Below, piece after piece: positions 1 to 64,000 of a DNA stretch of 64,000 bases. The DNA is taken from positions 1-64,000 of the IMG/VR virus record IMGVR_UViG_3300033153_005726; one strand, given 5' to 3'. This stretch comes from a virus. Lineage: Duplodnaviria > Heunggongvirae > Uroviricota > Caudoviricetes. The first letter of the stretch is position 1. Each line of letters opens with the position of its first letter. The notes beneath the pieces are model-generated. The model had not been told where the DNA came from, made no database searches, and saw only the letters and a program-made list of their open reading frames with translations. Position numbers and translations under genes: made by a program.

Positions 1-44
1 TTGCCCGCTGGGGTATTCAAGCAAGTATTGATATTGATTAGTAC

Positions 45-73
45 TTGACAGGTGCAGCTTGTTATGGTAGATA
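45..73 (+). promoter_or_regulatory. sigma70-like promoter: TTGACA, 17-nt spacer, TAGATA, followed by ATAGCAATACA; near-identical copy at 8489..8517
   Basis: TTGACA-N17-TA(g/t)ATA with AT-rich upstream; the same -10-extended sequence TATAGCAATACA recurs at ~8512-8528; AGGGG Shine-Dalgarno 5 nt before the ATG at 105. Confidence 0.4.
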
Positions 74-104
74 TAGCAATACAAATTAAAACATAGGGGT
101 ACAA

Positions 105-422
105 ATGAAAGTCTATATTGCCAAGTTTGAAAAGAAAGAAAAAGAGTTTAGTGTCGAGCATGGGTGTGATTTAACACAGCTTGCTATTGCCCTACACCCA
201 GTTACATCTGTTAATGGCAACGAAGCTTCTGTGTGTCCTCATGGTGTGGAACCTACCATAATGCTTGAAGGTAAAGTTATAGAACATACCCATGTTGTAC
301 AAGCACTCAGAGATGTTGCCGATATGATTGAGCAACAACTTAATAACAAAACAGCAGAGGAATTAATTGATGCCCTTAGACATACAGGAAGCCCTTCAGG
401 GGGAGAACCGCAGATTAAATGA
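105..422 (+). CDS. hypothetical protein
   Basis: ORF with AGGGG RBS; no recognisable motifs. Confidence 0.4.
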   Translation: MKVYIAKFEKKEKEFSVEHGCDLTQLAIALHPVTSVNGNEASVCPHGVEPTIMLEGKVIEHTHVVQALRDVADMIEQQLNNKTAEELIDALRHTGSPSGGEPQIK

Positions 423-603
423 GCGGATAGAGCAACTGAAAGTAGTTGAAGGTATGCAAAAATCCATAATTGATGCTGGTGGACGTTTCTTTTCATCAGA
501 TGAACTTACTGACATGACCATTGCTGACTTTGTTAATCAGTTTGGTCCAAACGGTGTTACCCTCAACACCGTTTGTGGAAAACCTAGGAGAACTGGTAAA
601 TGA
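367..603 (+). CDS. hypothetical coiled-coil protein; overlaps previous ORF in another frame; stop overlaps ligase start (ATGA)
   Basis: ORF track; heptad-like IEQLKVVEG stretch; uncertain whether an independent gene. Confidence 0.3.
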   Translation: MMPLDIQEALQGENRRLNERIEQLKVVEGMQKSIIDAGGRFFSSDELTDMTIADFVNQFGPNGVTLNTVCGKPRRTGK

Positions 604-1904
604 GTTTAAACAATGTATATCATATGCTTGAAGGGATTGCTGAACTTTCGTCAACACTGGCAAAGGAAGAATTACTTGGTACTGCCCTTGAAGACCCTGA
701 CTTCCTCAAGGTATGCCAATATACACTTGATCCACGTAAGAGATTCAAAACCAAAAAGCTCCCACCATTTCAAGAAAATGCAAACGCTAATTCTGTGGCA
801 AACATATTTGATATGTTAGATAGACTTGCCTTCCAAACTGGAGCCAGTAAACATGATAAAGAATCACTTGCATATCATGCCAGCATTGATGAAGAGACGT
901 GGGAAGTAGTCTACCGCATTTGTAATGGTGATTTGCGGTGCGGTATAGGCCAACGCATGATAAACAAGGTAAAGCCCAAGACGATACCTTTCACTCCTTA
1001 TTTGAGATGCTCAAGTAAACGTCAGATACATAAAGCCACATTCCCCGCTATTTGGCAAGTCAAGGCCAATGGCAAATACTCAGAAATGGTGTGCACTGAT
1101 AAGATTGTCTTTGGTTCTCGTGACAGCCATAAAATCAAAAACGTGAAACACTTAAAGAAATTGTACAACCAAGTGCGAGATCAATTTCGCCATAAGGTTT
1201 ACATGGGTGAGCTCCGTGTATGGAATGAAGATGGTTCTATCATGGACAGACAAGCTGGCAATGGCATCATAAACACCAAGAAACTTGATAAGAAAATAGC
1301 TAAACGTATATTCTTCTCACTGTGGGACTGTGTACCTTATGACGACTACATGAATGAAAAATGCGACATACCCTATGATATAAGACTTGATAGTGCTAAG
1401 GATATGGTAGCTGCCATTGATGATGAAAAGGCATTCCAAATAATTGATACAATTATTGTCAAAACCCTTGAAGAAGCCCAGAAGCTTACCAATGAAGAGA
1501 TTGCTAATGGTGGGGAAGGCGGTGTCCTAAAGAAAACCAAAGCCAAATGGAAGCATGGCACCAGTTTGGAGCAATTCAAAATGAAACGTGTTCTGGAGGC
1601 AGAAGTAGTAATTGTTGGCTGGGAACATGGTGACAAAGGTAAGAAGCACGAACATCGCATGGGAAGAATATTTGTGGAAAGCTCTGATGGTGGCGTTTAC
1701 TCTGCAGTAGGGGGAGGGTTTAGTGACAAGCTCAGAGAAGAGAACTGGGATAACCACATAGGTAGGATTATCGAAGTAGAGTACGAAGAAACAACCTTAG
1801 CTAAAGGTGCTACTAAGTATGCTTTATCTGGTCCTGCTTCGTTTGTATGCTTTAGAGACAGTAGAAAACAGGCAGATGCCACAGACGAAATTGTAAATAG
1901 GTAA
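600..1904 (+). CDS. ATP-dependent DNA ligase (nucleotidyltransferase superfamily; RNA-ligase identity not excluded)
   Basis: Motif I-like KANGKY (lysine nucleophile context), motif III YMGELRVW, motif IV GGEGGVLKK, motif V KAKWK, followed by an OB-like VVIVGWEHGDKGK...GRIFVES segment. Confidence 0.55.
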   Translation: MSLNNVYHMLEGIAELSSTLAKEELLGTALEDPDFLKVCQYTLDPRKRFKTKKLPPFQENANANSVANIFDMLDRLAFQTGASKHDKESLAYHASIDEETWEVVYRICNGDLRCGIGQRMINKVKPKTIPFTPYLRCSSKRQIHKATFPAIWQVKANGKYSEMVCTDKIVFGSRDSHKIKNVKHLKKLYNQVRDQFRHKVYMGELRVWNEDGSIMDRQAGNGIINTKKLDKKIAKRIFFSLWDCVPYDDYMNEKCDIPYDIRLDSAKDMVAAIDDEKAFQIIDTIIVKTLEEAQKLTNEEIANGGEGGVLKKTKAKWKHGTSLEQFKMKRVLEAEVVIVGWEHGDKGKKHEHRMGRIFVESSDGGVYSAVGGGFSDKLREENWDNHIGRIIEVEYEETTLAKGATKYALSGPASFVCFRDSRKQADATDEIVNR

Positions 1905-1918
1905 ACGTCAACTTAAAC

Positions 1919-2100
1919 CTCAGAGAAGAATTTATAAAGTATACTTGTGATCAGTGCGACAAAGAACTAACTATGTATAAAGAACATTATGCAGGTTCAA
2001 AAATTGAAAATACATGAATACATGGATACATCTATATATATTAGATAAACCCACAGACACACAAAAAACAAAGCATCACTTCTGCTCTAAAGTATGTGCT
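1919..2100 (+). pseudogene. decayed paralog of the zinc-ribbon gene 22070..22297 (no start codon, frame breaks)
   Basis: Nucleotide and peptide similarity: ...KYTCDQCDKELTMYKEHYAGS... vs RYTCDHCSNKITVGKDVYAGT, and the 3' part acaaaaaacaaagcatcacttctgc vs acaaaagacaaaagtacatttctgc; no in-frame ATG; premature stops. Confidence 0.45.
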
Positions 2101-2116
2101 GCCCGTTTCCTATTAG

Positions 2117-2305
2117 ATGGTGAATAACATGATTGAATTAATGTACGACTCTGTTGAGCAAGAAACTGAAAATGCATGGCTTATTGAATTTGAACCTGGG
2201 ATGCAGGTGTGGATACCAAAAAGCCAGTGTGAAGAACCTGACGGCACCATTGAAGTTAAAGAATGGCTGGTTAAAAAGAAAGAACTTGAGGAATATATTG
2301 TATGA
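2117..2305 (+). CDS. hypothetical small acidic protein
   Basis: ORF track; compact gene spacing. Confidence 0.35.
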   Translation: MVNNMIELMYDSVEQETENAWLIEFEPGMQVWIPKSQCEEPDGTIEVKEWLVKKKELEEYIV

Positions 2306-2490
2306 ATGATGTAACCATTCCAGAATTACTTGATGGTATTGAGTGTCTACTTGCAGAGAGCACATGGCATCCCAATAGCATTAGTAATGATTCAGTCATT
2401 AACTTGATTGAAGTCAAAGGGGATCTTATCAGGGCTAGGAAGAAACTTTTAAAAATAGTAGAGAGAGAAAACAATGCAAGAATCAAGTGA
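2302..2490 (+). CDS. hypothetical protein
   Basis: ORF track; ATGA overlap with upstream ORF. Confidence 0.35.
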   Translation: MNDVTIPELLDGIECLLAESTWHPNSISNDSVINLIEVKGDLIRARKKLLKIVERENNARIK

Positions 2491-2677
2491 ATTAATAGGT
2501 ATGTCCCTAATAGATAAATTTGCTATAGCTGCCCTACCTGCTATCATAACACATCATAGTAAAGCAGAAGAACATAGCTATGCTGAAATTGCTGTACATA
2601 CTTACAGTGTAGCAGAAGAAATGATGAAGCAACGGATTAAAAGAACTGAATCGAGATATGGTAAGAAAAAGAAATAA
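2474..2677 (+). CDS. hypothetical protein
   Basis: ORF track. Confidence 0.3.
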   Translation: MQESSELIGMSLIDKFAIAALPAIITHHSKAEEHSYAEIAVHTYSVAEEMMKQRIKRTESRYGKKKK

Positions 2678-2841
2678 TGAACAAGTCAAAGGAAGTGAGT
2701 GCTGTGTTTAAGTTCCGTGCCTGTAACCTTCCGTGGATATCTTAACTCTCCACACAGATAGTACCCTTTGACTTCCTTTAATTCGGAACTCCTAGCCTGG
2801 AGCTGTCTGTCTCGGGTTTATAGTAATAGCATAACAGTCAT

Positions 2842-2890
2842 AAACCTGCGTAGATGGTGCAATAGGGTATCCTACGCAGGTTTATTTTTC
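2842..2890 (+). terminator. rho-independent terminator: 12-bp stem AAACCTGCGTAG/CTACGCAGGTTT, then ATTTTT
   Basis: Perfect 12-bp inverted repeat with an 18-nt loop followed by a T-tract, in a 245-bp non-coding spacer. Confidence 0.55.
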
Positions 2891-2921
2891 AAGTAACTTG
2901 GCAGGTACATTAAAGGTATAA

Positions 2922-3299
2922 ATGATGAAAGAACTTGATGTCATAATAGAAAGTATGCTGCAACCTGCTCAAATAGATAGGTGGGAAGGTGTACAGTGGT
3001 TAATTAATGATGATCCACGCGGGAGTGGACGCACTCATTTAATGGCATTAGCCTTCATTCAAAAAGCATTATATGCAGGGTACCCAATACAAGTGTGGGA
3101 TCACCATAAACCAAATGCAAGCAATCCACGGTGCATGCACCGTCTATATGCAGAAATACAGAAGTGCATAAAAATAATTAATACTAATTTTGATTATATG
3201 CAACTTGTTCTGCATATACGGCCTACTCAAAATAGTATTGAAGTACTCATCGAACATACAGTAGAACCCCCAATGTATAATGGTGCCGAGTATGTTTAA
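2922..3299 (+). CDS. hypothetical protein
   Basis: ORF track. Confidence 0.4.
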   Translation: MMKELDVIIESMLQPAQIDRWEGVQWLINDDPRGSGRTHLMALAFIQKALYAGYPIQVWDHHKPNASNPRCMHRLYAEIQKCIKIINTNFDYMQLVLHIRPTQNSIEVLIEHTVEPPMYNGAEYV

Positions 3300-3498
3300 A
3301 CCAGTACGATATTTTTATAATGAAGGTGCACCAATTAAATGTCAGATATGTGGTACTGAAGATAATTTTGAAGTAATTAATTCATACATGGAATATATCA
3401 TAATGGAAATGGAAGTTATATGCCCTACATGTAATTGTACAATAGGACATTGGGTTACTGGTAACTGGGATCCTTGCTTTGAATTTGGAGATTTATAA
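3280..3498 (+). CDS. small zinc-ribbon protein (CQIC...CPTCNC)
   Basis: Two CxxC pairs. Confidence 0.4.
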   Translation: MVPSMFKPVRYFYNEGAPIKCQICGTEDNFEVINSYMEYIIMEMEVICPTCNCTIGHWVTGNWDPCFEFGDL

Positions 3499-3680
3499 TG
3501 GATGATATACTGATTACACGCACCAATTTAAAACCAGAAGAAAGATACATGTGTCATTGCCAAAAAGGTTTAATTACATATACAGATATCCCTGCTAGAG
3601 ACAGAATACAATGCCCCAAATGTCTACTGTGGTATGAAGTGTACGATAATAAGAAGGGTAGAGGGGTACAGGTGCTATAA
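3498..3680 (+). CDS. small zinc-ribbon protein (CHC...CPKC)
   Basis: Cys pairs; ATGA-type coupling to neighbours. Confidence 0.4.
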   Translation: MDDILITRTNLKPEERYMCHCQKGLITYTDIPARDRIQCPKCLLWYEVYDNKKGRGVQVL

Positions 3681-4681
3681 TGGATTCTATTCGCCTACAG
3701 AACTTCCAAGCTCACAAAGATACTTTAATAGAATTATCCCCTACATTAACAACTATCACAGGTAAAAGTCACCATGGTAAATCATCTGTGGTGCGTGCCT
3801 TTAAGTGGATGCGTGATAACAAACCGAAGAAGCCACGGTTCATACGTAAAGGTGTCAAGAAAAGTACTGTTACCATAGGTACTGTACGCCATGAACGTAC
3901 TGAGAAAACCAATAAGTATTTCATTGAGGGTAAGAAAGATCCATTCACAGCACTGCGTGGTGCTGTACCTGAAGAAGTGCAACAGGCTTTAGGTTTTGGT
4001 GAAGATAATATCCAAAATCAGCATGACAGTATATTCTTATTGAATGATAGCCCTGGAAAGGTTGCTCAAAAATTGTCAGGGTTAGTTGATTTAGAATCAA
4101 CTACTACTGCTTTAAAATATATTGCTTCCCGCAAAAGGGGACACAATGCGAATGTTGAATCACTTCGCAAATTAATTGAAGATACTGAAGGGCAACTTGA
4201 AAAACTTGAACATGTTGATACGGCTGACGCTGACCTAGCTGAGATTGAAGCAGAAGGGGTGTACATTAAACGCTTGCATGAAAAGCATACCAAAGTAAGC
4301 ACAGCAATTGAAAACGTGTCACGGGCTGATTTGGAGCTTTCAAAGATACCCTCAATTGCCGCCCTTGAACCTGCCAAAAGTATTGCCAAATTGCACAATG
4401 AAGTACAAGTCTTAATAGAAGAACAGAAAATGGTAGGTCATACAGTATGGGCTATAGAAAAATTTGAGGCTGAATTGCAATTTGATCCAAGTAAATTACT
4501 TAAGAAAGCCAAAAGGGTGTGCGGATTGAATGACAAACTTGGCACGGTATCTTTTGCAGTGATGAACGCTGAATCTATTGGGTTAGAAATAGATGATTTG
4601 ATAGTGGAAGAGATTGATTTAAAAGAAAAGAAAGATAAGTTACTTGAAGGGACATGTCCCTTATGTGGGAGATCTGAATGA
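3680..4681 (+). CDS. SbcC/Rad50-like ATPase, N-terminal half: Walker A, coiled coil, ends at the zinc-hook CPLCG
   Basis: LQNFQAHKDT...ITGKSHHGKSS Walker A typical of Rad50/SbcC/RecF-like ABC ATPases; long coiled-coil region; C-terminus ...EGTCPLCGRSE matches the CxxC zinc hook; no signature or Walker B motif in this ORF. Confidence 0.65.
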   Translation: MDSIRLQNFQAHKDTLIELSPTLTTITGKSHHGKSSVVRAFKWMRDNKPKKPRFIRKGVKKSTVTIGTVRHERTEKTNKYFIEGKKDPFTALRGAVPEEVQQALGFGEDNIQNQHDSIFLLNDSPGKVAQKLSGLVDLESTTTALKYIASRKRGHNANVESLRKLIEDTEGQLEKLEHVDTADADLAEIEAEGVYIKRLHEKHTKVSTAIENVSRADLELSKIPSIAALEPAKSIAKLHNEVQVLIEEQKMVGHTVWAIEKFEAELQFDPSKLLKKAKRVCGLNDKLGTVSFAVMNAESIGLEIDDLIVEEIDLKEKKDKLLEGTCPLCGRSE

Positions 4682-5244
4682 AACAATGTACTCGTTGTAA
4701 TACAAATAGAGAGTTAGAAAAATATAGGAAATCATCTTCCTGTAAAGATGGTAGACATACTATTTGCAATAAGTGTAAGAAAAAATACAGTAGAACTAAA
4801 ACAGGTAAAATAAAATCTATTTATGATGATCAACGTAATCATTCTAAAGCGAGAAAGCACCCAATGCCTAATTACACAAAACGAGAATTAATCAATTGGT
4901 GTCTTAAGCAACCTTTATATCATACATTACATACAAAGTGGAAAGCATCAAAATTTTTAAAATCTGCATGTCCATCATGTGATAGAATTGATGATGGTAA
5001 ACCGTACACATTAAATAATTTACAATTAATGACTTGGCAAGAAAATAACAAAAAGAGCCATGCCAACAAATGTAAAGAAGTATTTCAATACGATAAAAAC
5101 ACAAACGGTGTAATCAATAAACATAGTTCTATAGCTATGGCTGGAAAAACAATAGGAATAGCATATCAAGGTATACTTGCATGTTGCAAAGGTACTCAGA
5201 TAACAGCAGGTGGATATAAATGGGGATATGTGTATGAGACGTAA
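4678..5244 (+). CDS. HNH homing endonuclease
   Basis: N-terminal CxxC zinc finger; HNH core CDRIDDGKPYTLNNLQLMTWQENNKKSHAN; C-terminal GYKWGYV-type DNA-binding tail. Confidence 0.6.
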   Translation: MKQCTRCNTNRELEKYRKSSSCKDGRHTICNKCKKKYSRTKTGKIKSIYDDQRNHSKARKHPMPNYTKRELINWCLKQPLYHTLHTKWKASKFLKSACPSCDRIDDGKPYTLNNLQLMTWQENNKKSHANKCKEVFQYDKNTNGVINKHSSIAMAGKTIGIAYQGILACCKGTQITAGGYKWGYVYET

Positions 5245-6154
5245 ATTACAAATGAAAAAGAAAAATATATCAGTGAAATATTTAGCATGTGGAGATTTAC
5301 ATATTACAAATAAACAACCACGTTATAGATGCGATAATTATTGGGAAACAATACAACATAAATTAAAATTTATTATTGATACAGCTAATGAGCGTGATGC
5401 ACAGATACTTATAGCTGGTGACATATTTGATTCATCCAGAATGGGATATGAAGTTACAAACATCATAATTTCTATGTTCCATGAAGCACATAAAATTCCT
5501 TTATGTATAGCAGGTCAGCATGATCTAAAGTACCATACAGACCTTGATAAATGCCCATTGTACACACTGGCATTAGCAGGGGCAGTAAAAATCATTGATG
5601 GTGTGTTTGAAAATATAGCAGGGGCAGGATTTGGTGACCCTATACCTGAAGACAAAGCACAGATTCTTATCACCCATACCACTATCACTGAAAGCACACC
5701 ACCATTCTTTCTTGAAGATGCCATACCTGCTAAGAAGTTTATGCGTATGAATCCACAATTTGAAATTATTGTCAGTGGTGACTACCATGTTCCTTTTGTC
5801 AAGCGGTTGGGTAAGCAAGTCTTGATTAACACTGGTACCTTGATTCGTAACAAGAAAGATATGCATGGGTACGTACCATATATTTGGGAAATTATTATTG
5901 ATGATGGTGTAGTGATTGAGCAGGTGGAAGTACCTCATGAACCATACAGTAAAGTATTTGATCTTGAGGGTATTGAGTACGATAAAGACCATGGCATCAC
6001 CATTGATACTGAACGGCTCAAAGAACTTATTGACTCAGGAATTGATAATAATGACCTAGATTCAATAGTCTGGACGTTATTTAGAGAACTCACTGAACAG
6101 GGGCATCCAATAAATAAAGAACTTACCAAGGAGGTACTTACTCAATGCAAATAG
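5210..6154 (+). CDS. SbcD/Mre11-type metallophosphoesterase nuclease (true start probably at a downstream Met ~5234-5252)
   Basis: Calcineurin-like phosphoesterase motifs ACGDLH, ILIAGDIFD, GQHD. Confidence 0.65.
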   Translation: MDINGDMCMRRKLQMKKKNISVKYLACGDLHITNKQPRYRCDNYWETIQHKLKFIIDTANERDAQILIAGDIFDSSRMGYEVTNIIISMFHEAHKIPLCIAGQHDLKYHTDLDKCPLYTLALAGAVKIIDGVFENIAGAGFGDPIPEDKAQILITHTTITESTPPFFLEDAIPAKKFMRMNPQFEIIVSGDYHVPFVKRLGKQVLINTGTLIRNKKDMHGYVPYIWEIIIDDGVVIEQVEVPHEPYSKVFDLEGIEYDKDHGITIDTERLKELIDSGIDNNDLDSIVWTLFRELTEQGHPINKELTKEVLTQCK

Positions 6155-6390
6155 AGATTGATGAAATACAAGATGTGGTCGATGCCCTTGAAGGTGTGGC
6201 TACCAAACGTATCAAAGCTGAAGCTCGGCTTGAACAGGAAATGGAAATACTTGAAGGTCTTGGGTTCAAGTCAGTTGAAGAAGCTAAAAAGGCCATGGCT
6301 AAACTTAAAAAGAAAATCACAAAACGTGAAGCTGACCTCAAAGAAGAATTCAGTGACTTCATGAATGACTACTCGGAGATGTTTGAATGA
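6145..6390 (+). CDS. hypothetical coiled-coil protein
   Basis: Heptad-rich K/E sequence; ATGA coupling. Confidence 0.4.
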   Translation: MQIEIDEIQDVVDALEGVATKRIKAEARLEQEMEILEGLGFKSVEEAKKAMAKLKKKITKREADLKEEFSDFMNDYSEMFE

Positions 6391-6788
6391 GCATAACATA
6401 TAACATAGCCTGTACCGATTGTAAAAAAATGATATGGGTAGGGCAAGGACGCACATTGTATGGTTACACATATATAGTGGATTTCTTACATGAACACATG
6501 GGACACAATTTGATATTTGTGCGTGACAATGATGCGTTTGAGCTTGAAGAGGAAGGCTATCTAGAATTAGAATTTGAAGGTGTGTTACCCAATGAAAAAT
6601 TATCCCCTTCAGAAGCAGTGTACGGTATATTAGCTTTTTTATCTACAAGAAGTAAACCAATAACTGTTTCAGCAAAGCATGATGCTTCTATATTGGCTGA
6701 CATAGCAAATGATTTCTGCAAAGCTAATAACCTTGCTGATCCACGTGAAGATTACCATAAAATACTGATACACCCAAAGGAAAAGTAA
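6387..6788 (+). CDS. hypothetical protein
   Basis: ORF track. Confidence 0.4.
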   Translation: MSITYNIACTDCKKMIWVGQGRTLYGYTYIVDFLHEHMGHNLIFVRDNDAFELEEEGYLELEFEGVLPNEKLSPSEAVYGILAFLSTRSKPITVSAKHDASILADIANDFCKANNLADPREDYHKILIHPKEK

Positions 6789-7135
6789 TGCATATTAAAG
6801 AATTTGAAAAAGAAAGTGCCCGTACAATGGCTCCTACGATATACCCTGAAGCATTCAATGTTGAAACACTGCATGGTATCATTGGTATTAGTGCGGAAGC
6901 TGGCGAGCTCCTGGATACCGTTAAGAAGGCATACTTTTATGGGCATGAACCTGACCTCAACAATATACGTGAAGAGCTTGGGGATATCATGTGGTACATT
7001 ATGGCTGTTGCTCGTGGACTCAATTTTGATATGGAAGATATCATGAACGAAAACATTGAGAAACTCCGTAAGCGATACCCTGAACAATTTACTAAGGATC
7101 ATTCCAAGTGGAGGTTAGACAAACTCAATGAGTAA
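6788..7135 (+). CDS. mazG: MazG-like nucleoside triphosphate pyrophosphohydrolase
   Basis: GIIGISAEAGELLDTVKK ... EELGDIMWYIMAVA ... NIEKLRKRY: canonical MazG EExxE/D motifs. Confidence 0.7.
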   Translation: MHIKEFEKESARTMAPTIYPEAFNVETLHGIIGISAEAGELLDTVKKAYFYGHEPDLNNIREELGDIMWYIMAVARGLNFDMEDIMNENIEKLRKRYPEQFTKDHSKWRLDKLNE

Positions 7136-7394
7136 CTTTGGTAAAGTGCAGGGTATAGTTTTTGAGGATGCGGCTAACCTGGAAACTTCTAAAGTACCTG
7201 CTGATGAAGTACCTGCAACTGAAGTGCTGCGAAAAACACGGGTACATATCCATAAACAGCCAAGGAGCATCAGGGCACTCAATATTAAATTAGGGAAAGG
7301 TTTAAAGAATCCAAAAGTACTAACTACAATCCTTGAAAATGATCTACTATATCTTGAAATAGAATACGACGATGAACCTGACATCTACATATAA
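7128..7394 (+). CDS. hypothetical protein, paralog of 7600..7842
   Basis: Shared PRSxRxxxxKLGxxxxNxKxLTxxL...LxLExEYDD pattern with the downstream copy. Confidence 0.45.
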   Translation: MSNFGKVQGIVFEDAANLETSKVPADEVPATEVLRKTRVHIHKQPRSIRALNIKLGKGLKNPKVLTTILENDLLYLEIEYDDEPDIYI

Positions 7395-7599
7395 AACTTC
7401 TTCTCATTTTATTTTACAGAAGACCTTGATGACAATAGCCTATTGAAATGTGCTGACTGTGGTAAGTGGGCAATGGCGAGGTACTGGAAACACGTGCAGT
7501 CCTACTGTGAAATATGCGGGGATCATGATGGTATAATGTGTCCCTTATGCGGTAATACGCTTGACTGTGTGTATGATGATGAAACCATAGAGGTAGATA

Positions 7600-7842
7600 A
7601 TGAGCACCAATAAATTTGATGATTCTGAAGAAATACCTATAGAAAAAGTATTCCGTTCACTACCCGTATGGATGCCTGTGCATGAACAACCTAGAAGTAC
7701 TAGGACTGTCCATGTTAAATTAGGTGCAAAATCATCTAATCTTAAAATACTCACCTCCGTTCTTAATGATAATATATTAATCCTTGGACTAGAATACGAT
7801 GACGGAACAATAGAGGTAGATAATGAACAAAAACACCTGTGA
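7600..7842 (+). CDS. hypothetical protein, paralog of 7128..7394
   Basis: As above; a duplicated translation initiation region (atagaggtagataATGa) is present at both ~7585 and ~7810. Confidence 0.45.
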   Translation: MSTNKFDDSEEIPIEKVFRSLPVWMPVHEQPRSTRTVHVKLGAKSSNLKILTSVLNDNILILGLEYDDGTIEVDNEQKHL

Positions 7843-7877
7843 TTCAATGATCAAAGAAAATCAGCAGGAGGACACAA

Positions 7878-8492
7878 ATGGGAATACAAACAGCACGCAA
7901 AAAAGTAGATGATCTCTTGGCTGAACAGCGAATCGCTAAAAAAGCATTAAGTAACTTTAACACCCAATTAGAACAAGAAATAATTGCGGTGGGAGAAATT
8001 GAAGCTGTACAAAAATTGTTTCAATCTGCTGTGGCAATGATGTATGCAAACCTTAGTTCCAAACTTGGGGATATCATTACTGAAGGTATATCAATAGTAT
8101 TCCCTGATGCCCAATTGAAGTTTGTTATTAATTTTGTTGAGAGACGTAACAATGTCGAAGCTGATATCTTACTTGAAGACTCTGATGGTGACCAGTTCAC
8201 TGCCCTTGATGATTCTGGCGGGGGGCTTGCTGATTTTATTGCTCTTTTGCTTAGGATTACGTATATCATTCTGTCTGAACACGATAATATTCTCATCGCG
8301 GACGAACCATTAAAGTTCATTGACCGTGAAAGAATACTTGAAGCAGCACAATTTACTAGAAAAGTATGTGATGATTTCAATTTTCAATTGATAATGGTTA
8401 GCCATATCCCAGAAATGGTGCAGAGTAGCAAAGTTGTTTATGAAGTAAAAAAGAAAAATGGCATTTCTATCACCACTAAAATTAAAGGTTGA
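7878..8492 (+). CDS. SbcC/Rad50-like ATPase, C-terminal half: signature motif, Walker B, D-loop, H-loop
   Basis: DDSGGGLADF (LSGG-type signature), ILIADEP (Walker B), MVSHIPEM (H-loop); short N-terminal coiled coil; no Walker A. Confidence 0.65.
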   Translation: MGIQTARKKVDDLLAEQRIAKKALSNFNTQLEQEIIAVGEIEAVQKLFQSAVAMMYANLSSKLGDIITEGISIVFPDAQLKFVINFVERRNNVEADILLEDSDGDQFTALDDSGGGLADFIALLLRITYIILSEHDNILIADEPLKFIDRERILEAAQFTRKVCDDFNFQLIMVSHIPEMVQSSKVVYEVKKKNGISITTKIKG

Positions 8493-8517
8493 CAAATAAT
8501 ATTGCTCATAGTATATA
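8489..8517 (+). promoter_or_regulatory. sigma70-like promoter TTGACA, 17-nt spacer, TATATA, then TAGCAATACA (copy of 45..73)
   Basis: Consensus -35 embedded in the sbcC-C stop; 17-nt spacer; drives 8552 ORF (AAGGGG RBS). Confidence 0.4.
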
Positions 8518-8551
8518 TAGCAATACACTTTAAAAAATAATCACAAGGGGT

Positions 8552-8845
8552 TTGATCATGAAAGCAAAAGAAACAATTGAAATCACTATACCTAAAGCAC
8601 CATTGAAACGCAACGAACGTCATCCTGCTGCTCAAATAGCTCTTGATTTTGTAAAGGATCTTTCTGCTGAACAAGCTTACATGTACATGACTGTCTTTAA
8701 ACAAGAGAGTACTGATGGTTCATTTGATTCGTGCATATATGCAATGGAACAATTGCTGAATGGTAAAATGATTTCTGATACATACCTGCTTGGTTTGATG
8801 GTAACTATCCAAGAAACTCAACGCCTTAATAAGGAGTCTGAATGA
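8552..8845 (+). CDS. hypothetical protein
   Basis: ORF track. Confidence 0.4.
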   Translation: MIMKAKETIEITIPKAPLKRNERHPAAQIALDFVKDLSAEQAYMYMTVFKQESTDGSFDSCIYAMEQLLNGKMISDTYLLGLMVTIQETQRLNKESE

Positions 8846-9018
8846 GTTGGCATAGAGCAAAAATATTTCAATGTGAGCATTGTACTAAGAGTTTTAGAAC
8901 GAAACGGCAGCTTAAAAGCCATATGAAGGACTCTCACGGTGCAACATACAGATGCAAAAGCTGTGGAACACCAGCCAAACAAAACGAGATTTGCATGAGG
9001 TGTCATGATGAGACGTAA
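8842..9018 (+). CDS. 58-aa C2H2-type zinc-finger protein (not in ORF track, under 60 aa)
   Basis: AAGGAG RBS 5 nt upstream; ATGA coupling to the upstream ORF; FQCEHCTKSFRTKRQLKSHMKDSH fits the F-x-C-x2-C-x3-F-x5-L-x2-H-x4-H C2H2 pattern; a second CxxC...CxxC ribbon follows. Confidence 0.45.
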   Translation: MSWHRAKIFQCEHCTKSFRTKRQLKSHMKDSHGATYRCKSCGTPAKQNEICMRCHDET

Positions 9019-9763
9019 AAAGAAAACTGTAAAAGAATTACGTACAAAAAATAAGCATGGTGTGCGTAGTGACGATGAACTTGATGAGCATGAATCCTAT
9101 GGTATGATTTCATTGACACGCCAAAGTTGGGGAGGCCGTGGTGGTGGGGCTTCATTGTTTGGTTCTAAAATAAAACACAACAATGTTATCAGTCTCAAAA
9201 TAAATCATGCTGACCGGAGCCGTAACAAGTACAGTGATTTTTACTATTCCAAAAGTCAAATCATTGAGATACTGTTATCCCCTGCTCAGTTTACCAGTAT
9301 GCTCACACAGATGAATACCAGTGGTTCACCCTGTACGTTACATTGGTTGAATGGTGAATCAATTGAGATACCACCTGACCATGACACCATTGATGAATTG
9401 AAAGACGACCTTGCTCAGAAGTATAAGGAACTTGCTGCAAGGGTGGATGAAATGAAAAATACCATTGATGAAAGACTAAAAGGTGCTGTCAAAAAAGCAG
9501 ACAAAGAAGCCATTAAAGAAGCCGTATATTTCATTCACCAAGACCTTGACAGTAATCTTGGGTACCTGCGTAAATGTCAGTATGAAAAACTTGAAGATAC
9601 TGTGTCTGAAGCAAAAGCTGAAGTTGAATCTGCTATGGTCACCACTTTAATCAATGCTGGTATCGAGCAGCTTAAAGTAGGTAACATAGAGATGACTACC
9701 ATGAAACAAATAGGAGATACTGATGAGCAAAGAAGATGTATCAGTAAGGGAAGTGTTACTTGA
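9005..9763 (+). CDS. hypothetical protein
   Basis: ORF track. Confidence 0.4.
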   Translation: MMRRKKKTVKELRTKNKHGVRSDDELDEHESYGMISLTRQSWGGRGGGASLFGSKIKHNNVISLKINHADRSRNKYSDFYYSKSQIIEILLSPAQFTSMLTQMNTSGSPCTLHWLNGESIEIPPDHDTIDELKDDLAQKYKELAARVDEMKNTIDERLKGAVKKADKEAIKEAVYFIHQDLDSNLGYLRKCQYEKLEDTVSEAKAEVESAMVTTLINAGIEQLKVGNIEMTTMKQIGDTDEQRRCISKGSVT

Positions 9764-10199
9764 AATGCGATTACAACGTGCCCTTGAAGAACTACATTAC
9801 TTGAAAGAAAAGTTAAAACATGCAGACTGCTCAATGCAATACGTTGAAGAACCTTACGAAACAACAGTGCAAAAACACAACATCCAAAACCGTACACTGG
9901 AAATGGTTGCTGGTGTTGATGCTCGTATTGAATTTCATAAGCTCAATGTTTACGGGTGGTACAAAGATGTTGAAGGTCCACATCAGGAGTTCAGACTTGG
10001 CTATTTTCTTGACCCACTGGTAAAAACAACAGTGTTTGATCTTGCTCAACAATTAGGTGATATGCATTACAGATTTGTCCGTAATATTGCTGATCATTAC
10101 CAAGCAAAGTATGGCGATGTAACTATTAAGTATGACACATTTAGAAATGAACGTAAACAAAATAAGGAGTTCAAAGTAAATGGCAAGCAACAAAGATAA
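9723..10199 (+). CDS. hypothetical protein
   Basis: ORF track. Confidence 0.4.
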   Translation: MSKEDVSVREVLLEMRLQRALEELHYLKEKLKHADCSMQYVEEPYETTVQKHNIQNRTLEMVAGVDARIEFHKLNVYGWYKDVEGPHQEFRLGYFLDPLVKTTVFDLAQQLGDMHYRFVRNIADHYQAKYGDVTIKYDTFRNERKQNKEFKVNGKQQR

Positions 10200-10327
10200 T
10201 TTAACCATAGGTATGATTGATTTCGTTGAAGAAAATTGGGCAACCTTTGTGTTTAGGATGGAAGAAAGGGGAATCACAGAAAGAGAGGTTGAAGAAACCC
10301 TAGAATTAATAAGACAGGAAGTTCAAT

Positions 10328-10915
10328 ATGAATAAAGTAACAGCAGAACCAAGTATATTTGTTGGACTATCAGGTGGTGCAGGAGTAGGCAAATCCACCA
10401 TAGCAAGACAAATGTGGTTGGTCAGCAAGTTTCAAATACTTTCTTATGCACATCCACTCAAGTCTGCGTTGATCAAAATGACAGGACTTGACCGCAAATG
10501 GTTCTACGATATTGACTATAAAGAAAAAGAAATACCTGGACTCCCGGCAATCACCCCACGCATTATGATGCAGAAGTTTGGTACAGAATATGCCCGTGAA
10601 ATGATTGCCCCTGACTTTTGGTTATGGCGTATGCGTCAATCAATATCTAGATATTCTGATAGGGATATTGTTATTGATGACATTAGGTTTGAAAATGAAT
10701 CACAACTGATTCGTGACAATGGTGGCATCATCATTCATTTACGTAGAGACTTTGATTCGCCCACTGATCACACTACTCATGAATCTGAACAGGAAATCAT
10801 AGTAAGTGAAAGGGATTATGTTATTTATAGTGGCCTTCAAACAAAACATGAAACCTACAATGATGTAGCTGGCATAGTTCAGACGCATTACTATGGTGGT
10901 TCTAATGTCCTCTAA
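10328..10915 (+). CDS. P-loop nucleotide kinase (dNMP-kinase-like)
   Basis: Walker A GLSGGAGVGKST near the N-terminus; size and context (ThyX, ligase, MazG) fit a deoxynucleotide kinase. Confidence 0.45.
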   Translation: MNKVTAEPSIFVGLSGGAGVGKSTIARQMWLVSKFQILSYAHPLKSALIKMTGLDRKWFYDIDYKEKEIPGLPAITPRIMMQKFGTEYAREMIAPDFWLWRMRQSISRYSDRDIVIDDIRFENESQLIRDNGGIIIHLRRDFDSPTDHTTHESEQEIIVSERDYVIYSGLQTKHETYNDVAGIVQTHYYGGSNVL

Positions 10916-11123
10916 AACAGAATTCAAGTGTGACTTTTGTGGAAATCACCTTGTTGCTAAAGGCACTAACCCTGATAAAGTGGGTTGGTGTCTTTCTACT
11001 GATACCGTAAATAAGATAGAATTCACAAATAACCTGCACCGTAAATTGAATGGTCCTCATATTTGTGAAGACTGTGTAGAACATCTAGCTAAAGCTATGA
11101 GGTTAATTCCAACCGATGGGTGA
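10893..11123 (+). CDS. small zinc-ribbon protein
   Basis: CDFCG ... CEDC. Confidence 0.35.
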   Translation: MVVLMSSKTEFKCDFCGNHLVAKGTNPDKVGWCLSTDTVNKIEFTNNLHRKLNGPHICEDCVEHLAKAMRLIPTDG

Positions 11124-11397
11124 GGTAATTGGAATAAATGAAAACAAACCCCATATAAGCGGTCCAGTGGTCTGTATGAACTGTAAACATGAATGGGTTG
11201 GTGTTGCCCCTGCTGGTACTTATTGGCTTGAGTGCAAGCAATGTGGAACCTTTAAAGGGGTATTCAAAGGTGCTATACAATGTGATTGCATGACATGGGA
11301 GTGTAATTGCGGCAATACCCTATTTGAAATTTGCCCTGACGGTATACACTGTCCTAATTGTGGCGTAATGCAAGAATTTGGAGATTTTTATGAGTAA
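11116..11397 (+). CDS. Cys-rich small protein (multiple CxxC)
   Basis: CMNC, CKQC, CNCG, CPNC. Confidence 0.35.
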   Translation: MGEVIGINENKPHISGPVVCMNCKHEWVGVAPAGTYWLECKQCGTFKGVFKGAIQCDCMTWECNCGNTLFEICPDGIHCPNCGVMQEFGDFYE

Positions 11398-11827
11398 GCT
11401 ACCAAAATGCTGTGGCGACTGTGGGTTTTTTGCCAACGGGGCCTTATGTAAATGCCTGCATGATGACATTACAGACATGTTAGAAATCATTGACATAAAT
11501 AAAGTACCTACATTCTGTCCACTCAAAGAGGATGAACTTGATGCCAAACGTTTTAAGGTGCAGTACAGGGGTGAGAATTTCTACCTGTGTATTGCTGAAC
11601 ACCCAGAACGTGTAGGTAAACCATGGGAAATATTTGTGGAACATGCTATTAACGGTAAGTCAGAATTGCAATTCATGATGTCAAGTTGGGACACAGCTAC
11701 CCGTTTTATTTCAAGGGATTTGAAACGTGAACCTCTTGAAAGTACCTTACGTCAATTAGATAAGGCAAGTAGGCAAAAAGATGATCTGCCACATATTATT
11801 GCCGCCACATTGCGGAGGTGGGTATGA
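11378..11827 (+). CDS. hypothetical protein with N-terminal Cys domain, paralogous to 12066..12437
   Basis: Shared KCxxC...LC...VPT(F/W)CP(L/M) N-terminal pattern. Confidence 0.4.
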   Translation: MEIFMSKLPKCCGDCGFFANGALCKCLHDDITDMLEIIDINKVPTFCPLKEDELDAKRFKVQYRGENFYLCIAEHPERVGKPWEIFVEHAINGKSELQFMMSSWDTATRFISRDLKREPLESTLRQLDKASRQKDDLPHIIAATLRRWV

Positions 11828-12069
11828 GTAAAATAGTAAACCGTACAATAGCACAAGTATTTATAATGTTCGTAATTATGAGCACAGGTCATGTAATTTA
11901 CAACTACATAACATTGCAGGGCTTCAAAGAAGGATATCTTCTTGGTGTAGAAGCGGGTTACAGTGAGTTTATGGAACACTATGAAGAAACTTGCAATAAA
12001 CTCCCACCAGAAAATGCTGAAGAATTATGTTGGAAAATCCTTTATCACAAATATGGAGTGGGTGAATGA
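11818..12069 (+). CDS. small membrane protein (one TM)
   Basis: Hydrophobic segment IAQVFIMFVIMSTGHVIY. Confidence 0.35.
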   Translation: MGMSKIVNRTIAQVFIMFVIMSTGHVIYNYITLQGFKEGYLLGVEAGYSEFMEHYEETCNKLPPENAEELCWKILYHKYGVGE

Positions 12070-12437
12070 ATACAATAGTAACTTTCGTTAAATGTCCTGA
12101 GTGTCCACATTACAGAAACATCCCTAATGACGCTGATTTGTGTATGATGAAACAAGATTACAAACACATACCTGAATTAGAAAGTGTACCTACATGGTGC
12201 CCTATGAGAGATGCAAAATGTTGTTCTATACAAGATACAGTTTGGAAACCTATCTCTTCAGTACCTAATGACAAATGGGTTTTAATTAAAGGTTCGTCTG
12301 GTGTAATGAGAACAAGAGAGTATATTATTAAAGCTGAATACAACACTGATTACAACAGGTGGCTCACTGTGCAGAATGATGCTGTGTCAGATGAGTTTAC
12401 ATCACCGCCCACATACTGGATGGAGGTACCGAAATAA
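12066..12437 (+). CDS. hypothetical protein with N-terminal Cys domain (paralog of 11378..11827)
   Basis: VKCPECP...DLC...VPTWCPM. Confidence 0.4.
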   Translation: MNTIVTFVKCPECPHYRNIPNDADLCMMKQDYKHIPELESVPTWCPMRDAKCCSIQDTVWKPISSVPNDKWVLIKGSSGVMRTREYIIKAEYNTDYNRWLTVQNDAVSDEFTSPPTYWMEVPK

Positions 12438-12619
12438 TGCAAGGATTATATGTGGAACATATAGACAAAGGAAGTAAACTTATCATAACTGGGCAACATA
12501 TATCAAATGATGGCGTAGATGGTATTAGGTCTAAATTGGTAGAAATAGATTTGGATCTATTTGATTTATCTGATAAACCATACACACATTTAACTATTTC
12601 TTTGGAGGCACCGAAATAA
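12437..12619 (+). CDS. hypothetical small protein
   Basis: ORF track; its initiation region tggaggYaccgaaataATG is duplicated at ~12604. Confidence 0.3.
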   Translation: MQGLYVEHIDKGSKLIITGQHISNDGVDGIRSKLVEIDLDLFDLSDKPYTHLTISLEAPK

Positions 12620-12752
12620 TGCTATTACCAACATGGCTTGTAAACAGTAAGCTATGGTTCCATCTGTATTATAAGCATACCAAAAAGCATAAAAAAGAAA
12701 TAAAAGATATACGTGATGGCGCACTAAAATTCAGGAAGGAGATGCTTGGTAA

Positions 12753-13004
12753 GTGAAACCTATACAATTCCCTGAAGTGAATGGGCTGCTGGCTAAAGAC
12801 CAACCACAATACAAAACGCTGCCAGTATACAAAGACCCTGAAGACCCTGTAGGTGAAGTTATATCTTGTTGGGAACTGACACCTGAAGAAACAATGCATG
12901 TATTGCATACAGGTAAAATTTGGATGAGGATGATTACATTTAATGGTCAGGTATTGCCAACACTATTAGATGTCAAAGACCCTTGGAGAGAAAAAGATGA
13001 GTGA
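12753..13004 (+). CDS. hypothetical protein (GTG start)
   Basis: ORF track. Confidence 0.3.
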   Translation: MKPIQFPEVNGLLAKDQPQYKTLPVYKDPEDPVGEVISCWELTPEETMHVLHTGKIWMRMITFNGQVLPTLLDVKDPWREKDE

Positions 13005-13200
13005 ATCATTGGGAGAAGCTTTCCCGAAAGCAATTGATCATTGTAAGTTCTTGCAAAATGCATACAAAGAGATAGGACCTCCGGGCATATTTGCTTACAC
13101 TATAATTACTGATTTGATACGCAAAGCAGAAATTGCTAACAGAAATCAAGATGTAGTTGCCATGGCTCAATTATATCCTGAATTGCAGGGGTGTAGATAA
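12970..13200 (+). CDS. hypothetical protein
   Basis: ORF track. Confidence 0.3.
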   Translation: MSKTLGEKKMSESLGEAFPKAIDHCKFLQNAYKEIGPPGIFAYTIITDLIRKAEIANRNQDVVAMAQLYPELQGCR

Positions 13201-13367
13201 TGGACAAACCAAAAACATTAGCCCAAGTTGAGCGTGATGCTGAACTTGAAGATAACTACAAAAAAAAGAAGTATGTGACACTATTTAAGAGTAGAGTGAT
13301 TATTTCTAAAATAGGAACAATGGAAGAACGTAGAGTCTGCAAAAACAATTAAAAAGGATGCAACGAG

Positions 13368-14030
13368 ATGGTACAAAAACAATCTAAAGCAACAATAGAA
13401 AAAAGTAAAAAAGACATCAGTGCCAAAGAAGTATTGAGGCGTAAGGAAGCGATAATGGCTAGATGTAAATCAATGCCTGACATGATGACAAACACACCAA
13501 TTAATAGGCGGTGTGCTCATGGTGGGGTGCTCCCAAAACGCACCTTAGTTAGGAAACAGATGCTTCAACATCAATTGGATGCCCTACGCTACTCATCAAG
13601 GAATTTCCGTATAAAAACTGCTGGACTTGATGCTAAACCGCTTGCATTATTAAAAGCATTATTAAACAAGGAGACAGAGAAAATGGAAGACACAATGCCA
13701 CACCGTAATTGGGAATTTGAAGTACCGCATGGTGATGTTATTTGTATGGATGAAGTAACCAAATATGTTACACGAGATAATCCTGTAGTGATACTGTCGT
13801 CAAATAGTTATATTGTTGTTTTGGTACATACATCCATCGTACTCAAAGCTAAATTGATTGACTATTTACCATGGGAATTGCAGCAAACACAGGAATCACA
13901 TATTTTTGGAATGACAACTAAACATATGCATTACAAAGATATTATTGAATGGGCTCGCCATATTAAACGTGCTTCTTGGGGTGATGCTAAATGTGCTGAA
14001 GATGTACGGGTGATAGTACCCAAGATTTGA
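13368..14030 (+). CDS. hypothetical protein
   Basis: ORF track; GGATG RBS. Confidence 0.4.
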   Translation: MVQKQSKATIEKSKKDISAKEVLRRKEAIMARCKSMPDMMTNTPINRRCAHGGVLPKRTLVRKQMLQHQLDALRYSSRNFRIKTAGLDAKPLALLKALLNKETEKMEDTMPHRNWEFEVPHGDVICMDEVTKYVTRDNPVVILSSNSYIVVLVHTSIVLKAKLIDYLPWELQQTQESHIFGMTTKHMHYKDIIEWARHIKRASWGDAKCAEDVRVIVPKI

Positions 14031-14039
14031 GGAACAACC

Positions 14040-14282
14040 ATGTGGAAATTAGGTGTACTGCTACTTATTATGGCCGTTGGGTTTGTTGTTCATCAGGAAA
14101 TTAAAATTTTCCGTAAAAAAGAAGAAGAGCGGATAAAAAAACTTAATGCCCTGACAGCATGTAAAGAGGAACTTTCTGATGAACAACGCAGGAGTTCCAC
14201 CCTTGACATTATAGCAGAGACAACAGTAACAAAGGTACATAACAATGCCTTTGAAAAAGAAATCAACAAGTTTAAGGAGTAG
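14040..14282 (+). CDS. small membrane protein (N-terminal TM plus charged helix), immediately upstream of the SPFH gene
   Basis: LGVLLLIMAVGFVV TM segment then a K/E-rich helix. Confidence 0.4.
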   Translation: MWKLGVLLLIMAVGFVVHQEIKIFRKKEEERIKKLNALTACKEELSDEQRRSSTLDIIAETTVTKVHNNAFEKEINKFKE

Positions 14283-14287
14283 TACTC

Positions 14288-15607
14288 ATGGGTTACTATG
14301 AAGAAGAAGAACAAAGCAGACGAGAAGCTGCTATGGAGAAAGCAAAAATGATTAAACGGTTGGTGTTTAAAGCAGGTATACCACTATTCTTTTTATTCGT
14401 GACGTTATGTACATTGCCATTTGCCATTGGTATTAATGATGCTGGTCAACGAACAGTCGTGCAATGGCCTAATGGTACACTGTTTGTGAAGTTTACTCCC
14501 GGTCTGTATTTTGAATGGTTTGGTTCCAGTATTGAATATAATGATGTCATTACCTATGACTTTGATCAGGATTCAAACCCATCAGGTGCTACCCTTGACT
14601 ACAATGGTATACCTGTACGTTACCGTGATGGTGGTATGGGTACCATCTTTGGTAAATCACGTTTCAACTTACCATCAGATGAACCTACTATGCTAATGCT
14701 ACATAAAGAAACACGTAGCAGTCAGGGTGTTGCCAGTAAAATCTTGAAGTCTGTAACTGATGAAGCAATCAATCAAACTGCTGGCCTCATGACCAGTGAG
14801 GAAGGATATGATTCAAAGCGTTCAATCTTCACTCAGATGGCACGTAGTCAACTAAGTAACGGACTTTATCATACACGGGTTGAAACTAAAGTGGTAACCG
14901 ATGAAGTCACTGGTAAAACTGTACGTAAAGAATTCCCTGTCCAAAAGTTTGGTGAAGATGGTAAAGAATTACATTATCAATCAGACTTGAAAAAGTATGG
15001 TATTACTGTATCAGGTTTCCAGTTGAATAATCCTGGGTTTGAAGCAACCACCATGAAACAAATCAGTGAGAAACGTGCTGCTACCATGGCTATTATCACA
15101 GCCAAGGCTACCGCTGAAAAAGCCAAGCAGGATGCCATTACTGCTGAAGAACAGGGTAAAGCTGACGTAATGAAAGCTCAGTATGCTGCCAAAATCTTGA
15201 AAGAAACTGCTACTGTTGAAGCTGAAAAACTAAAGGAAGTGGCTACTATTAAAGCATCACAGAAAGTTGAAGTGGCCAAGCAATCAAAGCTGGAAGCTGC
15301 TGAAATGAAGTTACGTGCTAAGGAAATTAAGCAAGAACAGATCTTTCTTGGTGAAGGTGAAGCTGAACGTAAGCGTCTTGTGATGGCCGCAGATGGTGCC
15401 CTTGCTCAAAAACTGGATGCACTTGTGCGTATCAATGCTAAATATGCTGATGCACTTGGTAAGCATCGCCTTGTACCTGACATTCAGTTTGCTGGTGGTG
15501 AAGGTACTGAAAGCAATGGTGCTACAGACCTGATCAATATGCTTATGGTCAAGACTGCCAAAGACCTGTCACTTGATGCTACCATAAAAACTGCCCCAGT
15601 ACAGTAA
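14288..15607 (+). CDS. SPFH/band-7 (prohibitin/HflK/C-like) membrane protein
   Basis: N-terminal TM; GQRTVVQWPNGTLFVKFTPGLYFEWFG matches the SPFH core; long C-terminal Ala/Lys/Glu coiled coil as in HflK/C. Confidence 0.65.
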   Translation: MGYYEEEEQSRREAAMEKAKMIKRLVFKAGIPLFFLFVTLCTLPFAIGINDAGQRTVVQWPNGTLFVKFTPGLYFEWFGSSIEYNDVITYDFDQDSNPSGATLDYNGIPVRYRDGGMGTIFGKSRFNLPSDEPTMLMLHKETRSSQGVASKILKSVTDEAINQTAGLMTSEEGYDSKRSIFTQMARSQLSNGLYHTRVETKVVTDEVTGKTVRKEFPVQKFGEDGKELHYQSDLKKYGITVSGFQLNNPGFEATTMKQISEKRAATMAIITAKATAEKAKQDAITAEEQGKADVMKAQYAAKILKETATVEAEKLKEVATIKASQKVEVAKQSKLEAAEMKLRAKEIKQEQIFLGEGEAERKRLVMAADGALAQKLDALVRINAKYADALGKHRLVPDIQFAGGEGTESNGATDLINMLMVKTAKDLSLDATIKTAPVQ

Positions 15608-15618
15608 CCTCTACCTGT

Positions 15619-15649
15619 AAAGCCCTGCCTCACGGTGGGGCTTTTTATT
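15619..15649 (+). terminator. rho-independent terminator AAGCCC(loop)GGGGCTTTTTATT
   Basis: GC stem plus T-tract directly after the SPFH stop. Confidence 0.5.
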
Positions 15650-16045
15650 ATGATTATTATAACGAAAGTAGAAACAATCACTGTTGACCGTGATCCTTAC
15701 GAGGTTTTACACCAAGCCATGCCAAATGGTTTTTGCACACCAGATTTAACTGCACCCCCTATGGAATGTGAGGTATTCAGTGAACTCATACACGGTATGC
15801 GTTGGCGTTGGCATGATAGGGACAATGATATTGACATCATTGTAGGTGTCAGTGGCGAAGCGGAAAAGATACTTAACCTTGGGTATGGTATAGTTGAAAA
15901 CCTGAAGAAAGAAACTAACCGCCTTGATGATCTGGTCATGATGCAGGGTATAAACATAAAAGACCAAACCAAAACCATAAAAAATTTACGTGATGCTTCC
16001 TTTTGGCAGCGGTTCAAATGGGTATTCACAGGGGTGACAGAATGA
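15635..16045 (+). CDS. hypothetical protein
   Basis: ORF track; ATGA overlap with thyX start. Confidence 0.35.
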   Translation: MGLFIMIIITKVETITVDRDPYEVLHQAMPNGFCTPDLTAPPMECEVFSELIHGMRWRWHDRDNDIDIIVGVSGEAEKILNLGYGIVENLKKETNRLDDLVMMQGINIKDQTKTIKNLRDASFWQRFKWVFTGVTE

Positions 16046-17775
16046 AAATAGTACAACCGACGGCTAAAGTATGGGGAGAATGTCCTACCAATATTGATGA
16101 AGCTATTGTGTGGATTGAACGTGCTGGGCGTGTATGCTACCGCTCAGAAGATAAAATCATTGAGGGTTCAGGTAGAAAGTTTGTTGATGGGATTGTCAGG
16201 CGTAAACATTTTTCAGTAATTGAACACTCAAATTTCGTTGTCCGCACCAAACCCCTTACTTCTCCACGTAAAGAAATGGAAAAGTTGCGTAACAAATACG
16301 CTACTCCATTCTTGCGTTTTTTATTAAAAGGTGATAGAGTATATATCGGTGGTAATTTTAGAGCGTGGATGGAAATGCTTAAATTAAATACTATTGATGA
16401 GTTATTTGATTATTCCTCTAATGATGGACTTAAACTAATCACTAATCACACTGATATCCCTAAACGCCTTAAAATGGTCACTGCTGAGTTTTTAACTGAT
16501 AGGGCAGTTACCCATGAACTTGTAAGACATCGACCTTCAAGTTATTGTTTAACAGGTGATACACTGATACATCACTTTGCTAATGAAAAAAATACAAATT
16601 CAACTGGCAAGAAAAGAACTATTAAACAATTATATGAATATAGCCAAGATCAACGTAAAGGGAGACTCAAGCTCATATCATTAACTGGTATGGATAATGA
16701 TGGTGAATTAATACCAGTACCAATAAAATCTATAATTAAATCTGGTGTTAAAAAAGTGTATAAATTAGTGACAGCTAATGGTAGAAAAATAAAAGCAAGC
16801 AGAAAACATAGGTTTTGTACTAAAAATGGTTGGAAACGTCTACATGAACTTACTGTCGGAGATTCTATTTTATGTAATGGTATTGAGGTGTCCAGGGAAT
16901 ATATTAAACAAAGGTATCTTATAGATAACTTACAGAGGAAAGACCTTGCAAAAGAAATAGGTATGTCTGATGTATGGTTAGGTAAAAAAATAGCCTTATG
17001 GGGGTTACAAAAACCAAAATCACAATATCCAGGACGTAAGGCAGGACATGGTAATCCTGGAATGCATAGCGAAGAAGAAAAAAAAGCCATTTCAAAACGT
17101 ATGAGTGGTGAAAATAATCACAGATGGAATGGGGGTGTGTGGAAAAATGGAAACACTCAATGTGTGAATAAGTATGATATCTCAAATGAATATTGTGTGT
17201 GCGGTATAAAAGCAGAAGAGCGACATCATATAGATAAAAATCCGAATAACAATGAACCTGATAACATAGAGTTTGTTTGCATCAAGTGCCATAAAGCAAG
17301 ACACTTTGATAAAGTTAAAATAGTATTTGAGGATGAGATAATTTCTATAAAATATGCTGGAAAAGAAGAAACCTATGATATCGAAATTGATCATCCATGT
17401 CATAACTTTATTGCAAATGGTTTAGTGGTTCATAATTCACAGGAATCACAACGATATTGTGCTTATCGCAAACATCTTGAAGTTATTATGCCTTGGCATT
17501 ATGATGGTAATAATCAATCTGCATGTTTTCAAATGTGGAAACAAGGAATTGAGTACTCAGAAAAAGCATATAAATATTTACTACAAAATGGAGAAAAAGC
17601 AGAACAAGCACGTAGTGTACTTCCCAATTCAACAGCAACGAGAATTGTTACAACTGCTACAGTTAAAGAATGGGAACATATCTTTATGTTACGTACTTCA
17701 GCAGCCGCATATCCTGGTATCAGAAACATAATCAATCCAGTAAAGTTGGACTTCCAAGAAAATAATTGGATATAA
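16042..17775 (+). CDS. thyX: flavin-dependent thymidylate synthase ThyX interrupted by an in-frame intein (precursor 578 aa; exteins about 281 aa)
   Basis: ThyX signature RHRxxSxxxxSxR is split: ...ELVRHRPSSY | C... ...VHN | SQESQRY...; C-extein ...ARSVLPNSTATRIVTTATVKEWEHIFMLRTSAAA is ThyX-like; GGGTG RBS before ATG 16042. Confidence 0.75.
   Translation: MKIVQPTAKVWGECPTNIDEAIVWIERAGRVCYRSEDKIIEGSGRKFVDGIVRRKHFSVIEHSNFVVRTKPLTSPRKEMEKLRNKYATPFLRFLLKGDRVYIGGNFRAWMEMLKLNTIDELFDYSSNDGLKLITNHTDIPKRLKMVTAEFLTDRAVTHELVRHRPSSYCLTGDTLIHHFANEKNTNSTGKKRTIKQLYEYSQDQRKGRLKLISLTGMDNDGELIPVPIKSIIKSGVKKVYKLVTANGRKIKASRKHRFCTKNGWKRLHELTVGDSILCNGIEVSREYIKQRYLIDNLQRKDLAKEIGMSDVWLGKKIALWGLQKPKSQYPGRKAGHGNPGMHSEEEKKAISKRMSGENNHRWNGGVWKNGNTQCVNKYDISNEYCVCGIKAEERHHIDKNPNNNEPDNIEFVCIKCHKARHFDKVKIVFEDEIISIKYAGKEETYDIEIDHPCHNFIANGLVVHNSQESQRYCAYRKHLEVIMPWHYDGNNQSACFQMWKQGIEYSEKAYKYLLQNGEKAEQARSVLPNSTATRIVTTATVKEWEHIFMLRTSAAAYPGIRNIINPVKLDFQENNWI
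16546..17436 (+). mobile_element. intein (297 aa) with embedded HNH endonuclease and HTH, inserted in the ThyX catalytic motif
   Basis: Starts CLTGDTLI (intein block A), ends GLVVHN (block G) followed by +1 Ser; internal CVCGIKAEERHHIDKNPNNNEPDNIEFVCIKCHKARH is an HNH/zinc motif; LIDNLQRKDLAKEIGMSDVW is HTH-like; removing it restores a contiguous RHRPSSYSQESQR motif. Confidence 0.7.
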
Positions 17776-17787
17776 TAAGAGGTTAAT

Positions 17788-17988
17788 ATGAAAATAGAAT
17801 GTGAAGTATCAGGATGTTATACAATGGTGACCATATCAAGGTGGAAACAGTTCAAACGTAAATTGAGTAGCCTACGCCATGGGTATGACTTTTACGCACC
17901 TATCTTATGCCCAGAACATATGGAACGTGCCACTTCAGGGGGAATTAGTGATAATGACCCCATGACCAATCCTGACTTGGAGAAATAA
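17788..17988 (+). CDS. small Cys/His-containing protein
   Basis: ORF track; GAGG RBS. Confidence 0.35.
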   Translation: MKIECEVSGCYTMVTISRWKQFKRKLSSLRHGYDFYAPILCPEHMERATSGGISDNDPMTNPDLEK

Positions 17989-17989
17989 A

Positions 17990-18529
17990 ATGGAATTTAA
18001 TGGGTATATGGTGGGTACTGTTGGTCACATGCTTAATAGCAAAGCAATATCACACATCACTGATAATGAAAAGCAAAAATTACGTTCGATACACGGATGT
18101 CCTGTTAATAGAAGAATACCCGCTAAAATGTCCAGGTCATGTTTCAGAAACATGTGTTTAACTTTTCAAAGTCATGCTGGTATTAATTCTAATAAACAAA
18201 ATGGGAAAAATACACGTATGACTTTGAGAGGATTTAAATCTAATAACACTTTAGTATGTGTCGGATGTATTATAGGAGAATCTGTACGTAATAATAAAGA
18301 ATATGAAGCACCTCCTGAATTGACATTTGTAGATATAACACCTCCGGTAATACCACCTCATCCGAAAGCGCGTAAAGGTAGAGTTAAACTTACGAAAGGT
18401 GAAGTACAACATATTAGAAAATTACATCAAGAAGGTGTTAAAATAAGTAGACTTATGGAATTGTATTCAAAAATGAGTAGAGCAGCAATATCGAATGTAG
18501 TTAATAGAATTACTTGGAAAAATATATGA
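17990..18529 (+). CDS. hypothetical protein with C-terminal helix-turn-helix
   Basis: C-terminal LTKGEVQHIRKLHQEGVKISRLMELYSKMSRAAISNVVNRITW resembles a sigma-70 region-4 / homing-endonuclease-type HTH. Confidence 0.35.
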   Translation: MEFNGYMVGTVGHMLNSKAISHITDNEKQKLRSIHGCPVNRRIPAKMSRSCFRNMCLTFQSHAGINSNKQNGKNTRMTLRGFKSNNTLVCVGCIIGESVRNNKEYEAPPELTFVDITPPVIPPHPKARKGRVKLTKGEVQHIRKLHQEGVKISRLMELYSKMSRAAISNVVNRITWKNI

Positions 18530-18638
18530 TATATGGGTTTGCCACAGGAACTGGAACACGAATTGGAACACAAACCTGGAAATTATGTGTCTATCGGTGG
18601 AATTAGGCAAAAAAGCTGGATCATATAGGGAGTAAAAC

Positions 18639-18773
18639 ATGCTTGCAAGCTATGTCTGTAACAAATGCGATCACAAAACAGTGAGAACGCATACTATATT
18701 GACAGGTCTTCTATGTTCTAAATGTAGGAATGGACGAATGATAGTGAAGAAAATAGCAAGGAAATCAAAATAA
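18639..18773 (+). CDS. 44-aa zinc-ribbon protein (not in ORF track)
   Basis: AGGGAG RBS; CNKC...CSKC; TAAATG coupling to next ORF. Confidence 0.3.
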   Translation: MLASYVCNKCDHKTVRTHTILTGLLCSKCRNGRMIVKKIARKSK

Positions 18774-19136
18774 ATGAACACAATAGCAACATTCAAACTA
18801 TGCAAATTATCCGACAAGAATCTCCTGCAAAAAGTAGATAAGGGAACTGATAAAATGTACAAAACTGGAGAGATCCCAACCAGGACGAGACTAAAAGAAG
18901 AACTTAGGAGAGAGTGTATGGCTATGGGAGTTATTTTATGCGTTGACTGTGGACTACCAGAGCAAGATTGTACTTGCGAGGTGGAAGTTGAATACCGCAG
19001 ATTAAAAAAAGGTGAAAAAATATTGAAAACTGATGAATACCTTGATGATGACCGGTGGGTATTAACAACGTGCGCTGGAGACTTGGCACCAGATCCGCAA
19101 TACACTTGTCATCGAGAGTATAGGCGTAGGCTATAA
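18774..19136 (+). CDS. hypothetical Cys-containing protein
   Basis: ORF track. Confidence 0.4.
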   Translation: MNTIATFKLCKLSDKNLLQKVDKGTDKMYKTGEIPTRTRLKEELRRECMAMGVILCVDCGLPEQDCTCEVEVEYRRLKKGEKILKTDEYLDDDRWVLTTCAGDLAPDPQYTCHREYRRRL

Positions 19137-19189
19137 ATAATGCCAAGCTCACGTGGGATCGTGGATAAAGCACGGAACCAAATAAGCAA

Positions 19190-19279
19190 GACGAAAACTT
19201 AAAATAAAGGAAACAGATAATTCGAAGATAGGCGCTGCCTGGGGCCAATCTGGATTTATTTGTTATGTGAGTTGTTATG
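19190..19279 (+). repeat. cassette leader repeat, copy A (AAAACTTAAAaTAAAGGAAACAG ... GGCGCTGCCTGGGGCC ... TTATTTGTTATGTGA)
   Basis: Shares ~35-nt 5' block and ~20-nt 3' block with 20291..20372 and partially with 21039..21119. Confidence 0.5.
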
Positions 19280-19603
19280 GAGAAAGTACCAAGTGTAGGA
19301 AAAACCTACAACTGTTTTGATGACGGGAAGATCCGTGTAAGTAGGCGATATGATATCACGGTAAAATCATTAACTCCATTTGACAAGGCCGACAGCCACA
19401 CGCTTAATATTTGGAAAAGTGAAGTGAAGAGCTGCTACTGGCTTTACAACACAGAAACCGATTTCTTTGTGTTGGGGGTTCGAGACGATGGTGAAAAAGA
19501 GACATTTGTCAGAACTGTTGATGGTGGATGGTTTGGTATAGGTGGTTTTTTGAATTGCGGAAGATTAGATATTGATGGTAAGTGCAACACGCTTGACACA
19601 TAA
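19277..19603 (+). CDS. hypothetical protein (cassette gene 1)
   Basis: ORF track; ends in conserved ...ACATAACGTTTTA. Confidence 0.45.
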   Translation: MEKVPSVGKTYNCFDDGKIRVSRRYDITVKSLTPFDKADSHTLNIWKSEVKSCYWLYNTETDFFVLGVRDDGEKETFVRTVDGGWFGIGGFLNCGRLDIDGKCNTLDT

Positions 19604-19741
19604 CGTTTTAAATCACCGGCTGGCCATGGGGCTACCGTGATTTTATAGCGTGGCAGAAACTTAAACAAACAACCGGAGAACGGGCGTGTGAGCCAGTCGT
19701 GTGCATTTGCTTGTTATCTTTTAATTTTTGAGGGTTTAGTA

Positions 19742-19933
19742 ATGAACAAACAAAACGCAGCAATAATAAAAAGAGAATATGCCCAAGATGGCAAGAAACT
19801 TATCACTGTTTGTGGGCAAACTGGGAAAAAGGTTGGGAGTGCCGACTGTGAAAGAAATTGCAAATATTTTCATTCTTCGGAGCATTTTTACAAGACCATA
19901 AATTGTTATGACCCAGATAGAAATTTGTTTTGA
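19742..19933 (+). CDS. small Cys-containing protein (start at internal Met of track ORF 19688)
   Basis: GAGGG RBS before ATG 19742. Confidence 0.35.
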   Translation: MNKQNAAIIKREYAQDGKKLITVCGQTGKKVGSADCERNCKYFHSSEHFYKTINCYDPDRNLF

Positions 19934-19975
19934 AGATAACGTTTATACAAGCCGCCTTGAACGGAGTAACTAAAA

Positions 19976-20236
19976 ATGAAAAACGAAACTAAAGTAACCC
20001 CGGAAGATAGCTCAAAGAAAGGCGCTGCTCGTGGTCTGCTTGATACGATTGTTATGTGGTTGCATATCTTTATGTTGATTATTGGCGCTCCTGTGTTTTC
20101 GGTTCTAATTGGACTGATGGAAGCAAGAGATTATGGGAAATTAGCAGTACGAGATTTCACGATAGGGTTCTTGTCGTATTTTGTTAATTTATACACCGAA
20201 ATAAAGAAAGTTGTGTCTATCACTGTCCACATATAG
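19976..20236 (+). CDS. small membrane protein (cassette gene; N-terminus MKNETKVTPEDSSKK shared with 20687 and 21430 genes)
   Basis: TM segment WLHIFMLIIGAPVFSVLIGL; carries the conserved 29-nt motif at 20010..20038. Confidence 0.45.
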   Translation: MKNETKVTPEDSSKKGAARGLLDTIVMWLHIFMLIIGAPVFSVLIGLMEARDYGKLAVRDFTIGFLSYFVNLYTEIKKVVSITVHI

Positions 20237-20290
20237 CAGCCTGTATCAGCGGAAATGAGAAGCATAACCGCTAAACTTGATACGAAGAAT

Positions 20291-20372
20291 AAAACTTAAA
20301 CAAAGGAAACAGGTAATTCAAAGCCGGATCTCTCGTTTTCCGACTGAATTTATTTGTTATGTGATTTTTATG
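20291..20372 (+). repeat. cassette leader repeat, copy B
   Basis: AAAACTTAAACAAAGGAAACAGGTAATTCAAAG ... TTATTTGTTATGTGATTTTTATG. Confidence 0.5.
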
Positions 20373-20633
20373 AGTGATTTTACACAAGGTGTCGCTGGTG
20401 GGTTGAGACGAATGAATATTCAGCCTGATGCTTTTTTGTTTTGTGAAGATGATGGTGTTACGTTTGATGAAGCTGAAATTCTTGGTATTCCCGTGTTTCA
20501 TTCCGCACTTATAATAAACACATATACAGATCTAAATATTCCATTTATTCCGATCTGGAAGGCGGAAAGTGATTATATCATTCAGAGAGGATTATTTAAT
20601 GACGGGTATGAGCAGAATTGCAATGCAACATAA
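20370..20633 (+). CDS. hypothetical protein (cassette gene; start at internal Met of track ORF 20277)
   Basis: Conserved leader ends at this ATG; 3' end ...AACATAACGTTTTAG. Confidence 0.4.
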   Translation: MSDFTQGVAGGLRRMNIQPDAFLFCEDDGVTFDEAEILGIPVFHSALIINTYTDLNIPFIPIWKAESDYIIQRGLFNDGYEQNCNAT

Positions 20634-20686
20634 CGTTTTAGCTCACGGGATTTTTGCAATTTAACCACTGAACGAGGAATGAAAAT

Positions 20687-20986
20687 ATGAATGACGATAA
20701 ACCCAAAACTACGCCCGAAGAAAGCGCTGGCAAAATTCCGCTGCAGCGCCTTGTTAGCCAATTATTTGCAGTTGCTTATGAGGATGACGGCCCAAGCGGT
20801 ATTTGTGGGCAAGCTTGCAGCATCACAAACCCATGGCGCAAACTGTATCTTTTTGAAACAGAAGAAAAGATGAGGGAGTTTGTAAGGAAAATTGAGCAAA
20901 CTACTGGAAGATTAAGAGGACGAATCGTTGGCATGTATTATCCAGCGCCTGGATCAGTAGGTGATATCAGTTTTATTTCTGGCTAA
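20687..20986 (+). CDS. hypothetical protein (cassette gene; N-terminus MNDDKPKTTPEES)
   Basis: ORF track; GAGG RBS. Confidence 0.4.
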   Translation: MNDDKPKTTPEESAGKIPLQRLVSQLFAVAYEDDGPSGICGQACSITNPWRKLYLFETEEKMREFVRKIEQTTGRLRGRIVGMYYPAPGSVGDISFISG

Positions 20987-21038
20987 CGTTTCAATAACCT
21001 GCTGCAAGGATACGAAGCACTGAACGTGGCTAAACCAC

Positions 21039-21119
21039 AAAACTAAATACGGAGGACAAAGCCCAATAAACCACGCTGCTTGCGGTCTGCGTTTATTGGC
21101 TTGTTATGTGATTTATATG
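21039..21119 (+). repeat. cassette leader repeat, copy C, containing hairpin CCAATAAAC(20-nt loop)GTTTATTGG
   Basis: Loop carries CGCTGCTTGCGGTCTG; followed by TTGTTATGTGATTTATATG. Confidence 0.5.
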
Positions 21120-21371
21120 GATTTACCCCCATTGAGAAAAACAGTGAGGATAAAATTTTGGTCTTTGCGCAATGGTGTTGGCCCCAATCTTGGCGTTATT
21201 TTTGACATGGACGAACAAGTTGAACGTGAAGCGTATCGTGTCCGTGTCGAAGATGGTTGGAAGTGGCAAGTAAAAGGGCTGAACACCATAAACAGGTATG
21301 ATTCAACCGCAGACATAGACCAGGAAGTATTTGACGAATATGGCAGTGAGCTTGAAGTTGAATACGCATAA
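21117..21371 (+). CDS. hypothetical protein (cassette gene; start at internal Met of track ORF 21096)
   Basis: ATG 6 nt downstream of the ATGTGA mini-ORF; ends ...GCATAACGTTCTAGC. Confidence 0.4.
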   Translation: MDLPPLRKTVRIKFWSLRNGVGPNLGVIFDMDEQVEREAYRVRVEDGWKWQVKGLNTINRYDSTADIDQEVFDEYGSELEVEYA

Positions 21372-21429
21372 CGTTCTAGCTAACCTGCCGCAAGCGAACT
21401 ACCACGAAACTTTGAACAAAGGAAAGACT

Positions 21430-21702
21430 ATGAATAACCCGAAAACTGAGCTCAAAGAAAGGCGCTGCTTGCGGTCTGAGTTAAGCGCCTTGTTATCTGA
21501 TAATAGCTCTGGAGATTTGCTTGATGTGTGGGAGCTGTTTCGTTTGAAATGCCCTTGGTCTGAACATAAAAGATCATGGGATGAAACGGAGTTCTCTTGC
21601 ATGGCTATTCGGTACGGAGGCGGTGCTGGTAGAGAGTGTTCGATGAAGCTGTGCGCCCCTTTTTATTTTGTGAAAACACTGACTGAATGTGCTGCAAGAT
21701 AA
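21430..21702 (+). CDS. hypothetical protein (cassette gene; N-terminus MNNPKTELKE)
   Basis: AAAGGAAAG RBS 5 nt upstream; contains hairpin 21459..21491. Confidence 0.4.
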   Translation: MNNPKTELKERRCLRSELSALLSDNSSGDLLDVWELFRLKCPWSEHKRSWDETEFSCMAIRYGGGAGRECSMKLCAPFYFVKTLTECAAR

Positions 21703-21764
21703 CAGTGTAATAAGTGGAAACTTTCCACTAATACATTTACTTCAACCGGATTAAGTGGAAAACA

Positions 21765-22055
21765 ATGACAGACAAACTATTACCATGCCCGTTTTGTGGT
21801 GGAAAAGCCGACAGCCGGCCACAATATGGAGTTGTTGAATGTATGGATTGTGGTATTGAAAAAGAAGAAGATGACCTACATAGTGCGGAATACTATTGGA
21901 ACACTCGCACTACAACAGTCGAAGAACCACCTGACGTTTTTCAGCGAACAATGAAACTTTGCCCAATATGTGGGAACAAGCGTTGTCCACACGCAACAGA
22001 TGTTAAATATAAATGCACGAATAGCAATCGACCTGGACAATCAGTATCAACATAA
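21765..22055 (+). CDS. Lar-family restriction-alleviation-like zinc-ribbon protein
   Basis: N-terminal ...LLPCPFCGGKA motif and ...AEYYWNTR, characteristic of the Lar family; an extra C-terminal CPICGNKRCPH ribbon. Confidence 0.5.
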   Translation: MTDKLLPCPFCGGKADSRPQYGVVECMDCGIEKEEDDLHSAEYYWNTRTTTVEEPPDVFQRTMKLCPICGNKRCPHATDVKYKCTNSNRPGQSVST

Positions 22056-22069
22056 GGAAATCAAACCAA

Positions 22070-22297
22070 ATGAAAGAAGAGTTAACAAGATATACCTGTG
22101 ATCATTGCAGTAATAAAATAACTGTCGGAAAAGATGTCTACGCAGGGACACCGCTCGCTGACAGATGGGTGAGAATGTACCTGAAAGTTAAATCTATTGA
22201 CGTACAAAAGACAAAAGTACATTTCTGCGGAGAAGGTTGCGCTACGGCGTATTTGTTGAAGAGAAGCTCGCAAAAACAATCAAAGGAAACCAAATGA
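22070..22297 (+). CDS. zinc-ribbon protein (intact paralog of pseudogene 1919..2100)
   Basis: CDHC...CGEGC. Confidence 0.4.
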   Translation: MKEELTRYTCDHCSNKITVGKDVYAGTPLADRWVRMYLKVKSIDVQKTKVHFCGEGCATAYLLKRSSQKQSKETK

Positions 22298-22455
22298 CAT
22301 ATAAACCAATAAAAACAGCACCAAAAGACGGCACTTACATCTTAGTCTTCGGTGATAGCAGGACGGGAAACTGTTACGAAACCGATACTAAAATAAACGG
22401 ATTTGATAGTTGTAAACATATGGCTATTGATGCCTGGAACAGAAGAGTGAAATGA
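22294..22455 (+). CDS. DUF551-like small protein with Lar-like C-terminal AWNRR motif
   Basis: MTYKPIKTAPKDGTYILVF (DUF551-type N-terminus); ...HMAIDAWNRRVK. Confidence 0.4.
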   Translation: MTYKPIKTAPKDGTYILVFGDSRTGNCYETDTKINGFDSCKHMAIDAWNRRVK

Positions 22456-22655
22456 ATATGCAACGAATATTAGTAGGTATTGGATTGACATTATTTTGCT
22501 TTGCAACAATTGGAGTGCAGGTAGTAACACGCATAATAGATATATCAAACAGGGGGTGGGAAACGTACAGAATAGTGGGGGAAGCTGTCTTCGGTGGAGC
22601 TATTATTGTCGCTTGTTTATGTTTTATAATATCAGTGATGCTCGAACTTTATTAA
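22452..22655 (+). CDS. small two-TM membrane protein (holin-like topology, function unproven)
   Basis: Two hydrophobic helices ILVGIGLTLFCFATIGVQVV and VFGGAIIVACLCFIISVML; last + strand gene before the convergent junction. Confidence 0.35.
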   Translation: MNMQRILVGIGLTLFCFATIGVQVVTRIIDISNRGWETYRIVGEAVFGGAIIVACLCFIISVMLELY

Positions 22656-22708
22656 ATATGAGTTGAACAGGGTTCGAACCTGTAATCTCCTGAAGGTGTT
22701 ATCATCAT

Positions 22709-22739
22709 CTACTGAGTTTATTTTGTTTAAACTCAGTAG
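22709..22739. repeat. perfect 12-bp inverted repeat CTACTGAGTTTA(7-nt loop)TAAACTCAGTAG at the convergent junction; candidate bidirectional terminator
   Basis: Lies between the last + strand gene and the stop of the - strand endolysin; no clean T-tract. Confidence 0.35.
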
Positions 22740-22807
22740 GATTTACGCTGGCTCTATTAAGTTACCTGCCACCCAAGTGTTTTCCCAATTAAACTACCAA
22801 CCCAATT

Positions 22808-23329
22808 CTATAAAACATAAAATAAAAGATCAGCAACCCTATTGACCCAACCACGTAAAAATTTATTTTGACTAGGGTTCTTTTTAACTAAGGCACTATA
22901 TCGTTTTAATCTATAACCAATAATACCACTTATTAAACTTTGTTGATCATGCATTGAAATTGCTAAAAGGCTTTGTAAGCCAATTATACCATCAACTACT
23001 AACTGACTACCTTTTTTATTACACGCACGTTGTAGCCACTTTGCCGAGCTCCCTACACCACAATTAATACCCGTATCAAATAGTACAGTAGCAAGTGACT
23101 CAGTAACATCATTACAACGTAACATCATCCAATAATCATCATAATAAATTTTTAAAGCCTGTGATTTTCTTAAATTCACAATGTCAATGTCTGGATATGC
23201 CTTTGCAGAAATTCCATATTTTGTTTTTCCACCTAAATCTGAAAGCTCATCAGAAAACACACCTTCCATTTCAAGTACAAATTCTACAGCCTTCAAATAT
23301 TTATCTAATTCAAAATGTATAGAATTCAT
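22808..23329 (-). CDS. endolysin, GH108-type N-acetylmuramidase with C-terminal peptidoglycan-binding domain
   Basis: LEMEGVFSDELSDLGGKTKYGIS matches the GH108 E-G-G..D..D.GG.T..GI signature; C-terminal region is PG_binding_3-like. Confidence 0.65.
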   Translation of the reverse strand: MNSIHFELDKYLKAVEFVLEMEGVFSDELSDLGGKTKYGISAKAYPDIDIVNLRKSQALKIYYDDYWMMLRCNDVTESLATVLFDTGINCGVGSSAKWLQRACNKKGSQLVVDGIIGLQSLLAISMHDQQSLISGIIGYRLKRYSALVKKNPSQNKFLRGWVNRVADLLFYVL

Positions 23330-23437
23330 ATTTATTTCTCATCCATTGCGCAGTTTGCATAGCAATTATCCAATCTTCCCATTCTACTATTATAAAAGGT
23401 AATTCTTTAAGGAAATATCCTATTGGAGATTTATTAA

Positions 23438-23560
23438 TCATACGCAAGTATAGCGAATATAATCGCCTCTCTTACGTTTATATCTTAAACGTGCCATTAA
23501 TTTAGAATATTCATGCCAATCTCTTATTGAATTTAAAGCCCAACGGAATGAAGTAATCAT
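23438..23560 (-). CDS. 40-aa basic small protein, translationally coupled (ATGA) to the DUF1353 gene (not in track)
   Basis: ATG overlaps the upstream stop; K/R-rich; weak. Confidence 0.2.
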   Translation of the reverse strand: MITSFRWALNSIRDWHEYSKLMARLRYKRKRGDYIRYTCV

Positions 23561-23997
23561 GGTGCAGTGTACTCCCTTTTAAGTTTATCAGGATGTGTAG
23601 ACATAAAACCAAATCTTGTTACAGCTTTTTTAATAATCCATGCAGTCCATTTCCACATACCATCTTCAACACACATACTGTAAAGAAGTTGATCAGCTAT
23701 TTTTTTGTATTTAGATGGTATTAATTCCATACGAAGCATTTGATAAATAACATCATGAACCATCGATCCGCGCATAAATGATTTTATATCAACAGTCGGG
23801 CCAGAAGGGCCATCCCAAGCATACCCACCTTTTACAAAAAGAACCCCTTCTTTTGAAAGTTCAAAATGTTTAGTCTGAAATTCATACTCTTTAATAGGAA
23901 CTGAAAGATAACAATCTTGAGTAAGTTGATATTTGAACCCGCTTTTATACTTGATTTTCTTGTACTCAAGTTTACGAGTTAATTCTATTTTATCCAT
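23557..23997 (-). CDS. DUF1353-family protein
   Basis: YAWDGPSGP...SMVHDVIYQ resembles the DUF1353 (TDGAS.P ... HD.LY) motifs. Confidence 0.45.
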   Translation of the reverse strand: MDKIELTRKLEYKKIKYKSGFKYQLTQDCYLSVPIKEYEFQTKHFELSKEGVLFVKGGYAWDGPSGPTVDIKSFMRGSMVHDVIYQMLRMELIPSKYKKIADQLLYSMCVEDGMWKWTAWIIKKAVTRFGFMSTHPDKLKREYTAP

Positions 23998-24136
23998 TAC
24001 TTATTTTCTCTTTCAGATTTAATTACATTGATCAATGCCATAATAATTTTTACAAAAAACCAACTCAATACAAGCGTTCCGACAATTGTAGGATAGTTTA
24101 AAATCTCCTTAATAATGTCTTCAGTAAAAAAATCCA

Positions 24137-24664
24137 TTAATCAACCTCGTCAAGACTACCAGTAGAGCTTTCATTAGTTATAGGAAGATTAACATCAACT
24201 ACGTTGTCCGATCCAATAGTACTGACATCATTTCTGTTAAAAGAACTTTCCATATCAAGCTCATCAGCAGAAATTTGATAAGAATTACCACCATATTGCA
24301 TAGCCTTTTTACTGATGCCGTAGGAAGTAAGTCCAAGTACCATCATAGGTATTCCACCAGCAACAGAATTTAAAACATCGTAACCAGTTAAAGGTGCCTG
24401 TCGGTTAAATTTATCTTTTTCTATATCTCTGATTGCTTGGACAGCAATGACTTTATATAATGCAGCTTCAACAGGGGTAGCAAACTCAGATGCATTGGAT
24501 ACTGAAACAATAGCTTCAGCTTGATTAGAGATGCGATTGTACTCATATTCTTGATGAACAGCATACATCTCGCTATGAGTTTTATATGTATCTTGAGTAA
24601 ATAATCCACAACCGGATAAAACAAATGGGAGTATGAACATGACGGTTATTTTCTGTCGATTCAT
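24137..24664 (-). CDS. lipoprotein (signal peptide plus lipobox LSGC)
   Basis: MNRQKITVMFILPFVLSGCGL; candidate o-spanin-like or superinfection-exclusion lipoprotein. Confidence 0.55.
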   Translation of the reverse strand: MNRQKITVMFILPFVLSGCGLFTQDTYKTHSEMYAVHQEYEYNRISNQAEAIVSVSNASEFATPVEAALYKVIAVQAIRDIEKDKFNRQAPLTGYDVLNSVAGGIPMMVLGLTSYGISKKAMQYGGNSYQISADELDMESSFNRNDVSTIGSDNVVDVNLPITNESSTGSLDEVD

Positions 24665-24673
24665 GATAACCTC

Positions 24674-25120
24674 TTAATACGGAAAGGGTTTAGTTTTAAA
24701 TGTTTTAAATGCAAATCGAGATATTAACATCGAAAGTGGAGGCCAAAAACGTCTGGGCATACAATAAAATCGTGCAAAAATAGCAAAATAATGTATCCAA
24801 GCAAGAAGTGCCGTTATTGTAAAAAAGAAAGTGGCTGGCTGGTGTATTAAAGAAAAAGGAATACATCCGTGAGATATCTTAATATTAAAATAAGCCCACC
24901 AAATAACAAGAGAAGTACAAAGCATAAAACTTAACCAGCAAACTAATTTCATGGATCTAGGAGTTACTTGTTTTCTACGAAATAAATCTGGGTGTTGTTC
25001 AATCCATTGCATATGTTTATACAAAAATATAAACCACATAAAACAATCATTAGCTAAAACAAACACTAAAAAATGTTGTATTAGAATTGAGATTGTCACT
25101 GAATTGAAAAAAGTTATCAT
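24674..25120 (-). CDS. polytopic membrane protein (3-4 TM)
   Basis: Hydrophobicity; ATGA coupling. Confidence 0.45.
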   Translation of the reverse strand: MITFFNSVTISILIQHFLVFVLANDCFMWFIFLYKHMQWIEQHPDLFRRKQVTPRSMKLVCWLSFMLCTSLVIWWAYFNIKISHGCIPFSLIHQPATFFFTITALLAWIHYFAIFARFYCMPRRFWPPLSMLISRFAFKTFKTKPFPY

Positions 25121-25539
25121 GGTCTATCATGCCAAGCTAGAGCTTTCGCCAATTGTGCCTGTACAGAAGATAATGCACTCATTATCTTCTCATCACGTTC
25201 ATACATTCTACGTTCAAGAATTGAAATATCATCTTTTATACGAGTGGTTACAACAAGAAGTTCAGATTTAGTTGAATTAACCTGTCTATTAATTACAACA
25301 TTATTTGCATGATATTGTTCACGAAAAGTATTAACTTCAAAATATCCATAAGTAGAAATTGCACAGAGAGCACCAACAAGAGAAAGTGCAATTTTACTAT
25401 AAGATGCTATTTTCCCTTCAAGACTTTCCATATCTGTTGTAATCTTTGGTAATTTAGCAAGAACCAAAGTGCAGTCAGATTGTAACTTCTCAATTGTTTC
25501 TTCCTGTTCACATGCGTCAGAGTTACATGAAGGTATCAT
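25117..25539 (-). CDS. membrane-anchored coiled-coil protein (single central TM)
   Basis: IALSLVGALCAISTYGYF TM; C-terminal heptads. Confidence 0.4.
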   Translation of the reverse strand: MIPSCNSDACEQEETIEKLQSDCTLVLAKLPKITTDMESLEGKIASYSKIALSLVGALCAISTYGYFEVNTFREQYHANNVVINRQVNSTKSELLVVTTRIKDDISILERRMYERDEKIMSALSSVQAQLAKALAWHDRP

Positions 25540-25549
25540 TTCATAATCC

Positions 25550-25852
25550 TTATTGTTCTTTAATTTTCATTTGAACATCTTTTTCCCATTGATGGGTAGA
25601 ATCAGTTACTATCCTGCAAGTGATCTTATAAGGGCTAGATAATTCATCACCTGCTTGGATCATACATAACCCACTCTTTGCACCATCACCCTGCACATTG
25701 GAAACAATAGTTGAACTTACATCAACTTCAGCGTTATCTATTGCAAACACATTTACGGTAGTGACCACTTCAGAATCATCCATATTTTCAGAAAAATCAA
25801 ATTCAATAGAAAACTTCTCGTAACCCTGTTTTGTAAATTTATCAAGTCCCAT
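25550..25852 (-). CDS. hypothetical small structural or accessory protein
   Basis: ORF track. Confidence 0.4.
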   Translation of the reverse strand: MGLDKFTKQGYEKFSIEFDFSENMDDSEVVTTVNVFAIDNAEVDVSSTIVSNVQGDGAKSGLCMIQAGDELSSPYKITCRIVTDSTHQWEKDVQMKIKEQ

Positions 25853-25861
25853 ATCTAATCC

Positions 25862-27394
25862 TCAATCACAAGTTTTCTTATAAGAACGAATAACTTTTTC
25901 CCTAGTAAATTTTTTTAATTGTACTGTTCTTTTATATATTTTACAAGATGATAATATTAAAGCTGGTATCACTGTGGCTATTATAGTATCGGAGAATTCA
26001 AAAGTATCTGAGAATTCTGTAAATAGCCCTTTACTTACTATCAATGAGTCAGATAATCCAAGAGCATCTGTGAGCAATGAAGTATTACCAAATATAAATG
26101 AATCAGATAAAATAAATGCATCATTTATTTGTGCTACACTATTTTGAACAACTTCGAGTGTATCAGATAATGTTAGAGTATCCTGAGAGAATATTTTTAA
26201 ATTAGCCAATACAACAATAGAATCTGATAAGCTGAGGGAATCCACTATACTTATAATGATTCCTATACTTAATACATCAGATAATGATAAAGAATCAGAT
26301 ATGCTTATATGAGCGTGTAACAGCCCCGTAGCAGTATCTATTAATGAAAGTGTATCACTGATATCAATTTTTGCTTTAAGCAGCGCTGAAGCAATGTCAG
26401 TGAGTGCTAGAGTGTCTTGTATATTAGTTTTATATTTTTGAAGTACATCAAACTGTTCAGCTAAAGCAAGAGTATCAGAAATGGATACACTATTTGCTGA
26501 TAATAAGTCAAAAAGATCCGACAACATTATAGTATCAGAAAGTTGAGAAATATAATTAGCTAAAGAATCGTCTGAATCCGAAAGAGTTAATGAATCAGAA
26601 GTACTCAGAAGATAATGACCAATATCAACAATAAAATCTGATAAAGATAATGTATCGAGAGTTGAGATAGAATAATGGCCTATCGCTTCTGGAGTATCAG
26701 ATAAAGATAAAGTATCAAACGGTGTTGTTGTATAATGCCCAATAGGTTCAAATATATCTGTTAATGATAAAGTATCATAAATTTGTAAAAGTTGACCAGT
26801 AGAAAATACACTAGTCAAAACTAATGTATCAGTCAGAAATGCAGAGTAGTTGCCTGTAGTAATTGTATCATCAGTTAATAATAAAGTATCTGATATTTGA
26901 ACAGCTATACCAACGGAGAGTAAATCAGTCAGAGATAGAGTATCTGAAGGAGAAATTGAAAAATGACCTACTATTTCTTCGCCATCAGTTAAAATTAACG
27001 TATCCAGTAATGTTGCTGTATAATTTCCTATTGTTTCAAGGGTATCAGATAGTACTAAAGTATCTCCAGAAGAGATAGAATAATTACCTAATGATTCAAG
27101 TGTATCTGAAAAAGATAAAGTATCTGATATTTGAACAGCTATACCAACAGAAAATACATCAGATAAAACTAAAGTATCAAATATTTCTACAATTTGACCA
27201 GTTCCAACACTATCTGTTAAAGTCAGTGTATCGGAAAATGAAACTATATAATTTCCCGAAGCAGAAAAAGAATCAGTTAAGTTAAAGGTATCAGATATTT
27301 CTGCTGTTTGACCAGTTCCTGATTCTTCAGTCGATCCTAAATATAGGTCATCATCAGAAGTAAGATATCCTCTATAAGTTATTACCCATCCCAT
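25862..27394 (-). CDS. tandem-repeat fibre-like protein (about 28 copies of a 17-aa unit, core DTL(S/T)LSD)
   Basis: Periodic SDTLSLSDxxExIGHYxxS repeats throughout; start overlaps the stop of the 1217-aa fibre gene. Confidence 0.55.
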   Translation of the reverse strand: MGWVITYRGYLTSDDDLYLGSTEESGTGQTAEISDTFNLTDSFSASGNYIVSFSDTLTLTDSVGTGQIVEIFDTLVLSDVFSVGIAVQISDTLSFSDTLESLGNYSISSGDTLVLSDTLETIGNYTATLLDTLILTDGEEIVGHFSISPSDTLSLTDLLSVGIAVQISDTLLLTDDTITTGNYSAFLTDTLVLTSVFSTGQLLQIYDTLSLTDIFEPIGHYTTTPFDTLSLSDTPEAIGHYSISTLDTLSLSDFIVDIGHYLLSTSDSLTLSDSDDSLANYISQLSDTIMLSDLFDLLSANSVSISDTLALAEQFDVLQKYKTNIQDTLALTDIASALLKAKIDISDTLSLIDTATGLLHAHISISDSLSLSDVLSIGIIISIVDSLSLSDSIVVLANLKIFSQDTLTLSDTLEVVQNSVAQINDAFILSDSFIFGNTSLLTDALGLSDSLIVSKGLFTEFSDTFEFSDTIIATVIPALILSSCKIYKRTVQLKKFTREKVIRSYKKTCD

Positions 27395-27395
27395 T

Positions 27396-30300
27396 TTATG
27401 GTACCCATACTATATTATGATTAGATCCTACTTGTTGTAATGTCCCGTTTTTACTGAGCAGTGGTTGATGTATCGGCCCGTGACCTGGAATGAATGGTAC
27501 TTGAGGTGTGTTTGGGTTGTTGGTTATGGTGAAGCCATGGATATCACCTCCACAATCCCTGTTTAACCCTGAATAATTACCTACGATGATGTTCCCAGAA
27601 CCCAAATCACCACTAGAAAAAGTAGGATTGGCATCATCTTGAAAAACTCCGTCAAGGGTAAGTGTCACATAATCTAAATCCGCATCATAGACAATTTCAA
27701 AATAATGCCACAAGCCATCCCAATAATCAGTACAATCAAGATTACAGATCTCAGATCCGTCGGGAAGGTAGAATGAAACAAGTATGCTGCTTGGAATTCT
27801 ACCCCGAAAAAACTCTTCACCACTGCTATGACCAAATACAGATGCATACGTGGAACTACTTGTATCAAGATGTCTATACCAGAAAGATATCTTTCCTCTG
27901 GTATTTATCGCATCACTATTTAATGGAAATAAAGCGTAATCAGTACCATCACCATCACCATCTGAATGAAAAGCACTATTTGCAATGCCATCAGGCCCTG
28001 TAACATGTGTAGCACCTGTAACTGTAATATCACCAGTTCCAATCTTCAAAGCATCGGAATCAGCTTCATCACCATGGATATAAGCAGTAATATCACTATG
28101 CGCCTTACTATAATCAGTTAAATTCCCTGGAATAAATGATCCGTAAGGGAGGATTGGTGTATCATAAATACAGAAGTTGTCTATGATGCCTCCTGCTCCG
28201 CTATCCACAGCGTCTGAAGCAATGTACAGATTGTCACCATTTGGAACTGGTGAATTTCCAGCCAATTCGACATTATCATCTGTAAGCAATCCGTCCAACC
28301 AAAGAATAGCCTTACCATCTTTATCCCATGTTAAAGTGATATTGTGCCACTCTCCGTCAAAAATATTAGTATGTACCCCTGACCCTCCAGGGCCATCAAA
28401 TGAATAAGAGTTTTCAGCATATCGGAATGTGAAACCTTCTGCATTCGGGCAATATAATGCGAAATCTGCTGAAGTAAGGCCAAACTGAAACATTCTCGAA
28501 TATCCAGCAAATGTTTCAGTTTGTTTGAAGTCAAAAGATATTGCTCCCGTGTCTAAACTAACATTGTTTCCATCAGTTGCAGTTATGTAAACTCCGTCAC
28601 CAGAATTAGGAATTTCTATTCCATTGCCTCGTTTGCCTAATACAAAAGATGAATCCCCTAATTCTACCGTATCGCCATCAGTAGCATCAAACACATCCAA
28701 AGTGTCAGAATCGCAATTCCACTGAACCAACAAATGCTCATCCTCACTGCCCACAGTACCCGTCCGAACACTCGCCTCATGTAATTCTATAGCAGGATTA
28801 ATCTCGTCTTGCTGGAAGTCAAGTTTGGTTGAATGAGAAACACGAAACATCTGGTAAGGATCAGCATGGAGAGATGCTATTTCTTCTGCTGAGAGGGCTC
28901 GGTTGTAGATGTAAATTGTTTCAACATTAGAATCTAAATAATCACTGCTTCTGGTCCTTCCAATTTGGAAATTATTTAACGTACCTAAAATTGTACCTGA
29001 ATGAGTTATATCATCAAAATAACCATTCATTCCTAAATTAATATTAGACGCTGTAACAATAGCAGATACAATTGAGCGATTTGCAGGAGTAGTTAAATTA
29101 GAGTCAGCTCTGGAATAATCAAGCGAACCATGAATAGTAAAACCAATATACCCTGTATTGTTATACTGCTCCATTTTCAAAGTATAACCATCTAAAGTAC
29201 CGTCGTTATACGCACAAATAGAACTACTAAGCCCAGGTGAAGCACCATTATTTACAATCGCAATAATAGTAAATGGAAAATCTTGTGGCAAACCACTTGT
29301 AGTGACAGACATATAATCAGAATTTGCCTGAATAAAATCTAATCCACCATCAACCCAATCAGGACCAGATATATTAGTAAAATCTGCTGTTCCTGCATAA
29401 TCAGCAACAGTGTCTCCACTCCCCTCATTCATCAGCCAAGCACCCACCAAACCATCAGCAAGGGAATGACCTGATATTAAAGAGGCCGATAATTTAGGTT
29501 TATCCTGGGGTTGGGGAAGATCAATATGATACGCGCCATCGGTTGCCATGCCGTGCCTGAACATTTGGTAAGGATCGTCATGAATCTGAGCTATTTCCTG
29601 GGCAGATAACGCCCTGTTATAAATATGAACGTAATGAATCTCGCCATTCCAGACATTACTCGTATCTGACTGGCCACCAAGGTACATATCGCCTGTGGAA
29701 TCATCAATATCACCTGTTTGCGTAGGTGGGGTACCCCCTGCTTTTACGCCATCTTTATAAACGATGAGTTCAGCTCCATCATAAGTCCCAGCAAGAGTAT
29801 ATTCAGTATCAGTTGATAGGATACCACCTTCGGAATCTTCCTCTATAACAGTAGCGGTTCCATTGTAAACACCGAACCGAAATCCATCAGATGTAGCAGA
29901 AGGCATACGAAGGAAAACACTATCATTTGCTGCTATTTTGAGCCATGTACCAATTGATGCACCCGTTTTTACCTTAGCTACGATGGTGATCCCATCAGTG
30001 TAGAGATCGTCAAGGTCCCCTATACTTACCTTACGGTCACTGTCGCTGTTGATATCAAGGCCGTCTGTAATCCAGCCATCAGATGCGGCCATGTTTCCAT
30101 CATTACTCCCCGTAGCGTCATGAACATCCGTTCCGGTATTTTCATTCATGATCCACGAACCAACAAGACCATTTGCAAGAGGATGATCAGTAATTAACGC
30201 TCTATCATATCCAGGTTTCCCGAAATCAGTATTCGGTATGTTGAGATCAGTTACAGCAGATCCGGTTGTGATGTCTGGGAGCGTTGTGTTGGAAGGGATA

Positions 30301-31049
30301 TCGTGGTATTGATTGCCTAGGAGGAGTCGTTCTGTCGATGTGTATTGCTTACCGCCATCTCTTTCTGCTGAGTCGATGACAACGCATATATTTTGCTTAT
30401 GTACCCCTGAAGCAATTGTGCCGTCATTCCAACCTGCAACGGATGCGCCCGCCCCCCATACAGCCTGTGTCCCCGTTGGTGCTTCAACGTCCTGATGCAT
30501 AACAGAAAACAATATGTCTATTTCTGTGGCAGTTGAACCTATATAGTTCTCGTCTGGCAAGTTTGTCCAATTTGTTCCTGATGTTTCAGTTATTGTTCCG
30601 TAGATATTCGCAACGCTTGTCCCATTATTAGACACCAAAACACCATTGCTATCGGTATCATTATCAATAACAATATCAGATGAAGTTTCCCATTTACATA
30701 CAACTGTAAAATGATCCTGATATACAGTAAACAGTAATTCAACCCCCGTCGACCCAGACAAATAACTGTTTCCTGTATATGTACTGTCGTAATTGCCAGA
30801 AAGAACAAAAACAACTCGTGTTGTATTATTCTCAATAATAGTTATTGTTTTATTTTCATCATATCCTAAAAAATAAATCGTACTTGCATGAACCCTGTTA
30901 TCTGAGATATAAATGAGATTAGTCGTATTTGCTTCATCTCGAATAGAAGCTATCCGATTATCCAGTTGGGATTTATGTACTCGCAACACATACCCATCAC
31001 AAAAAACGTCAATATAGTTACTCTGCTCATCAACTGTAAGATACATCAT
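27396..31049 (-). CDS. large tail fibre / receptor-binding protein with several ConA/LamG-like lectin domains
   Basis: Repeated LamG_3-type endings ...IYNRALSAQEIAQIHDDPYQMFR and ...IYNRALSAEEIASLHADPYQMFR. Confidence 0.55.
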   Translation of the reverse strand: MMYLTVDEQSNYIDVFCDGYVLRVHKSQLDNRIASIRDEANTTNLIYISDNRVHASTIYFLGYDENKTITIIENNTTRVVFVLSGNYDSTYTGNSYLSGSTGVELLFTVYQDHFTVVCKWETSSDIVIDNDTDSNGVLVSNNGTSVANIYGTITETSGTNWTNLPDENYIGSTATEIDILFSVMHQDVEAPTGTQAVWGAGASVAGWNDGTIASGVHKQNICVVIDSAERDGGKQYTSTERLLLGNQYHDIPSNTTLPDITTGSAVTDLNIPNTDFGKPGYDRALITDHPLANGLVGSWIMNENTGTDVHDATGSNDGNMAASDGWITDGLDINSDSDRKVSIGDLDDLYTDGITIVAKVKTGASIGTWLKIAANDSVFLRMPSATSDGFRFGVYNGTATVIEEDSEGGILSTDTEYTLAGTYDGAELIVYKDGVKAGGTPPTQTGDIDDSTGDMYLGGQSDTSNVWNGEIHYVHIYNRALSAQEIAQIHDDPYQMFRHGMATDGAYHIDLPQPQDKPKLSASLISGHSLADGLVGAWLMNEGSGDTVADYAGTADFTNISGPDWVDGGLDFIQANSDYMSVTTSGLPQDFPFTIIAIVNNGASPGLSSSICAYNDGTLDGYTLKMEQYNNTGYIGFTIHGSLDYSRADSNLTTPANRSIVSAIVTASNINLGMNGYFDDITHSGTILGTLNNFQIGRTRSSDYLDSNVETIYIYNRALSAEEIASLHADPYQMFRVSHSTKLDFQQDEINPAIELHEASVRTGTVGSEDEHLLVQWNCDSDTLDVFDATDGDTVELGDSSFVLGKRGNGIEIPNSGDGVYITATDGNNVSLDTGAISFDFKQTETFAGYSRMFQFGLTSADFALYCPNAEGFTFRYAENSYSFDGPGGSGVHTNIFDGEWHNITLTWDKDGKAILWLDGLLTDDNVELAGNSPVPNGDNLYIASDAVDSGAGGIIDNFCIYDTPILPYGSFIPGNLTDYSKAHSDITAYIHGDEADSDALKIGTGDITVTGATHVTGPDGIANSAFHSDGDGDGTDYALFPLNSDAINTRGKISFWYRHLDTSSSTYASVFGHSSGEEFFRGRIPSSILVSFYLPDGSEICNLDCTDYWDGLWHYFEIVYDADLDYVTLTLDGVFQDDANPTFSSGDLGSGNIIVGNYSGLNRDCGGDIHGFTITNNPNTPQVPFIPGHGPIHQPLLSKNGTLQQVGSNHNIVWVP

Positions 31050-31135
31050 TGCACCTCAAGCGATACTTGGAATAAATAACAATAATAAGAAAATAATTGC
31101 TTTATGTATTTTACACATTTGCGATCCTTCATGTT

Positions 31136-31159
31136 GGTGGGCAACCGAAGTCACCCACC
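31136..31159 (-). other. stable RNA hairpin with UUCG tetraloop (GGUGGGUGAC-UUCG-GUUGCCCACC) between structural genes
   Basis: 10-bp stem (2 G-U pairs) with a UUCG loop; no T-tract; candidate processing or stability element. Confidence 0.35.
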
Positions 31160-31179
31160 AAGTTTATTATGCAAGTTTA

Positions 31180-31689
31180 TTAGGCATCTACAGTATAAGT
31201 GATGTCAAGAGTCTCGCCTTGTGCAAGAGTTTTTGAAACATCAGCAGAAGATAACAAAATACCATCAGTACAAGCTTGATCATCTTTTGCATCATCATCA
31301 GTAGCACCAGTAGGTGAACCAACAACACCAATACCTACAACACTAATACCACCTGTATCAGCGGTAATGGTAGCTACAACAGCATTAGTTACTGATTGAG
31401 AAGAAGAAGCACCTTCATCCCACCCTTGGCGTAATGATTCTGTATAGTTATCTGTTTCTGTACGATTCGGTACAGCATATGTATCTCCAGCAGCAGCAGT
31501 ACCAGAAGTAAAAATAGCAAAGAACCAATCAAGTACAGATGTTTGATTATGCAATACAGCATCAAGTGCATAATCTTTTCCTTCATTAGTAATAAGATTG
31601 TTAATTAATTCTCGATCAATAATATCACCATTAATATCACGATGAGTTAAAAAATACTTCCCTTTAAAATTCAATTTGGCTTTCATCAT
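31180..31689 (-). CDS. hypothetical structural protein
   Basis: ORF track; AAGGAAATTATG RBS. Confidence 0.4.
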   Translation of the reverse strand: MMKAKLNFKGKYFLTHRDINGDIIDRELINNLITNEGKDYALDAVLHNQTSVLDWFFAIFTSGTAAAGDTYAVPNRTETDNYTESLRQGWDEGASSSQSVTNAVVATITADTGGISVVGIGVVGSPTGATDDDAKDDQACTDGILLSSADVSKTLAQGETLDITYTVDA

Positions 31690-31821
31690 AATTTCCTTCG
31701 TTTAAACGATGTTGTCATTTTACAGCGGAAAAATTCTCCTACTGCTCTTAAAGTCATTAATACTGTAGTCCATTTAGTAAAATGCTTCGTCTTAAAATAA
31801 TTAGTCTTAAAATGTCTTGTA

Positions 31822-33819
31822 TTAAACATCTGTCACTATATTAGTTCTATTTCCACTACTATCGACTGTAGAGGTAATCGCATCCCTATCATCAGAAATA
31901 CTTCTAAAGGTTTCGGTTGAAGTTCCAGCACCAGAGACTTTACCTGCCAAAATAGCACCTGCGACTTTCATAATCTGTTCTGCTGTATAACCAGTTTCGA
32001 TTAATTCAGACCACACAGAAGTTGAGGATGCATCGGCCTGTATATCGCGATTGTTTAATTTGTCAGTAAGAACTGTACAACCTGCCGCAGAATTATCAGC
32101 AGGATATCCCGTACCACTCAAGTTGATGATACCCTCTACACAAGTGTCATTAACGGTAACTTTAGACATTAATGAATGAACATTTACGTTATTAATCCCA
32201 TACTTGTTGTCCAGAATCAAGTGACTAATCCATTCTTGAATAGTTACAAATGCTTGACCTACATTCAGGATTGTTCCCGCACGATCTATAGCTCTACAGT
32301 CTTTCATAATAACTTGATTTGTAAGACTGTCTTCACAAGCATTAGAGCCCATGAACCCACACTCTTTAAATATACCACATAAATTTGTGAGATTCATAAT
32401 GAAACAATTTTGATATATAGTCTTATGACCAGATACACCTGTTACACGAAGATATGTAAACTCAGTATCTTTCATCTCGACACCGGACTCCAAAGTAACA
32501 GTCAAACTTAGAGATTTATGTGCTTCAATAATCTTTTTAGAAATATCCATTCCTGTAGTAAATGTAACACTGCTATGTAAATGGATAACTTCACAATTAT
32601 ACTTTTCTGCTAAAATTAAAGCATCCGCTACATTATCAACAGGATCTCCTAAAGTTCCTAAAGGATATGTAGAACCAGAAGAGCCAGTCTCAGTATCAAT
32701 TACTACTTTACGATTATACTCAACAGCAATCTGATTAACTAAACCAGAAACATTAACTTTGTTAGGAAGAGTCAAATTAGAGTAATCATATAGTAACCCA
32801 TTTCCTGATACAATAATTGTACCATCAGTAATAGAAGGTTCAAGAATAACTAAACCAGCATTCAAACCGATACCAATTTCTTCACTAGCAGAAGATAAAT
32901 TTCTAATTTTAACAATACCAGTATAATTAGGCATACTTAAATCTTGGCCCGAGAAATTCATATCAATAATTGGAATAGTATCTTGATCAACAATAATACA
33001 ATTATTAAATGTACACTCTGTATTACCACCTAAAACGATAGTACCGTAAAGTCCAGAGTTTTCAATATAACCATTCATAAAATCTATACTACCAACACGG
33101 CAATTACTTAAATGAGTACCCCCATCTAATGTACCTGTTATATTACATTCTTTAATCGTAACTTCAGAACAAATAGCATCAGATAGTATTTCAAGATAGG
33201 TATTTACAGCAGAACGTCCGTAAATTTCAAAACCTGTAAGTTCTATCACACCACCTACTCCAAGAGCATTAGAACCTGTCATTGATTTTAATATTTTTAA
33301 TTTCTTAAACCCACGATAATCATCAATTAATAAAGCATCATCAATATTATTAACTGGTTTTCTAGGTGTCCCTGTTGGAAATATTGTACCTGTATTGGAT
33401 GTAGTAACATCTATATGAACAGCACCATCAAAACTTGAATATTCTATATCTGGTGAACTAACCATTCCTGCGGAATTAGCAAGTCTGACAGAAACTTGAT
33501 TAACATTTACCCTATCACCAATATTACTATTCGCACCTACCAAGTTTACTGCATATTGCCCATCCTCGAAAGTTATAGTGTATGGTTCATTCATCAATAT
33601 TGATTTGGCAAGGGTGAGCGTACCTACATCAACTTCTGGATAATGTTCCCAAACAGTAGGAAATGTCATACCATTAGGGTCATCCTCAAGTGCCATAATT
33701 TGCAATCTAAGCCAATTTATATTACACTCCCGTATTTCCGTTGGAGATGACTGAATTAATGTCATATCCGCTCTCGGAACGTGGAATATATAATTGGGCC
33801 AGTCAGCAATAATCGACAT
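31822..33819 (-). CDS. tailspike-like protein with probable right-handed beta-helix (pectate-lyase-like) domain
   Basis: Repetitive NCxIxD / TIVLGGNTECTFNNCIIVD beta-helix-like coils. Confidence 0.4.
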   Translation of the reverse strand: MSIIADWPNYIFHVPRADMTLIQSSPTEIRECNINWLRLQIMALEDDPNGMTFPTVWEHYPEVDVGTLTLAKSILMNEPYTITFEDGQYAVNLVGANSNIGDRVNVNQVSVRLANSAGMVSSPDIEYSSFDGAVHIDVTTSNTGTIFPTGTPRKPVNNIDDALLIDDYRGFKKLKILKSMTGSNALGVGGVIELTGFEIYGRSAVNTYLEILSDAICSEVTIKECNITGTLDGGTHLSNCRVGSIDFMNGYIENSGLYGTIVLGGNTECTFNNCIIVDQDTIPIIDMNFSGQDLSMPNYTGIVKIRNLSSASEEIGIGLNAGLVILEPSITDGTIIVSGNGLLYDYSNLTLPNKVNVSGLVNQIAVEYNRKVVIDTETGSSGSTYPLGTLGDPVDNVADALILAEKYNCEVIHLHSSVTFTTGMDISKKIIEAHKSLSLTVTLESGVEMKDTEFTYLRVTGVSGHKTIYQNCFIMNLTNLCGIFKECGFMGSNACEDSLTNQVIMKDCRAIDRAGTILNVGQAFVTIQEWISHLILDNKYGINNVNVHSLMSKVTVNDTCVEGIINLSGTGYPADNSAAGCTVLTDKLNNRDIQADASSTSVWSELIETGYTAEQIMKVAGAILAGKVSGAGTSTETFRSISDDRDAITSTVDSSGNRTNIVTDV

Positions 33820-34031
33820 TATCTAACCCCTGCTTCAAATAATTTAGCTCTCATACTATTAATAGTGTCTTTCAACACGACAATATCAGATAACATAGTT
33901 ATCATGATTGCTCTATCCTTAGACAAGAGTTCTTTCACTTCACGCAAATCTTTGTTCAAAGATATTATATTTACATGAGCAGACTTTACATTAAGTCTTA
34001 GCTCTGTAATTCCTGGTTGATAATCATTCAT
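33819..34031 (-). CDS. small coiled-coil protein (possible fibre assembly/chaperone)
   Basis: ORF track; ATGA coupling. Confidence 0.3.
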   Translation of the reverse strand: MNDYQPGITELRLNVKSAHVNIISLNKDLREVKELLSKDRAIMITMLSDIVVLKDTINSMRAKLFEAGVR

Positions 34032-35925
34032 CTGATAACATTAGAGCTGTCAGAGACACACCATCAGCAGAGTCAATTACTCCTGTGACTTGTCCTGTTT
34101 TATAATAAGGTGACGATGTAGATTTTCTTACCCAACCAATTACAGGTTGATCAGAAGAATACGTTTTCTGCTTTGTAATGGTGTTTGTTGCCCCTAACGT
34201 TTCGTAAATACATACCCACGTAGATGTACCACTTATACTCGATTGAGTTTCAGTTGATGCATAAGTATATGTATCGGCATCAGTAACTGTTATAGAATAA
34301 ACACCATTAAGATCGGCATTACTTAACCCTTTAATCAATGCTTTATCGTTAGTTTTCATACCATGAGTCGTATGAGACACAGTAGCAATCGAACCGTTTG
34401 CAGATACAGATACAGAATTTTCAAATGGTAATGGGCCAGTACCATCTTTTGCATATAGTGCAATAGCAACACCATTAACAGGGTCGCCAGCAACGTCAAT
34501 GGCAGAAATAGTAGTATCAACAGCCCCAGCAATTACGTTTACAACAGCCCCAGCACTTGACACAGATGGTGTGTCGCCAGTAGAAGCCACAGTAATATTA
34601 AATGTTCCAGTTGTTGCTGTGACATGTATTGCCTCATTCCCAGTTATAGATCCACCGGTAACTTCTACACCATCACCAGCAGATCCACTATCGTACCCAG
34701 ACAATGTACAATCCCAACCAAAATCAGCACCAGCACTAGTCAATTGAACAGCATTACTATCATTAGATTCAAAATTACATTTATCAAGATAGTTAAGGTC
34801 TGCTGTAGTAATGCAATGTGTTGTAGGTGTTTTAAATGTACAACCTGATAATGTAGAACTTGCAACTAAAGGCACTGAAGATGAAACAGTGTTGTTCAAA
34901 AACGTTCCACCATTAACAGTTATGGCTTCTACATTATTTAACGACGCATTTTGAATTGTCCAATCAGTATCGACAGTAAGAGCTTTAATCCTCTCAAGTG
35001 TACCACCATCAAAATTATATTCAGCACCAGACTCTTTTGAAAATGTCAACCATGCATTTTCATTCCCATAAAATGAGCTGTTAAGAGAGTTAAATTCAGT
35101 TGTATAACTAGAATGTTTCTCCAAATGTACAATATTGTATAATGTATCACTACCTACAGAAGATATCCATGATGAACCATTGTAATATTCTGTTGTATTA
35201 AAACCAATAACTTTATTTGTAACCGTGAGGATAGTATTAGCAGAAGCACTGGTATTATCACCAAGAGTGAATTTACCTAATGCATAATTAAATCGACCTT
35301 CTTCGGTAAATATTCCTATAATTCTTGTGATAGGAGTGTTCCAAGCATAAGTAAGTATTTCATCAAATGTACCAGTACCACTATGTGCTATTAATCCATC
35401 AGCAATAGCAAACTCATCAATAAAAATAGATTCAGCACGTACAGACGCAGCCACATCAAGCCATAACCCAAATGTATCTATGATCGTATTATCATATGTT
35501 CCAGGGTCGTAAGTTCCCGCAGTTGTTGGATCGATAATAAACATCTTCCAACCTTGTGACCAGCCGTTATCACCATCAGAACCAGCAACAGTCCAATAGC
35601 GACTATCGTCCTGATTATCACCCAAAATAATAGACATACCATAAGTGGATAATATGTCCAATGATGATGTACTGGAAATACCAAGCCACATATACAACTT
35701 TTGACCTTCTGCATTACCTCCTCCAGTAAAGTCATAAGTTGTACCATGTGTATAATATGTGTACCCTGTTTTATTAGCATACTGGCTACCAATAGATGCA
35801 CCACCTTGCAAGTACTGATCTGGGTTGGCAGAAATATTACCACCACCGTCCTCTGCCCACCCAGAAGTACTCTCGCAACTATTGATTACGCCTATACCAT
35901 TCCAACCTATTGATGAAAAAGACAT
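34024..35925 (-). CDS. tail fibre protein
   Basis: Gly/Ser/Thr-rich; position in fibre cluster. Confidence 0.45.
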   Translation of the reverse strand: MSFSSIGWNGIGVINSCESTSGWAEDGGGNISANPDQYLQGGASIGSQYANKTGYTYYTHGTTYDFTGGGNAEGQKLYMWLGISSTSSLDILSTYGMSIILGDNQDDSRYWTVAGSDGDNGWSQGWKMFIIDPTTAGTYDPGTYDNTIIDTFGLWLDVAASVRAESIFIDEFAIADGLIAHSGTGTFDEILTYAWNTPITRIIGIFTEEGRFNYALGKFTLGDNTSASANTILTVTNKVIGFNTTEYYNGSSWISSVGSDTLYNIVHLEKHSSYTTEFNSLNSSFYGNENAWLTFSKESGAEYNFDGGTLERIKALTVDTDWTIQNASLNNVEAITVNGGTFLNNTVSSSVPLVASSTLSGCTFKTPTTHCITTADLNYLDKCNFESNDSNAVQLTSAGADFGWDCTLSGYDSGSAGDGVEVTGGSITGNEAIHVTATTGTFNITVASTGDTPSVSSAGAVVNVIAGAVDTTISAIDVAGDPVNGVAIALYAKDGTGPLPFENSVSVSANGSIATVSHTTHGMKTNDKALIKGLSNADLNGVYSITVTDADTYTYASTETQSSISGTSTWVCIYETLGATNTITKQKTYSSDQPVIGWVRKSTSSPYYKTGQVTGVIDSADGVSLTALMLSDE

Positions 35926-35934
35926 TGGTTACCT

Positions 35935-37884
35935 TTACTCGTCACTATCTCTCGATACGTTCACAGTACCACCAGATGAACTAAAAGTACCTTTAGCTTC
36001 ATAAGTCTTGATTGGAGTACCGCCACCATCACGAACCCTGACCCATAAATCACGATCAGAATGATATGTTGCAAGGTATGATTCTTGTCCACTAACAGGA
36101 GAACCATCAGCTAACTCATCCACATAAGAAATAAAAACATCATTATCAATAGAAGCAGTAGGAACATCTGTGCTAGTTACAGTAAATACCATATCAGAAG
36201 CATTTACAACAACAGCAGTATAAGGAATCTTATGATAGATTCCATCATCACCAAGAACGCGTATAGTTCCAGTTGCTGGAGTATCAGTCGCAGATTGAGT
36301 ACTTGTTCCAAGAGATTCAGAACCATCCTTTAATTCAATCTCAGTTCCAGTATCTTCTACAGTGGCTACACTAAGTAGGAACTGTCCATATTCAATATCT
36401 GTCTCACCACCATTAATAGGCCCAACAAGAATATAATCTTCTGCGTCTTCGATACCTTTAACATAGAAGTTCTGATTATTAGGAGGATAATAAGTCTCGC
36501 CATCAAGTGCAATCAATCGATCATTATTTGTAACATCAGCAGCAGTAATACCAAAACCGTAAGAACCAAGTAAAGCAGAACCAGTAGAAGCACCACAGAA
36601 AGGAGCAGAAATTGGTTTTTCTGTTACAGAATCAATATCGGCTGTAGTTGTACCTGTACCTTGATCCAAAGTCTCAGTATCAACAGGAGCAGTACCAGTA
36701 ACAAGCTGTCCCCACATAGTATCTGTAGTATTATCAGCAAGAATATGAAATTCAGCACCACCAGAGCAATCAACTATATCTCCTTCTGCAAAAGGACCGC
36801 CTGCTAAAGTACTATAAGTGATTTCGTGAGTTACACCACGAACCTGCTCACCAGCTATACCACCAAGTACTGTGGTTTCGCCCATTACAGTAAGTGCTTT
36901 CCAGTATTCGTAAGAATCATTAATACTACGATTACTTTTATTAATATCACTTTCTATCCAGTAATATTCATCAGAGATATCAAAATCGACATCTATACCC
37001 GCATAACCAGCAGTAACAGTAAAATCTGCTGCCCAACCAGTTACCGTTGTGATATCAGTTGTATTATTGGTATCATCAGCAAACTGAAGAGCAATAACAT
37101 TATTACCACGAGCAGTTCCATTAACTTTAAATTCAGAAAAAGTCTTAGTCCACACTCTGGTTGTACCGATGATTTTTCTTCCGTCAAGTTCAGCACCAGT
37201 TGTTTTTACCTTGAGTAAGAAACGAGATGCAATACCATTTGCGGCATCGGGATTTAATGGTGCGCCAATGTAATAATCATCAGCATCGGTGAAAGTATCT
37301 AAAGTACCACCGTAAAGATCGGCAGTTATAGTATCTGCAGTATTAGATATAATAACACCCTGAGAACCATCAGTTGTATTCTTAATCATATAACCAACAA
37401 ATTCATCTACTGTCCATGTTTCACCAGTATCCTCCATGGTAGAACCAGATGAACCAGCAGAAGCTGCTCCTGTAATTCCCCAGTTCCAGAAATCATTCGA
37501 AACAACAGCATTGTCTTGAATAATCTGACAATTACATCCTTGATTGGCAATTACAGTAATACCGTCCCAAATATCGTTTCCACCACCTTGAATTATAGAA
37601 CAATCATAAAGATGTTCAGATGCTGTTTGTGTAATTGTAAAACCATTCACCATCTCAATAATCTGATCGATACCATTTCTGGTCGATGGTGTCATCTTAG
37701 TCATATCCATGAAGTCGTCGGTAGCTGGATCAGCCTGTGCATCATCAGCTAAACCTTGCAGCCACCTATGAAATTCAATTCCAGTTGCATATGTAGCACC
37801 AGACACTCCATGTGCCGGTCCACCATCATAGTCAATAACTTTTGTACTATTATTAATAGTCCAATGAGTTGCATCAATTGCCAT
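35935..37884 (-). CDS. tail fibre protein
   Basis: Gly/Thr/Asp-rich beta-rich composition; fibre cluster. Confidence 0.45.
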   Translation of the reverse strand: MAIDATHWTINNSTKVIDYDGGPAHGVSGATYATGIEFHRWLQGLADDAQADPATDDFMDMTKMTPSTRNGIDQIIEMVNGFTITQTASEHLYDCSIIQGGGNDIWDGITVIANQGCNCQIIQDNAVVSNDFWNWGITGAASAGSSGSTMEDTGETWTVDEFVGYMIKNTTDGSQGVIISNTADTITADLYGGTLDTFTDADDYYIGAPLNPDAANGIASRFLLKVKTTGAELDGRKIIGTTRVWTKTFSEFKVNGTARGNNVIALQFADDTNNTTDITTVTGWAADFTVTAGYAGIDVDFDISDEYYWIESDINKSNRSINDSYEYWKALTVMGETTVLGGIAGEQVRGVTHEITYSTLAGGPFAEGDIVDCSGGAEFHILADNTTDTMWGQLVTGTAPVDTETLDQGTGTTTADIDSVTEKPISAPFCGASTGSALLGSYGFGITAADVTNNDRLIALDGETYYPPNNQNFYVKGIEDAEDYILVGPINGGETDIEYGQFLLSVATVEDTGTEIELKDGSESLGTSTQSATDTPATGTIRVLGDDGIYHKIPYTAVVVNASDMVFTVTSTDVPTASIDNDVFISYVDELADGSPVSGQESYLATYHSDRDLWVRVRDGGGTPIKTYEAKGTFSSSGGTVNVSRDSDE

Positions 37885-37918
37885 TTTGTACTCCTGTGTA
37901 AATGTTGATTAATATTAC

Positions 37919-38272
37919 CTAAATAACCTTAACTTCTATACCTGAATCATCAGATATTATTTTAGCAACAGCTATTTGAATGGCTCCAAGAGCATTAACC
38001 AAACCCATTTCACCTGTTTGGGCTTGTTCCATTGCCATCATATAAAAATCTTCAATAGCTATAGAATTACTTCTTTTTTTGTATGTAAATTGATTTTTAC
38101 TATCAATAGCACGTAATCTATATTCGATACTGATTACATATTGTGGATGGGCTGTGAGTGAAGCAGTACGTACTTGTTCGCATGTAAGTTTATCCATAAA
38201 GATACGATCAAACACCAGAGGTTCTTCTGGTTCAACATCAGATATTCTAATCGCCATTTTAGTCACCTTCAC
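37919..38272 (-). CDS. hypothetical protein
   Basis: ORF track. Confidence 0.35.
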   Translation of the reverse strand: MKVTKMAIRISDVEPEEPLVFDRIFMDKLTCEQVRTASLTAHPQYVISIEYRLRAIDSKNQFTYKKRSNSIAIEDFYMMAMEQAQTGEMGLVNALGAIQIAVAKIISDDSGIEVKVI

Positions 38273-38330
38273 AGATTATAATTAATTTACATCATGATAC
38301 AATCTTTTATTGACAAAATCAAATAAAAAA

Positions 38331-38771
38331 TTAAGGAGTAACACATGGGACTGTATCAAGGTTATCAATCATCACATCAGCCCGTAATTGAAAGTGACAA
38401 TAATTTGTTGATTTACGATTCTGACCGCCCCATTCAAGGGCAGGACACTTATCAAGTACAAGATTACCAAACAAAATATACCATGCTGTAACTGAGGTAT
38501 CACGTAAATTCCATGACCATCTACCATCGTAAAAAACGTAATCAACAGCCGTGGCATACAATGGTGGGTCATTATCAAGATTGTAAAGATGCCGTGAGAC
38601 TATGTCCTTGGTCTTACCACGTTGAATTAACATATTATGACGTTCATGTACCCTGCCACTTTCAAACAACCGTAAGGGTATCTTATGAGCTTCTATGACG
38701 TCGTGCTGAATTACTTCAATACAATTAGCCATAATTGGATGTAACATTTCATAATTTCTTTGAATTTTCAT
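38331..38771 (-). CDS. hypothetical protein
   Basis: ORF track. Confidence 0.35.
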   Translation of the reverse strand: MKIQRNYEMLHPIMANCIEVIQHDVIEAHKIPLRLFESGRVHERHNMLIQRGKTKDIVSRHLYNLDNDPPLYATAVDYVFYDGRWSWNLRDTSVTAWYILFGNLVLDKCPALEWGGQNRKSTNYCHFQLRADVMIDNLDTVPCVTP

Positions 38772-38774
38772 ATA

Positions 38775-39023
38775 TTATCCTGATATTTCAACTATTGATA
38801 ATGAAGCTAAATTAGGTGCCTTGGAAACTACAGTACTACCTTCAATAAAAACATAAGAATTTGTATCATATGTTTCATCAGTATTAACCACTATACCTGT
38901 TGCACTACTTCCTGGAACACTTACAGTTATTTTCCCATCAGTAGCATCATTATTCATCACCTTTCCTATCCACCTATTTTGATCTGGTAAAAGATTTAAA
39001 AACTGAGTCCATGGGTTAGCCAT
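38775..39023 (-). CDS. small structural protein
   Basis: ORF track. Confidence 0.35.
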   Translation of the reverse strand: MANPWTQFLNLLPDQNRWIGKVMNNDATDGKITVSVPGSSATGIVVNTDETYDTNSYVFIEGSTVVSKAPNLASLSIVEISG

Positions 39024-39039
39024 TTAATCACCTTATAAT

Positions 39040-41394
39040 TTATGCAACATAATCAATATGTTGTTCTACGTTGAGTACTTGTTGAGCACTAAATCCTCCA
39101 GTAGAACGTGCAGCAGCTACACTAACTGATGTTACTTGTCCATACCAAACTTCCCCACGTTCTTTAACAGCAAGCATGTCTCCTGGTTTGAACAATCCCA
39201 TGCCACTACCAGCAGGACAAAGTACACTTAAACGAAGGGTGTGTTTTATCCACTCACCTACTTCACCAATAATCATTTTACCACGTTCACCTGCAGATTC
39301 ACTAGTAGTTAGTAGTTTATCAGTAATCATTGGGGCTTGTCCAGTATAATCAGAATTTCTCCACACTTTTGTAAATATAGAATCATCTTCTGCATCATCA
39401 CCTTCAACAAGTGTCCCATTAGACCTTACATTTTCTCCTATTACATGAACTTCATTATAATAAGGTTTTAGTTCATAACTCCTTGCTATTTCTACACATT
39501 GATCTTCAACAATACCAAAATAGTGATCTTCAGAACCATCCCATTTCCAAGGAGCATTTCTATACATAGGTTTTACGTGAAAAGTATTCTCACTGGCATC
39601 AGTTTGTATGTAAGCACCAATAGTATCGGTAAGTGTTTTCATTATTTCTATAGTGGTTTTATCTGTATAAGAGAATGTATCTGCAGGAATAAACCACATT
39701 TGATCATGTGCATTAAAACCACTTTCTATATCTTGATATCCAGTACCATAATCACGCCCTATATCTCCAGCAGACTCACCCCAGCTTGCAATCCACGATT
39801 CAAAATCGCTATGCCAGCCAGAAGCAGGAGTTTTATTTTCTATTAATGCATTAAATATCTGCCCTCCTGCATATGGAGTCGTTTCAACACCTGAATGTTT
39901 CATATCTATAGGATCACCAAACATTAATGAATGTGACCTGCCAACAACTGTCCAGGCATCTTTACCAAATGATCTATTTTCTGACCATCCCTCAACAACA
40001 CAATTCCATTTGTATCCATTTATTTCAATAACAATAACGACAAACACGCCATTATAAGGTTTCATTTTTTCAAGGCAATCACGAGAAGCGACTGTCACAC
40101 TAAACTGCCATAACCAACTATCCCTATCAATAGTGGCAGAAACAGCTAACACTTCAATTGGTGTGTTGGTTATATATTCTTTAACTAAAATTGAATTTAA
40201 CATATAATATACCTGTTGTGCTATTGGGAATAATCGGTCTTCTGGTTCAATTAATATACCTGAACCTGCATCTCTCCAACCTGTATGCCAATGACCAATA
40301 AAGGGACAACGTGGATTGGGATCTGATGTATAGGTAGTTAAATCAAAAGTAAGTCCACTACAAACATCAGGTGTCAATGGATATTTAGAAGGAAAATTAA
40401 ATGGAATAGAATAACATGCTTTTGGAGGCCAATAAATATCTCCAAAACATATTTTGTAATAACTAAAAGGCCCCCAGGCAATACATTTATTTGCGTCATT
40501 TGCATCTGGGGCATTCCATATAGTGTCAAAATGCCAATCATATGCTACAGGCTCATCAAATTTAGCGCACTTAGATATGTCATTAGGATCTGGGGCATTC
40601 CAAGGTACTGCAAAATGCTCATTAATGTATTCTAAATTAGAACCCCATAAAGCAGTATTATGTTCATCTATTATAGAAAACTGATCCCATAGGGCAGCTA
40701 TTGATAAATCCCATAAATCCTTAAATACACTAGCTGAAGAATGAACTGTATTGTCTAAATATTCCAATATAAACCATGAAAAACCTATAGATAAATCAGG
40801 TTTGTCTTCTGCTTTGAAAGATGCAGCAATTACACGTCTTCTATCTTCCCCATCACCAGCGGGAAATCTTTTAAGTGTATCTACACCTACATTACCTCCC
40901 CAACCAGTACCACAACCCTCTTCTGGAATTAAAGTGCTTGGTAAATGATGTTCTTCAGTACCCCGTATTAATGATTCTGTTGCACTAGTCAAAATAGTAA
41001 CATCATCTATCACCATATCAGGTAATATTTCAATGTCATGTAAAGGTAGCTCTATATTTATTTCTACATCATCTATCACCATATCAGGTAATATTTCAAT
41101 GTCATGTAAAGGTAGCTCTATATTTATTTCTACATCATGAGGTTCATGATGATACATAGGTTCTAGCAAATAGTCAAAAAATTCTATATTAATGTCAGCA
41201 TTGGCCGTATTAATAGTAGGTCCATTATGTACCCAACTTTCTTGAGCTTCAAGTACAATTTCAACATTAGCGGTATTAATATCTGGTGCTACATCCCCAC
41301 CAACATCAAAAGTAATGCTTGTACAGATAGGTGGAGTATACGAACCACTGCTATCAAAATCAAGTACATTACATATTGGAGGGGTATACGCCAT
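39040..41394 (-). CDS. baseplate/fibre structural protein with internal 22-aa tandem duplication
   Basis: ORF track; duplicated INIELPLHDIEILPDMVIDDVE. Confidence 0.45.
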   Translation of the reverse strand: MAYTPPICNVLDFDSSGSYTPPICTSITFDVGGDVAPDINTANVEIVLEAQESWVHNGPTINTANADINIEFFDYLLEPMYHHEPHDVEINIELPLHDIEILPDMVIDDVEINIELPLHDIEILPDMVIDDVTILTSATESLIRGTEEHHLPSTLIPEEGCGTGWGGNVGVDTLKRFPAGDGEDRRRVIAASFKAEDKPDLSIGFSWFILEYLDNTVHSSASVFKDLWDLSIAALWDQFSIIDEHNTALWGSNLEYINEHFAVPWNAPDPNDISKCAKFDEPVAYDWHFDTIWNAPDANDANKCIAWGPFSYYKICFGDIYWPPKACYSIPFNFPSKYPLTPDVCSGLTFDLTTYTSDPNPRCPFIGHWHTGWRDAGSGILIEPEDRLFPIAQQVYYMLNSILVKEYITNTPIEVLAVSATIDRDSWLWQFSVTVASRDCLEKMKPYNGVFVVIVIEINGYKWNCVVEGWSENRSFGKDAWTVVGRSHSLMFGDPIDMKHSGVETTPYAGGQIFNALIENKTPASGWHSDFESWIASWGESAGDIGRDYGTGYQDIESGFNAHDQMWFIPADTFSYTDKTTIEIMKTLTDTIGAYIQTDASENTFHVKPMYRNAPWKWDGSEDHYFGIVEDQCVEIARSYELKPYYNEVHVIGENVRSNGTLVEGDDAEDDSIFTKVWRNSDYTGQAPMITDKLLTTSESAGERGKMIIGEVGEWIKHTLRLSVLCPAGSGMGLFKPGDMLAVKERGEVWYGQVTSVSVAAARSTGGFSAQQVLNVEQHIDYVA
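41001..41132 (-). repeat. perfect 2 x 66-bp tandem duplication inside the 784-aa gene
   Basis: catcatctatcaccatatcaggtaatatttcaatgtcatgtaaaggtagctctatatttatttcta repeated head-to-tail. Confidence 0.6.
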
Positions 41395-41960
41395 TACGCA
41401 GGGTCTCTCACTACTACATCAAAAGTGAAGAAAATAGTTGTTCTGCCCGATTCAACATCATTATCACCACCAAGTGTCGTTTGAGCAGTAGTGACAAAAT
41501 GTAATGTTTTGGTAGCGTGTTCAAGTAATGCCGTATGACTCACTGTACCTGCTGTATGCGTCACTACACCCATCTTTTGAGCTACAATAAGTTTACGGCC
41601 ATCAGTGTCACCATCATCCTTTGAATAATCCCCTGAGACCATTGTCTCATTAACAAGAGAATAATTTTCATGTGATTTCCAAGTAACACCACCATCAGTA
41701 AATTCCTGGTCTTGTGTAGTTCCCCATCCAGGTTCTGTACCACCAGAATCACCAGCAACAATACATTCATAAATAAAAGCATTGTCAGATGGTGGATGTA
41801 CTAAATCACCTATAATATATGCTGTACTAGCTGTCCATAAATCAGGCCATACAGCATTAAAAAATGTTGTAGGCTGTGCATTACAGATAGCTTGTTCATC
41901 AGACAAAGCTATACTATCAAGTATTAAATCTAAATGTGCATCCGATAACCACTTAGCCAC
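41394..41960 (-). CDS. structural protein
   Basis: ORF track; ATG overlaps next gene. Confidence 0.4.
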   Translation of the reverse strand: MAKWLSDAHLDLILDSIALSDEQAICNAQPTTFFNAVWPDLWTASTAYIIGDLVHPPSDNAFIYECIVAGDSGGTEPGWGTTQDQEFTDGGVTWKSHENYSLVNETMVSGDYSKDDGDTDGRKLIVAQKMGVVTHTAGTVSHTALLEHATKTLHFVTTAQTTLGGDNDVESGRTTIFFTFDVVVRDPA

Positions 41961-41971
41961 TGTACTTCTCC

Positions 41972-44900
41972 TTAATTAAGAATGAATTCAAAAAATACGT
42001 CATCAGGGTTAGCTTGGATATCTAAATCCAATACCATTTTAAATTGAATCTCTATACCAATTGTGTCCATAGCTGCTGTTATCCCAGGAACTGCTAAACC
42101 ATTAGTACATTCAATCCATGAAGTATCCCCTGTTTTCATAACATACACTTTAATATGGGAATCACCTAGTATTGAAGTGTAACTCCAATTAACTTGAGAA
42201 AAAACTATAATACCATCATAAGGTTCTAAATCATATACTTCAGATGACCAGGAATCACTATTATTATATCTAATCTTTGTGAATTCAGGGAGTACAAAAT
42301 CAGTACTAGTTTTAATTCCAACTGCAACATCAAAAACCCCAACAGTAGAATCAAATAATGTATCAAATTCTGTAACAGTAAGTGCATCTACTTGCGTTTT
42401 AGTATTGTAATTGATTACATATTCAAAAGCTGCCGATAAAGCAAAGTTTGCTGAATTAAGACTTTTCTGCCAAACATCAACACCATCACGGTAATGCCAA
42501 TCAGAATCACCTGTGTCCCCATGTATAGCATCATCAGTTGATGCCACTGCTCTCCACGCAGCAGATTCATATACATAATAAGTATCATGATCAATTGTAA
42601 ATGCTAACCCGATAGTTTCATTTTTATCGTCTAGGGTTATATCAATAGCGGTAATACTTTCATCTAAAAATAAAGGGAAAGTAGTATGTACAGAATTGAA
42701 AAGATTCACTGTAAAAATGTCTGTATAAGTAGGTAAAACAGTATTTTTATAAATAAATGCGATATCATCAGCACTTAAATCAGTATCAAATATATAAAAA
42801 TCAGATAAAGAACCAATAAAATTACTAGCTTGGGAATTAGCACCTAATTCTATTGGAGCCGAACCAGCAGTTGGGCCATAAACATTCATAGCTGCTGTAA
42901 TAGATAATACACCATTTATGTAAATAGACCAAGTAAGATCAGTCCAATTACGGGTATGGACTATATGCATCCATTCATCAAGAAGTACAACATTAGTGGT
43001 AGTTTGAATTGACTGAGAAGAACTAGAATTACCACACCAAATATGAACCTTCTTATCTGTAGTTATATTTATAGTAATTTCATAAGTATGAGTAGTGCCA
43101 AATATAGCATGAATTTCAGATAAAGAAGTGCACTTCATCCAAAAACAAATTGACATCTCGTCTTCTGCAAGTGTACTTCTAAGTTCTTCTGGTAAAGAAA
43201 TAACCTGATCACCAGAACCAGTAAAAGTCATAGCAGAAGTGAGACGTAATGTATGATTAGCAGAAAAAATAAGATTGTCAGTCGTAAATCTTTCTAATCC
43301 ATTACGATCAGAACCAAATTGGTATGTAATTAAATTTGTGCCAGTAAGTACGCCAGATTTTCTAAGTTCAGTTGTAATGTACTGTAAATCAGTGTCAGTA
43401 CTCCCAGAAGTTTCTGAGATAGATATACGCACAGGAAAATCTGTTTGTTCCGTAGGTATATCTGTATAGTCAATAGTTGCTACTACCCCAACATAATCAT
43501 CCCATCCTTTTAATGTGGTAGACCCTGCCCAACTAGAATAAGTAATTAATGTATCCGTATTTGATTTATTAGTAAGTAATTCCCAATCAGCAGTTCTTTC
43601 AATATCAGAAATACGAACTTCATCTAATGTACCATCAAGAAATGCACCAACAACAGAATCGTCTGATTGAGCACCTATTGTAAATGGTTCTCCTGAAGAC
43701 CCAAAACCAGCAAACGTGCCAGTTTCGGTGACAGATAAAGCTATACCAGAAGCATATAGTGTAAGTCCAGCAGCGGTATCAGTTCCATTATAAACACCAG
43801 CAATAGTAGTCAATACGTCTGTTGTTATATTACCACCAGAAATGTAATCTGTAGCAGTACCAAATTGAATTTCATCTGAATTTGCAGGTATACCCATAAA
43901 AGCCCCTAAATTGGCTCCTGCTTGTCCTTTGGTTGTTATTGTACCCAAACTACTTGTTTGTGCTGCACGTTTAATCACGGCCTCATAAGTGAGTCCTGTA
44001 GCAGTAATTTCAAATGATGCATCAGTTACGCTTGCAACGTCACTTGAACCATTGAAATCAACAGCGTTTCCAATCATACCAGCTACAGTAGTTCCGCCAG
44101 TTAATGAAAGATGTAATTCATTTGCAGTAGAATCTATAATAATACCTGACTCATCTACCATATGATAAACAGCAATAAAATTAGAATCCCAAACATTTTG
44201 AGCTACGGTACTGCCAATTAAACCTACATAAGAAGTATTATCAGCATGGGTATTAGAAAAATAAAACCGCAATACAGTATCTTCAGTATTAGATAAAGTT
44301 GGTATTTTAACCCATAATTCTATTTGAGCATTTTCTATATCATATTTTTCAACTTCAACATAACATTGTTGTCCTGTTTCACCTATTTCGCAAGCTATTT
44401 TTAACCCTACTGGAAAAACAATACCCCCTGTGCCGCCATCAGCAATTTGAATGTTTGCTACATTCCCTTCAAAATACTCACCTGCCCCTGCTGTAGTTGT
44501 TACAGGTGATCCTGCACAAACACCACCAACAGTTTGTTGACCAGTACCATTACCAGAAGTAACTGTGCCAGTCTCACTTACTAATTCGACAAAAGTATTA
44601 TCAAATAAAGTAATGCCGGTATTAGAACATTTTAAATTATACCATGTATCATTCTGTACATTAGAAGAAGGTACTGTAATAGAAGTAATAATAGAATTTG
44701 CATTTCCAAATAAACCAATAGCACCAGAACCATCTAATGCAACTGCAACACCATTTGTGTCATCACCTGATTTATAAATTATTTGAGGGGTTTCTTTACT
44801 TACATCTGTTGGTTTGAATTTACAAAGAATATCAATATCTGATTCATCGCCTACCCCTGCTGGTGAAGTATCTGCACAAGTGTCTAATTCATGAATAGCT

Positions 44901-46921
44901 CCAGTACCATCGAAAGCAATATGATCAGGTTGGATACTTGTACCTAAAACTACACCATCAAAATTGCGTATATCATCTCTCCAATGTCCACGCAAAGAAT
45001 AAAAATTTACGGGGGCAACTTCAATGCCTTCTAATGTAAACATGGTGTCTGTAAGATTATGAGCATAAATTGTTTCTACATCAAGTGGGGTTAGTATAGG
45101 TGGGACAGATGGTATAAGTCCAATCTGTACACCATCAGGGACTGTAGTATTTGTAACAAAGTTTGCTAGAAAAACACCTGTGAACTCAGTTCCTGCTGCA
45201 TGGCTAGACACCCCAGGCCACAAAGGCCCTGTTATGCCAGAAAAAGCAGCAGCTTTACCCACAGGAGAACCTGCATCATCAGAACCTTGCCAACCATCCC
45301 CTTCAACCCAAAAATAAAGGGCACCATCCATAAATAGTACACCAATACGATCGCCAGCACCCCATGTAATTCCATATGTTACTTGAGAAGCACTATGCAT
45401 GTGTGTCCCATTTACCCCAAAGTAACCCCAACTTGTATCATTAACTCCCACATAGTGAGTATCAAGTTGATACGCTGATAATACACCAATTATATTATTA
45501 GCATTTCCAACTGTTCCTACTACCACTTCAAAGTAAAATGCATCTGAATTAGATGTAGTGCATTGAGCAGTACACCATCCCGCTAAAATAGAAGTTACAG
45601 TTAAATCATTATTACTACCTGTAAAATATGTTGCACTAAAGTCATCGAATACATTAAATTCAGGTATACTTGGATATGAAATTGTTGGTGGGGTAAAATC
45701 TTCAGACCAACGTACTATCCCCGTAGAGATCCTGATTTCGTCCAGATATCCTTCCATGTCCGAAGATGTATATCCTGGCCCTAGTCGTCCTACCGTCACA
45801 GGGTTTGAATGCGTATTAATAGTTACAGATGTTTCTGTTACATCAATAATACCATTAAAATATAATTTTAAATCTGTTCCATCATAAACAACAGCAATAT
45901 GTGTCCATGTATCTACTGGAACGGCAGTGATACCAGTTAGTACCACTACATTGTCACTATACACATTAATACCACCGCCACTAGGTCTAGAAAGATACCA
46001 ACCTGCCATTGAGCCGCCACCCTCACTCTTACCAATAAAACCCATATTTCCAGTATCTGTTGGGTGTATCCAAAAATCAATAGACCACGAACCTGATGAT
46101 AAATCTAAATCTACATGATCTTGCACAGAAAGGTAATCACCAGTACCACCAAAATAAATAGAAGTAGTTCTAAACTTATGTTGATCTATTTCGTGGTGTA
46201 CATCACCAGTAACAGCAATAACATGAGTACTATCAGAATTGTCTTTAAACATGATAGACTCATCAACTGTATTTGACTGAATTAAAAGTTTAGTATATTG
46301 ATCATTCCCACCAATACCTAGAAAACTAGGAACAAATTTTGTTAAATCTCCATCAAGAAAAACACTACCTAATTCATAAATAACATGAGCACCATTTACA
46401 ATAAGTCCTGGTTGTATATCATCTCTGCCAATGACTTCCTCAGATGAAGAATCTGTTAGTTTCCCTTCATATGGAACATACAACCATTCTATGGTTTCTA
46501 TATTGTCTTTTAAATTATGCTCGGCAACAATATACATAAAAGAAACTATCTTTGCATCAAACTGTAAAACACCAGTAACATAAATAAGACCAGCATCAGG
46601 GAATATTAATGAATCATACTCTGCTGGATGGTCAAAATTTACATTACATAGTGAAATCCTGTCATATATATCAGCGTTAAAGTCACCGCCTTCATCTCTA
46701 CATATAAGAGTAATGGATTCATCAGGACAATAGGGAACATCAAGTAGCCAATCACCTGTAGAAATGTCAGCAACAGTGACACCAAGTAATTCTCCAGTAA
46801 CCCTATAATAAGCAAGGATTGTTTTTGCAGCCGAATTACCAGAAGTAACTGTGCCAGACATACGCATTTTTATAGAATTAGAATCAAATTCACTCGAAAT
46901 CCATTTTCTATTAGTTAACAT
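41972..46921 (-). CDS. giant fibre/baseplate protein (1649 aa) with ConA/LamG-like lectin domains
   Basis: ...NAVDFNGSSDVASV... and ...LDEVRISDIERTADW..., ...YLDEIRISTGIVRWSEDF... match LamG/ConA-like patterns. Confidence 0.5.
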   Translation of the reverse strand: MLTNRKWISSEFDSNSIKMRMSGTVTSGNSAAKTILAYYRVTGELLGVTVADISTGDWLLDVPYCPDESITLICRDEGGDFNADIYDRISLCNVNFDHPAEYDSLIFPDAGLIYVTGVLQFDAKIVSFMYIVAEHNLKDNIETIEWLYVPYEGKLTDSSSEEVIGRDDIQPGLIVNGAHVIYELGSVFLDGDLTKFVPSFLGIGGNDQYTKLLIQSNTVDESIMFKDNSDSTHVIAVTGDVHHEIDQHKFRTTSIYFGGTGDYLSVQDHVDLDLSSGSWSIDFWIHPTDTGNMGFIGKSEGGGSMAGWYLSRPSGGGINVYSDNVVVLTGITAVPVDTWTHIAVVYDGTDLKLYFNGIIDVTETSVTINTHSNPVTVGRLGPGYTSSDMEGYLDEIRISTGIVRWSEDFTPPTISYPSIPEFNVFDDFSATYFTGSNNDLTVTSILAGWCTAQCTTSNSDAFYFEVVVGTVGNANNIIGVLSAYQLDTHYVGVNDTSWGYFGVNGTHMHSASQVTYGITWGAGDRIGVLFMDGALYFWVEGDGWQGSDDAGSPVGKAAAFSGITGPLWPGVSSHAAGTEFTGVFLANFVTNTTVPDGVQIGLIPSVPPILTPLDVETIYAHNLTDTMFTLEGIEVAPVNFYSLRGHWRDDIRNFDGVVLGTSIQPDHIAFDGTGAIHELDTCADTSPAGVGDESDIDILCKFKPTDVSKETPQIIYKSGDDTNGVAVALDGSGAIGLFGNANSIITSITVPSSNVQNDTWYNLKCSNTGITLFDNTFVELVSETGTVTSGNGTGQQTVGGVCAGSPVTTTAGAGEYFEGNVANIQIADGGTGGIVFPVGLKIACEIGETGQQCYVEVEKYDIENAQIELWVKIPTLSNTEDTVLRFYFSNTHADNTSYVGLIGSTVAQNVWDSNFIAVYHMVDESGIIIDSTANELHLSLTGGTTVAGMIGNAVDFNGSSDVASVTDASFEITATGLTYEAVIKRAAQTSSLGTITTKGQAGANLGAFMGIPANSDEIQFGTATDYISGGNITTDVLTTIAGVYNGTDTAAGLTLYASGIALSVTETGTFAGFGSSGEPFTIGAQSDDSVVGAFLDGTLDEVRISDIERTADWELLTNKSNTDTLITYSSWAGSTTLKGWDDYVGVVATIDYTDIPTEQTDFPVRISISETSGSTDTDLQYITTELRKSGVLTGTNLITYQFGSDRNGLERFTTDNLIFSANHTLRLTSAMTFTGSGDQVISLPEELRSTLAEDEMSICFWMKCTSLSEIHAIFGTTHTYEITINITTDKKVHIWCGNSSSSQSIQTTTNVVLLDEWMHIVHTRNWTDLTWSIYINGVLSITAAMNVYGPTAGSAPIELGANSQASNFIGSLSDFYIFDTDLSADDIAFIYKNTVLPTYTDIFTVNLFNSVHTTFPLFLDESITAIDITLDDKNETIGLAFTIDHDTYYVYESAAWRAVASTDDAIHGDTGDSDWHYRDGVDVWQKSLNSANFALSAAFEYVINYNTKTQVDALTVTEFDTLFDSTVGVFDVAVGIKTSTDFVLPEFTKIRYNNSDSWSSEVYDLEPYDGIIVFSQVNWSYTSILGDSHIKVYVMKTGDTSWIECTNGLAVPGITAAMDTIGIEIQFKMVLDLDIQANPDDVFFEFILN

Positions 46922-47840
46922 TTCGGAAACTAGCTCCTATTTTAATAGCCATTCTATTGTAATAACTTACACTATTATTTTTAAAAGTATTAAATTGAAA
47001 TACTGTATTACTCCCAATAGTGTCAAAAAACGGATCAAACCGGAACGGTGTATACGTTATCGTATTTAATAATCCTGGTAATATCCCTATAGGATCAGCA
47101 GTAGTACTCATAGCCACCACAATATTTGTATATAAATACCTACCATTCACTGGGGATAATGCATAATTCTGACCGAAGGAAGATGAATTAACGGTTAAAG
47201 TGAGAGCAAGGGGATAAAAAGGAACAGATCCCCTATCATTAGTCCTTGGGTCTCGCATTAAATGTGTTGCATAACTATAATTTGGTTGAAAACGGTTTTT
47301 AAATGGATGCGTGTCTGTTATACTGCAATAAGCATAAGAAGTTTTTGTCATATCAATTGGGAGGTAATCACCAAAATAAACAATAGTAAAAATACCGTCA
47401 TGGACATTGCCTGATTCATACCCATTACACATAAGCCAAAATCCTTTCTCATCCCCAATAATATACCAAGATACATCGTGTTCGACATTGGTATATGATT
47501 TGACTATAGATTTATAGTCAGTACTTATAGAAGTTGCTGGACACGATTCCATGCCTGTATTAACATCTGACATAGTTTCATAACTAAGCACTGTTGCATA
47601 TTTTACGGTACCTCCGTATCCATTATCATCTATACGTAAGAAAAAACGGGTACCCTGTGAAGCCCTAAATACAGCTACATTATTTGGAATATCTTCAAAT
47701 TCTAAAGTATACCCCAAAGAAGCAGTTGAGCCATAACCATTAACCAATACAGCTTTTAATACAGATATTAAAGAACCTGTTGTATTGCTACCCATAGAAG
47801 GTGCATCTGTATCGGTTGATTGAAATAATCTACTAACCAT
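46911..47840 (-). CDS. structural protein
   Basis: ORF track; overlaps neighbours. Confidence 0.4.
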   Translation of the reverse strand: MVSRLFQSTDTDAPSMGSNTTGSLISVLKAVLVNGYGSTASLGYTLEFEDIPNNVAVFRASQGTRFFLRIDDNGYGGTVKYATVLSYETMSDVNTGMESCPATSISTDYKSIVKSYTNVEHDVSWYIIGDEKGFWLMCNGYESGNVHDGIFTIVYFGDYLPIDMTKTSYAYCSITDTHPFKNRFQPNYSYATHLMRDPRTNDRGSVPFYPLALTLTVNSSSFGQNYALSPVNGRYLYTNIVVAMSTTADPIGILPGLLNTITYTPFRFDPFFDTIGSNTVFQFNTFKNNSVSYYNRMAIKIGASFRNVN

Positions 47841-50800
47841 TATGAGCTATCTCCTCTTATCTGAATTGTATAATAATCAACAGGTTCTGTGGGTGGGGCC
47901 TGTAGTGTAGTCCTAATAAACCACAGTGGGAAATTAGCAGCATCAGTATTAAATCGTATACAGTTACCAGTAGCCCAACTAGAACCAAAACCATCTAACT
48001 TTATAACAAAATATGATTGGTTTGTTGTTGTTATTCCCTTTTCTTCATTGATAGGGAATTGTTTATTGTGAATAATTAAACACAATGGATCTAATTCACC
48101 TGGATACCCATAAACACCACTTACATTTCCTGGATAAGCTCCTTTAGCCCTAATAGCAGTTATTTCTTCCGAAGTTAATTCAGCAACTTTTACCTCATCG
48201 ACTGGATTCCCATCAACAATGCCAAGAGATTGAACACCAAACTTCTCTCCAATAACTGAAACTTTTGTGGTAGAAGTAAATTTAATTAACCACCGTTCTT
48301 TAATAGAAGGGGCATTAGTAACAGTGATAGGATAATCAACAAAATTATAACTTGCTAAAGGTTCTGCATCAATCCGTTCATCAGACCAAGTACCATCCCA
48401 AACAGATTGTTCAAATTCATTATATGCGCGTGCTTGCAAATCAGCAGAAGGAAGTACTGAAGAAACTAACGTACCATCAGCAGGGTAAGAATGAGTCAGT
48501 GCACTTGTAATTGCAATATGTCCAGTAACTTGCACATCAGAAGCAAGGCACATATCTTCTATGCGTGATAAAATAACCACATCACGGGGGGTGCTTTGCC
48601 CATCATACATGGCATTATGAGCAGTGCCAAAACCAGTACCACCATTATCTGGAAAACCTGCTAAAAATGTTACAGAAGCAGTCCGTATGTCATCATCACC
48701 AGTACCATCAAGAGGTTCTAAATTAACCGTATATTCGCCAGCTTCAGGTACATACTTAGGACAAGTTAAATCACCATTAAGTGTATCAAAAGCTGTAGGT
48801 AAAGCATACACTTCAATTAAATCTCTATTGGGATAAAGTGTAGCACCAGCATCTGTTATTATTTCAACCTTATGATCAACTGCCAATGGAAGTGTATTAT
48901 TATTATTTTGTGTGGCGCAAGGGTTGCCTTCCCAATCATCAATTTGAGAAGCATCCCTACTAAGTAAATCATCACCTTGTGGCCCACCTAAATCTTCACC
49001 AGTAGATGATACAGAATAATGAACAACAATAATATATCCATCCCTAAAAATAGGTACCCTACCATCAAGGGGTAGTCGTACAGGATCAAGTCCTAATAAA
49101 TCAGGATCAAGTGGAAGGTAGGAAGTAATAACGCAATTCATTAAAATAGTAGAAGCTCTAACTACATATGGTTTCCATACATTACCTCCACTCTCAGTAT
49201 TAGCATTATACCAATCTGCAGCTTGTGCCTCTGCATCATCCAGCACCCATGTACCAAAAGATACTTTGCAAAGTCCAGTGCTAAAATTGACATGTCCTAC
49301 TATTCCAGCACCAGTAATATCTCCTGAGAAGTCAGACTGCCCTTCAATTAAAGTACCACCACCAGTAGTACCACGAATAAAGGCACTTCCGGGACGTATA
49401 GGTGCTCCAGGAGCACGGAATACTAAAGTCATAGTAGGGTCTATGACACCACTACCAGCACAAAAATCTATTTCCATAGAAGCTATATTAATGGAATCAG
49501 AAATTATAGTAAATGTTTTCTGTGCATAATTTACTGTACCTACTTGTGTTTTATTTCCAACTATACCATCAACATGGGTATATAAGTTGCCATTAGTTCC
49601 ATCTACAATATGCTGACCAGCAGCACTTATGTGTAATCCTCCTGGAATTATCTCAAGGTATTTATCTGGTTTTATTGTATAGGTAGGAGCGATAGTACCA
49701 GAATAAGTATCAAAATTAGCACCATCAGTAGTGCAATAAGAACATGTAACTGATCCATCTGCTGGAAATGTAGAAGCGGCTGGTAAATATTCAATGTAAT
49801 CGAATACGTAACTCTCAACAACCCCAGGGTGCATCCACTCAGTAACCATCCAATCATACACAGCATGTGGAAATACACTAATCCTGTCAGGGTGGTACAT
49901 AATTTCACCAGTGGTGTAATTTATAGTACCTTGTACCCAATTATCTGACCCATCATCTATATCACCAGCAAAATTCCCTGCCCCATCATCTTTAAAAAAG
50001 TAAATTGGGTCTATTGTCATATCAATACGTGTTTCAGGATCGTATTCCTCAAGATCTGTATGCCATAATATATTGAAAGTTCCAGGTACAATAGGGGTAT
50101 TAGTCAAAGTCAAATGAATATGGCCTAAACCATCACGTGGAGGTGCTTCAAACACATCTGTAAAAGGGTCACCATAATTATATGATATGGTAAATACCTC
50201 AGAAGCCACAGGAGTGGATTGAGAAGCAGCGGGTTGTAACTCAACTTCACCAGTAGCATATTTAATACTACCTACAGTAATAGGAGAAGCAGCAGGACTC
50301 CAATCACCAATATCTGCAAGTTGGCATTCCCATGTAACTCCACCATCGTCAACAGTAGACCCTGGAACTATAGGCCAAGTAGGTTCGGAACTATTTGAAG
50401 TTCCAGCAACAGTACATTCATATGTGTAACCATTTTTAGTAATGGGTAGCACTTCATCAGTTAATTCATAAGATGTGCTAGCAATCCAGGTAGTAGCATC
50501 ACCAAAATCATATTCAGCATCTTGTAATAAACTATTACCATCATCTACTATACCATACTCATTGGCAGGTCCAGGTCCATTACCATCACCAACCCATGTA
50601 AACACAAACGTATTTCTCGCAACTCCATCATTTTCCGTGGTAAATTCATACTTAAGAGGCAATGTCTCACCTGATAGATCATACAATTCTGATGGTTTAG
50701 CCCAGAAAAAAAGCACCTGAGAATCAACATCTGGCATAGCACCTAACGTAATTGAAACAGAACCAGTATCATAATTAACAGAACCAGAACCTAGTGATTC

Positions 50801-52087
50801 GTTACCTTCAATGTTATTTTTTATCTGTCCATCACCTATATCCCATATAGAATACCATTTACCACCAGCAAGGAAATCTATTTTCAAACTTCCTGGTTGT
50901 GGTAATGGATTGCAACTAAATGTGTAAACAAATCCACGATTATTGGTATCAATTATAATGCCACCAGTTTCAGAAATCTGTTGAGGGGCACAAGCGGGAA
51001 TGTATACAGCAGATCCAGTACCAGAAGAAGTAATACCAGCATCACCAAAAGTGATAATACCTGTATCATATGCTATAGAACCTATTATAGTCCCGCCTAC
51101 AGATGGTGTCCATATATTATTTTGCCCATCATCTTCCAATGCCAGACCACCAGTCCAGCTAAAAGTTTTTGGTAAAACTCCCTCACCGATAAATAATTTA
51201 GCATTAGTGCTTATGCTATATTGAATACTTCTGGTAACAGTTGTTTGTGCATCCTCTGTTTGAATCATTGGTGCTATAGAAACACCAACTCCAGCATCTG
51301 TAATAGCAGTTTCTGAAGCTGCTGAAGGAACTAAAGCTGTTTGTATATCATCTACTTGTATTTGCAATTCACCAGCATTAGCATTTTCAAGTAAATTAGA
51401 AACACCATAATAACGAGAAGCATCTGCTGCAACCGTAGTATATATAGGGGTACTTTCCATATTATTCCAATCATAATAAATTTCAGCCCCATCAAGGTCA
51501 TTTGCTAATTGAGAACCTAATGTGATAGAAATATGATTTCTATAGTAGACATTCTCATCGTCTGTATAAAATTCAGTGAGTTCTGAAGATAAATCTATTA
51601 TACGGACATACTGTTCTGTCACACCTTCACCTAAAACAAGTACATCTCCTATTTCAGGGATAGGCCAATTTGCTAAAGTGATACAAGAAAGAAACGCAGT
51701 GCCAGCATAATGATTGCCCCATAATTTAATATTGGCACTTGGTCCTTTTACAAGATATGCTTCTATACGATCACGAGCATCCTCACGTACACTAAACCAA
51801 TCTTTATTAGAAAAGAAGCAAACCGACACATTAGGGTCTTTTGCCTGTTCAGTTATAATTGTGTGCGAACCATAGTACGTTTCTCTATTTGCAGTTTGTA
51901 CAGCAAGGTAAGCTTTACGCATTGATACCCGACCATATACACGATCAAGTCTTGAAATATCTGGAAACAGATTATTAACAACCCCATCAACAACTTCAAT
52001 AGAAGTCATTTGGCCACCACCTTGATCAGTATCATCAAGACGCTGTGATTCCATTAATTTAATATCTTCTTTATTTATGTCAGCCAT
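47840..52087 (-). CDS. giant tail tip / baseplate hub-like protein (1415 aa; Tal-like position downstream of TMP and Dit-like gene)
   Basis: Position and size; no motif-level confirmation. Confidence 0.4.
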   Translation of the reverse strand: MADINKEDIKLMESQRLDDTDQGGGQMTSIEVVDGVVNNLFPDISRLDRVYGRVSMRKAYLAVQTANRETYYGSHTIITEQAKDPNVSVCFFSNKDWFSVREDARDRIEAYLVKGPSANIKLWGNHYAGTAFLSCITLANWPIPEIGDVLVLGEGVTEQYVRIIDLSSELTEFYTDDENVYYRNHISITLGSQLANDLDGAEIYYDWNNMESTPIYTTVAADASRYYGVSNLLENANAGELQIQVDDIQTALVPSAASETAITDAGVGVSIAPMIQTEDAQTTVTRSIQYSISTNAKLFIGEGVLPKTFSWTGGLALEDDGQNNIWTPSVGGTIIGSIAYDTGIITFGDAGITSSGTGSAVYIPACAPQQISETGGIIIDTNNRGFVYTFSCNPLPQPGSLKIDFLAGGKWYSIWDIGDGQIKNNIEGNESLGSGSVNYDTGSVSITLGAMPDVDSQVLFFWAKPSELYDLSGETLPLKYEFTTENDGVARNTFVFTWVGDGNGPGPANEYGIVDDGNSLLQDAEYDFGDATTWIASTSYELTDEVLPITKNGYTYECTVAGTSNSSEPTWPIVPGSTVDDGGVTWECQLADIGDWSPAASPITVGSIKYATGEVELQPAASQSTPVASEVFTISYNYGDPFTDVFEAPPRDGLGHIHLTLTNTPIVPGTFNILWHTDLEEYDPETRIDMTIDPIYFFKDDGAGNFAGDIDDGSDNWVQGTINYTTGEIMYHPDRISVFPHAVYDWMVTEWMHPGVVESYVFDYIEYLPAASTFPADGSVTCSYCTTDGANFDTYSGTIAPTYTIKPDKYLEIIPGGLHISAAGQHIVDGTNGNLYTHVDGIVGNKTQVGTVNYAQKTFTIISDSINIASMEIDFCAGSGVIDPTMTLVFRAPGAPIRPGSAFIRGTTGGGTLIEGQSDFSGDITGAGIVGHVNFSTGLCKVSFGTWVLDDAEAQAADWYNANTESGGNVWKPYVVRASTILMNCVITSYLPLDPDLLGLDPVRLPLDGRVPIFRDGYIIVVHYSVSSTGEDLGGPQGDDLLSRDASQIDDWEGNPCATQNNNNTLPLAVDHKVEIITDAGATLYPNRDLIEVYALPTAFDTLNGDLTCPKYVPEAGEYTVNLEPLDGTGDDDIRTASVTFLAGFPDNGGTGFGTAHNAMYDGQSTPRDVVILSRIEDMCLASDVQVTGHIAITSALTHSYPADGTLVSSVLPSADLQARAYNEFEQSVWDGTWSDERIDAEPLASYNFVDYPITVTNAPSIKERWLIKFTSTTKVSVIGEKFGVQSLGIVDGNPVDEVKVAELTSEEITAIRAKGAYPGNVSGVYGYPGELDPLCLIIHNKQFPINEEKGITTTNQSYFVIKLDGFGSSWATGNCIRFNTDAANFPLWFIRTTLQAPPTEPVDYYTIQIRGDSS

Positions 52088-53508
52088 TACTGTACCCTCT
52101 TAAATTTTATATGACCACAATCAAATACCCTGCTAAACCCATTATTACGCATATTCTGAATTTCAGTTAAATCTGCATCAAACAAATCCAATTTAGCAGC
52201 CAGTTTGTTTTTCTGGAATTGTTGCCTTGACCCTAAGTAAGAACCCCCATGCACATAAAAATAATTCGGCTGTGTTACTTTATCTAATATAAACCCATTA
52301 TGCGTATAGGAACTTCCAGTGTATACACGTTGATCAACATAAGAATATGTTACCGTGGAATGTGCTAAGAGCCTAGAAAACCCACCAAGTATTGTTGTAT
52401 TTCTTGCTACTACATATCTGACTAACTCACCATCACTAGCTACTATAAGTAAAGCTGCTAATCTCTTCCCTGATATTAATCCTAAGTAAGATGATCCAGA
52501 ACGGAACCCATGTAAATGATGTTTTTCACAAAAATTTCTTGCTACTTTTGGTTCTACTGCCCTTAATTGTAATTTTCTAGCGAATAACCTTTTTTTATAC
52601 ATCCCTAATTTGTTTAAAATAATAGATTTTACTATATCTTTCTTATGCTTCCACTCAAAATCCCAAAACTGCATTAAATGTATATCAAGTGCAGCACATG
52701 CATCTGTTTTATTTTTATGGTACAATTTCCCCTTACCTGTATCTTCTGAGTGCCAGTAAATACCATTATATTCTATCGCCAATTTAAAATCCGGTAAGTA
52801 TAAATCAAGTTCTTTAGGTGCTATTATTTTTCTAGAACGTTCTATAACATGCACATCAAGAGAACGCAACCAAGTGACTAACTCAGATTCACCTTTAGAT
52901 TGCAATGTAGCACATTTTGGGCAGCACCAACCACGCATGTGGTTGGAAGCTATTTGGTCAAATACACCATGATCAGGACATACTATTTTAACAGTGGAAT
53001 GTGTAGTGGTATAAACAACCAAAGAATAATCATACTTATTTCCGTGAATGGCTTTAGACTTTTTAATAAACCCTTCAGTAGTGCCACGCAGGGTATTCCC
53101 ATTGAACTGTAAAGCACACTGTTTACATCCCTTACCACTAGTATGCCCACCAGCCCTTTGTCTAAATCCACCGTGCACAGGACATATTATAATAATAAAA
53201 CCACCATATCCATTGTACACAACTTTTGAATAATCGTATTTATCTCCATGTACTTCTTTAGCTTTTATCAAAAATGAATCAGTGCAATCTTTATTATTAA
53301 CAGAATTGTTTATGTCGGCACATTTTCTACACCCTTGTTTCATATTTATATGGGCAGAAGCTCTCTGAATAAAACTACCATGTACAGGACAAATAATAGT
53401 TACCATAGATTTAGAAGTACCTACAACAGAATCTGAATAATCAAAAATAGTGCCATGTATTTCTTTGGCCCATTTTATAAAATTCTCTGTATTCCATTTT
53501 TTACGCAT
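52087..53508 (-). CDS. DUF559/Vsr-like PD-(D/E)xK endonuclease with three N-terminal zinc-ribbon repeats (homing-endonuclease-like), embedded in the tail module
   Basis: Three repeats of xKAKExHGxKYDYSxVVY...ICPxHGxFxQ...H..GxGCxxC; then ELDLYLPDFKLAIEYNGIYWHS matching the DUF559/Vsr core; TAATG overlap with downstream gene. Confidence 0.55.
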   Translation of the reverse strand: MRKKWNTENFIKWAKEIHGTIFDYSDSVVGTSKSMVTIICPVHGSFIQRASAHINMKQGCRKCADINNSVNNKDCTDSFLIKAKEVHGDKYDYSKVVYNGYGGFIIIICPVHGGFRQRAGGHTSGKGCKQCALQFNGNTLRGTTEGFIKKSKAIHGNKYDYSLVVYTTTHSTVKIVCPDHGVFDQIASNHMRGWCCPKCATLQSKGESELVTWLRSLDVHVIERSRKIIAPKELDLYLPDFKLAIEYNGIYWHSEDTGKGKLYHKNKTDACAALDIHLMQFWDFEWKHKKDIVKSIILNKLGMYKKRLFARKLQLRAVEPKVARNFCEKHHLHGFRSGSSYLGLISGKRLAALLIVASDGELVRYVVARNTTILGGFSRLLAHSTVTYSYVDQRVYTGSSYTHNGFILDKVTQPNYFYVHGGSYLGSRQQFQKNKLAAKLDLFDADLTEIQNMRNNGFSRVFDCGHIKFKRVQ

Positions 53509-53517
53509 TACTTATCC

Positions 53518-54198
53518 CTAATCTACTGTGCAAGAACCATTTGGTCCTGTTACAGTATCACCAGAAGAAATGGTTCCTAATGCAACATATAATTGTAAAG
53601 TCGGGTCAGAAAAGCCCATTACGGTACCTATAACAATGGGATCACCATCACTATTAATAGTTTCACCAATATCGAATGTACCAGAAACAATTGTAACAGT
53701 TAAAGTTACATTTGCAGTACATGGTGAAGATGCTGAAGGTATTGCTTCCATAAATTTCAAATTTCTGACCTTATACCAAGCGGTCTGTTCAAAGTTATCA
53801 AATCGCAGAACATTCTCCAATTCAAGGGGAGGCGGTTCATAATGGCGAAACATAACATCATATTGAAATAATACATTACCAGTATAGGCACTGTCAACAT
53901 ATTTTTCATAACTCAAAACCATTGTACAACCAGCCGTATCCCGTAACTGCAATAGCTGTTCGCCAACACTGCGTTGAATCCAACCCATGTCATCTTTACC
54001 TTGCAAGGTAATAGGGCGTCCACGTAACTGGGTAGATTCTTGAATTACTAAAGCACCAGTAAGGGTAGTCTCAATAGTTTGTTGTACAGGTGCCCAACTA
54101 AATTCATCAACCCATTCCAAATCTTGTGGTAGTCGTATATCGAAAGATGGAGCATCACATTGAAGTCTCCACACATAATCTTCATAAACTATTGCCAT
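53518..54198 (-). CDS. tail component immediately downstream of TMP (distal-tail-protein-like position)
   Basis: Gene order only. Confidence 0.3.
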   Translation of the reverse strand: MAIVYEDYVWRLQCDAPSFDIRLPQDLEWVDEFSWAPVQQTIETTLTGALVIQESTQLRGRPITLQGKDDMGWIQRSVGEQLLQLRDTAGCTMVLSYEKYVDSAYTGNVLFQYDVMFRHYEPPPLELENVLRFDNFEQTAWYKVRNLKFMEAIPSASSPCTANVTLTVTIVSGTFDIGETINSDGDPIVIGTVMGFSDPTLQLYVALGTISSGDTVTGPNGSCTVD

Positions 54199-54199
54199 G

Positions 54200-57100
54200 C
54201 TACGACCTCATCTTTGCTAATGCTAAATCATTAAGTATTGAATCAATACCAGCTTGTGAACCATATAATTCTTCATGCTGTGTACCATTCACTGTTAATT
54301 CAAGTGAATGTTTAACTGATTCTAGAGCGGATTGTCGTACACTATTTTGTACTGTGCCAACAACACCACCAAGATTGAATCCAGGGATCTTAAAGTTGTT
54401 TAGTGCGTCAAAGAAACCAGCACCAAAGTGAGAAACAACGCCCTCTTTCATTACAAACTCGCCAGGGGTGAGAGCCGCCATAATTGAATCTTTTCCTGGA
54501 ATTGATGTGCTTGTATGCGGTACAGAACCACCAGTATTAAAACCAAATAATCCTTTACCAAGACGTTTTAATAATTCTTCAATTGAAAATGTTCTAGCTG
54601 TGCCAACTTCTTCTTTCATATCAGTGGCAGTATCCAAAGCTTTTAATGTATCTTCAGATGATTCACTAGCTAACTTATCTTGAAGGGCAGTTAATTCAGT
54701 TTGCGTTTCTTCTTTTTGTGATTCTGCATCAGTCTCAGCAGTAGCAGAAGCAGAAGCAACAGCATCTTCATAAGATGCAAGTAGGGAAGTCAATGAATCA
54801 GCGAGCGACTCATCAGCAGAATCAACAGAATCATTATAGGATTCTAAATAATCTGCCATGTCCTCTGCATAAGATTCATTCTCATCAGTATTACTGCCAT
54901 CATAACTTTCTAAATAATCAGCTAATGCTTCAACATGATCTTCATCGCGATCAGTTACATCTTCAGCATGATCAGTTGTATAATCACTCCAATCATCATC
55001 ATAATTAGTTTTAGCTTCATCATATGCGGCTTGGGCTTCATCAAGTTCAGCTTGTTTATCAGCCTCTGAAATAATCAAAGCAAGTGAAGAAATATCCTGG
55101 GTACCAGCAATAACGCCAGAAGTATTTGTTATTCCAAGGTCTTCTAATGAAGATAGTGATGAAAGCCAAGTAGACCACTTCTGGGCAGCTTCTTCTAAGG
55201 CTGTTTCTTTTTGGGTGGCGGCAGTGGCGTGATCAATACCATTTGCCATTTGTCTAACCCAATAACCCTCAATGGCACGTTCGTATGTACTCAAATCAGG
55301 TACATCGTACCCTTCATATGGATATGTATTGGACTCACCTCTCCAAGTACTAGTATCGCCATAGTTTCTGCCAGAAGTATTTATGTCTTCGGCAGCTTCA
55401 CGGGCACTGCTACGTGCATCTATTAAATCACCCCATAATTCATAATACTTATCTTTGTATTCATCATCAATATCAGCTTGCTCTTCTTCATAATCATCAA
55501 GGTTATCATTAGAATTTTCATCATAATCTGTTTCAGTATCAGTATAATCCTCAGTATCATCATCTACTGTATCATTATAAGACTCATTCTCATCTTCAAC
55601 ACTATCATCATATGTTTCTTGAGTATCGCTAAGTGTATCAGTGTTACTCTCATCCCTGTCATCTACAGATTCATTATAACTTTCTTTAGCATCTGCAACA
55701 GATTCATCATGATCTTCAGTGGTATCTACTACATCCTCATCATACTCAGCAGTAAGTGTAGCGATTTTTTCTTTTAATTCCTCAGAAATGGCAAGTAGGG
55801 CTGCTTGTTCTTTTGCAAGGATGGCAGCTTGCTCATAACTATCGCCTTGATTAGCTTTAGAAATTAAATCATCATAAATAATGTTGATTCCTTTCGTAGC
55901 ACTATCAAAATCAATAGTATTTATACTACCGCCATAAGCATAGCCATTCACTGTACTCGTAAAGGCATCTGTAAGCCTGTTCACTGACTCAACACCTAAT
56001 TCACTGGTAATGTCCTTTGAACTATTTGCGACCGTATTTTGAAAGTTTACGCTGTCTACATTAAGGTTAACGTCACGGCCTACTTCAGAACCAAACAATT
56101 CATAAAGGCGTTTTTTCATTGAGCCAATAACACCAGAAAGAACAGAACCACCACGTGCGAAATTCTGCACCACACTTGATGAGTCAAAATCAAACTGGAC
56201 TGGTCCACCTTTAGCGAAATGAGGTACGGCCTTCTTTGCCATCTCAATTGGATATGAACCTGAGTTGACCATATCCATAAAGCGTTTACCATATTTCTTC
56301 ACAGCAGCTACTTTATGAACAAACTCACCTTTCATCAGCATGGCAGGTACATCATCTTTACTACCACCACCCCTTGTTATGAATGGGTTGGCAAGTTTTC
56401 TGAATACACCGCCACCTGCATCAAAACCTTGTATTTCTCCACCATGTGCTCTAGCTTCAGAAGGTGGTGACCCTTCAGTTTTATATTTAGTGGTGATGGT
56501 GATAGTTTTATCTTTCAACTTATCAATAGCACTTTTAAGTTCACGGACTTTGTCAATACCAGTTACCTTTGCTATCACTTCTACAGTTTTGTTTACTAAA
56601 GAATCTATAAGCTGTTTTAAAGTAACAACATCCTCAGTGCCAGTTACATTTGCAACAACATCTACAACTGTAGGATTAGCTTGGTCTATTAAACCTAACC
56701 ATTCCTCAAGGGAACGCATATCATCAGAACCATTCACTTTCACATTTACTGTAATATCAGTGCCACCACCAAGTTCTTCTAACTGAGCAACAAACTCAGT
56801 AAAGTCCTCTTGAGAAAGTTGGATTGTTACTTCTGGCACTTCATCTCCAATAGCATTTAGTTTTTCTTTTATTTCATCTATCTTTTCAGTGGCAGGGGCA
56901 GCAGGAGAAGCAGCAAGTAGTAACTGGCCAGTAACCTCAAATGTCTCACCAGCTAGGGTCTGTAATTCAACCTTAGCTTCGTCAACGCCTTCAGTATTAA
57001 CAGCAAGCATTACACCTTCTTCTGGTAACACTTTAGGTAATTCTTCCAGGTCTTGCGTAGCTTTTTCTGTATCAGCCTCAACCTCCATTGTGACAGGTTC

Positions 57101-60100
57101 TTCGACAACCTTTTCTTCAACGTCGTTTACTATTTCTTCAGCTTTATCAGCAGAATCTTGTAACTTTTCTTGATCAATAGTAACTTCTTTTACAATAGGT
57201 TCTTTTAATTTATCAGTAGCTTCTATGGCCTTATCGGCATTTATATCAAGCTCACGCTTCTCGGCAGCTAAATCAAGAGAACCGTTTATTGCACCTAAAG
57301 AATTTATTATCTTATCAGTGGCACCTTCAACATTACTGAAAGGTTCAAATGGATTAGATTGAATATTTTTAATAAGACCCTTTGCAGCTTCTTCTGTTTC
57401 AGCAATTATCCTGATAGGCTTTTTATTATCCATAGTTAATTCTATAGACAACCCATCAACAGTTTCAGCATAATTCAATGCAACTTGGGTCATGTCGCTG
57501 AATACCCTGCTACCATCATCACCTACACCATTAAGGGTATTAACTATGTCAACCAATTTCTGTCTGGGGTCTGATGTATCCATACCCTCAAACATAGTAC
57601 TGAACTTATCTTTTATTGAATCAAGTTGCTTTCCATCTTCTTCAGTGAAAGTGAGAACACTATTGGCACGAAGTTTAGCACTTTCTTGACTGACATAACC
57701 AAAATAATCTTTCAGCTTTGCCCTCATGTCATCAATCTTCTTGCCTTCCTTGGTGCTGATCCCACCATCACTCTTTTTAGACTCAGCTATATAAGCAAGA
57801 AACTCTTGTTTAAGTTCACCGTATTTACCTTTTAATTCATCAACACGGGCATACTCTTCAGGCTTGGCAACAGGTGTGTCAGACAGAGTGCGTTTAGCTT
57901 CTGTCAATTCACTCATCAGTGCTTTATATTCAGTAACAGCTTCACGTTTGAATGTAAGTTCTGTTTCCACACCAACTGGTACACTTTCTGGCATAGCATC
58001 TGATAGGGTTTTCTTTACGTCAGATTGTGCTGGTGCCTCAATTGTTATCTTACCATACCAACCTTCACCAGAAGCTACTATTTCTTTAACAGAACCTAAT
58101 TCATCTTTAATGGTTTGGATAGTTGCTTTAGTATCTGACTGGACTTGCTTCATTCCTGTGCTTATACCGTTCCCAACACCACCTACATCACCAGAAGTTG
58201 TATTAGCAGTCTCACCAGTTTCAACAAGTGCAGCTTTTGCTTCTGCCATGGCAGCAACAATACTTTCAGCAGTTTCTTGACTAGCATCCCCAATTGCTTC
58301 AAATTCTTTAACTACATTGTCAGCAGCCCCATCGTCAGTACTGGCTGAGTAAGAAGCAGTTTGCCCACTTGCAGTTGTTATTTCACCAGTAGCAGCAGGA
58401 TCTTCAGCAGACTTTTTCTGAACCTCATCCAATTTACCTAGCAATTTTTCGTACAAGGCTAATTTTTTCTCATGTTCCAACACCTCTGTTTTAATGTTGT
58501 CCATCTCGAGTGTGTGGCGGGCTGCTTCTGCTTCTTCAATAGTTGTGTACAATTCTCTGTGCACACCCATTTCATCAGCAATTGATTCCCGCATTTCTTC
58601 TCTTGCATCAATCAAATCTTGCTGTTTCTTAGTTACATCTTCCGCAGCCTTTATTTGTACTGTAGCAAGTGCTTCTTCAGAAACACGTTTCTTTTCTATA
58701 GCTCCCTGCTCTGCTTCATAATCACCTACACCCTTCAAGCCACCTTCAGCTTTTTTGAGTACATTTGTGGTTCGAGCCATGGCACTTACAGATTGATTTA
58801 TGTTGCTGTAACCTTCAGCCAAATCCATTGCTTGTTCGGCCTTTTTCTTACCACGCTCTATGATTCCTTTATCATTCTTTTTGATACCTTCAGCAATGAG
58901 GTTATTGGCCTCACCTATTTTTTGTCTGTAGGCACTTTCATCATCACGCTCTTTTTCCCTGTCAGTCATTCCTTCTTGACGGCGCTTTCTTATCTTATCT
59001 TCAAGAGAATCATCAAGTGCAGCAATAGAATCACGTAAATCTTTTTCAGCCTCAAGCCTATCATCAGCTTGTTCAGCAAGGAAATCAGTTAATTCTTCTT
59101 CTATCTTCTCTTTATCTTTAGTTGCTTTTTCCCAAATCTTATCAATATCATCAGCAGCATCCTCTTCAAGATCTACGAGGTCTTCAAGTGCATCTTCATG
59201 TGCATTATTTTCTTTTATTAACCTTTTCTCAGTTTTCTTAATGTCATCCTTAACTTTCTCCAACTTACCATAAGCATCGACTGCCATGGATACTAATTTA
59301 GTATAGTGGGCACGATTAAGGTTTTGGATTACAAGTAGCTGTGCCTTTATCTTAGTGTCATTAAGTGTTGGGTTTTCTTTCAGGTCTGCTAAATGTTTCT
59401 GATCAAGTGCGAGCATAGATGCATGGTGCTGTTTTAATGCACTGAGTTTATCTTTTTGTGCTTGAACGAAATTGTTTTTATCTTGAGCTTCAAATAATGC
59501 AATACCCTGTAAACGATCAGCATACGCATTATCAATTACACCTTTCTGGTCATTGTAATGTGTTTCTAAATCAGCGATACGTTTTTTGTATTCAGTAGAA
59601 AGTTGTTGAGTAGTAGATGTTGCATACTCTAAAACAATATCCTGTAACTCTTCTTCAGCTTCCTTGATAGCTTCAGGGTCGGTGCCAGCCTGTTTAAGCT
59701 GGAGAACTCTAGCACTGGCAATATTAATTCTTTCATCAAATGACTTATTAAGGGCTTTCTTTTTCTCAGCGTACCCTTCCTCTTCAGTCTTTGTTTCATT
59801 CTGAACAGCAGCTTCTATTTCTGCATTACGTCTAGCCAATGCATCCGCTATATCATCAACTAAGATATCATAAGTATCAACTATATTTTCAATGTGTTCT
59901 TGTTGATCATCCTCAACCTGTTTATTATGTTGGGTAATAACTTCAGTTTGGGCGTTGGTAGCTGCAGTCTTGGCATCAGTTTTTTGCTGTTCAGCATCAA
60001 TGACATCTTTAAGGTCTACCCCTTTAATGCCAGCCATGTCGTCTGCATGTATTTGAGCAGCAAGATACATGGCAGCTTGAGCTTTCATCTTGGCTTCTAC

Positions 60101-63100
60101 AATAAGACGGTTATGCTCATCTTCGAGGTTAGCATCCCGTGCAGTGGCTTGCTTTAAATCAGCAGTACGTTCAGCCAATTTAGTTTTTATGACTTTAGTA
60201 GCAGCAGTATAAGCAGTGTTGACAGCCTCTACTTTACCTTTAAGCTCATCAGCATCAGATTTCTCATAACCCTCACGCTGAGTTTTTAATGCCTCAAGGT
60301 ACTTACCTTCTGCTGAAAGCATTTGAGTGTGGGCTAACTCAGCAGCAGTAGAATCTGCACCATACATCAGTACAAATCTATCATAGGTAGCCTTACGTAT
60401 TAAATAAGACCTATCGGTAAAATCATGCTCACCGTTTATTTTACGCTCTTTATATTCAGCATCAGTGATTTCATCATTTTCACGTTGCCTTTGCAGTTCT
60501 ACATAATACGCTTCATAGACACTTTTAAGTTTAGCGATACGGGCTTCATCTTCCTTTATTGCTTTTGCAGCATCACCAGAACTACCAGCACCTAATTGTT
60601 GTAATTTTTTGTTGTATTTTAATTGCAACAAGAACGTTTGCTTAATAAGTTCGTCTTTATCTTTATGTTCTTTCTTAAGTGCAGCAGCTTCTTTTTCATA
60701 AGCAGTAACCGCTTTCATGATACCTTTAGCTATTGCAACAGACCTATGAGCAACAGCACGTTCAGTTAAATCAGTGATCTTATTGATCTCATCTTCTTCA
60801 ACTGTGGCAGCTTCTTTATTGATTCTAAACACTTCACTCATGTATACTTCATAAGCTTGTGTCTTTTCTTTCATAACATCAGAATCAGAAAGACCACCTG
60901 CTGATTCATCTAACTTGGCAAGTTCTTTAATTGCTTTCACACGTTGATCGTACACATTCGTAGCTTCATCGTATTCATCAATTAATTCTTGCTTACGTTT
61001 ATCTATACCTTCAAGGACTTCCCCATTAACTAATTTGTATACATCCCTAAACTTTTCTAAAGAAGCCAAACCAGTAGCTTCTAATGTTTTTATTTCTTTT
61101 TCATTATAAAAAGAATCGAATGGAGAATCAAAATCAAGGTTTTCTTTATTAAACTCTTTTTTCCAAGTCCCAATAATTCCTTCAGTAGCTTCTTTTATTT
61201 TAGATTCAGCACTTGCAGCAGAGTCAACTATTTTATCAAAAGCAGCCGACAAGAAATTAATTTCTGATTCCCCTAAATCTAATGTTTGTATACCCTTTGT
61301 AAATTCTTCTATAGAATCACCAGCAGCATGAGAAGCTTTAGCATAAGCAAGTAGCCCTGCTTTAGAAGTAGCTTGCATCTTAAGTGATTCACCTAAAGCA
61401 TCTTTGTACCCCTGCAACTCAGTCCTAAGTTTATTTAGATTAGCACCTGAAGAACTGAAAAACTTTTGCATAGTAGTGCCAGTGGCTTCAATTTCTTCAA
61501 ATCTATCTATATCTTCTTTTAATTTAGTAACCCAGTAAGAAGCAGAATCCACTTCTTTTTTTGATTCACGTAAAGCGTCTGCAAAAGACTTTACCCCTAG
61601 TTCAGCTTTTCCCTGACTCAATTCTTTTTGGACAGCTATATATTTACGAAGTTCGTCTAAATTAGCAGTAGTTTCTTCAGTTACTTCTGCCATAACTTCG
61701 CCTTGTTTATTTAAAGACAAGGTAGTAGCTGGTACTACTTTTCCAAGTTCTATTTCAGCTTCTATCCAAGCTGCTGAACCTTTCTCACCTTCGGTAAATA
61801 CTTTTTCTAGTTCTTCAAGGGATTTTATCTCAGAATTCAATGCATCTACAACTACAGAAGTCTTCTTTGCTAATTCTAAATGGTCTTCCGCTGTTTTGCC
61901 GACTATAGCTTTGTACGCAAAAAAACCAGCTACAGCCACAGCTATAACGGCACCAATGCCAGTAAACATCGTAGCAATCCCAGCAAAACCAATAGTGGCA
62001 GTTCCAGCAGCAGCACCAGCAGCAGTTGTGGCAGTGGCAGCAGTGGCAGCACTACCTGTCAGTGCAGCAAATCCCACTGCTGCTGTTCTTAGCACTGTTA
62101 TTAAACCAGTAAAATATGTTGTAAGAAATTTAACAAATCCCCCCGCCCCTGATATAGCACCAAACAAGGTCATGATCTTAAACAACGCTGTGAAAGCAAC
62201 AGCAGTGCTAAGAAGAACTTGCATAAGGACTTTATTCTCAACAACTAGTTTACCTACTGCAATGGCAATCTCACCAAAAATAGCAGCGATGCCAAGCATA
62301 TCACTTGCCCAATCAGCCAACTGTACTTTGTTTTCTCTAATTGATTTTGTTAATCCACGTATAAATTCTAATACAGTAGGTTCTATTTCACGCCCAAACT
62401 CAATCGCCATTTCTTGCCAAGCAGATTTAATCTGACGTAAAGCACCACCCATACCAGCTTCCATATCACGGGCAACCCTAGCAGAAACTCCTTCAGAATT
62501 CTGCATGGAAACTAAGAATGTATTAAGTGCATCTTCACCTTGATTAATCAAAGCAGCCATTCCAGGTCCAGCACGCTTACCAAAGATTGTGATGATGTCA
62601 GAAACATCTGCACCAGCAACCTTAAATTGATTGAGAATGTCAATCATAGAAAGCATGTCACCACTTGAATCTGTTACTGAAATACCAAGTGTTTCAAGTG
62701 ACTCACTAACTCTCTTAGTAGGCTCAAGTAAACGGGTAATCGCATTACGCAGTGTCATACCAGCTTTAGATGAATGGTAACCAGCTTGAGCCAGACCAGC
62801 AAGTAATGCACCAGTTTCTTCAAATTCTATATTTGCAGCAGAAGCCAGTGGACCAACATACTGAAAAGCAGTACCAAGTTGCTCAAGGTTTGTACTGGAA
62901 CTTGTAAATCCTGTGACAAGTACATCATTGATGCGTCCTAAATCATCAACTTCCATTTTATAACCACGTAGAATGTTCGTGGTTATATCAGCAGCCCTGC
63001 CAATATCCATCATGCCAGCAGTAGCTAATTGGAGTACGTTAGGAAGTGCACCTATGGTTTCTTCAACAGAAAAACCAGCCATTGATAACTGACGAGCTGC

Positions 63101-64000
63101 TTCAGCCACCTGAGAGGACGTGTAACGTGTGGTTGCACCCAAATCACGTATTACTACTTCAAACTCTTTTAATTGTGCTGAGGACGCTTGTGCGGTCGCA
63201 CCAGCAGCTCTGAGGGCATCATCAAATGTTGAAAGTTCACGTATAGCACCTTTTACAGCAAACACCGCTGCAAAAGAAGCAGTGAATCCCGTCATGGTGC
63301 TTAATCCAGCATTGATAGCTGAGAGTCCACGAGATATACCATACATCTGCCCATTAAACTTACTCATCCCAGCAGATGCAGATGCAGCAGCATAGCCAAA
63401 TTTAGATATAACAGAACGTGTCTTAATAAGCTTAACATTAGCACTGCTGGTAGCTGAAGATACTTTATTTAAATCTGAAGCGAATGTTGCGAATGCTCTA
63501 AGTTTACCTGCTCTATCAAGCTCACCAATAGCCGCAGAAAGCTCACGCATTTTTTGTGCTATAACATTTATATCAAGGTCTTTAATTTTGACAAGACCCT
63601 TAGCCATACTATCCAAATTAGGTATAGATTTGACTTTATCAAATGTCATCAGTTCCTTAGAAAGCCTACCAAAAAATTCAGGGAGATTCTCATTGAATGA
63701 TTCTACTGTAGAAAGTTTTTCTATACCTTCTGCAAAAGGCTTCAGTGCTGGTATTTTAATATCCTTAGTGAAACTGGAAAGTGCGGTACTAAGCTTGGTA
63801 AGGTTAGTAGAAAACTTATCAGTAATATTAAGGGCAGTAATGTCCTTGATACCTTTAGCTATCCCACCAAGACTAGGGACCTTAACCTTTGAGAAAACAT
63901 CTAAAGCCTCAGCAATGGCTATGAGTTTTTTAGAAAACTTCTCATCTATAGTGCCTATTTGCTTTAAGTCTTTAAACCCGTCAGCAAAGTTCTTAAGGTT
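54200..64000 (-). CDS. tail tape measure protein, 5' partial: reading frame stays open upstream of Met 63649 to the window edge (more than 3266 codons)
   Basis: TP901-type TMP core LGATTRYTSSQVAEAARQLSMAGFS...GRINDVLVTGFTSSSTN...QYVGPLA; Ala/Gly-rich hydrophobic segment; long coiled coils; duplicated C-terminal GG..VPA.L..GEFV motif; no in-frame stop between 63650 and 64000 on the - strand. Confidence 0.8.
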   Translation of the reverse strand, partial: NLKNFADGFKDLKQIGTIDEKFSKKLIAIAEALDVFSKVKVPSLGGIAKGIKDITALNITDKFSTNLTKLSTALSSFTKDIKIPALKPFAEGIEKLSTVESFNENLPEFFGRLSKELMTFDKVKSIPNLDSMAKGLVKIKDLDINVIAQKMRELSAAIGELDRAGKLRAFATFASDLNKVSSATSSANVKLIKTRSVISKFGYAAASASAGMSKFNGQMYGISRGLSAINAGLSTMTGFTASFAAVFAVKGAIRELSTFDDALRAAGATAQASSAQLKEFEVVIRDLGATTRYTSSQVAEAARQLSMAGFSVEETIGALPNVLQLATAGMMDIGRAADITTNILRGYKMEVDDLGRINDVLVTGFTSSSTNLEQLGTAFQYVGPLASAANIEFEETGALLAGLAQAGYHSSKAGMTLRNAITRLLEPTKRVSESLETLGISVTDSSGDMLSMIDILNQFKVAGADVSDIITIFGKRAGPGMAALINQGEDALNTFLVSMQNSEGVSARVARDMEAGMGGALRQIKSAWQEMAIEFGREIEPTVLEFIRGLTKSIRENKVQLADWASDMLGIAAIFGEIAIAVGKLVVENKVLMQVLLSTAVAFTALFKIMTLFGAISGAGGFVKFLTTYFTGLITVLRTAAVGFAALTGSAATAATATTAAGAAAGTATIGFAGIATMFTGIGAVIAVAVAGFFAYKAIVGKTAEDHLELAKKTSVVVDALNSEIKSLEELEKVFTEGEKGSAAWIEAEIELGKVVPATTLSLNKQGEVMAEVTEETTANLDELRKYIAVQKELSQGKAELGVKSFADALRESKKEVDSASYWVTKLKEDIDRFEEIEATGTTMQKFFSSSGANLNKLRTELQGYKDALGESLKMQATSKAGLLAYAKASHAAGDSIEEFTKGIQTLDLGESEINFLSAAFDKIVDSAASAESKIKEATEGIIGTWKKEFNKENLDFDSPFDSFYNEKEIKTLEATGLASLEKFRDVYKLVNGEVLEGIDKRKQELIDEYDEATNVYDQRVKAIKELAKLDESAGGLSDSDVMKEKTQAYEVYMSEVFRINKEAATVEEDEINKITDLTERAVAHRSVAIAKGIMKAVTAYEKEAAALKKEHKDKDELIKQTFLLQLKYNKKLQQLGAGSSGDAAKAIKEDEARIAKLKSVYEAYYVELQRQRENDEITDAEYKERKINGEHDFTDRSYLIRKATYDRFVLMYGADSTAAELAHTQMLSAEGKYLEALKTQREGYEKSDADELKGKVEAVNTAYTAATKVIKTKLAERTADLKQATARDANLEDEHNRLIVEAKMKAQAAMYLAAQIHADDMAGIKGVDLKDVIDAEQQKTDAKTAATNAQTEVITQHNKQVEDDQQEHIENIVDTYDILVDDIADALARRNAEIEAAVQNETKTEEEGYAEKKKALNKSFDERINIASARVLQLKQAGTDPEAIKEAEEELQDIVLEYATSTTQQLSTEYKKRIADLETHYNDQKGVIDNAYADRLQGIALFEAQDKNNFVQAQKDKLSALKQHHASMLALDQKHLADLKENPTLNDTKIKAQLLVIQNLNRAHYTKLVSMAVDAYGKLEKVKDDIKKTEKRLIKENNAHEDALEDLVDLEEDAADDIDKIWEKATKDKEKIEEELTDFLAEQADDRLEAEKDLRDSIAALDDSLEDKIRKRRQEGMTDREKERDDESAYRQKIGEANNLIAEGIKKNDKGIIERGKKKAEQAMDLAEGYSNINQSVSAMARTTNVLKKAEGGLKGVGDYEAEQGAIEKKRVSEEALATVQIKAAEDVTKKQQDLIDAREEMRESIADEMGVHRELYTTIEEAEAARHTLEMDNIKTEVLEHEKKLALYEKLLGKLDEVQKKSAEDPAATGEITTASGQTASYSASTDDGAADNVVKEFEAIGDASQETAESIVAAMAEAKAALVETGETANTTSGDVGGVGNGISTGMKQVQSDTKATIQTIKDELGSVKEIVASGEGWYGKITIEAPAQSDVKKTLSDAMPESVPVGVETELTFKREAVTEYKALMSELTEAKRTLSDTPVAKPEEYARVDELKGKYGELKQEFLAYIAESKKSDGGISTKEGKKIDDMRAKLKDYFGYVSQESAKLRANSVLTFTEEDGKQLDSIKDKFSTMFEGMDTSDPRQKLVDIVNTLNGVGDDGSRVFSDMTQVALNYAETVDGLSIELTMDNKKPIRIIAETEEAAKGLIKNIQSNPFEPFSNVEGATDKIINSLGAINGSLDLAAEKRELDINADKAIEATDKLKEPIVKEVTIDQEKLQDSADKAEEIVNDVEEKVVEEPVTMEVEADTEKATQDLEELPKVLPEEGVMLAVNTEGVDEAKVELQTLAGETFEVTGQLLLAASPAAPATEKIDEIKEKLNAIGDEVPEVTIQLSQEDFTEFVAQLEELGGGTDITVNVKVNGSDDMRSLEEWLGLIDQANPTVVDVVANVTGTEDVVTLKQLIDSLVNKTVEVIAKVTGIDKVRELKSAIDKLKDKTITITTKYKTEGSPPSEARAHGGEIQGFDAGGGVFRKLANPFITRGGGSKDDVPAMLMKGEFVHKVAAVKKYGKRFMDMVNSGSYPIEMAKKAVPHFAKGGPVQFDFDSSSVVQNFARGGSVLSGVIGSMKKRLYELFGSEVGRDVNLNVDSVNFQNTVANSSKDITSELGVESVNRLTDAFTSTVNGYAYGGSINTIDFDSATKGINIIYDDLISKANQGDSYEQAAILAKEQAALLAISEELKEKIATLTAEYDEDVVDTTEDHDESVADAKESYNESVDDRDESNTDTLSDTQETYDDSVEDENESYNDTVDDDTEDYTDTETDYDENSNDNLDDYEEEQADIDDEYKDKYYELWGDLIDARSSAREAAEDINTSGRNYGDTSTWRGESNTYPYEGYDVPDLSTYERAIEGYWVRQMANGIDHATAATQKETALEEAAQKWSTWLSSLSSLEDLGITNTSGVIAGTQDISSLALIISEADKQAELDEAQAAYDEAKTNYDDDWSDYTTDHAEDVTDRDEDHVEALADYLESYDGSNTDENESYAEDMADYLESYNDSVDSADESLADSLTSLLASYEDAVASASATAETDAESQKEETQTELTALQDKLASESSEDTLKALDTATDMKEEVGTARTFSIEELLKRLGKGLFGFNTGGSVPHTSTSIPGKDSIMAALTPGEFVMKEGVVSHFGAGFFDALNNFKIPGFNLGGVVGTVQNSVRQSALESVKHSLELTVNGTQHEELYGSQAGIDSILNDLALAKMRS

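Follow-up and report, generated by a model that had tools for sequence, protein, structure and literature searches.

A probable Hef-like homing endonuclease gene with a Mom-like domain between two late tail genes of a siphophage-like genome

Genomic context of the endonuclease gene

The window, a stretch of 64,000 nucleotides from the Caudoviricetes record IMGVR_UViG_3300033153_005726 (positions 1 to 64,000), contains an ATG-initiated ORF for a 473-aa protein within a tail gene module (Table 1). The upstream neighbor encodes a protein whose homologue comes after the tape measure gene in related siphophages, and the 3149-aa tape measure protein itself (PHROG match, E 8e-78) is also encoded upstream. 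A match to PHROG 559 ('HNH/homing endonuclease') over residues 1-470 (about E 8e-103) and more than 6000 homologues in databases, the best of them 49% identical, demonstrate that the ORF is not a chance reading frame. PHROG 3339 ('homing endonuclease') also matches (E 2e-84). In tblastn searches the protein hit 942 phage records, with names including 'Hef-like homing endonuclease', and its closest annotated phage homologues are called 'Hef-like homing endonuclease', 'homing endonuclease EDxHD' or 'nuclease/acetyltransferase'. An NCBIfam scan of the protein returned 0 families, and tblastn against the whole window did not find a second copy.

The order of zinc-ribbon repeats, nuclease core and C-terminal domain in the original prediction, as well as the predicted overlap of the stop codon with the start of the 1415-aa tail gene, were confirmed. 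The TAA stop occupies 52089..52087 and the ATG of the tail gene 52087..52085; the Shine-Dalgarno-like AAGAGGG in front of this overlap sits within the 3' end of the endonuclease gene. A scan of 51500..54500 for promoters and terminators found nothing above the shuffled expectation and no sign of a promoter of the endonuclease's own. The GC content of the gene is 34.3%, about 4 points lower than in the flanks (38-39%), and its GC3 equals that of the flanking genes. Megablast with 47000..56000 as the query found nothing among 50,697 phage records, and hence no close DNA relative on which co-conversion tracts could be finely mapped.

Table 1. Features of the endonuclease locus, with positions in the window.
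Feature	Coordinates	Strand	Evidence
Probable Hef-like free-standing homing endonuclease gene, 473 aa + stop	52087..53508	minus	ORF; PHROG 559/3339; tblastn
Zinc-ribbon repeat 1, residues 1-68; probable ligands C40, H43, C60, C63	53305..53508	minus	Protein repeat alignment; DNA repeat families D1/D2; Pfam DUF723 (E 5e-6)
Zinc-ribbon repeat 2, residues 69-137; probable ligands C109, H112, C128, C131	53098..53304	minus	Protein repeat alignment; DNA repeat families
Zinc-ribbon repeat 3, residues 138-203; probable ligands C177, H180, C196, C199	52900..53097	minus	Protein repeat alignment; DNA repeat families
Vsr-like (EDxHD-type) nuclease domain, residues ~204-300; candidate active-site residues E207, D235, E246, N248, H253, H264, K267	52609..52899	minus	
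Mom-like GNAT-fold domain, residues ~301-473	52090..52608	minus	
Upstream neighbor, 226-aa post-tape-measure tail protein	53518..54198	minus	PHROG 4408
Downstream neighbor, 1415-aa tail protein	47840..52087	minus	PHROG 6128/9261
Upstream junction: TAG stop of the 226-aa gene (53520..53518) and 9-nt spacer GGATAAGTA	53509..53520	minus	Sequence; empty-site comparison
Downstream junction: Shine-Dalgarno-like AAGAGGG, then TAATG stop/start overlap with the 1415-aa gene	52085..52101	minus	Sequence

Domain architecture

Each of the three tandem repeats carries the pattern CPxHGxFxQ...H...(G)C..C, and the probable zinc ligands, as read from this pattern, have the form C-x2-H...C-x2-C. In repeat 3, C177, C196 and C199 are invariant among 46 aligned homologues and H180 is at least 90% conserved. 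The predicted number of three repeats stands, but their period is 68-69 aa instead of about 60 aa, according to both the protein alignment and two 3-copy repeat families (D1/D2) at the DNA level, which are spaced by 204/207 nt and 64-73% identical. Homologues contain 1 to 11 copies (mode 5-7), and other phages have the same zinc ribbons joined to GIY-YIG and T5orf172 nucleases. The repeats are a portable module, and their variable copy number and these fusions count in favor of a homing endonuclease.

The assignment of the core to a Vsr/DUF559-type nuclease was borne out by domain searches. A profile of the family has a single match in the PDB, the Vsr-like catalytic domain of I-Bth0305I (3r3p; E 2.9e-6). 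This match needed the family profile, as phmmer with the single 473-aa sequence against the PDB returned chance matches only (E > 0.5). Similarly, 37 of the 46 homologues match the Pfam family MTES_1575, seven match DUF559 (best E 6e-5) and six match Vsr, while the 473-aa sequence itself matches none of these three at E<=1. The likeness to DUF559 is of the superfamily (Vsr-like) level. The motif DLYLPDFKLAIEYNGIYWH spans residues 235-253, and D235, E246, G249 and H253 are invariant in the 46 homologues; conservation at the catalytic positions ranges from 83 to 100% (E207 91%, D235 100%, N248 83%, H253 100%, H264 98%). In the family-profile alignment, D196, N208 and H213 of I-Bth0305I correspond to D235, N248 and H253. 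A point against the assignment is that the last Asp of the EDxHD motif (D222 in I-Bth0305I) aligns to the conserved His264, at a loop where the HMM alignment could be shifted. Because the catalytic domain has the Vsr/REase fold, the 'HNH' label of PHROG 559 is a misnomer for this protein; the label was rejected on the grounds of fold and motifs, and an HNH Pfam match was not found at E<=1. I-Bth0305I (PDB 3R3P), the EDxHD prototype, is homologous in the catalytic domain. However, it is intron-encoded, uses NUMOD/HTH DNA-binding motifs and has its nuclease domain last (PMC3239194), whereas the 473-aa protein is free-standing, contains zinc-ribbon repeats and an extra Mom-like domain, and has His264 aligned to D222. 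Nor is it a very-short-patch repair endonuclease like E. coli Vsr (1VSR/1CW0), which is a mismatch-repair nickase.

A separate C-terminal domain had also been predicted correctly, but it comprises about 170 aa (roughly residues 301-473) rather than about 190 aa. It adopts a Mom-like GNAT fold in which most equivalents of the Mom active site are conserved. The best Foldseek match in the PDB is Mom of phage Mu (8BV8; E 4e-5), and aligning the family profile with that of Mom in hhalign gave E 1.1e-4 with a probability of 57%. The Pfam Mom model PF25680 matches 9 of the 46 homologues (best E 7.6e-7) and does not match the 473-aa sequence itself at E<=1. The domain has the extra helical insertion before the last strands of the GNAT fold: residues ~428-458 form two helices positioned as in Mom, where this insertion is essential (PMC13219725). 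H58, E108, R111, D149, R151 and Y159 of Mom align to H331, E361, R364, D392, R394 and Y401. Seven residues are catalytically important in Mom (H58, Y59, R111, S124, D149, R151 and Y159; PMC13219725). Five of them are matched here (H331, R364, D392, R394, Y401), with 98-100% conservation in the 46 homologues, but S124 aligns to a variable hydrophobic position (L374, 30% conserved) and Y59 to Ile/Leu (I/L332). Conservation thus does not extend to the counterparts of S124, Y59 and W48, and ~18 residues of the Mom region 84-107 are missing. Moreover, Mom is a stand-alone protein, whereas the Mom-like domain shares its polypeptide with a nuclease and a DNA-binding array. This domain may bind the target by flipping out an adenine, mediate dimerisation, or truly modify adenine. 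At least 80% of a query comprising the nuclease and Mom-like domains was covered by one place in 369 of 416 phage records. The C-terminal domain is thus family-wide and not peculiar to the copy at 52087..53508.

Empty sites in related phages

In the related loci L003, L001/L004, L005, L006 and L007 and the distant L002, the tape measure gene is followed by homologues of the 226-aa and then the 1415-aa gene. The two latter genes are only 4-20 nt apart in every related genome recovered; these are just five or six distinct genomes, whose flanking proteins are 50-64% identical to those described here. Searches for the endonuclease by tblastn gave no match in any of L001-L007. As the site is empty in all related genomes recovered, the endonuclease gene is an insertion. 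Its presence at this position is not universal, and the directly adjacent tail genes in every recovered relative agree with the original prediction that a free-standing homing endonuclease has invaded the tail module. The site between the post-tape-measure gene and the 1415-aa tail gene was occupied in no other genome examined.

The junctions provide further detail. The empty site reads TAGGAATAAATT-ATG in L001/L004/L007. Removal of 53508..52088 in silico leaves the spacer TAGGGATAAGTA-ATG, which agrees with the sequence of L004 at 9 of 12 positions. The segment 53509..53520 therefore corresponds to the original spacer and ribosome-binding site that precede the 1415-aa gene in endonuclease-free relatives. 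In the relatives, this spacer and ribosome-binding site serve the 1415-aa gene; here the endonuclease gene has captured both and supplies the 1415-aa gene with a new Shine-Dalgarno-like sequence and the TAATG overlap. At such divergence, the junction alignments contained no discriminating polymorphism from which the target site could be inferred.

Relationship to Hef-like homing endonucleases

Homologues occupy various genomic positions. Genomes of Campylobacter phages contain up to 12 copies each of the nuclease and Mom-like module. A 47% identical homologue (P0021) is located at a different site and in opposite orientation within the morphogenesis module of another phage. In the T4-like Escherichia phage vB_EcoM_G8, gene G8_00232 sits exactly between nrdA and nrdB and shows the same TAATG overlap. 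Its product is 36% identical to residues 201-470 of the 473-aa protein (E 2e-40), but its N-terminal ~240 aa are unrelated to the three DUF723/DUF4379 zinc-ribbon repeats found here. The nrdA-nrdB intergenic region is presumably also the position of mobE in T4. The locus of G8_00232 appears to be the one where hef is reported in U5, and a tie between the 473-aa protein and U5 Hef, to our knowledge the one experimentally characterised member of the Hef-like family, would be positional and transitive. Sandegren et al. (2005), in a title cited in PMC2988022, report that hef replaces mobE in U5 and that Hef is experimentally a homing endonuclease; Hef cleaves nrdB (PMC2988022). Hef-type enzymes were placed in the Vsr-like EDxHD family by Taylor et al. 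(2011; PMC3239194). F-LimVII of Dickeya phage LIMEstone1, which is classed as Hef-like (PMC3296691), is 32% identical to the nuclease and Mom-like module (E 4e-30, 98% of the query), and this module matches at four places in the LIMEstone1 genome. The authors of that genome described four Hef-like endonucleases, two of which are beside baseplate or tail-tube genes (PMC3296691).

The 473-aa protein shares the nuclease and Mom-like core of the Hef-like group (U5 Hef, F-LimIII/VII/VIII/X of LIMEstone1, the copies of Campylobacter phages CP220/NCTC12673, and G8_00232), as the matches to G8_00232 and F-LimVII show. Like the gene described here, those of the group are free-standing, intergenic, located beside a conserved gene (tail genes in LIMEstone1), and present in some related genomes but missing from others. 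The gene is most likely a free-standing homing endonuclease gene (HEG) whose product belongs, within the Vsr-like 'EDxHD' family, to the Hef-like branch, and it represents a precise, ORF-sized insertion of ~1.42 kb into the short spacer between two late tail genes.

The original prediction had left room for a domesticated function because of the tight coupling and the extra C-terminal domain. The gene could then be a component of the tail module, such as a virion-associated nuclease or a DNA modifier needed for infection, and its co-transcription and translational coupling with tail genes, with neither a promoter excess nor a terminator in 51500..54500, would be in line with this role. Yet none of the recovered related genomes has it in the tail module, its C-terminal domain is not copy-specific, and a T4-like phage shows identical coupling at a locus that is not structural. 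The TAATG overlap between nrdA and nrdB identifies tight coupling as a habit of the family and not as a sign of domestication. This hedge is thus unsupported, and domestication is extremely improbable.

The insertion is not demonstrably recent, as the GC content is only slightly lower than in the flanks and GC3 is equal; nor is recent mobility demonstrable with a nearest relative, in any collection, of 49% identity. Codon-position GC equilibrated with the host genome suggests long residence. This, the small number of zinc-ribbon repeats at the low end of the family range, and the lack of a close relative elsewhere might indicate a decaying or inactive HEG relic, which is kept only because its deletion would disturb translation of the 1415-aa gene, whose Shine-Dalgarno-like sequence lies within the endonuclease ORF. 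Such a relic is quite unlikely, however, since the reading frame is unbroken and none of the three domains is incomplete. Residues that are invariant or nearly so in the family all occur in this copy as far as they were checked, among them D235, E246, H253 and K267, the zinc ligands and those of the Mom pocket, and AlphaFold gives a confident model over the full length (mean pLDDT 91.7).

Homing or restriction-modification

Fusions of Mom domains to REase-fold nucleases in jumbo phages have already been described computationally by Iyer et al. (2021; PMC7824862), who read them as devices for restriction-modification-like protection and attack and not for homing, and who cite phage PA5oct with five such enzymes. 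The PA5oct proteins have the same domain combination as the 473-aa protein, although the latter is encoded on a ~86-kb siphophage-like contig and not by a jumbo phage. A 'putative homing endonuclease' of PA5oct is a strong structural match (TM 0.60, query-normalised; 369 alignment columns), and matches were found at five places in the PA5oct-like phage Ettore. The gene could accordingly encode a single-polypeptide weapon, whose Mom-like domain hypermodifies the phage's own adenines ('momylation') while the nuclease degrades unmodified DNA of the host or of superinfecting phages. It would then benefit the phage instead of being selfish. The high conservation of the five Mom residue equivalents and the placement of the two-helix insertion are compatible with this function, but the essential S124 of Mom aligns to a variable position and Y59 to Ile/Leu, and the equivalent of D149 is Asn in the T4-like nrdA-nrdB copy. 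Furthermore, a weapon leaves unexplained why a genome should contain up to 12 paralogues at scattered intergenic sites beside conserved genes, and why the gene is strictly present or absent at a precise intergenic site. It also conflicts with the experimental report of U5 Hef as a homing endonuclease, as expressed in the title cited above. This interpretation is therefore considered unlikely.

Restriction-modification need not exclude homing, because modification could provide self-immunity to an HEG. It is conceivable, if rather doubtful, that Hef-like enzymes are single-polypeptide 'modify-self, cut-other' homing elements with a catalytically active Mom-like pocket. The C-terminal domain would then hypermodify an adenine of the resident genome within the recognition site, perhaps through an aminoacyl-tRNA-dependent chemistry like that of Mu Mom. 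The HEG-bearing phage would be immune to its own nuclease, and the unmodified alleles of co-infecting relatives would be cut. We know of no modification activity for any Hef-like protein.

Proposed homing mechanism

As a homing endonuclease gene, the insertion would share the transcript of the tail operon, and its translation would start from the inherited ribosome-binding site. When a HEG-less relative co-infects, the zinc-ribbon array would bind at the junction or close to it; the highly conserved 5' end of the 1415-aa tail gene is the most plausible target. The Mom-like domain, a DNA-binding and base-flipping fold, may assist in this binding. The Vsr-like domain would cut by means of D235/H253 and neighboring residues, and recombinational repair from the HEG-bearing genome would copy the gene with flanking markers into the recipient.

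Implications for phage homing endonucleases

As a member of the already known Hef-like family, the gene is most likely an ordinary selfish HEG, and Mom-nuclease fusions, too, have been described before. As a probable selfish insertion and not a tail component, it should be disregarded when the tail module of this phage is read. It would offer a clear case from nature of an HEG inserted with ORF precision, which re-uses the ribosome-binding site of the displaced gene and supplies that gene with a new one. The protein also links two usually separate descriptions of one family, as 'Hef-like/EDxHD homing endonucleases' and as 'Mom-REase fusions'. If true, the modify-self reading would merge the logic of restriction-modification with that of homing and reconcile the two literatures. 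In 2026, Mom of phage Mu proved to be a tRNA-dependent DNA adenine aminoacyltransferase. The strong conservation of the Mom-like pocket across hundreds of phage homing endonucleases thus poses a concrete and testable question: whether the pocket serves the binding of a flipped adenine, DNA modification, or mere dimerisation.

Architecture and Family Assignment of the Endonuclease

The 473-aa gene encodes a free-standing homing endonuclease of the Vsr-like type (EDxHD, Hef-like) and lies inserted within the tail operon (see table). In an alignment of 46 full-length homologues, the number of N-terminal repeats varies, D235, E246, G249, and H253 are invariant, and the C-terminal domain is strongly conserved. 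Searched against the PDB, the profile of this alignment matched 3r3p alone (E 2.9e-6), a structure of the catalytic domain from the intron-encoded endonuclease I-Bth0305I; its mutated catalytic positions D196 and H213 align with D235 and H253. I-Bth0305I is the basis of the Vsr-like "EDxHD" family of homing endonucleases, which includes the phage Hef-type enzymes (Taylor et al., 2011; PMC3239194). Among the 46 homologues, Pfam models matched were MTES_1575 (REase; 37 proteins), DUF559 (7), and Vsr (6), and the window protein itself matched DUF723 only. These domain searches support the Vsr/DUF559-type nuclease core, with the motif DLYLPDFKLAIEYNGIYWH at residues 235-253, that the original prediction had proposed. 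The protein also matched PHROG 559 "HNH endonuclease" (E 8e-103) and PHROG 3339 "homing endonuclease" (E 2e-84). Because no HNH-like feature was detected, the former label is a misnomer for this protein. Homologues were found by tblastn in 942 phage records, under annotations that include "Hef-like homing endonuclease" and "endonuclease-like protein", and a metagenomic protein collection contained more than 6000 (best identity 49%). Megablast of positions 47000..56000 against 50,697 phage records revealed no close DNA relative.

Upstream of the endonuclease gene lie a 226-aa gene and the tape measure gene (PHROG E 8e-78), and downstream follow the 1415-aa protein (PHROG 6128, E 2e-283), a "tail assembly protein" homologue, and more large structural genes. 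One base is shared by the stop codon of the endonuclease and the start codon of the 1415-aa gene, which is the TAATG overlap described originally. A tblastn search of the whole window with the protein found no second copy, and a scan of 51500..54500 found neither a promoter excess nor a terminator around the gene. Its composition shows a GC dip of approximately 4 points, GC3 equal to that of the flanks, and no other signature. The tape measure is very long; those of relatives reach at least 1700-2000 aa within the recovered stretches. PHROG 20658 "head decoration" was matched by residues 526-587 of the 1415-aa protein (E 1e-12) and by part of a 188-aa ORF (E 2e-11). On the basis of these matches, the two proteins may share a small decoration-type domain (a segment of ~60 aa in the tail protein).

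Coordinates of the features discussed (window positions unless a related locus is named)
Feature	Position	Strand	Description
Endonuclease ORF	52087..53508	-	473 aa encoded
Endonuclease stop codon	52089..52087		TAA
Start codon of 1415-aa gene	52087..52085		ATG
1415-aa tail gene	47840..52087	-	PHROG 6128
Tape measure gene	54200..63649	-	3149 aa
188-aa ORF	41394..41960	-	partial PHROG 20658 match
590-aa ORF	16003..17775	+	thyX with probable intein
226-aa homologue, related locus L007	960..1439		159 aa
1178-aa gene, contig L010 (ena:ERZ27227323:k141_100659)	10946..12003		adjoins portal gene
Endonuclease homologue, vB_EcoM_G8 (L012)	2775..4367		between nrdA and nrdB
nrdB pieces, vB_EcoM_G8 (L012)	4367-5044, 5658-6137		small ORF between

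Zinc-Ribbon Repeats

The N-terminal part of the protein consists of three tandem repeats (residues 1-68, 69-137, and 138-203). Their number and zinc-ribbon nature are as first described, but they are 68-69 aa long and not ~60 aa. According to the predicted model, each comprises an N-terminal helix and a beta-hairpin; each also carries the pattern CPxHGxFxQ...H...(G)C..C. At the DNA level the repeats remain detectable, forming two families of three copies each, spaced by 204/207 nt and 64-73% identical. Pfam matches of the window protein and its homologues identify them as treble-clef zinc ribbons of the DUF723/DUF4379 type. A motif count in the 120 best homologues gave 1-11 copies, mostly 4-8, and in many high-scoring homologue matches the repeats alone are the shared part. 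In the viral structure library BFVD, the same repeats occur in giant-virus proteins and are fused to GIY-YIG and T5orf172 nucleases and to "restriction enzymes". Examples are a GIY-YIG fusion in Klebsiella phage Miami, a T5orf172 fusion in Escherichia phage navn, and proteins of mimivirus, Klosneuvirus, and related giant viruses. Joined to several nuclease types, the array thus behaves as a portable, presumably DNA-binding module, and in this role it appears to be common to several classes of homing endonucleases.

The Mom-Like C-Terminal Domain

The C-terminal domain, found throughout the family, is of the Mom-like GNAT type. A domain at this position had been predicted, but with ~190 aa and of unknown function; it measures ~170 aa. 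Profile-profile comparison of the 46-member alignment with an alignment built for the Mom family (Mom is the DNA-modifying enzyme of phage Mu) gave an E-value of 1.1e-4, and the Pfam Mom model PF25680 directly matched 9 of the 46 homologues (best E 7.6e-7). H331, E361, R364, D392, R394, and Y401, conserved at 98-100% in the alignment, align with Mom H58, E108, R111, D149, R151, and Y159, and five of these six count among the positions that matter for Mom activity (H58, Y59, R111, S124, D149, R151, and Y159; PMC13219725). In the predicted model, a two-helix segment (~428-458) occupies the position of the HTH-like insertion of Mom, which is essential and predicted to bind DNA (PMC13219725). A fully Mom-like active site is disfavored, however, because the essential S124 aligns with L374, a variable hydrophobic residue, Y59 aligns with Ile/Leu, W48 of the dimer interface lacks a conserved counterpart, and the T4-like homologue of vB_EcoM_G8 has Asn at the D149-equivalent position (SYGNRR versus SYVDQR of the family). 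Judging from these residues, the domain may serve in DNA modification, only in the binding of a flipped adenine, or in dimerization of the enzyme. The Mom-nuclease fusion is not new: Mom domains fused to REase-fold nucleases were reported in jumbo phages, including five copies in PA5oct (Iyer et al., 2021; PMC7824862), and a PA5oct "putative homing endonuclease" was among the best structural matches to the predicted model.

Insertion between Tail Genes

The flanking proteins, used as queries, led to seven related loci, which represent five or six different genomes and whose flanking proteins are 50-64% identical to those of the window. All share the order tape measure, 226-aa homologue, 1415-aa homologue, with a gap of only 4-20 nt between the latter two, and tblastn detected no endonuclease match in any of the seven. 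This presence/absence pattern, with the tail genes adjacent wherever the endonuclease is missing, supports the proposed invasion of the tail module by a free-standing homing endonuclease. None of the other genomes examined carries an insertion at this site.

The junction in the relatives consists of stop, spacer, and ATG, for example TAGGAATAAATT-ATG in three loci (L001, L004, and L007), and that of the window reads TAGGGATAAGTA-ATG(endonuclease ... AAGAGGGTACAGTA)ATG. The two line up, so that the endonuclease ORF begins at the former position of the tail-gene ATG and has inherited its spacer and ribosome-binding site. The last codons of the endonuclease provide the displaced 1415-aa gene with a new Shine-Dalgarno-like sequence. 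Around the junction, conservation is highest over the first ~27 residues of the 1415-aa protein, from which we infer that the 5' end of this gene is the most plausible target. In L007, the 226-aa homologue is shortened by the C-terminal ~65 residues, yet its junction with the large tail gene hardly differs from that of L001 and L004.

A Probable Intein in thyX

In the 590-aa ORF, residues 472-578 match Pfam Thy1 (flavin-dependent thymidylate synthase; E 4e-30) and residues 201-478 match an intein splicing domain (E 1e-16). Part of the intein region resembles PHROG families of HNH endonucleases, and NUMOD3 is matched weakly as well. From these matches, the ORF looks like a thyX gene interrupted by an intein that carries a homing endonuclease, a second selfish element of the genome. 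The listed TTG start of the ORF is probably not the true start.

Behavior of the Hef-Like Family

The nuclease and Mom module (residues 200-473) matched 416 phage records, in 369 of which a single place covered at least 80% of the module. Copies occur at up to 12 places per genome in Campylobacter phages and at five in the PA5oct-like phage Ettore. The four places in LIMEstone1 equal the number of Hef-like endonucleases reported for this phage, two of which adjoin baseplate-wedge and tail-tube genes (PMC3296691, Table 1). P0021, a homologue with 47% identity, is located at a different site and in opposite orientation, inside the portal-to-tape-measure module of another phage. On the same contig, a 1178-aa gene has weak intein/LAGLIDADG Pfam matches, which suggest another intein-bearing gene.

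The homologue in Tequatrovirus vB_EcoM_G8 (36% identity, E 2e-40 over the nuclease and Mom module) has no zinc-ribbon repeats, its N-terminal ~240 aa being unrelated, and sits exactly between nrdA and nrdB. In T4 this is the position of mobE, and the gene occupies the locus where hef of the T-even phage U5 is reported. By its title, the study of Sandegren et al. (2005; as cited in PMC2988022) describes the replacement of mobE by U5 hef, and Hef cleaves nrdB (PMC2988022). The nrdB of vB_EcoM_G8 is annotated in two pieces. The stop of the homologue overlaps the nrdB start, again as TAATG. Tight stop/start coupling is thus a habit of the family that minimizes polar effects on the host operon. The suggestion that this coupling and the extra C-terminal domain hint at domestication is not upheld, as the same overlap recurs at nrdB and the Mom-like domain is family-wide. 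The 473-aa gene is a new, divergent member of the known Hef-like family.

Follow-up and report, generated by a model that had tools for sequence, protein, structure and literature searches.

The window analysed here, a 64,000-nucleotide stretch of DNA from a tailed virus of the class Caudoviricetes, ends inside a single very long gene. We find that translation of the minus strand from 54200 to 64000 yields 3266 sense codons and a stop, with the frame open to the window edge; the Met at 63649, from which the sequence-only reading of this DNA had followed the open frame to the boundary, is codon 118 of the in-window frame. That reading took the gene to encode a tape measure protein (TMP), as is confirmed by matches of the protein's core to TIGR01760 (E=6.9e-65; 219 bits, cut-off 28.8) and PF10145 (E=6.6e-45; 153.9 bits, cut-off 33.2), together with matches to 20 PHROG TMP families. 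By these matches the ORF is classed as a tail tape measure protein of the TP901 family, 3875 amino acids (aa) in full. Its full extent is given by a JGI metagenome protein of 3875 aa, referred to here as P0001, that is 100% identical across the entire in-window part. The start of the gene was inferred from this protein, which places 609 codons outside the window and the start at ~65827 in window coordinates; the upstream context was read from two relatives (L004 and L005). The open frame and P0001 together uphold the earlier view that the gene runs beyond the edge, and an in-frame stop just past 64000, named at the time as a finding that would speak against that view, is excluded because the identical database protein is 3875 aa long.

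Table 1. Features of the tape measure gene within the window (P0001 numbering refers to the full-length protein).
Feature	Position	Strand	Remarks
TMP gene, in-window part	54200..64000	-	codons 610-3875 of a 3875-codon ORF; stop at 54200-54202
~42-aa N-terminal repeats, last 4 of 16 copies	63503..64000	-	motif KVPNLKxFAEGxxxL..., copies 41-44 aa apart
TP901-family TMP core	62603..63151	-	PF10145 at in-window aa 284-466; TIGR01760 at aa 245-579
Hydrophobic segments, probably membrane-inserting	61898..62305	-	P0001 aa ~1174-1311
Charged central ruler region	56528..61897	-	P0001 aa ~1311-3100 (~1800 aa); from composition profile
C-terminal module, copy 1	55928..56455	-	P0001 aa ~3125-3300; GG repeats, DDVPAMLMKGEFV, AAVKKYGxxFM..N
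Inter-module domain	54566..55927	-	P0001 aa ~3301-3754; helical (predicted), 11-residue period, net charge ~-103 to -105
Acidic block A	55418..55762	-	P0001 aa 3356-3470; register Y-x-x-S-V-x-D-x-x-E-S
33-bp tandem repeat in block A	55537..55612	-	Tandem Repeats Finder; 2.3 copies, 76% match
Acidic block B	54728..55042	-	P0001 aa 3596-3700; aromatic period 11
C-terminal module, copy 2	54203..54565	-	P0001 aa ~3755-3875; FNTGG, DSIMAALTPGEFV, FGxxFFxxLNNFKIP

Downstream of the TMP gene lie two genes, with products of 226 and 1415 aa, that share 43% and 58% identity with their counterparts behind the TMP gene in L004/L005, and their order is syntenic with the tail-tip genes of a relative. L005 carries a predicted chaperone pair just before its TMP gene: a gene of 137 aa there contains the slippery site A_AAA_AAC and is extended in the -1 frame; in the present phage this side of the gene falls outside the window. 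Among isolated phages, megablast with the TMP gene gave no match, and tblastn recovered no more than the single C-terminal motif in Vibrio phages, and hundreds of phages matched in the generic core domain. A scan of viral and metagenome contigs with the N-terminal 631 aa also gave no match. Promoter and terminator scans of 52000-64000 returned sites no more often than in shuffled sequence. The four largest antisense ORFs within the TMP gene have no family matches, and we take them to be spurious.

From the N to the C terminus, the protein consists of sixteen repeats of ~42 aa, the TP901 core, hydrophobic segments, a ruler of ~1800 aa, and a duplicated module placed around a helical domain. The N-terminal array spans P0001 aa ~85-775 in 16 copies, and relatives have 9-25 copies; AlphaFold2 renders the array as helix-loop-helix units at a mean pLDDT of 39, which is too low for use. 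Downstream of the core, Kyte-Doolittle means over 19 residues peak at 1.6-2.1 in two places (aa 1174-1228 and aa 1277-1311), and hydropathy thus predicts that these segments are probably membrane-inserting. The central ruler is without a family match, its PHROG TMP matches being partial only, and a hydrophobic period of ~3.6 residues was seen in two sampled stretches of it. Outside the hydrophobic segments the TMP appears to be largely helical, with long helices predicted over its last 776 residues and an amphipathic period of 3.6-3.67 residues.

We have located two copies of the conserved GG..VPA.L..GEFV motif that the earlier reading had described as duplicated, DDVPAMLMKGEFV at P0001 aa 3158 (window 56318-56356) and DSIMAALTPGEFV at aa 3780 (window 54452-54490). 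The modules that contain them share 32% identity across 128 aa (BLASTP, E=9e-9), which marks them as diverged paralogues. Copy 1 has invariant columns in both homologue alignments (A1 and A2). Copy 2 is 62-80% identical to the homologue P0049 and ends with a β-hairpin and a helix, the final residues being ...LNDLALAKMRS; AlphaFold2 assigns residues 741-757 of a 776-aa model to strands and residues 759-775 to a helix, at low pLDDT. This model is a monomer built from 7 sequences only (mean pLDDT 53, pTM 0.28), and neither module is confidently modelled in it. No Pfam or NCBIfam model covers the region. We collected homologues of the C-terminal 776 aa by exhaustive search with a 774-position profile, and defined a dual-module architecture as two paralogous GG...VPAxLxxGEFV...G..F...LN modules that lie 300-600 aa apart, with the second ~95 aa from the C-terminal end. 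Of the 191 collected proteins 70 conform to this definition, so that at least 70 TMPs from metagenomes have the architecture. The motif itself is found in ~13,000 representative proteins, among them gp16 of phage Douge (1699 aa; PDB 8ZDO/8ZDQ), the only solved-structure entry that matches it (E=4e-8 and 7e-7). Douge gp16 also carries the motif twice, ~450 aa apart, in the form ...D-S/V-x-x-A-x-L/V-x-x-G-E-F-[IV]...KYG..F.., and our module copy 1 matches both of its copies. Its second motif lies ~225 aa from the C-terminal end rather than ~95, only its last 42 residues are resolved in the structure, so that the motif part is outside the resolved portion, and its host is a mycobacterium; no comparable acidic domain has been reported for it. 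The nearest isolated carriers of the motif are ~80-kb marine Vibrio siphophages (such as V-YDF132 and 1.215.A; TMP of 1377 aa), which match at 44-49% over ~50 aa. Their TMPs are one third as long, carry one motif ~105 aa from the C terminus, have only one C-terminal module and lack the repeat domain between modules, and presumably show the ancestral state.

Between the two module copies lies a domain of ~450-530 aa, in which D, E, S, T, Y and N make up as much as 90% of residues within 50 aa. The earlier reading described an acidic segment of ~300 aa at ~54700-55750. The peptides it quoted are present, but the segment resolves into two blocks, A and B, held apart by a neutral, aromatic-rich stretch of ~125 aa. 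In block A the most acidic 100 aa have a net charge of -44, and one 50-aa stretch is 50% D/E with no K or R at all. Both blocks are periodic: tyrosines in block A are spaced by 22, 22, 11, 11, 7, 11 and 11 residues (matched by none of 5000 permutations) and aromatics in block B by 22, 4, 11, 7, 4 and 22 residues (matched by 2 of 5000). In both blocks aromatic enrichment is seen at period 11 only (p<=0.0004), and across the whole domain period 11 reaches z=6.8. The aromatic marker is Tyr at 19 of 21 positions, with Tyr/Trp recurring at 11-residue steps. Hydrophobic residues follow a period of 3.667 residues, with a power of 2.73 in block A (0.17 expected, p<0.0005; no peak at 3.5) and of 3.22 in block B (0.17 expected). 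In the 776-aa model AlphaFold2 predicts residues 232-292, 300-388 and 478-623 to be helical, with pLDDT of 70-86 in the blocks. The 33-bp tandem repeat in block A reflects a duplication of 11-codon units. Two such units, 22 aa in all, are found in P0001 but are absent from P0002, P0004, P0005, P0007 and P0042 and present in P0049 and P0052, and the 33-bp repeat lies, by approximate placement, within or adjoining this stretch. The number of 11-residue units thus varies, as both the tandem repeat and the two-unit difference from five homologues indicate.

The blocks are also conserved. Block A is 58-62% and block B 48-70% identical to P0049, which equals or exceeds the identity of the flanking non-motif sequence, and their sequence is conserved in P0052 as well. 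Period 11 is found in the same domain of P0002, P0004, P0005, P0007 and P0042 (z=2.5-6.8), and homologues that carry the domain in less acidic form have net charges of -15 to -44. Whether such a segment is unusual for TMPs, as had been proposed, is a matter of degree: the domain is the most acidic of the 70 dual-module TMPs (net -105), but a homologous domain exists in all of these, where it is mildly acidic in most, and P0052 (-95) and P0049 (-87) follow closely, forming a continuum.

Aromatic-marked 11-residue repeats have precedent in TMPs (Belcaid 2011; Mahony 2016: PMC3271669, PMC5099701), where aromatic residues occur 11 residues, multiples of 11, or 18 residues apart. The published search pattern requires seven [FW]-x(10) units in a row, or an 11-11-18 variant, and does not capture the present domain, in which the longest run of 11-residue spacings is two; the acidic blocks nevertheless appear, from their spacing, to be of the same kind as the family's repeats. 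The likeness to the TP901-1 family (the TP901-1 TMP has 937 aa) extends further. The core domain is the same, well above curated cut-offs; hydrophobic segments likewise follow the core, aromatic-marked 11-residue repeats likewise lie in the C-terminal half, a short β-plus-helix segment likewise forms the C terminus, and the TMP gene likewise lies immediately upstream of tail-tip genes. The present TMP differs from that of TP901-1 in being ~4 times longer and in having sixteen 42-aa repeats arrayed at its N terminus, in the use of Tyr rather than Trp/Phe as the marker, with repeats that are nearly all acidic or polar outside two core positions, and in the duplication of the C-terminal module around the repeat domain.

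The predicted protein, at 3875 codons, is unusually long and stands at the long end of the TMP size range, but it is no record, and the earlier statement that it is among the longest known is overstated. Relatives have 4036-4777 aa and are thus longer than P0001, metagenomic proteins with the same C-terminal motif reach 5284-6311 aa, and Thermus phage P74-26, whose tail measures between 875 nm and almost 1 µm, has a TMP gene of 15021 nt (~5006 aa). P74-26 and P23-45 likewise combine a giant TMP (~5006 aa) with an extremely long non-contractile tail (~0.9 µm); their TMP is longer than the one described here and is annotated with a metallopeptidase domain, and it was not among the sequence relatives recovered. 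In Douge the 1699-aa TMP accompanies a tube of 269.6 nm, or 0.159 nm per aa with both motif copies counted, and for TP901-1, with a tail of 118 nm, the length regression line intercepts at 127 aa. Extrapolation from published nm-per-residue ratios suggests a tail of ~550-680 nm (~0.6 µm) for this phage, which is known from sequence alone, and on the same ratios the earlier estimate of several hundred nm holds up. The proline-containing 42-aa repeats (~690 aa) may contribute less length per residue, because they are predicted, with very low confidence, as short helix-loop-helix units and not as one long helix.

Taking these findings together, we consider it probable that the gene encodes a TP901 TMP of a ~86-kb non-contractile long-tailed phage, and that the acidic 11-residue-repeat domain lies at the tip-proximal end of the ruler. 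The inter-module domain is made of 11-residue units in which position 1 is aromatic, in this protein Tyr, and position 5 is Val/Leu, a pattern whose hydrophobic stripe runs straight, like that of a helical bundle without twist. The domain is the Tyr-marked counterpart of the known Trp/Phe-marked TMP repeats, and in the lineage of P0001, P0049 and P0052 almost all its other positions have turned to Asp, Glu, Ser or Thr. Three copies of the TMP would fill the tail tube, as in other siphophages, the trimer would fix the tail length at roughly 550-680 nm, and the last ~40 residues would plug the tail-tip hub. TMPs are oriented with the C terminus at the tail tip (PMC13033339). Upon infection the TMP would leave tip-first, and because of this the acidic domain would be among the first parts to arrive at the cell envelope. 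Our best guess is that the acidity acts electrostatically, in that this stretch of the ruler would stay soluble and be repelled by the negatively charged tube lumen and DNA, with Mg2+/Ca2+ of seawater as counter-ions.

Divalent cations might play a more specific role. The acidic helices could bind them, either folding only with Mg2+/Ca2+ or stripping cations from the outer membrane or cell wall upon expulsion and so aiding penetration. The carboxylates are very dense and regularly spaced, and the C-terminus-at-tip orientation (PMC13033339) puts the domain at the leading end of the TMP as it exits. Furthermore, the closest isolated phages with the motif infect marine Vibrio, and the setting is therefore probably cation-rich. 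Nevertheless, no known metal-binding motif or family match was found in Pfam or NCBIfam, and homologues with the same domain are far less charged (net -15 to -44) and presumably functional. We regard cation binding as unlikely.

An arrangement that concerns the fold rather than the charge is that of an antiparallel hairpin, in which block A would pack on block B and the two modules would be joined at the tip, such that the ~600-aa extension forms a tip or plug structure and adds nothing to the length of the tail. The two helical arms are alike in length (~180 and ~145 aa) with a variable, indel-rich and aromatic-rich linker between them, and the flanking modules are paralogous, all of which speaks for such a hairpin. 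However, the motif is also duplicated (~450 aa apart) in Douge, where the tube measures 0.159 nm per residue of the whole protein, and there is therefore no room for a large folded-back part. A lumen of ~3.5 nm would also hardly accommodate a bundle of six helices. No reliable tertiary information on this point comes from the monomer model (pTM 0.28). We judge the hairpin to be distinctly unlikely.

The earlier reading called the acidic segment low-complexity and offered an unstructured spacer as one explanation, and the segment could indeed be an intrinsically disordered tract without defined structure. Its composition alone would fit (up to 50% D/E and 90% D/E/S/T/Y/N per 50 aa), and two stretches of the AlphaFold2 model, aa 284-302 and 380-414, have pLDDT values under 50. 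We find, however, that the segment is ordered in sequence, with a strict 11-residue aromatic and a 3.67-residue hydrophobic period, that helices are predicted through both blocks at pLDDT 70-86, and that conservation with P0049 holds position by position (58-70%), beyond what shared composition would give, and extends to P0052. The same period recurs in less acidic homologues. A disordered spacer is thus improbable, and both earlier descriptions give way to that of a periodic, predicted helical repeat.

It is also conceivable, though quite improbable in our view, that the acidic repeat domain is a payload at the leading end of the TMP, selected in the lineage of P0001, P0049 and P0052 as a cation-sequestering device or as a DNA-mimicking decoy. 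In its cation-sequestering variant, such a payload would loosen an outer envelope bridged by Mg2+/Ca2+. Taken by itself, the idea that the acidic helices mimic DNA, serving as a decoy ahead of the genome that blunts restriction or DNA-sensing defences, strikes us as highly improbable. In charge density the domain probably surpasses known DNA mimics such as Ocr, the TMP is injected ahead of the DNA, and the acidic blocks are conserved in three lineages. DNA-mimic anti-restriction proteins of the Ocr/ArdA type imitate the DNA backbone with surface carboxylates and bind restriction enzymes, and of these traits the domain shows the high acidity. Against this, the period is that of an ordinary TMP repeat, and no similarity to an anti-defence family was seen among the Pfam, NCBIfam and PHROG matches; a literature search on acidic TMP domains and TMP DNA mimicry found nothing relevant. 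Finally, we reject as virtually excluded the notion that the giant ORF is an artefact, whether an assembly chimera or two genes joined by a sequencing error, for which only its size and the internal duplication of the C-terminal module speak, as the architecture is common to many independent homologues: the 774-position C-terminal profile is matched over its entire length, as one stretch within a single protein (1638-4222 aa), by over 25 independent cluster representatives, module order is identical in P0002, P0004, P0005, P0007, P0049 and P0052, and P0004 is present on three separate contigs.

The gene described here is of an ordinary class, the phage tail ruler. What it illustrates is that strict helical periodicity can underlie an acidic tract that looks to be of low complexity, which bears on how such tracts are annotated. 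It also defines a widespread and uncurated architecture, a duplicated hub-proximal module around an 11-residue-repeat domain, of which there are at least 70 examples. The lineage with extreme charge provides a natural test of whether the side-chain chemistry of TMP repeats matters or the helical period alone; alanine replacement in TP901-1 reportedly suggests that only the helical period counts. If it is true that the acidity serves envelope penetration or counter-defence, this would be a new function for tape measure proteins.

We have found that the ORF at the right-hand end of the window is a genuine, very long tail tape measure protein (TMP) gene, cut off by the window edge. Its translated frame is open to the window edge; the ORF list begins the gene at Met 63649, and all 351 nt upstream of this codon are free of stops, as the sequence-only reading had claimed. 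Among 5.8 billion proteins searched is P0001, a 3875-aa protein from an 86,423-bp JGI metagenome contig that is 100% identical across the entire in-window sequence. Thus 609 codons lie past the window edge, the 5' end of the gene is indeed beyond the window, and the frame does not end at a stop just past position 64000. The TMP matches PF10145 (E=6.6e-45), the NCBIfam TP901 tape-measure domain TIGR01760 (219 bits; cut-off 28.8) and 20 PHROG families with a tape-measure annotation, and has hydropathy peaks after the TMP core that are typical of TMP membrane segments. No DNA-level similarity of the gene to isolated phages was found.

The suggestion that this TMP is among the longest known is overstated: the protein is long but sets no record. 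The TMP gene of Thermus phage P74-26, whose tail is nearly 1 µm long, has 15,021 nt (~5006 aa); a first homologue search gave relatives of 4036, 4552, 4727 and 4777 aa, and an exhaustive profile search found the same C-terminal motif in proteins of 4971, 5284, 5493, 5762 and 6311 aa. Much of the family's length variation lies at the N-terminus, in arrayed ~42-aa repeats (KVPNLKxFAEGxxxL), with 16 copies in P0001 (the last four in the window), 9-13 in the related TMPs P0002 to P0005 and 25 in P0007. Since about 1700 aa of P0007 consist of this repeat (unit ~42-50 aa), giant TMPs of this group seem to have arisen chiefly by expansion of the array. We note that the database proteins P0007, P0176, P0147 and P0103 are TMP-like, span 4777-6311 aa and carry the same C-terminal motif.

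Positions of features in the window and in P0001
Feature	Window position (strand)	P0001 residues	Remark
TMP gene, in-window part	54200-64000 (-)		3266 sense codons; stop 54200-54202
Hydropathy peaks		1174-1311	
Motif, first copy		3158	DDVPAMLMKGEFV
Acidic block A	55418-55762 (-)	3356-3470	-44 in 100 aa
33-bp tandem repeat	55537-55612		Tandem Repeats Finder
Acidic block B	54728-55042 (-)	3596-3700	second extreme part of inter-module domain
Motif, second copy		3780	DSIMAALTPGEFV
226-aa gene	53518-54198 (-)		
Promoter-like site	53897-53868 (-)		11/12 positions
473-aa gene	52087-53508 (-)		PHROG 559 "HNH endonuclease", E=8e-103
1649-aa tail protein gene	41972-46921 (-)		three LamG/concanavalin-like domains
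Three ORFs of 633-665 aa	31822-37884		no PHROG match whatsoever
590-aa ORF	16003-17775 (+)		HNH-endonuclease-like piece, its aa 296-437; thymidylate-synthase-like piece, aa 479-578 (C-terminal)
SbcD-like nuclease	5210-6154 (+)		
Exonuclease	3680-4681 (+)		
DNA ligase	600-1904 (+)		

The claimed duplication of the C-terminal motif is real, and extends to whole modules. Each motif copy sits in one module, in which GG repeats precede it and KYG/FG-x-x-F-x-x-x-N follows; the two modules share 32% identity over 128 aa (E=9e-9) and are an internal duplication. Many relatives have a single copy, ~105 aa from the C-terminus, and so do the TMPs (1377 aa) of marine Vibrio siphophages with genomes of ~80 kb; one copy is presumably ancestral. 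The only solved-structure entry matching the motif is the TMP of mycobacteriophage Douge, which also carries it twice (973-1028 and 1421-1474) and in which the last 42 residues alone are resolved. A 774-position C-terminal profile is matched over its full length by more than 25 cluster representatives, 70 of the 191 collected proteins satisfy a simple two-motif rule, and the motif region occurs in 12,957 representative proteins (E<=0.001); neither Pfam nor NCBIfam holds a model for it.

Between the modules lies a domain of about 530 aa with 25.5% D/E, 6% K/R and a net charge of about -103 to -105, most extreme in blocks A and B. This acidic tract is not featureless. Aromatic residues in both blocks are almost all Tyr, spaced by 22, 22, 11, 11, 7, 11 and 11 residues in block A and by 22, 4, 11, 7, 4 and 22 in block B. 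Period 11 scores 16 against 3.9 expected in block A (0/5000 permutations) and 13 against 3.3 in block B (2/5000), and periods 7, 9, 10, 12 and 13 show no enrichment in either. Hydrophobicity peaks at 3.667 residues, or 11/3 (power 2.7-3.2 against 0.17 expected, p<0.0005), and has no spectral peak at 3.5. Set out 11 residues to a row, block A shows the register Y-x-x-S-V-x-D-x-x-E-S, with two core and nine polar or acidic positions. AlphaFold2, given a 7-sequence alignment, predicts helices over both blocks (pLDDT 70-86), within a model that is weak as a whole (mean 53, pTM 0.28) and in which neither module is confidently folded. The period, the hydrophobic peak and the predicted helices all argue against the earlier idea that the segment is unstructured. 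In or next to the part of block A that holds the 33-bp tandem repeat, P0001 exceeds five homologues by exactly 22 aa, or two units.

The homologous domain carries a period-11 signal in P0002, P0004, P0005, P0007 and P0042 (z=2.5-6.8), where it is mildly acidic (net +2 to -44 by the measure of the 70-protein survey). P0001 is the most acidic of the 70 dual-module proteins, followed by P0052 (-95), P0049 (-87) and P0057 (-65). Aligned residue by residue, P0049 and P0001 share 58-62% identity in block A and 48-70% in block B, equal to or higher than the 30-50% of flanking non-motif sequence. The acidity is therefore a conserved trait that a sub-lineage has inherited, and no one-off expansion.

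Downstream of the TMP come genes for products of 226 aa, 1415 aa (tail tip), 309 aa (labelled "tail assembly") and 1649 aa (the LamG-domain protein). At the locus encoding P0004, the TMP is immediately followed by homologues of the 226-aa and 1415-aa products (43% and 58% identity). Because these homologues are adjacent in the relative's loci (L004/L005), the 473-aa gene that separates them here, which also matches a homing-endonuclease family, appears from these comparisons to be a mobile endonuclease that has entered the tail module. The 226-aa product aligns to the 157-aa post-TMP protein of L004 only in its N-terminal ~151 residues (43% identity) and has an extra C-terminal tail of ~75 aa adjoining the putative insertion; the promoter-like site lies just upstream of the 473-aa gene. 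Before the TMP of the relative, within L005 2381-3090, a 137-aa gene carries the canonical -1 slippery heptamer A_AAA_AAC (position 2737 of L005), and its -1 frame is open until just before the TMP start; gene and extension are the usual chaperone pair. The relative's counterpart of the 1649-aa protein (L004 25900-30695) is a 3353-aa protein combining Kelch with LamG domains, and both are large, variable proteins that probably bind receptors. Elsewhere, GC skew changes sign near 22 kb, where the strand also switches (~22000): plus-strand genes lie before it, and from 22.8 kb to the window end every large ORF is on the minus strand and structural-looking. The 590-aa ORF may represent an intein or homing endonuclease within a thymidylate synthase gene.

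The identity of P0001, its modules and their duplication, and the periodicity and its conservation are observed here; how the domain works can be proposed. Established siphophage biology suggests that three TMP copies would fill the tube. The TMP C-terminus would be held in the tail-tip hub and, at infection, the protein would leave tip-first (PMC13033339). Estimates of tail length vary with the calibration chosen: about 615 nm from Douge (a 269.6-nm tube for a TMP of 1699 aa, which includes both motif copies; 0.159 nm per aa), about 550 nm from TP901-1 (0.146 nm per aa after removing 127 aa) and about 680 nm from P74-26 (875 nm for about 5006 aa; 0.175 nm per aa), figures that could drop because the fold of the N-terminal repeats, which contain Pro, is uncertain. 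The acidic domain would form an untwisted helical-bundle segment in the distal ~70 nm of the ruler. Its charge may act electrostatically: it would keep the segment soluble and push it away from the negatively charged lumen and DNA, marine cations serving as counter-ions; this conjecture is the most economical reason for the acidity. That the domain instead binds cations or folds back as a hairpin is improbable, as is a role as a decoy.

A minority of TMPs are known to carry repeats with Trp or Phe as the marker residue and a unit of 11 (or 11-11-18) residues (PMC3271669). In TP901-1, 11-residue repeats fill the C-terminal half of the TMP, deletion of units shortens the tail, and exchange of one unit for alanines has no effect, suggesting that the period matters more than the side chains (PMC5099701). 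The P0001 domain behaves like these repeats, although its own marker is Tyr and the published seven-in-a-row [FW] pattern does not occur in it. The dual-module C-terminal architecture is widespread but uncurated, and the acidic tract within it represents a known type of repeat in a variant of extreme composition.
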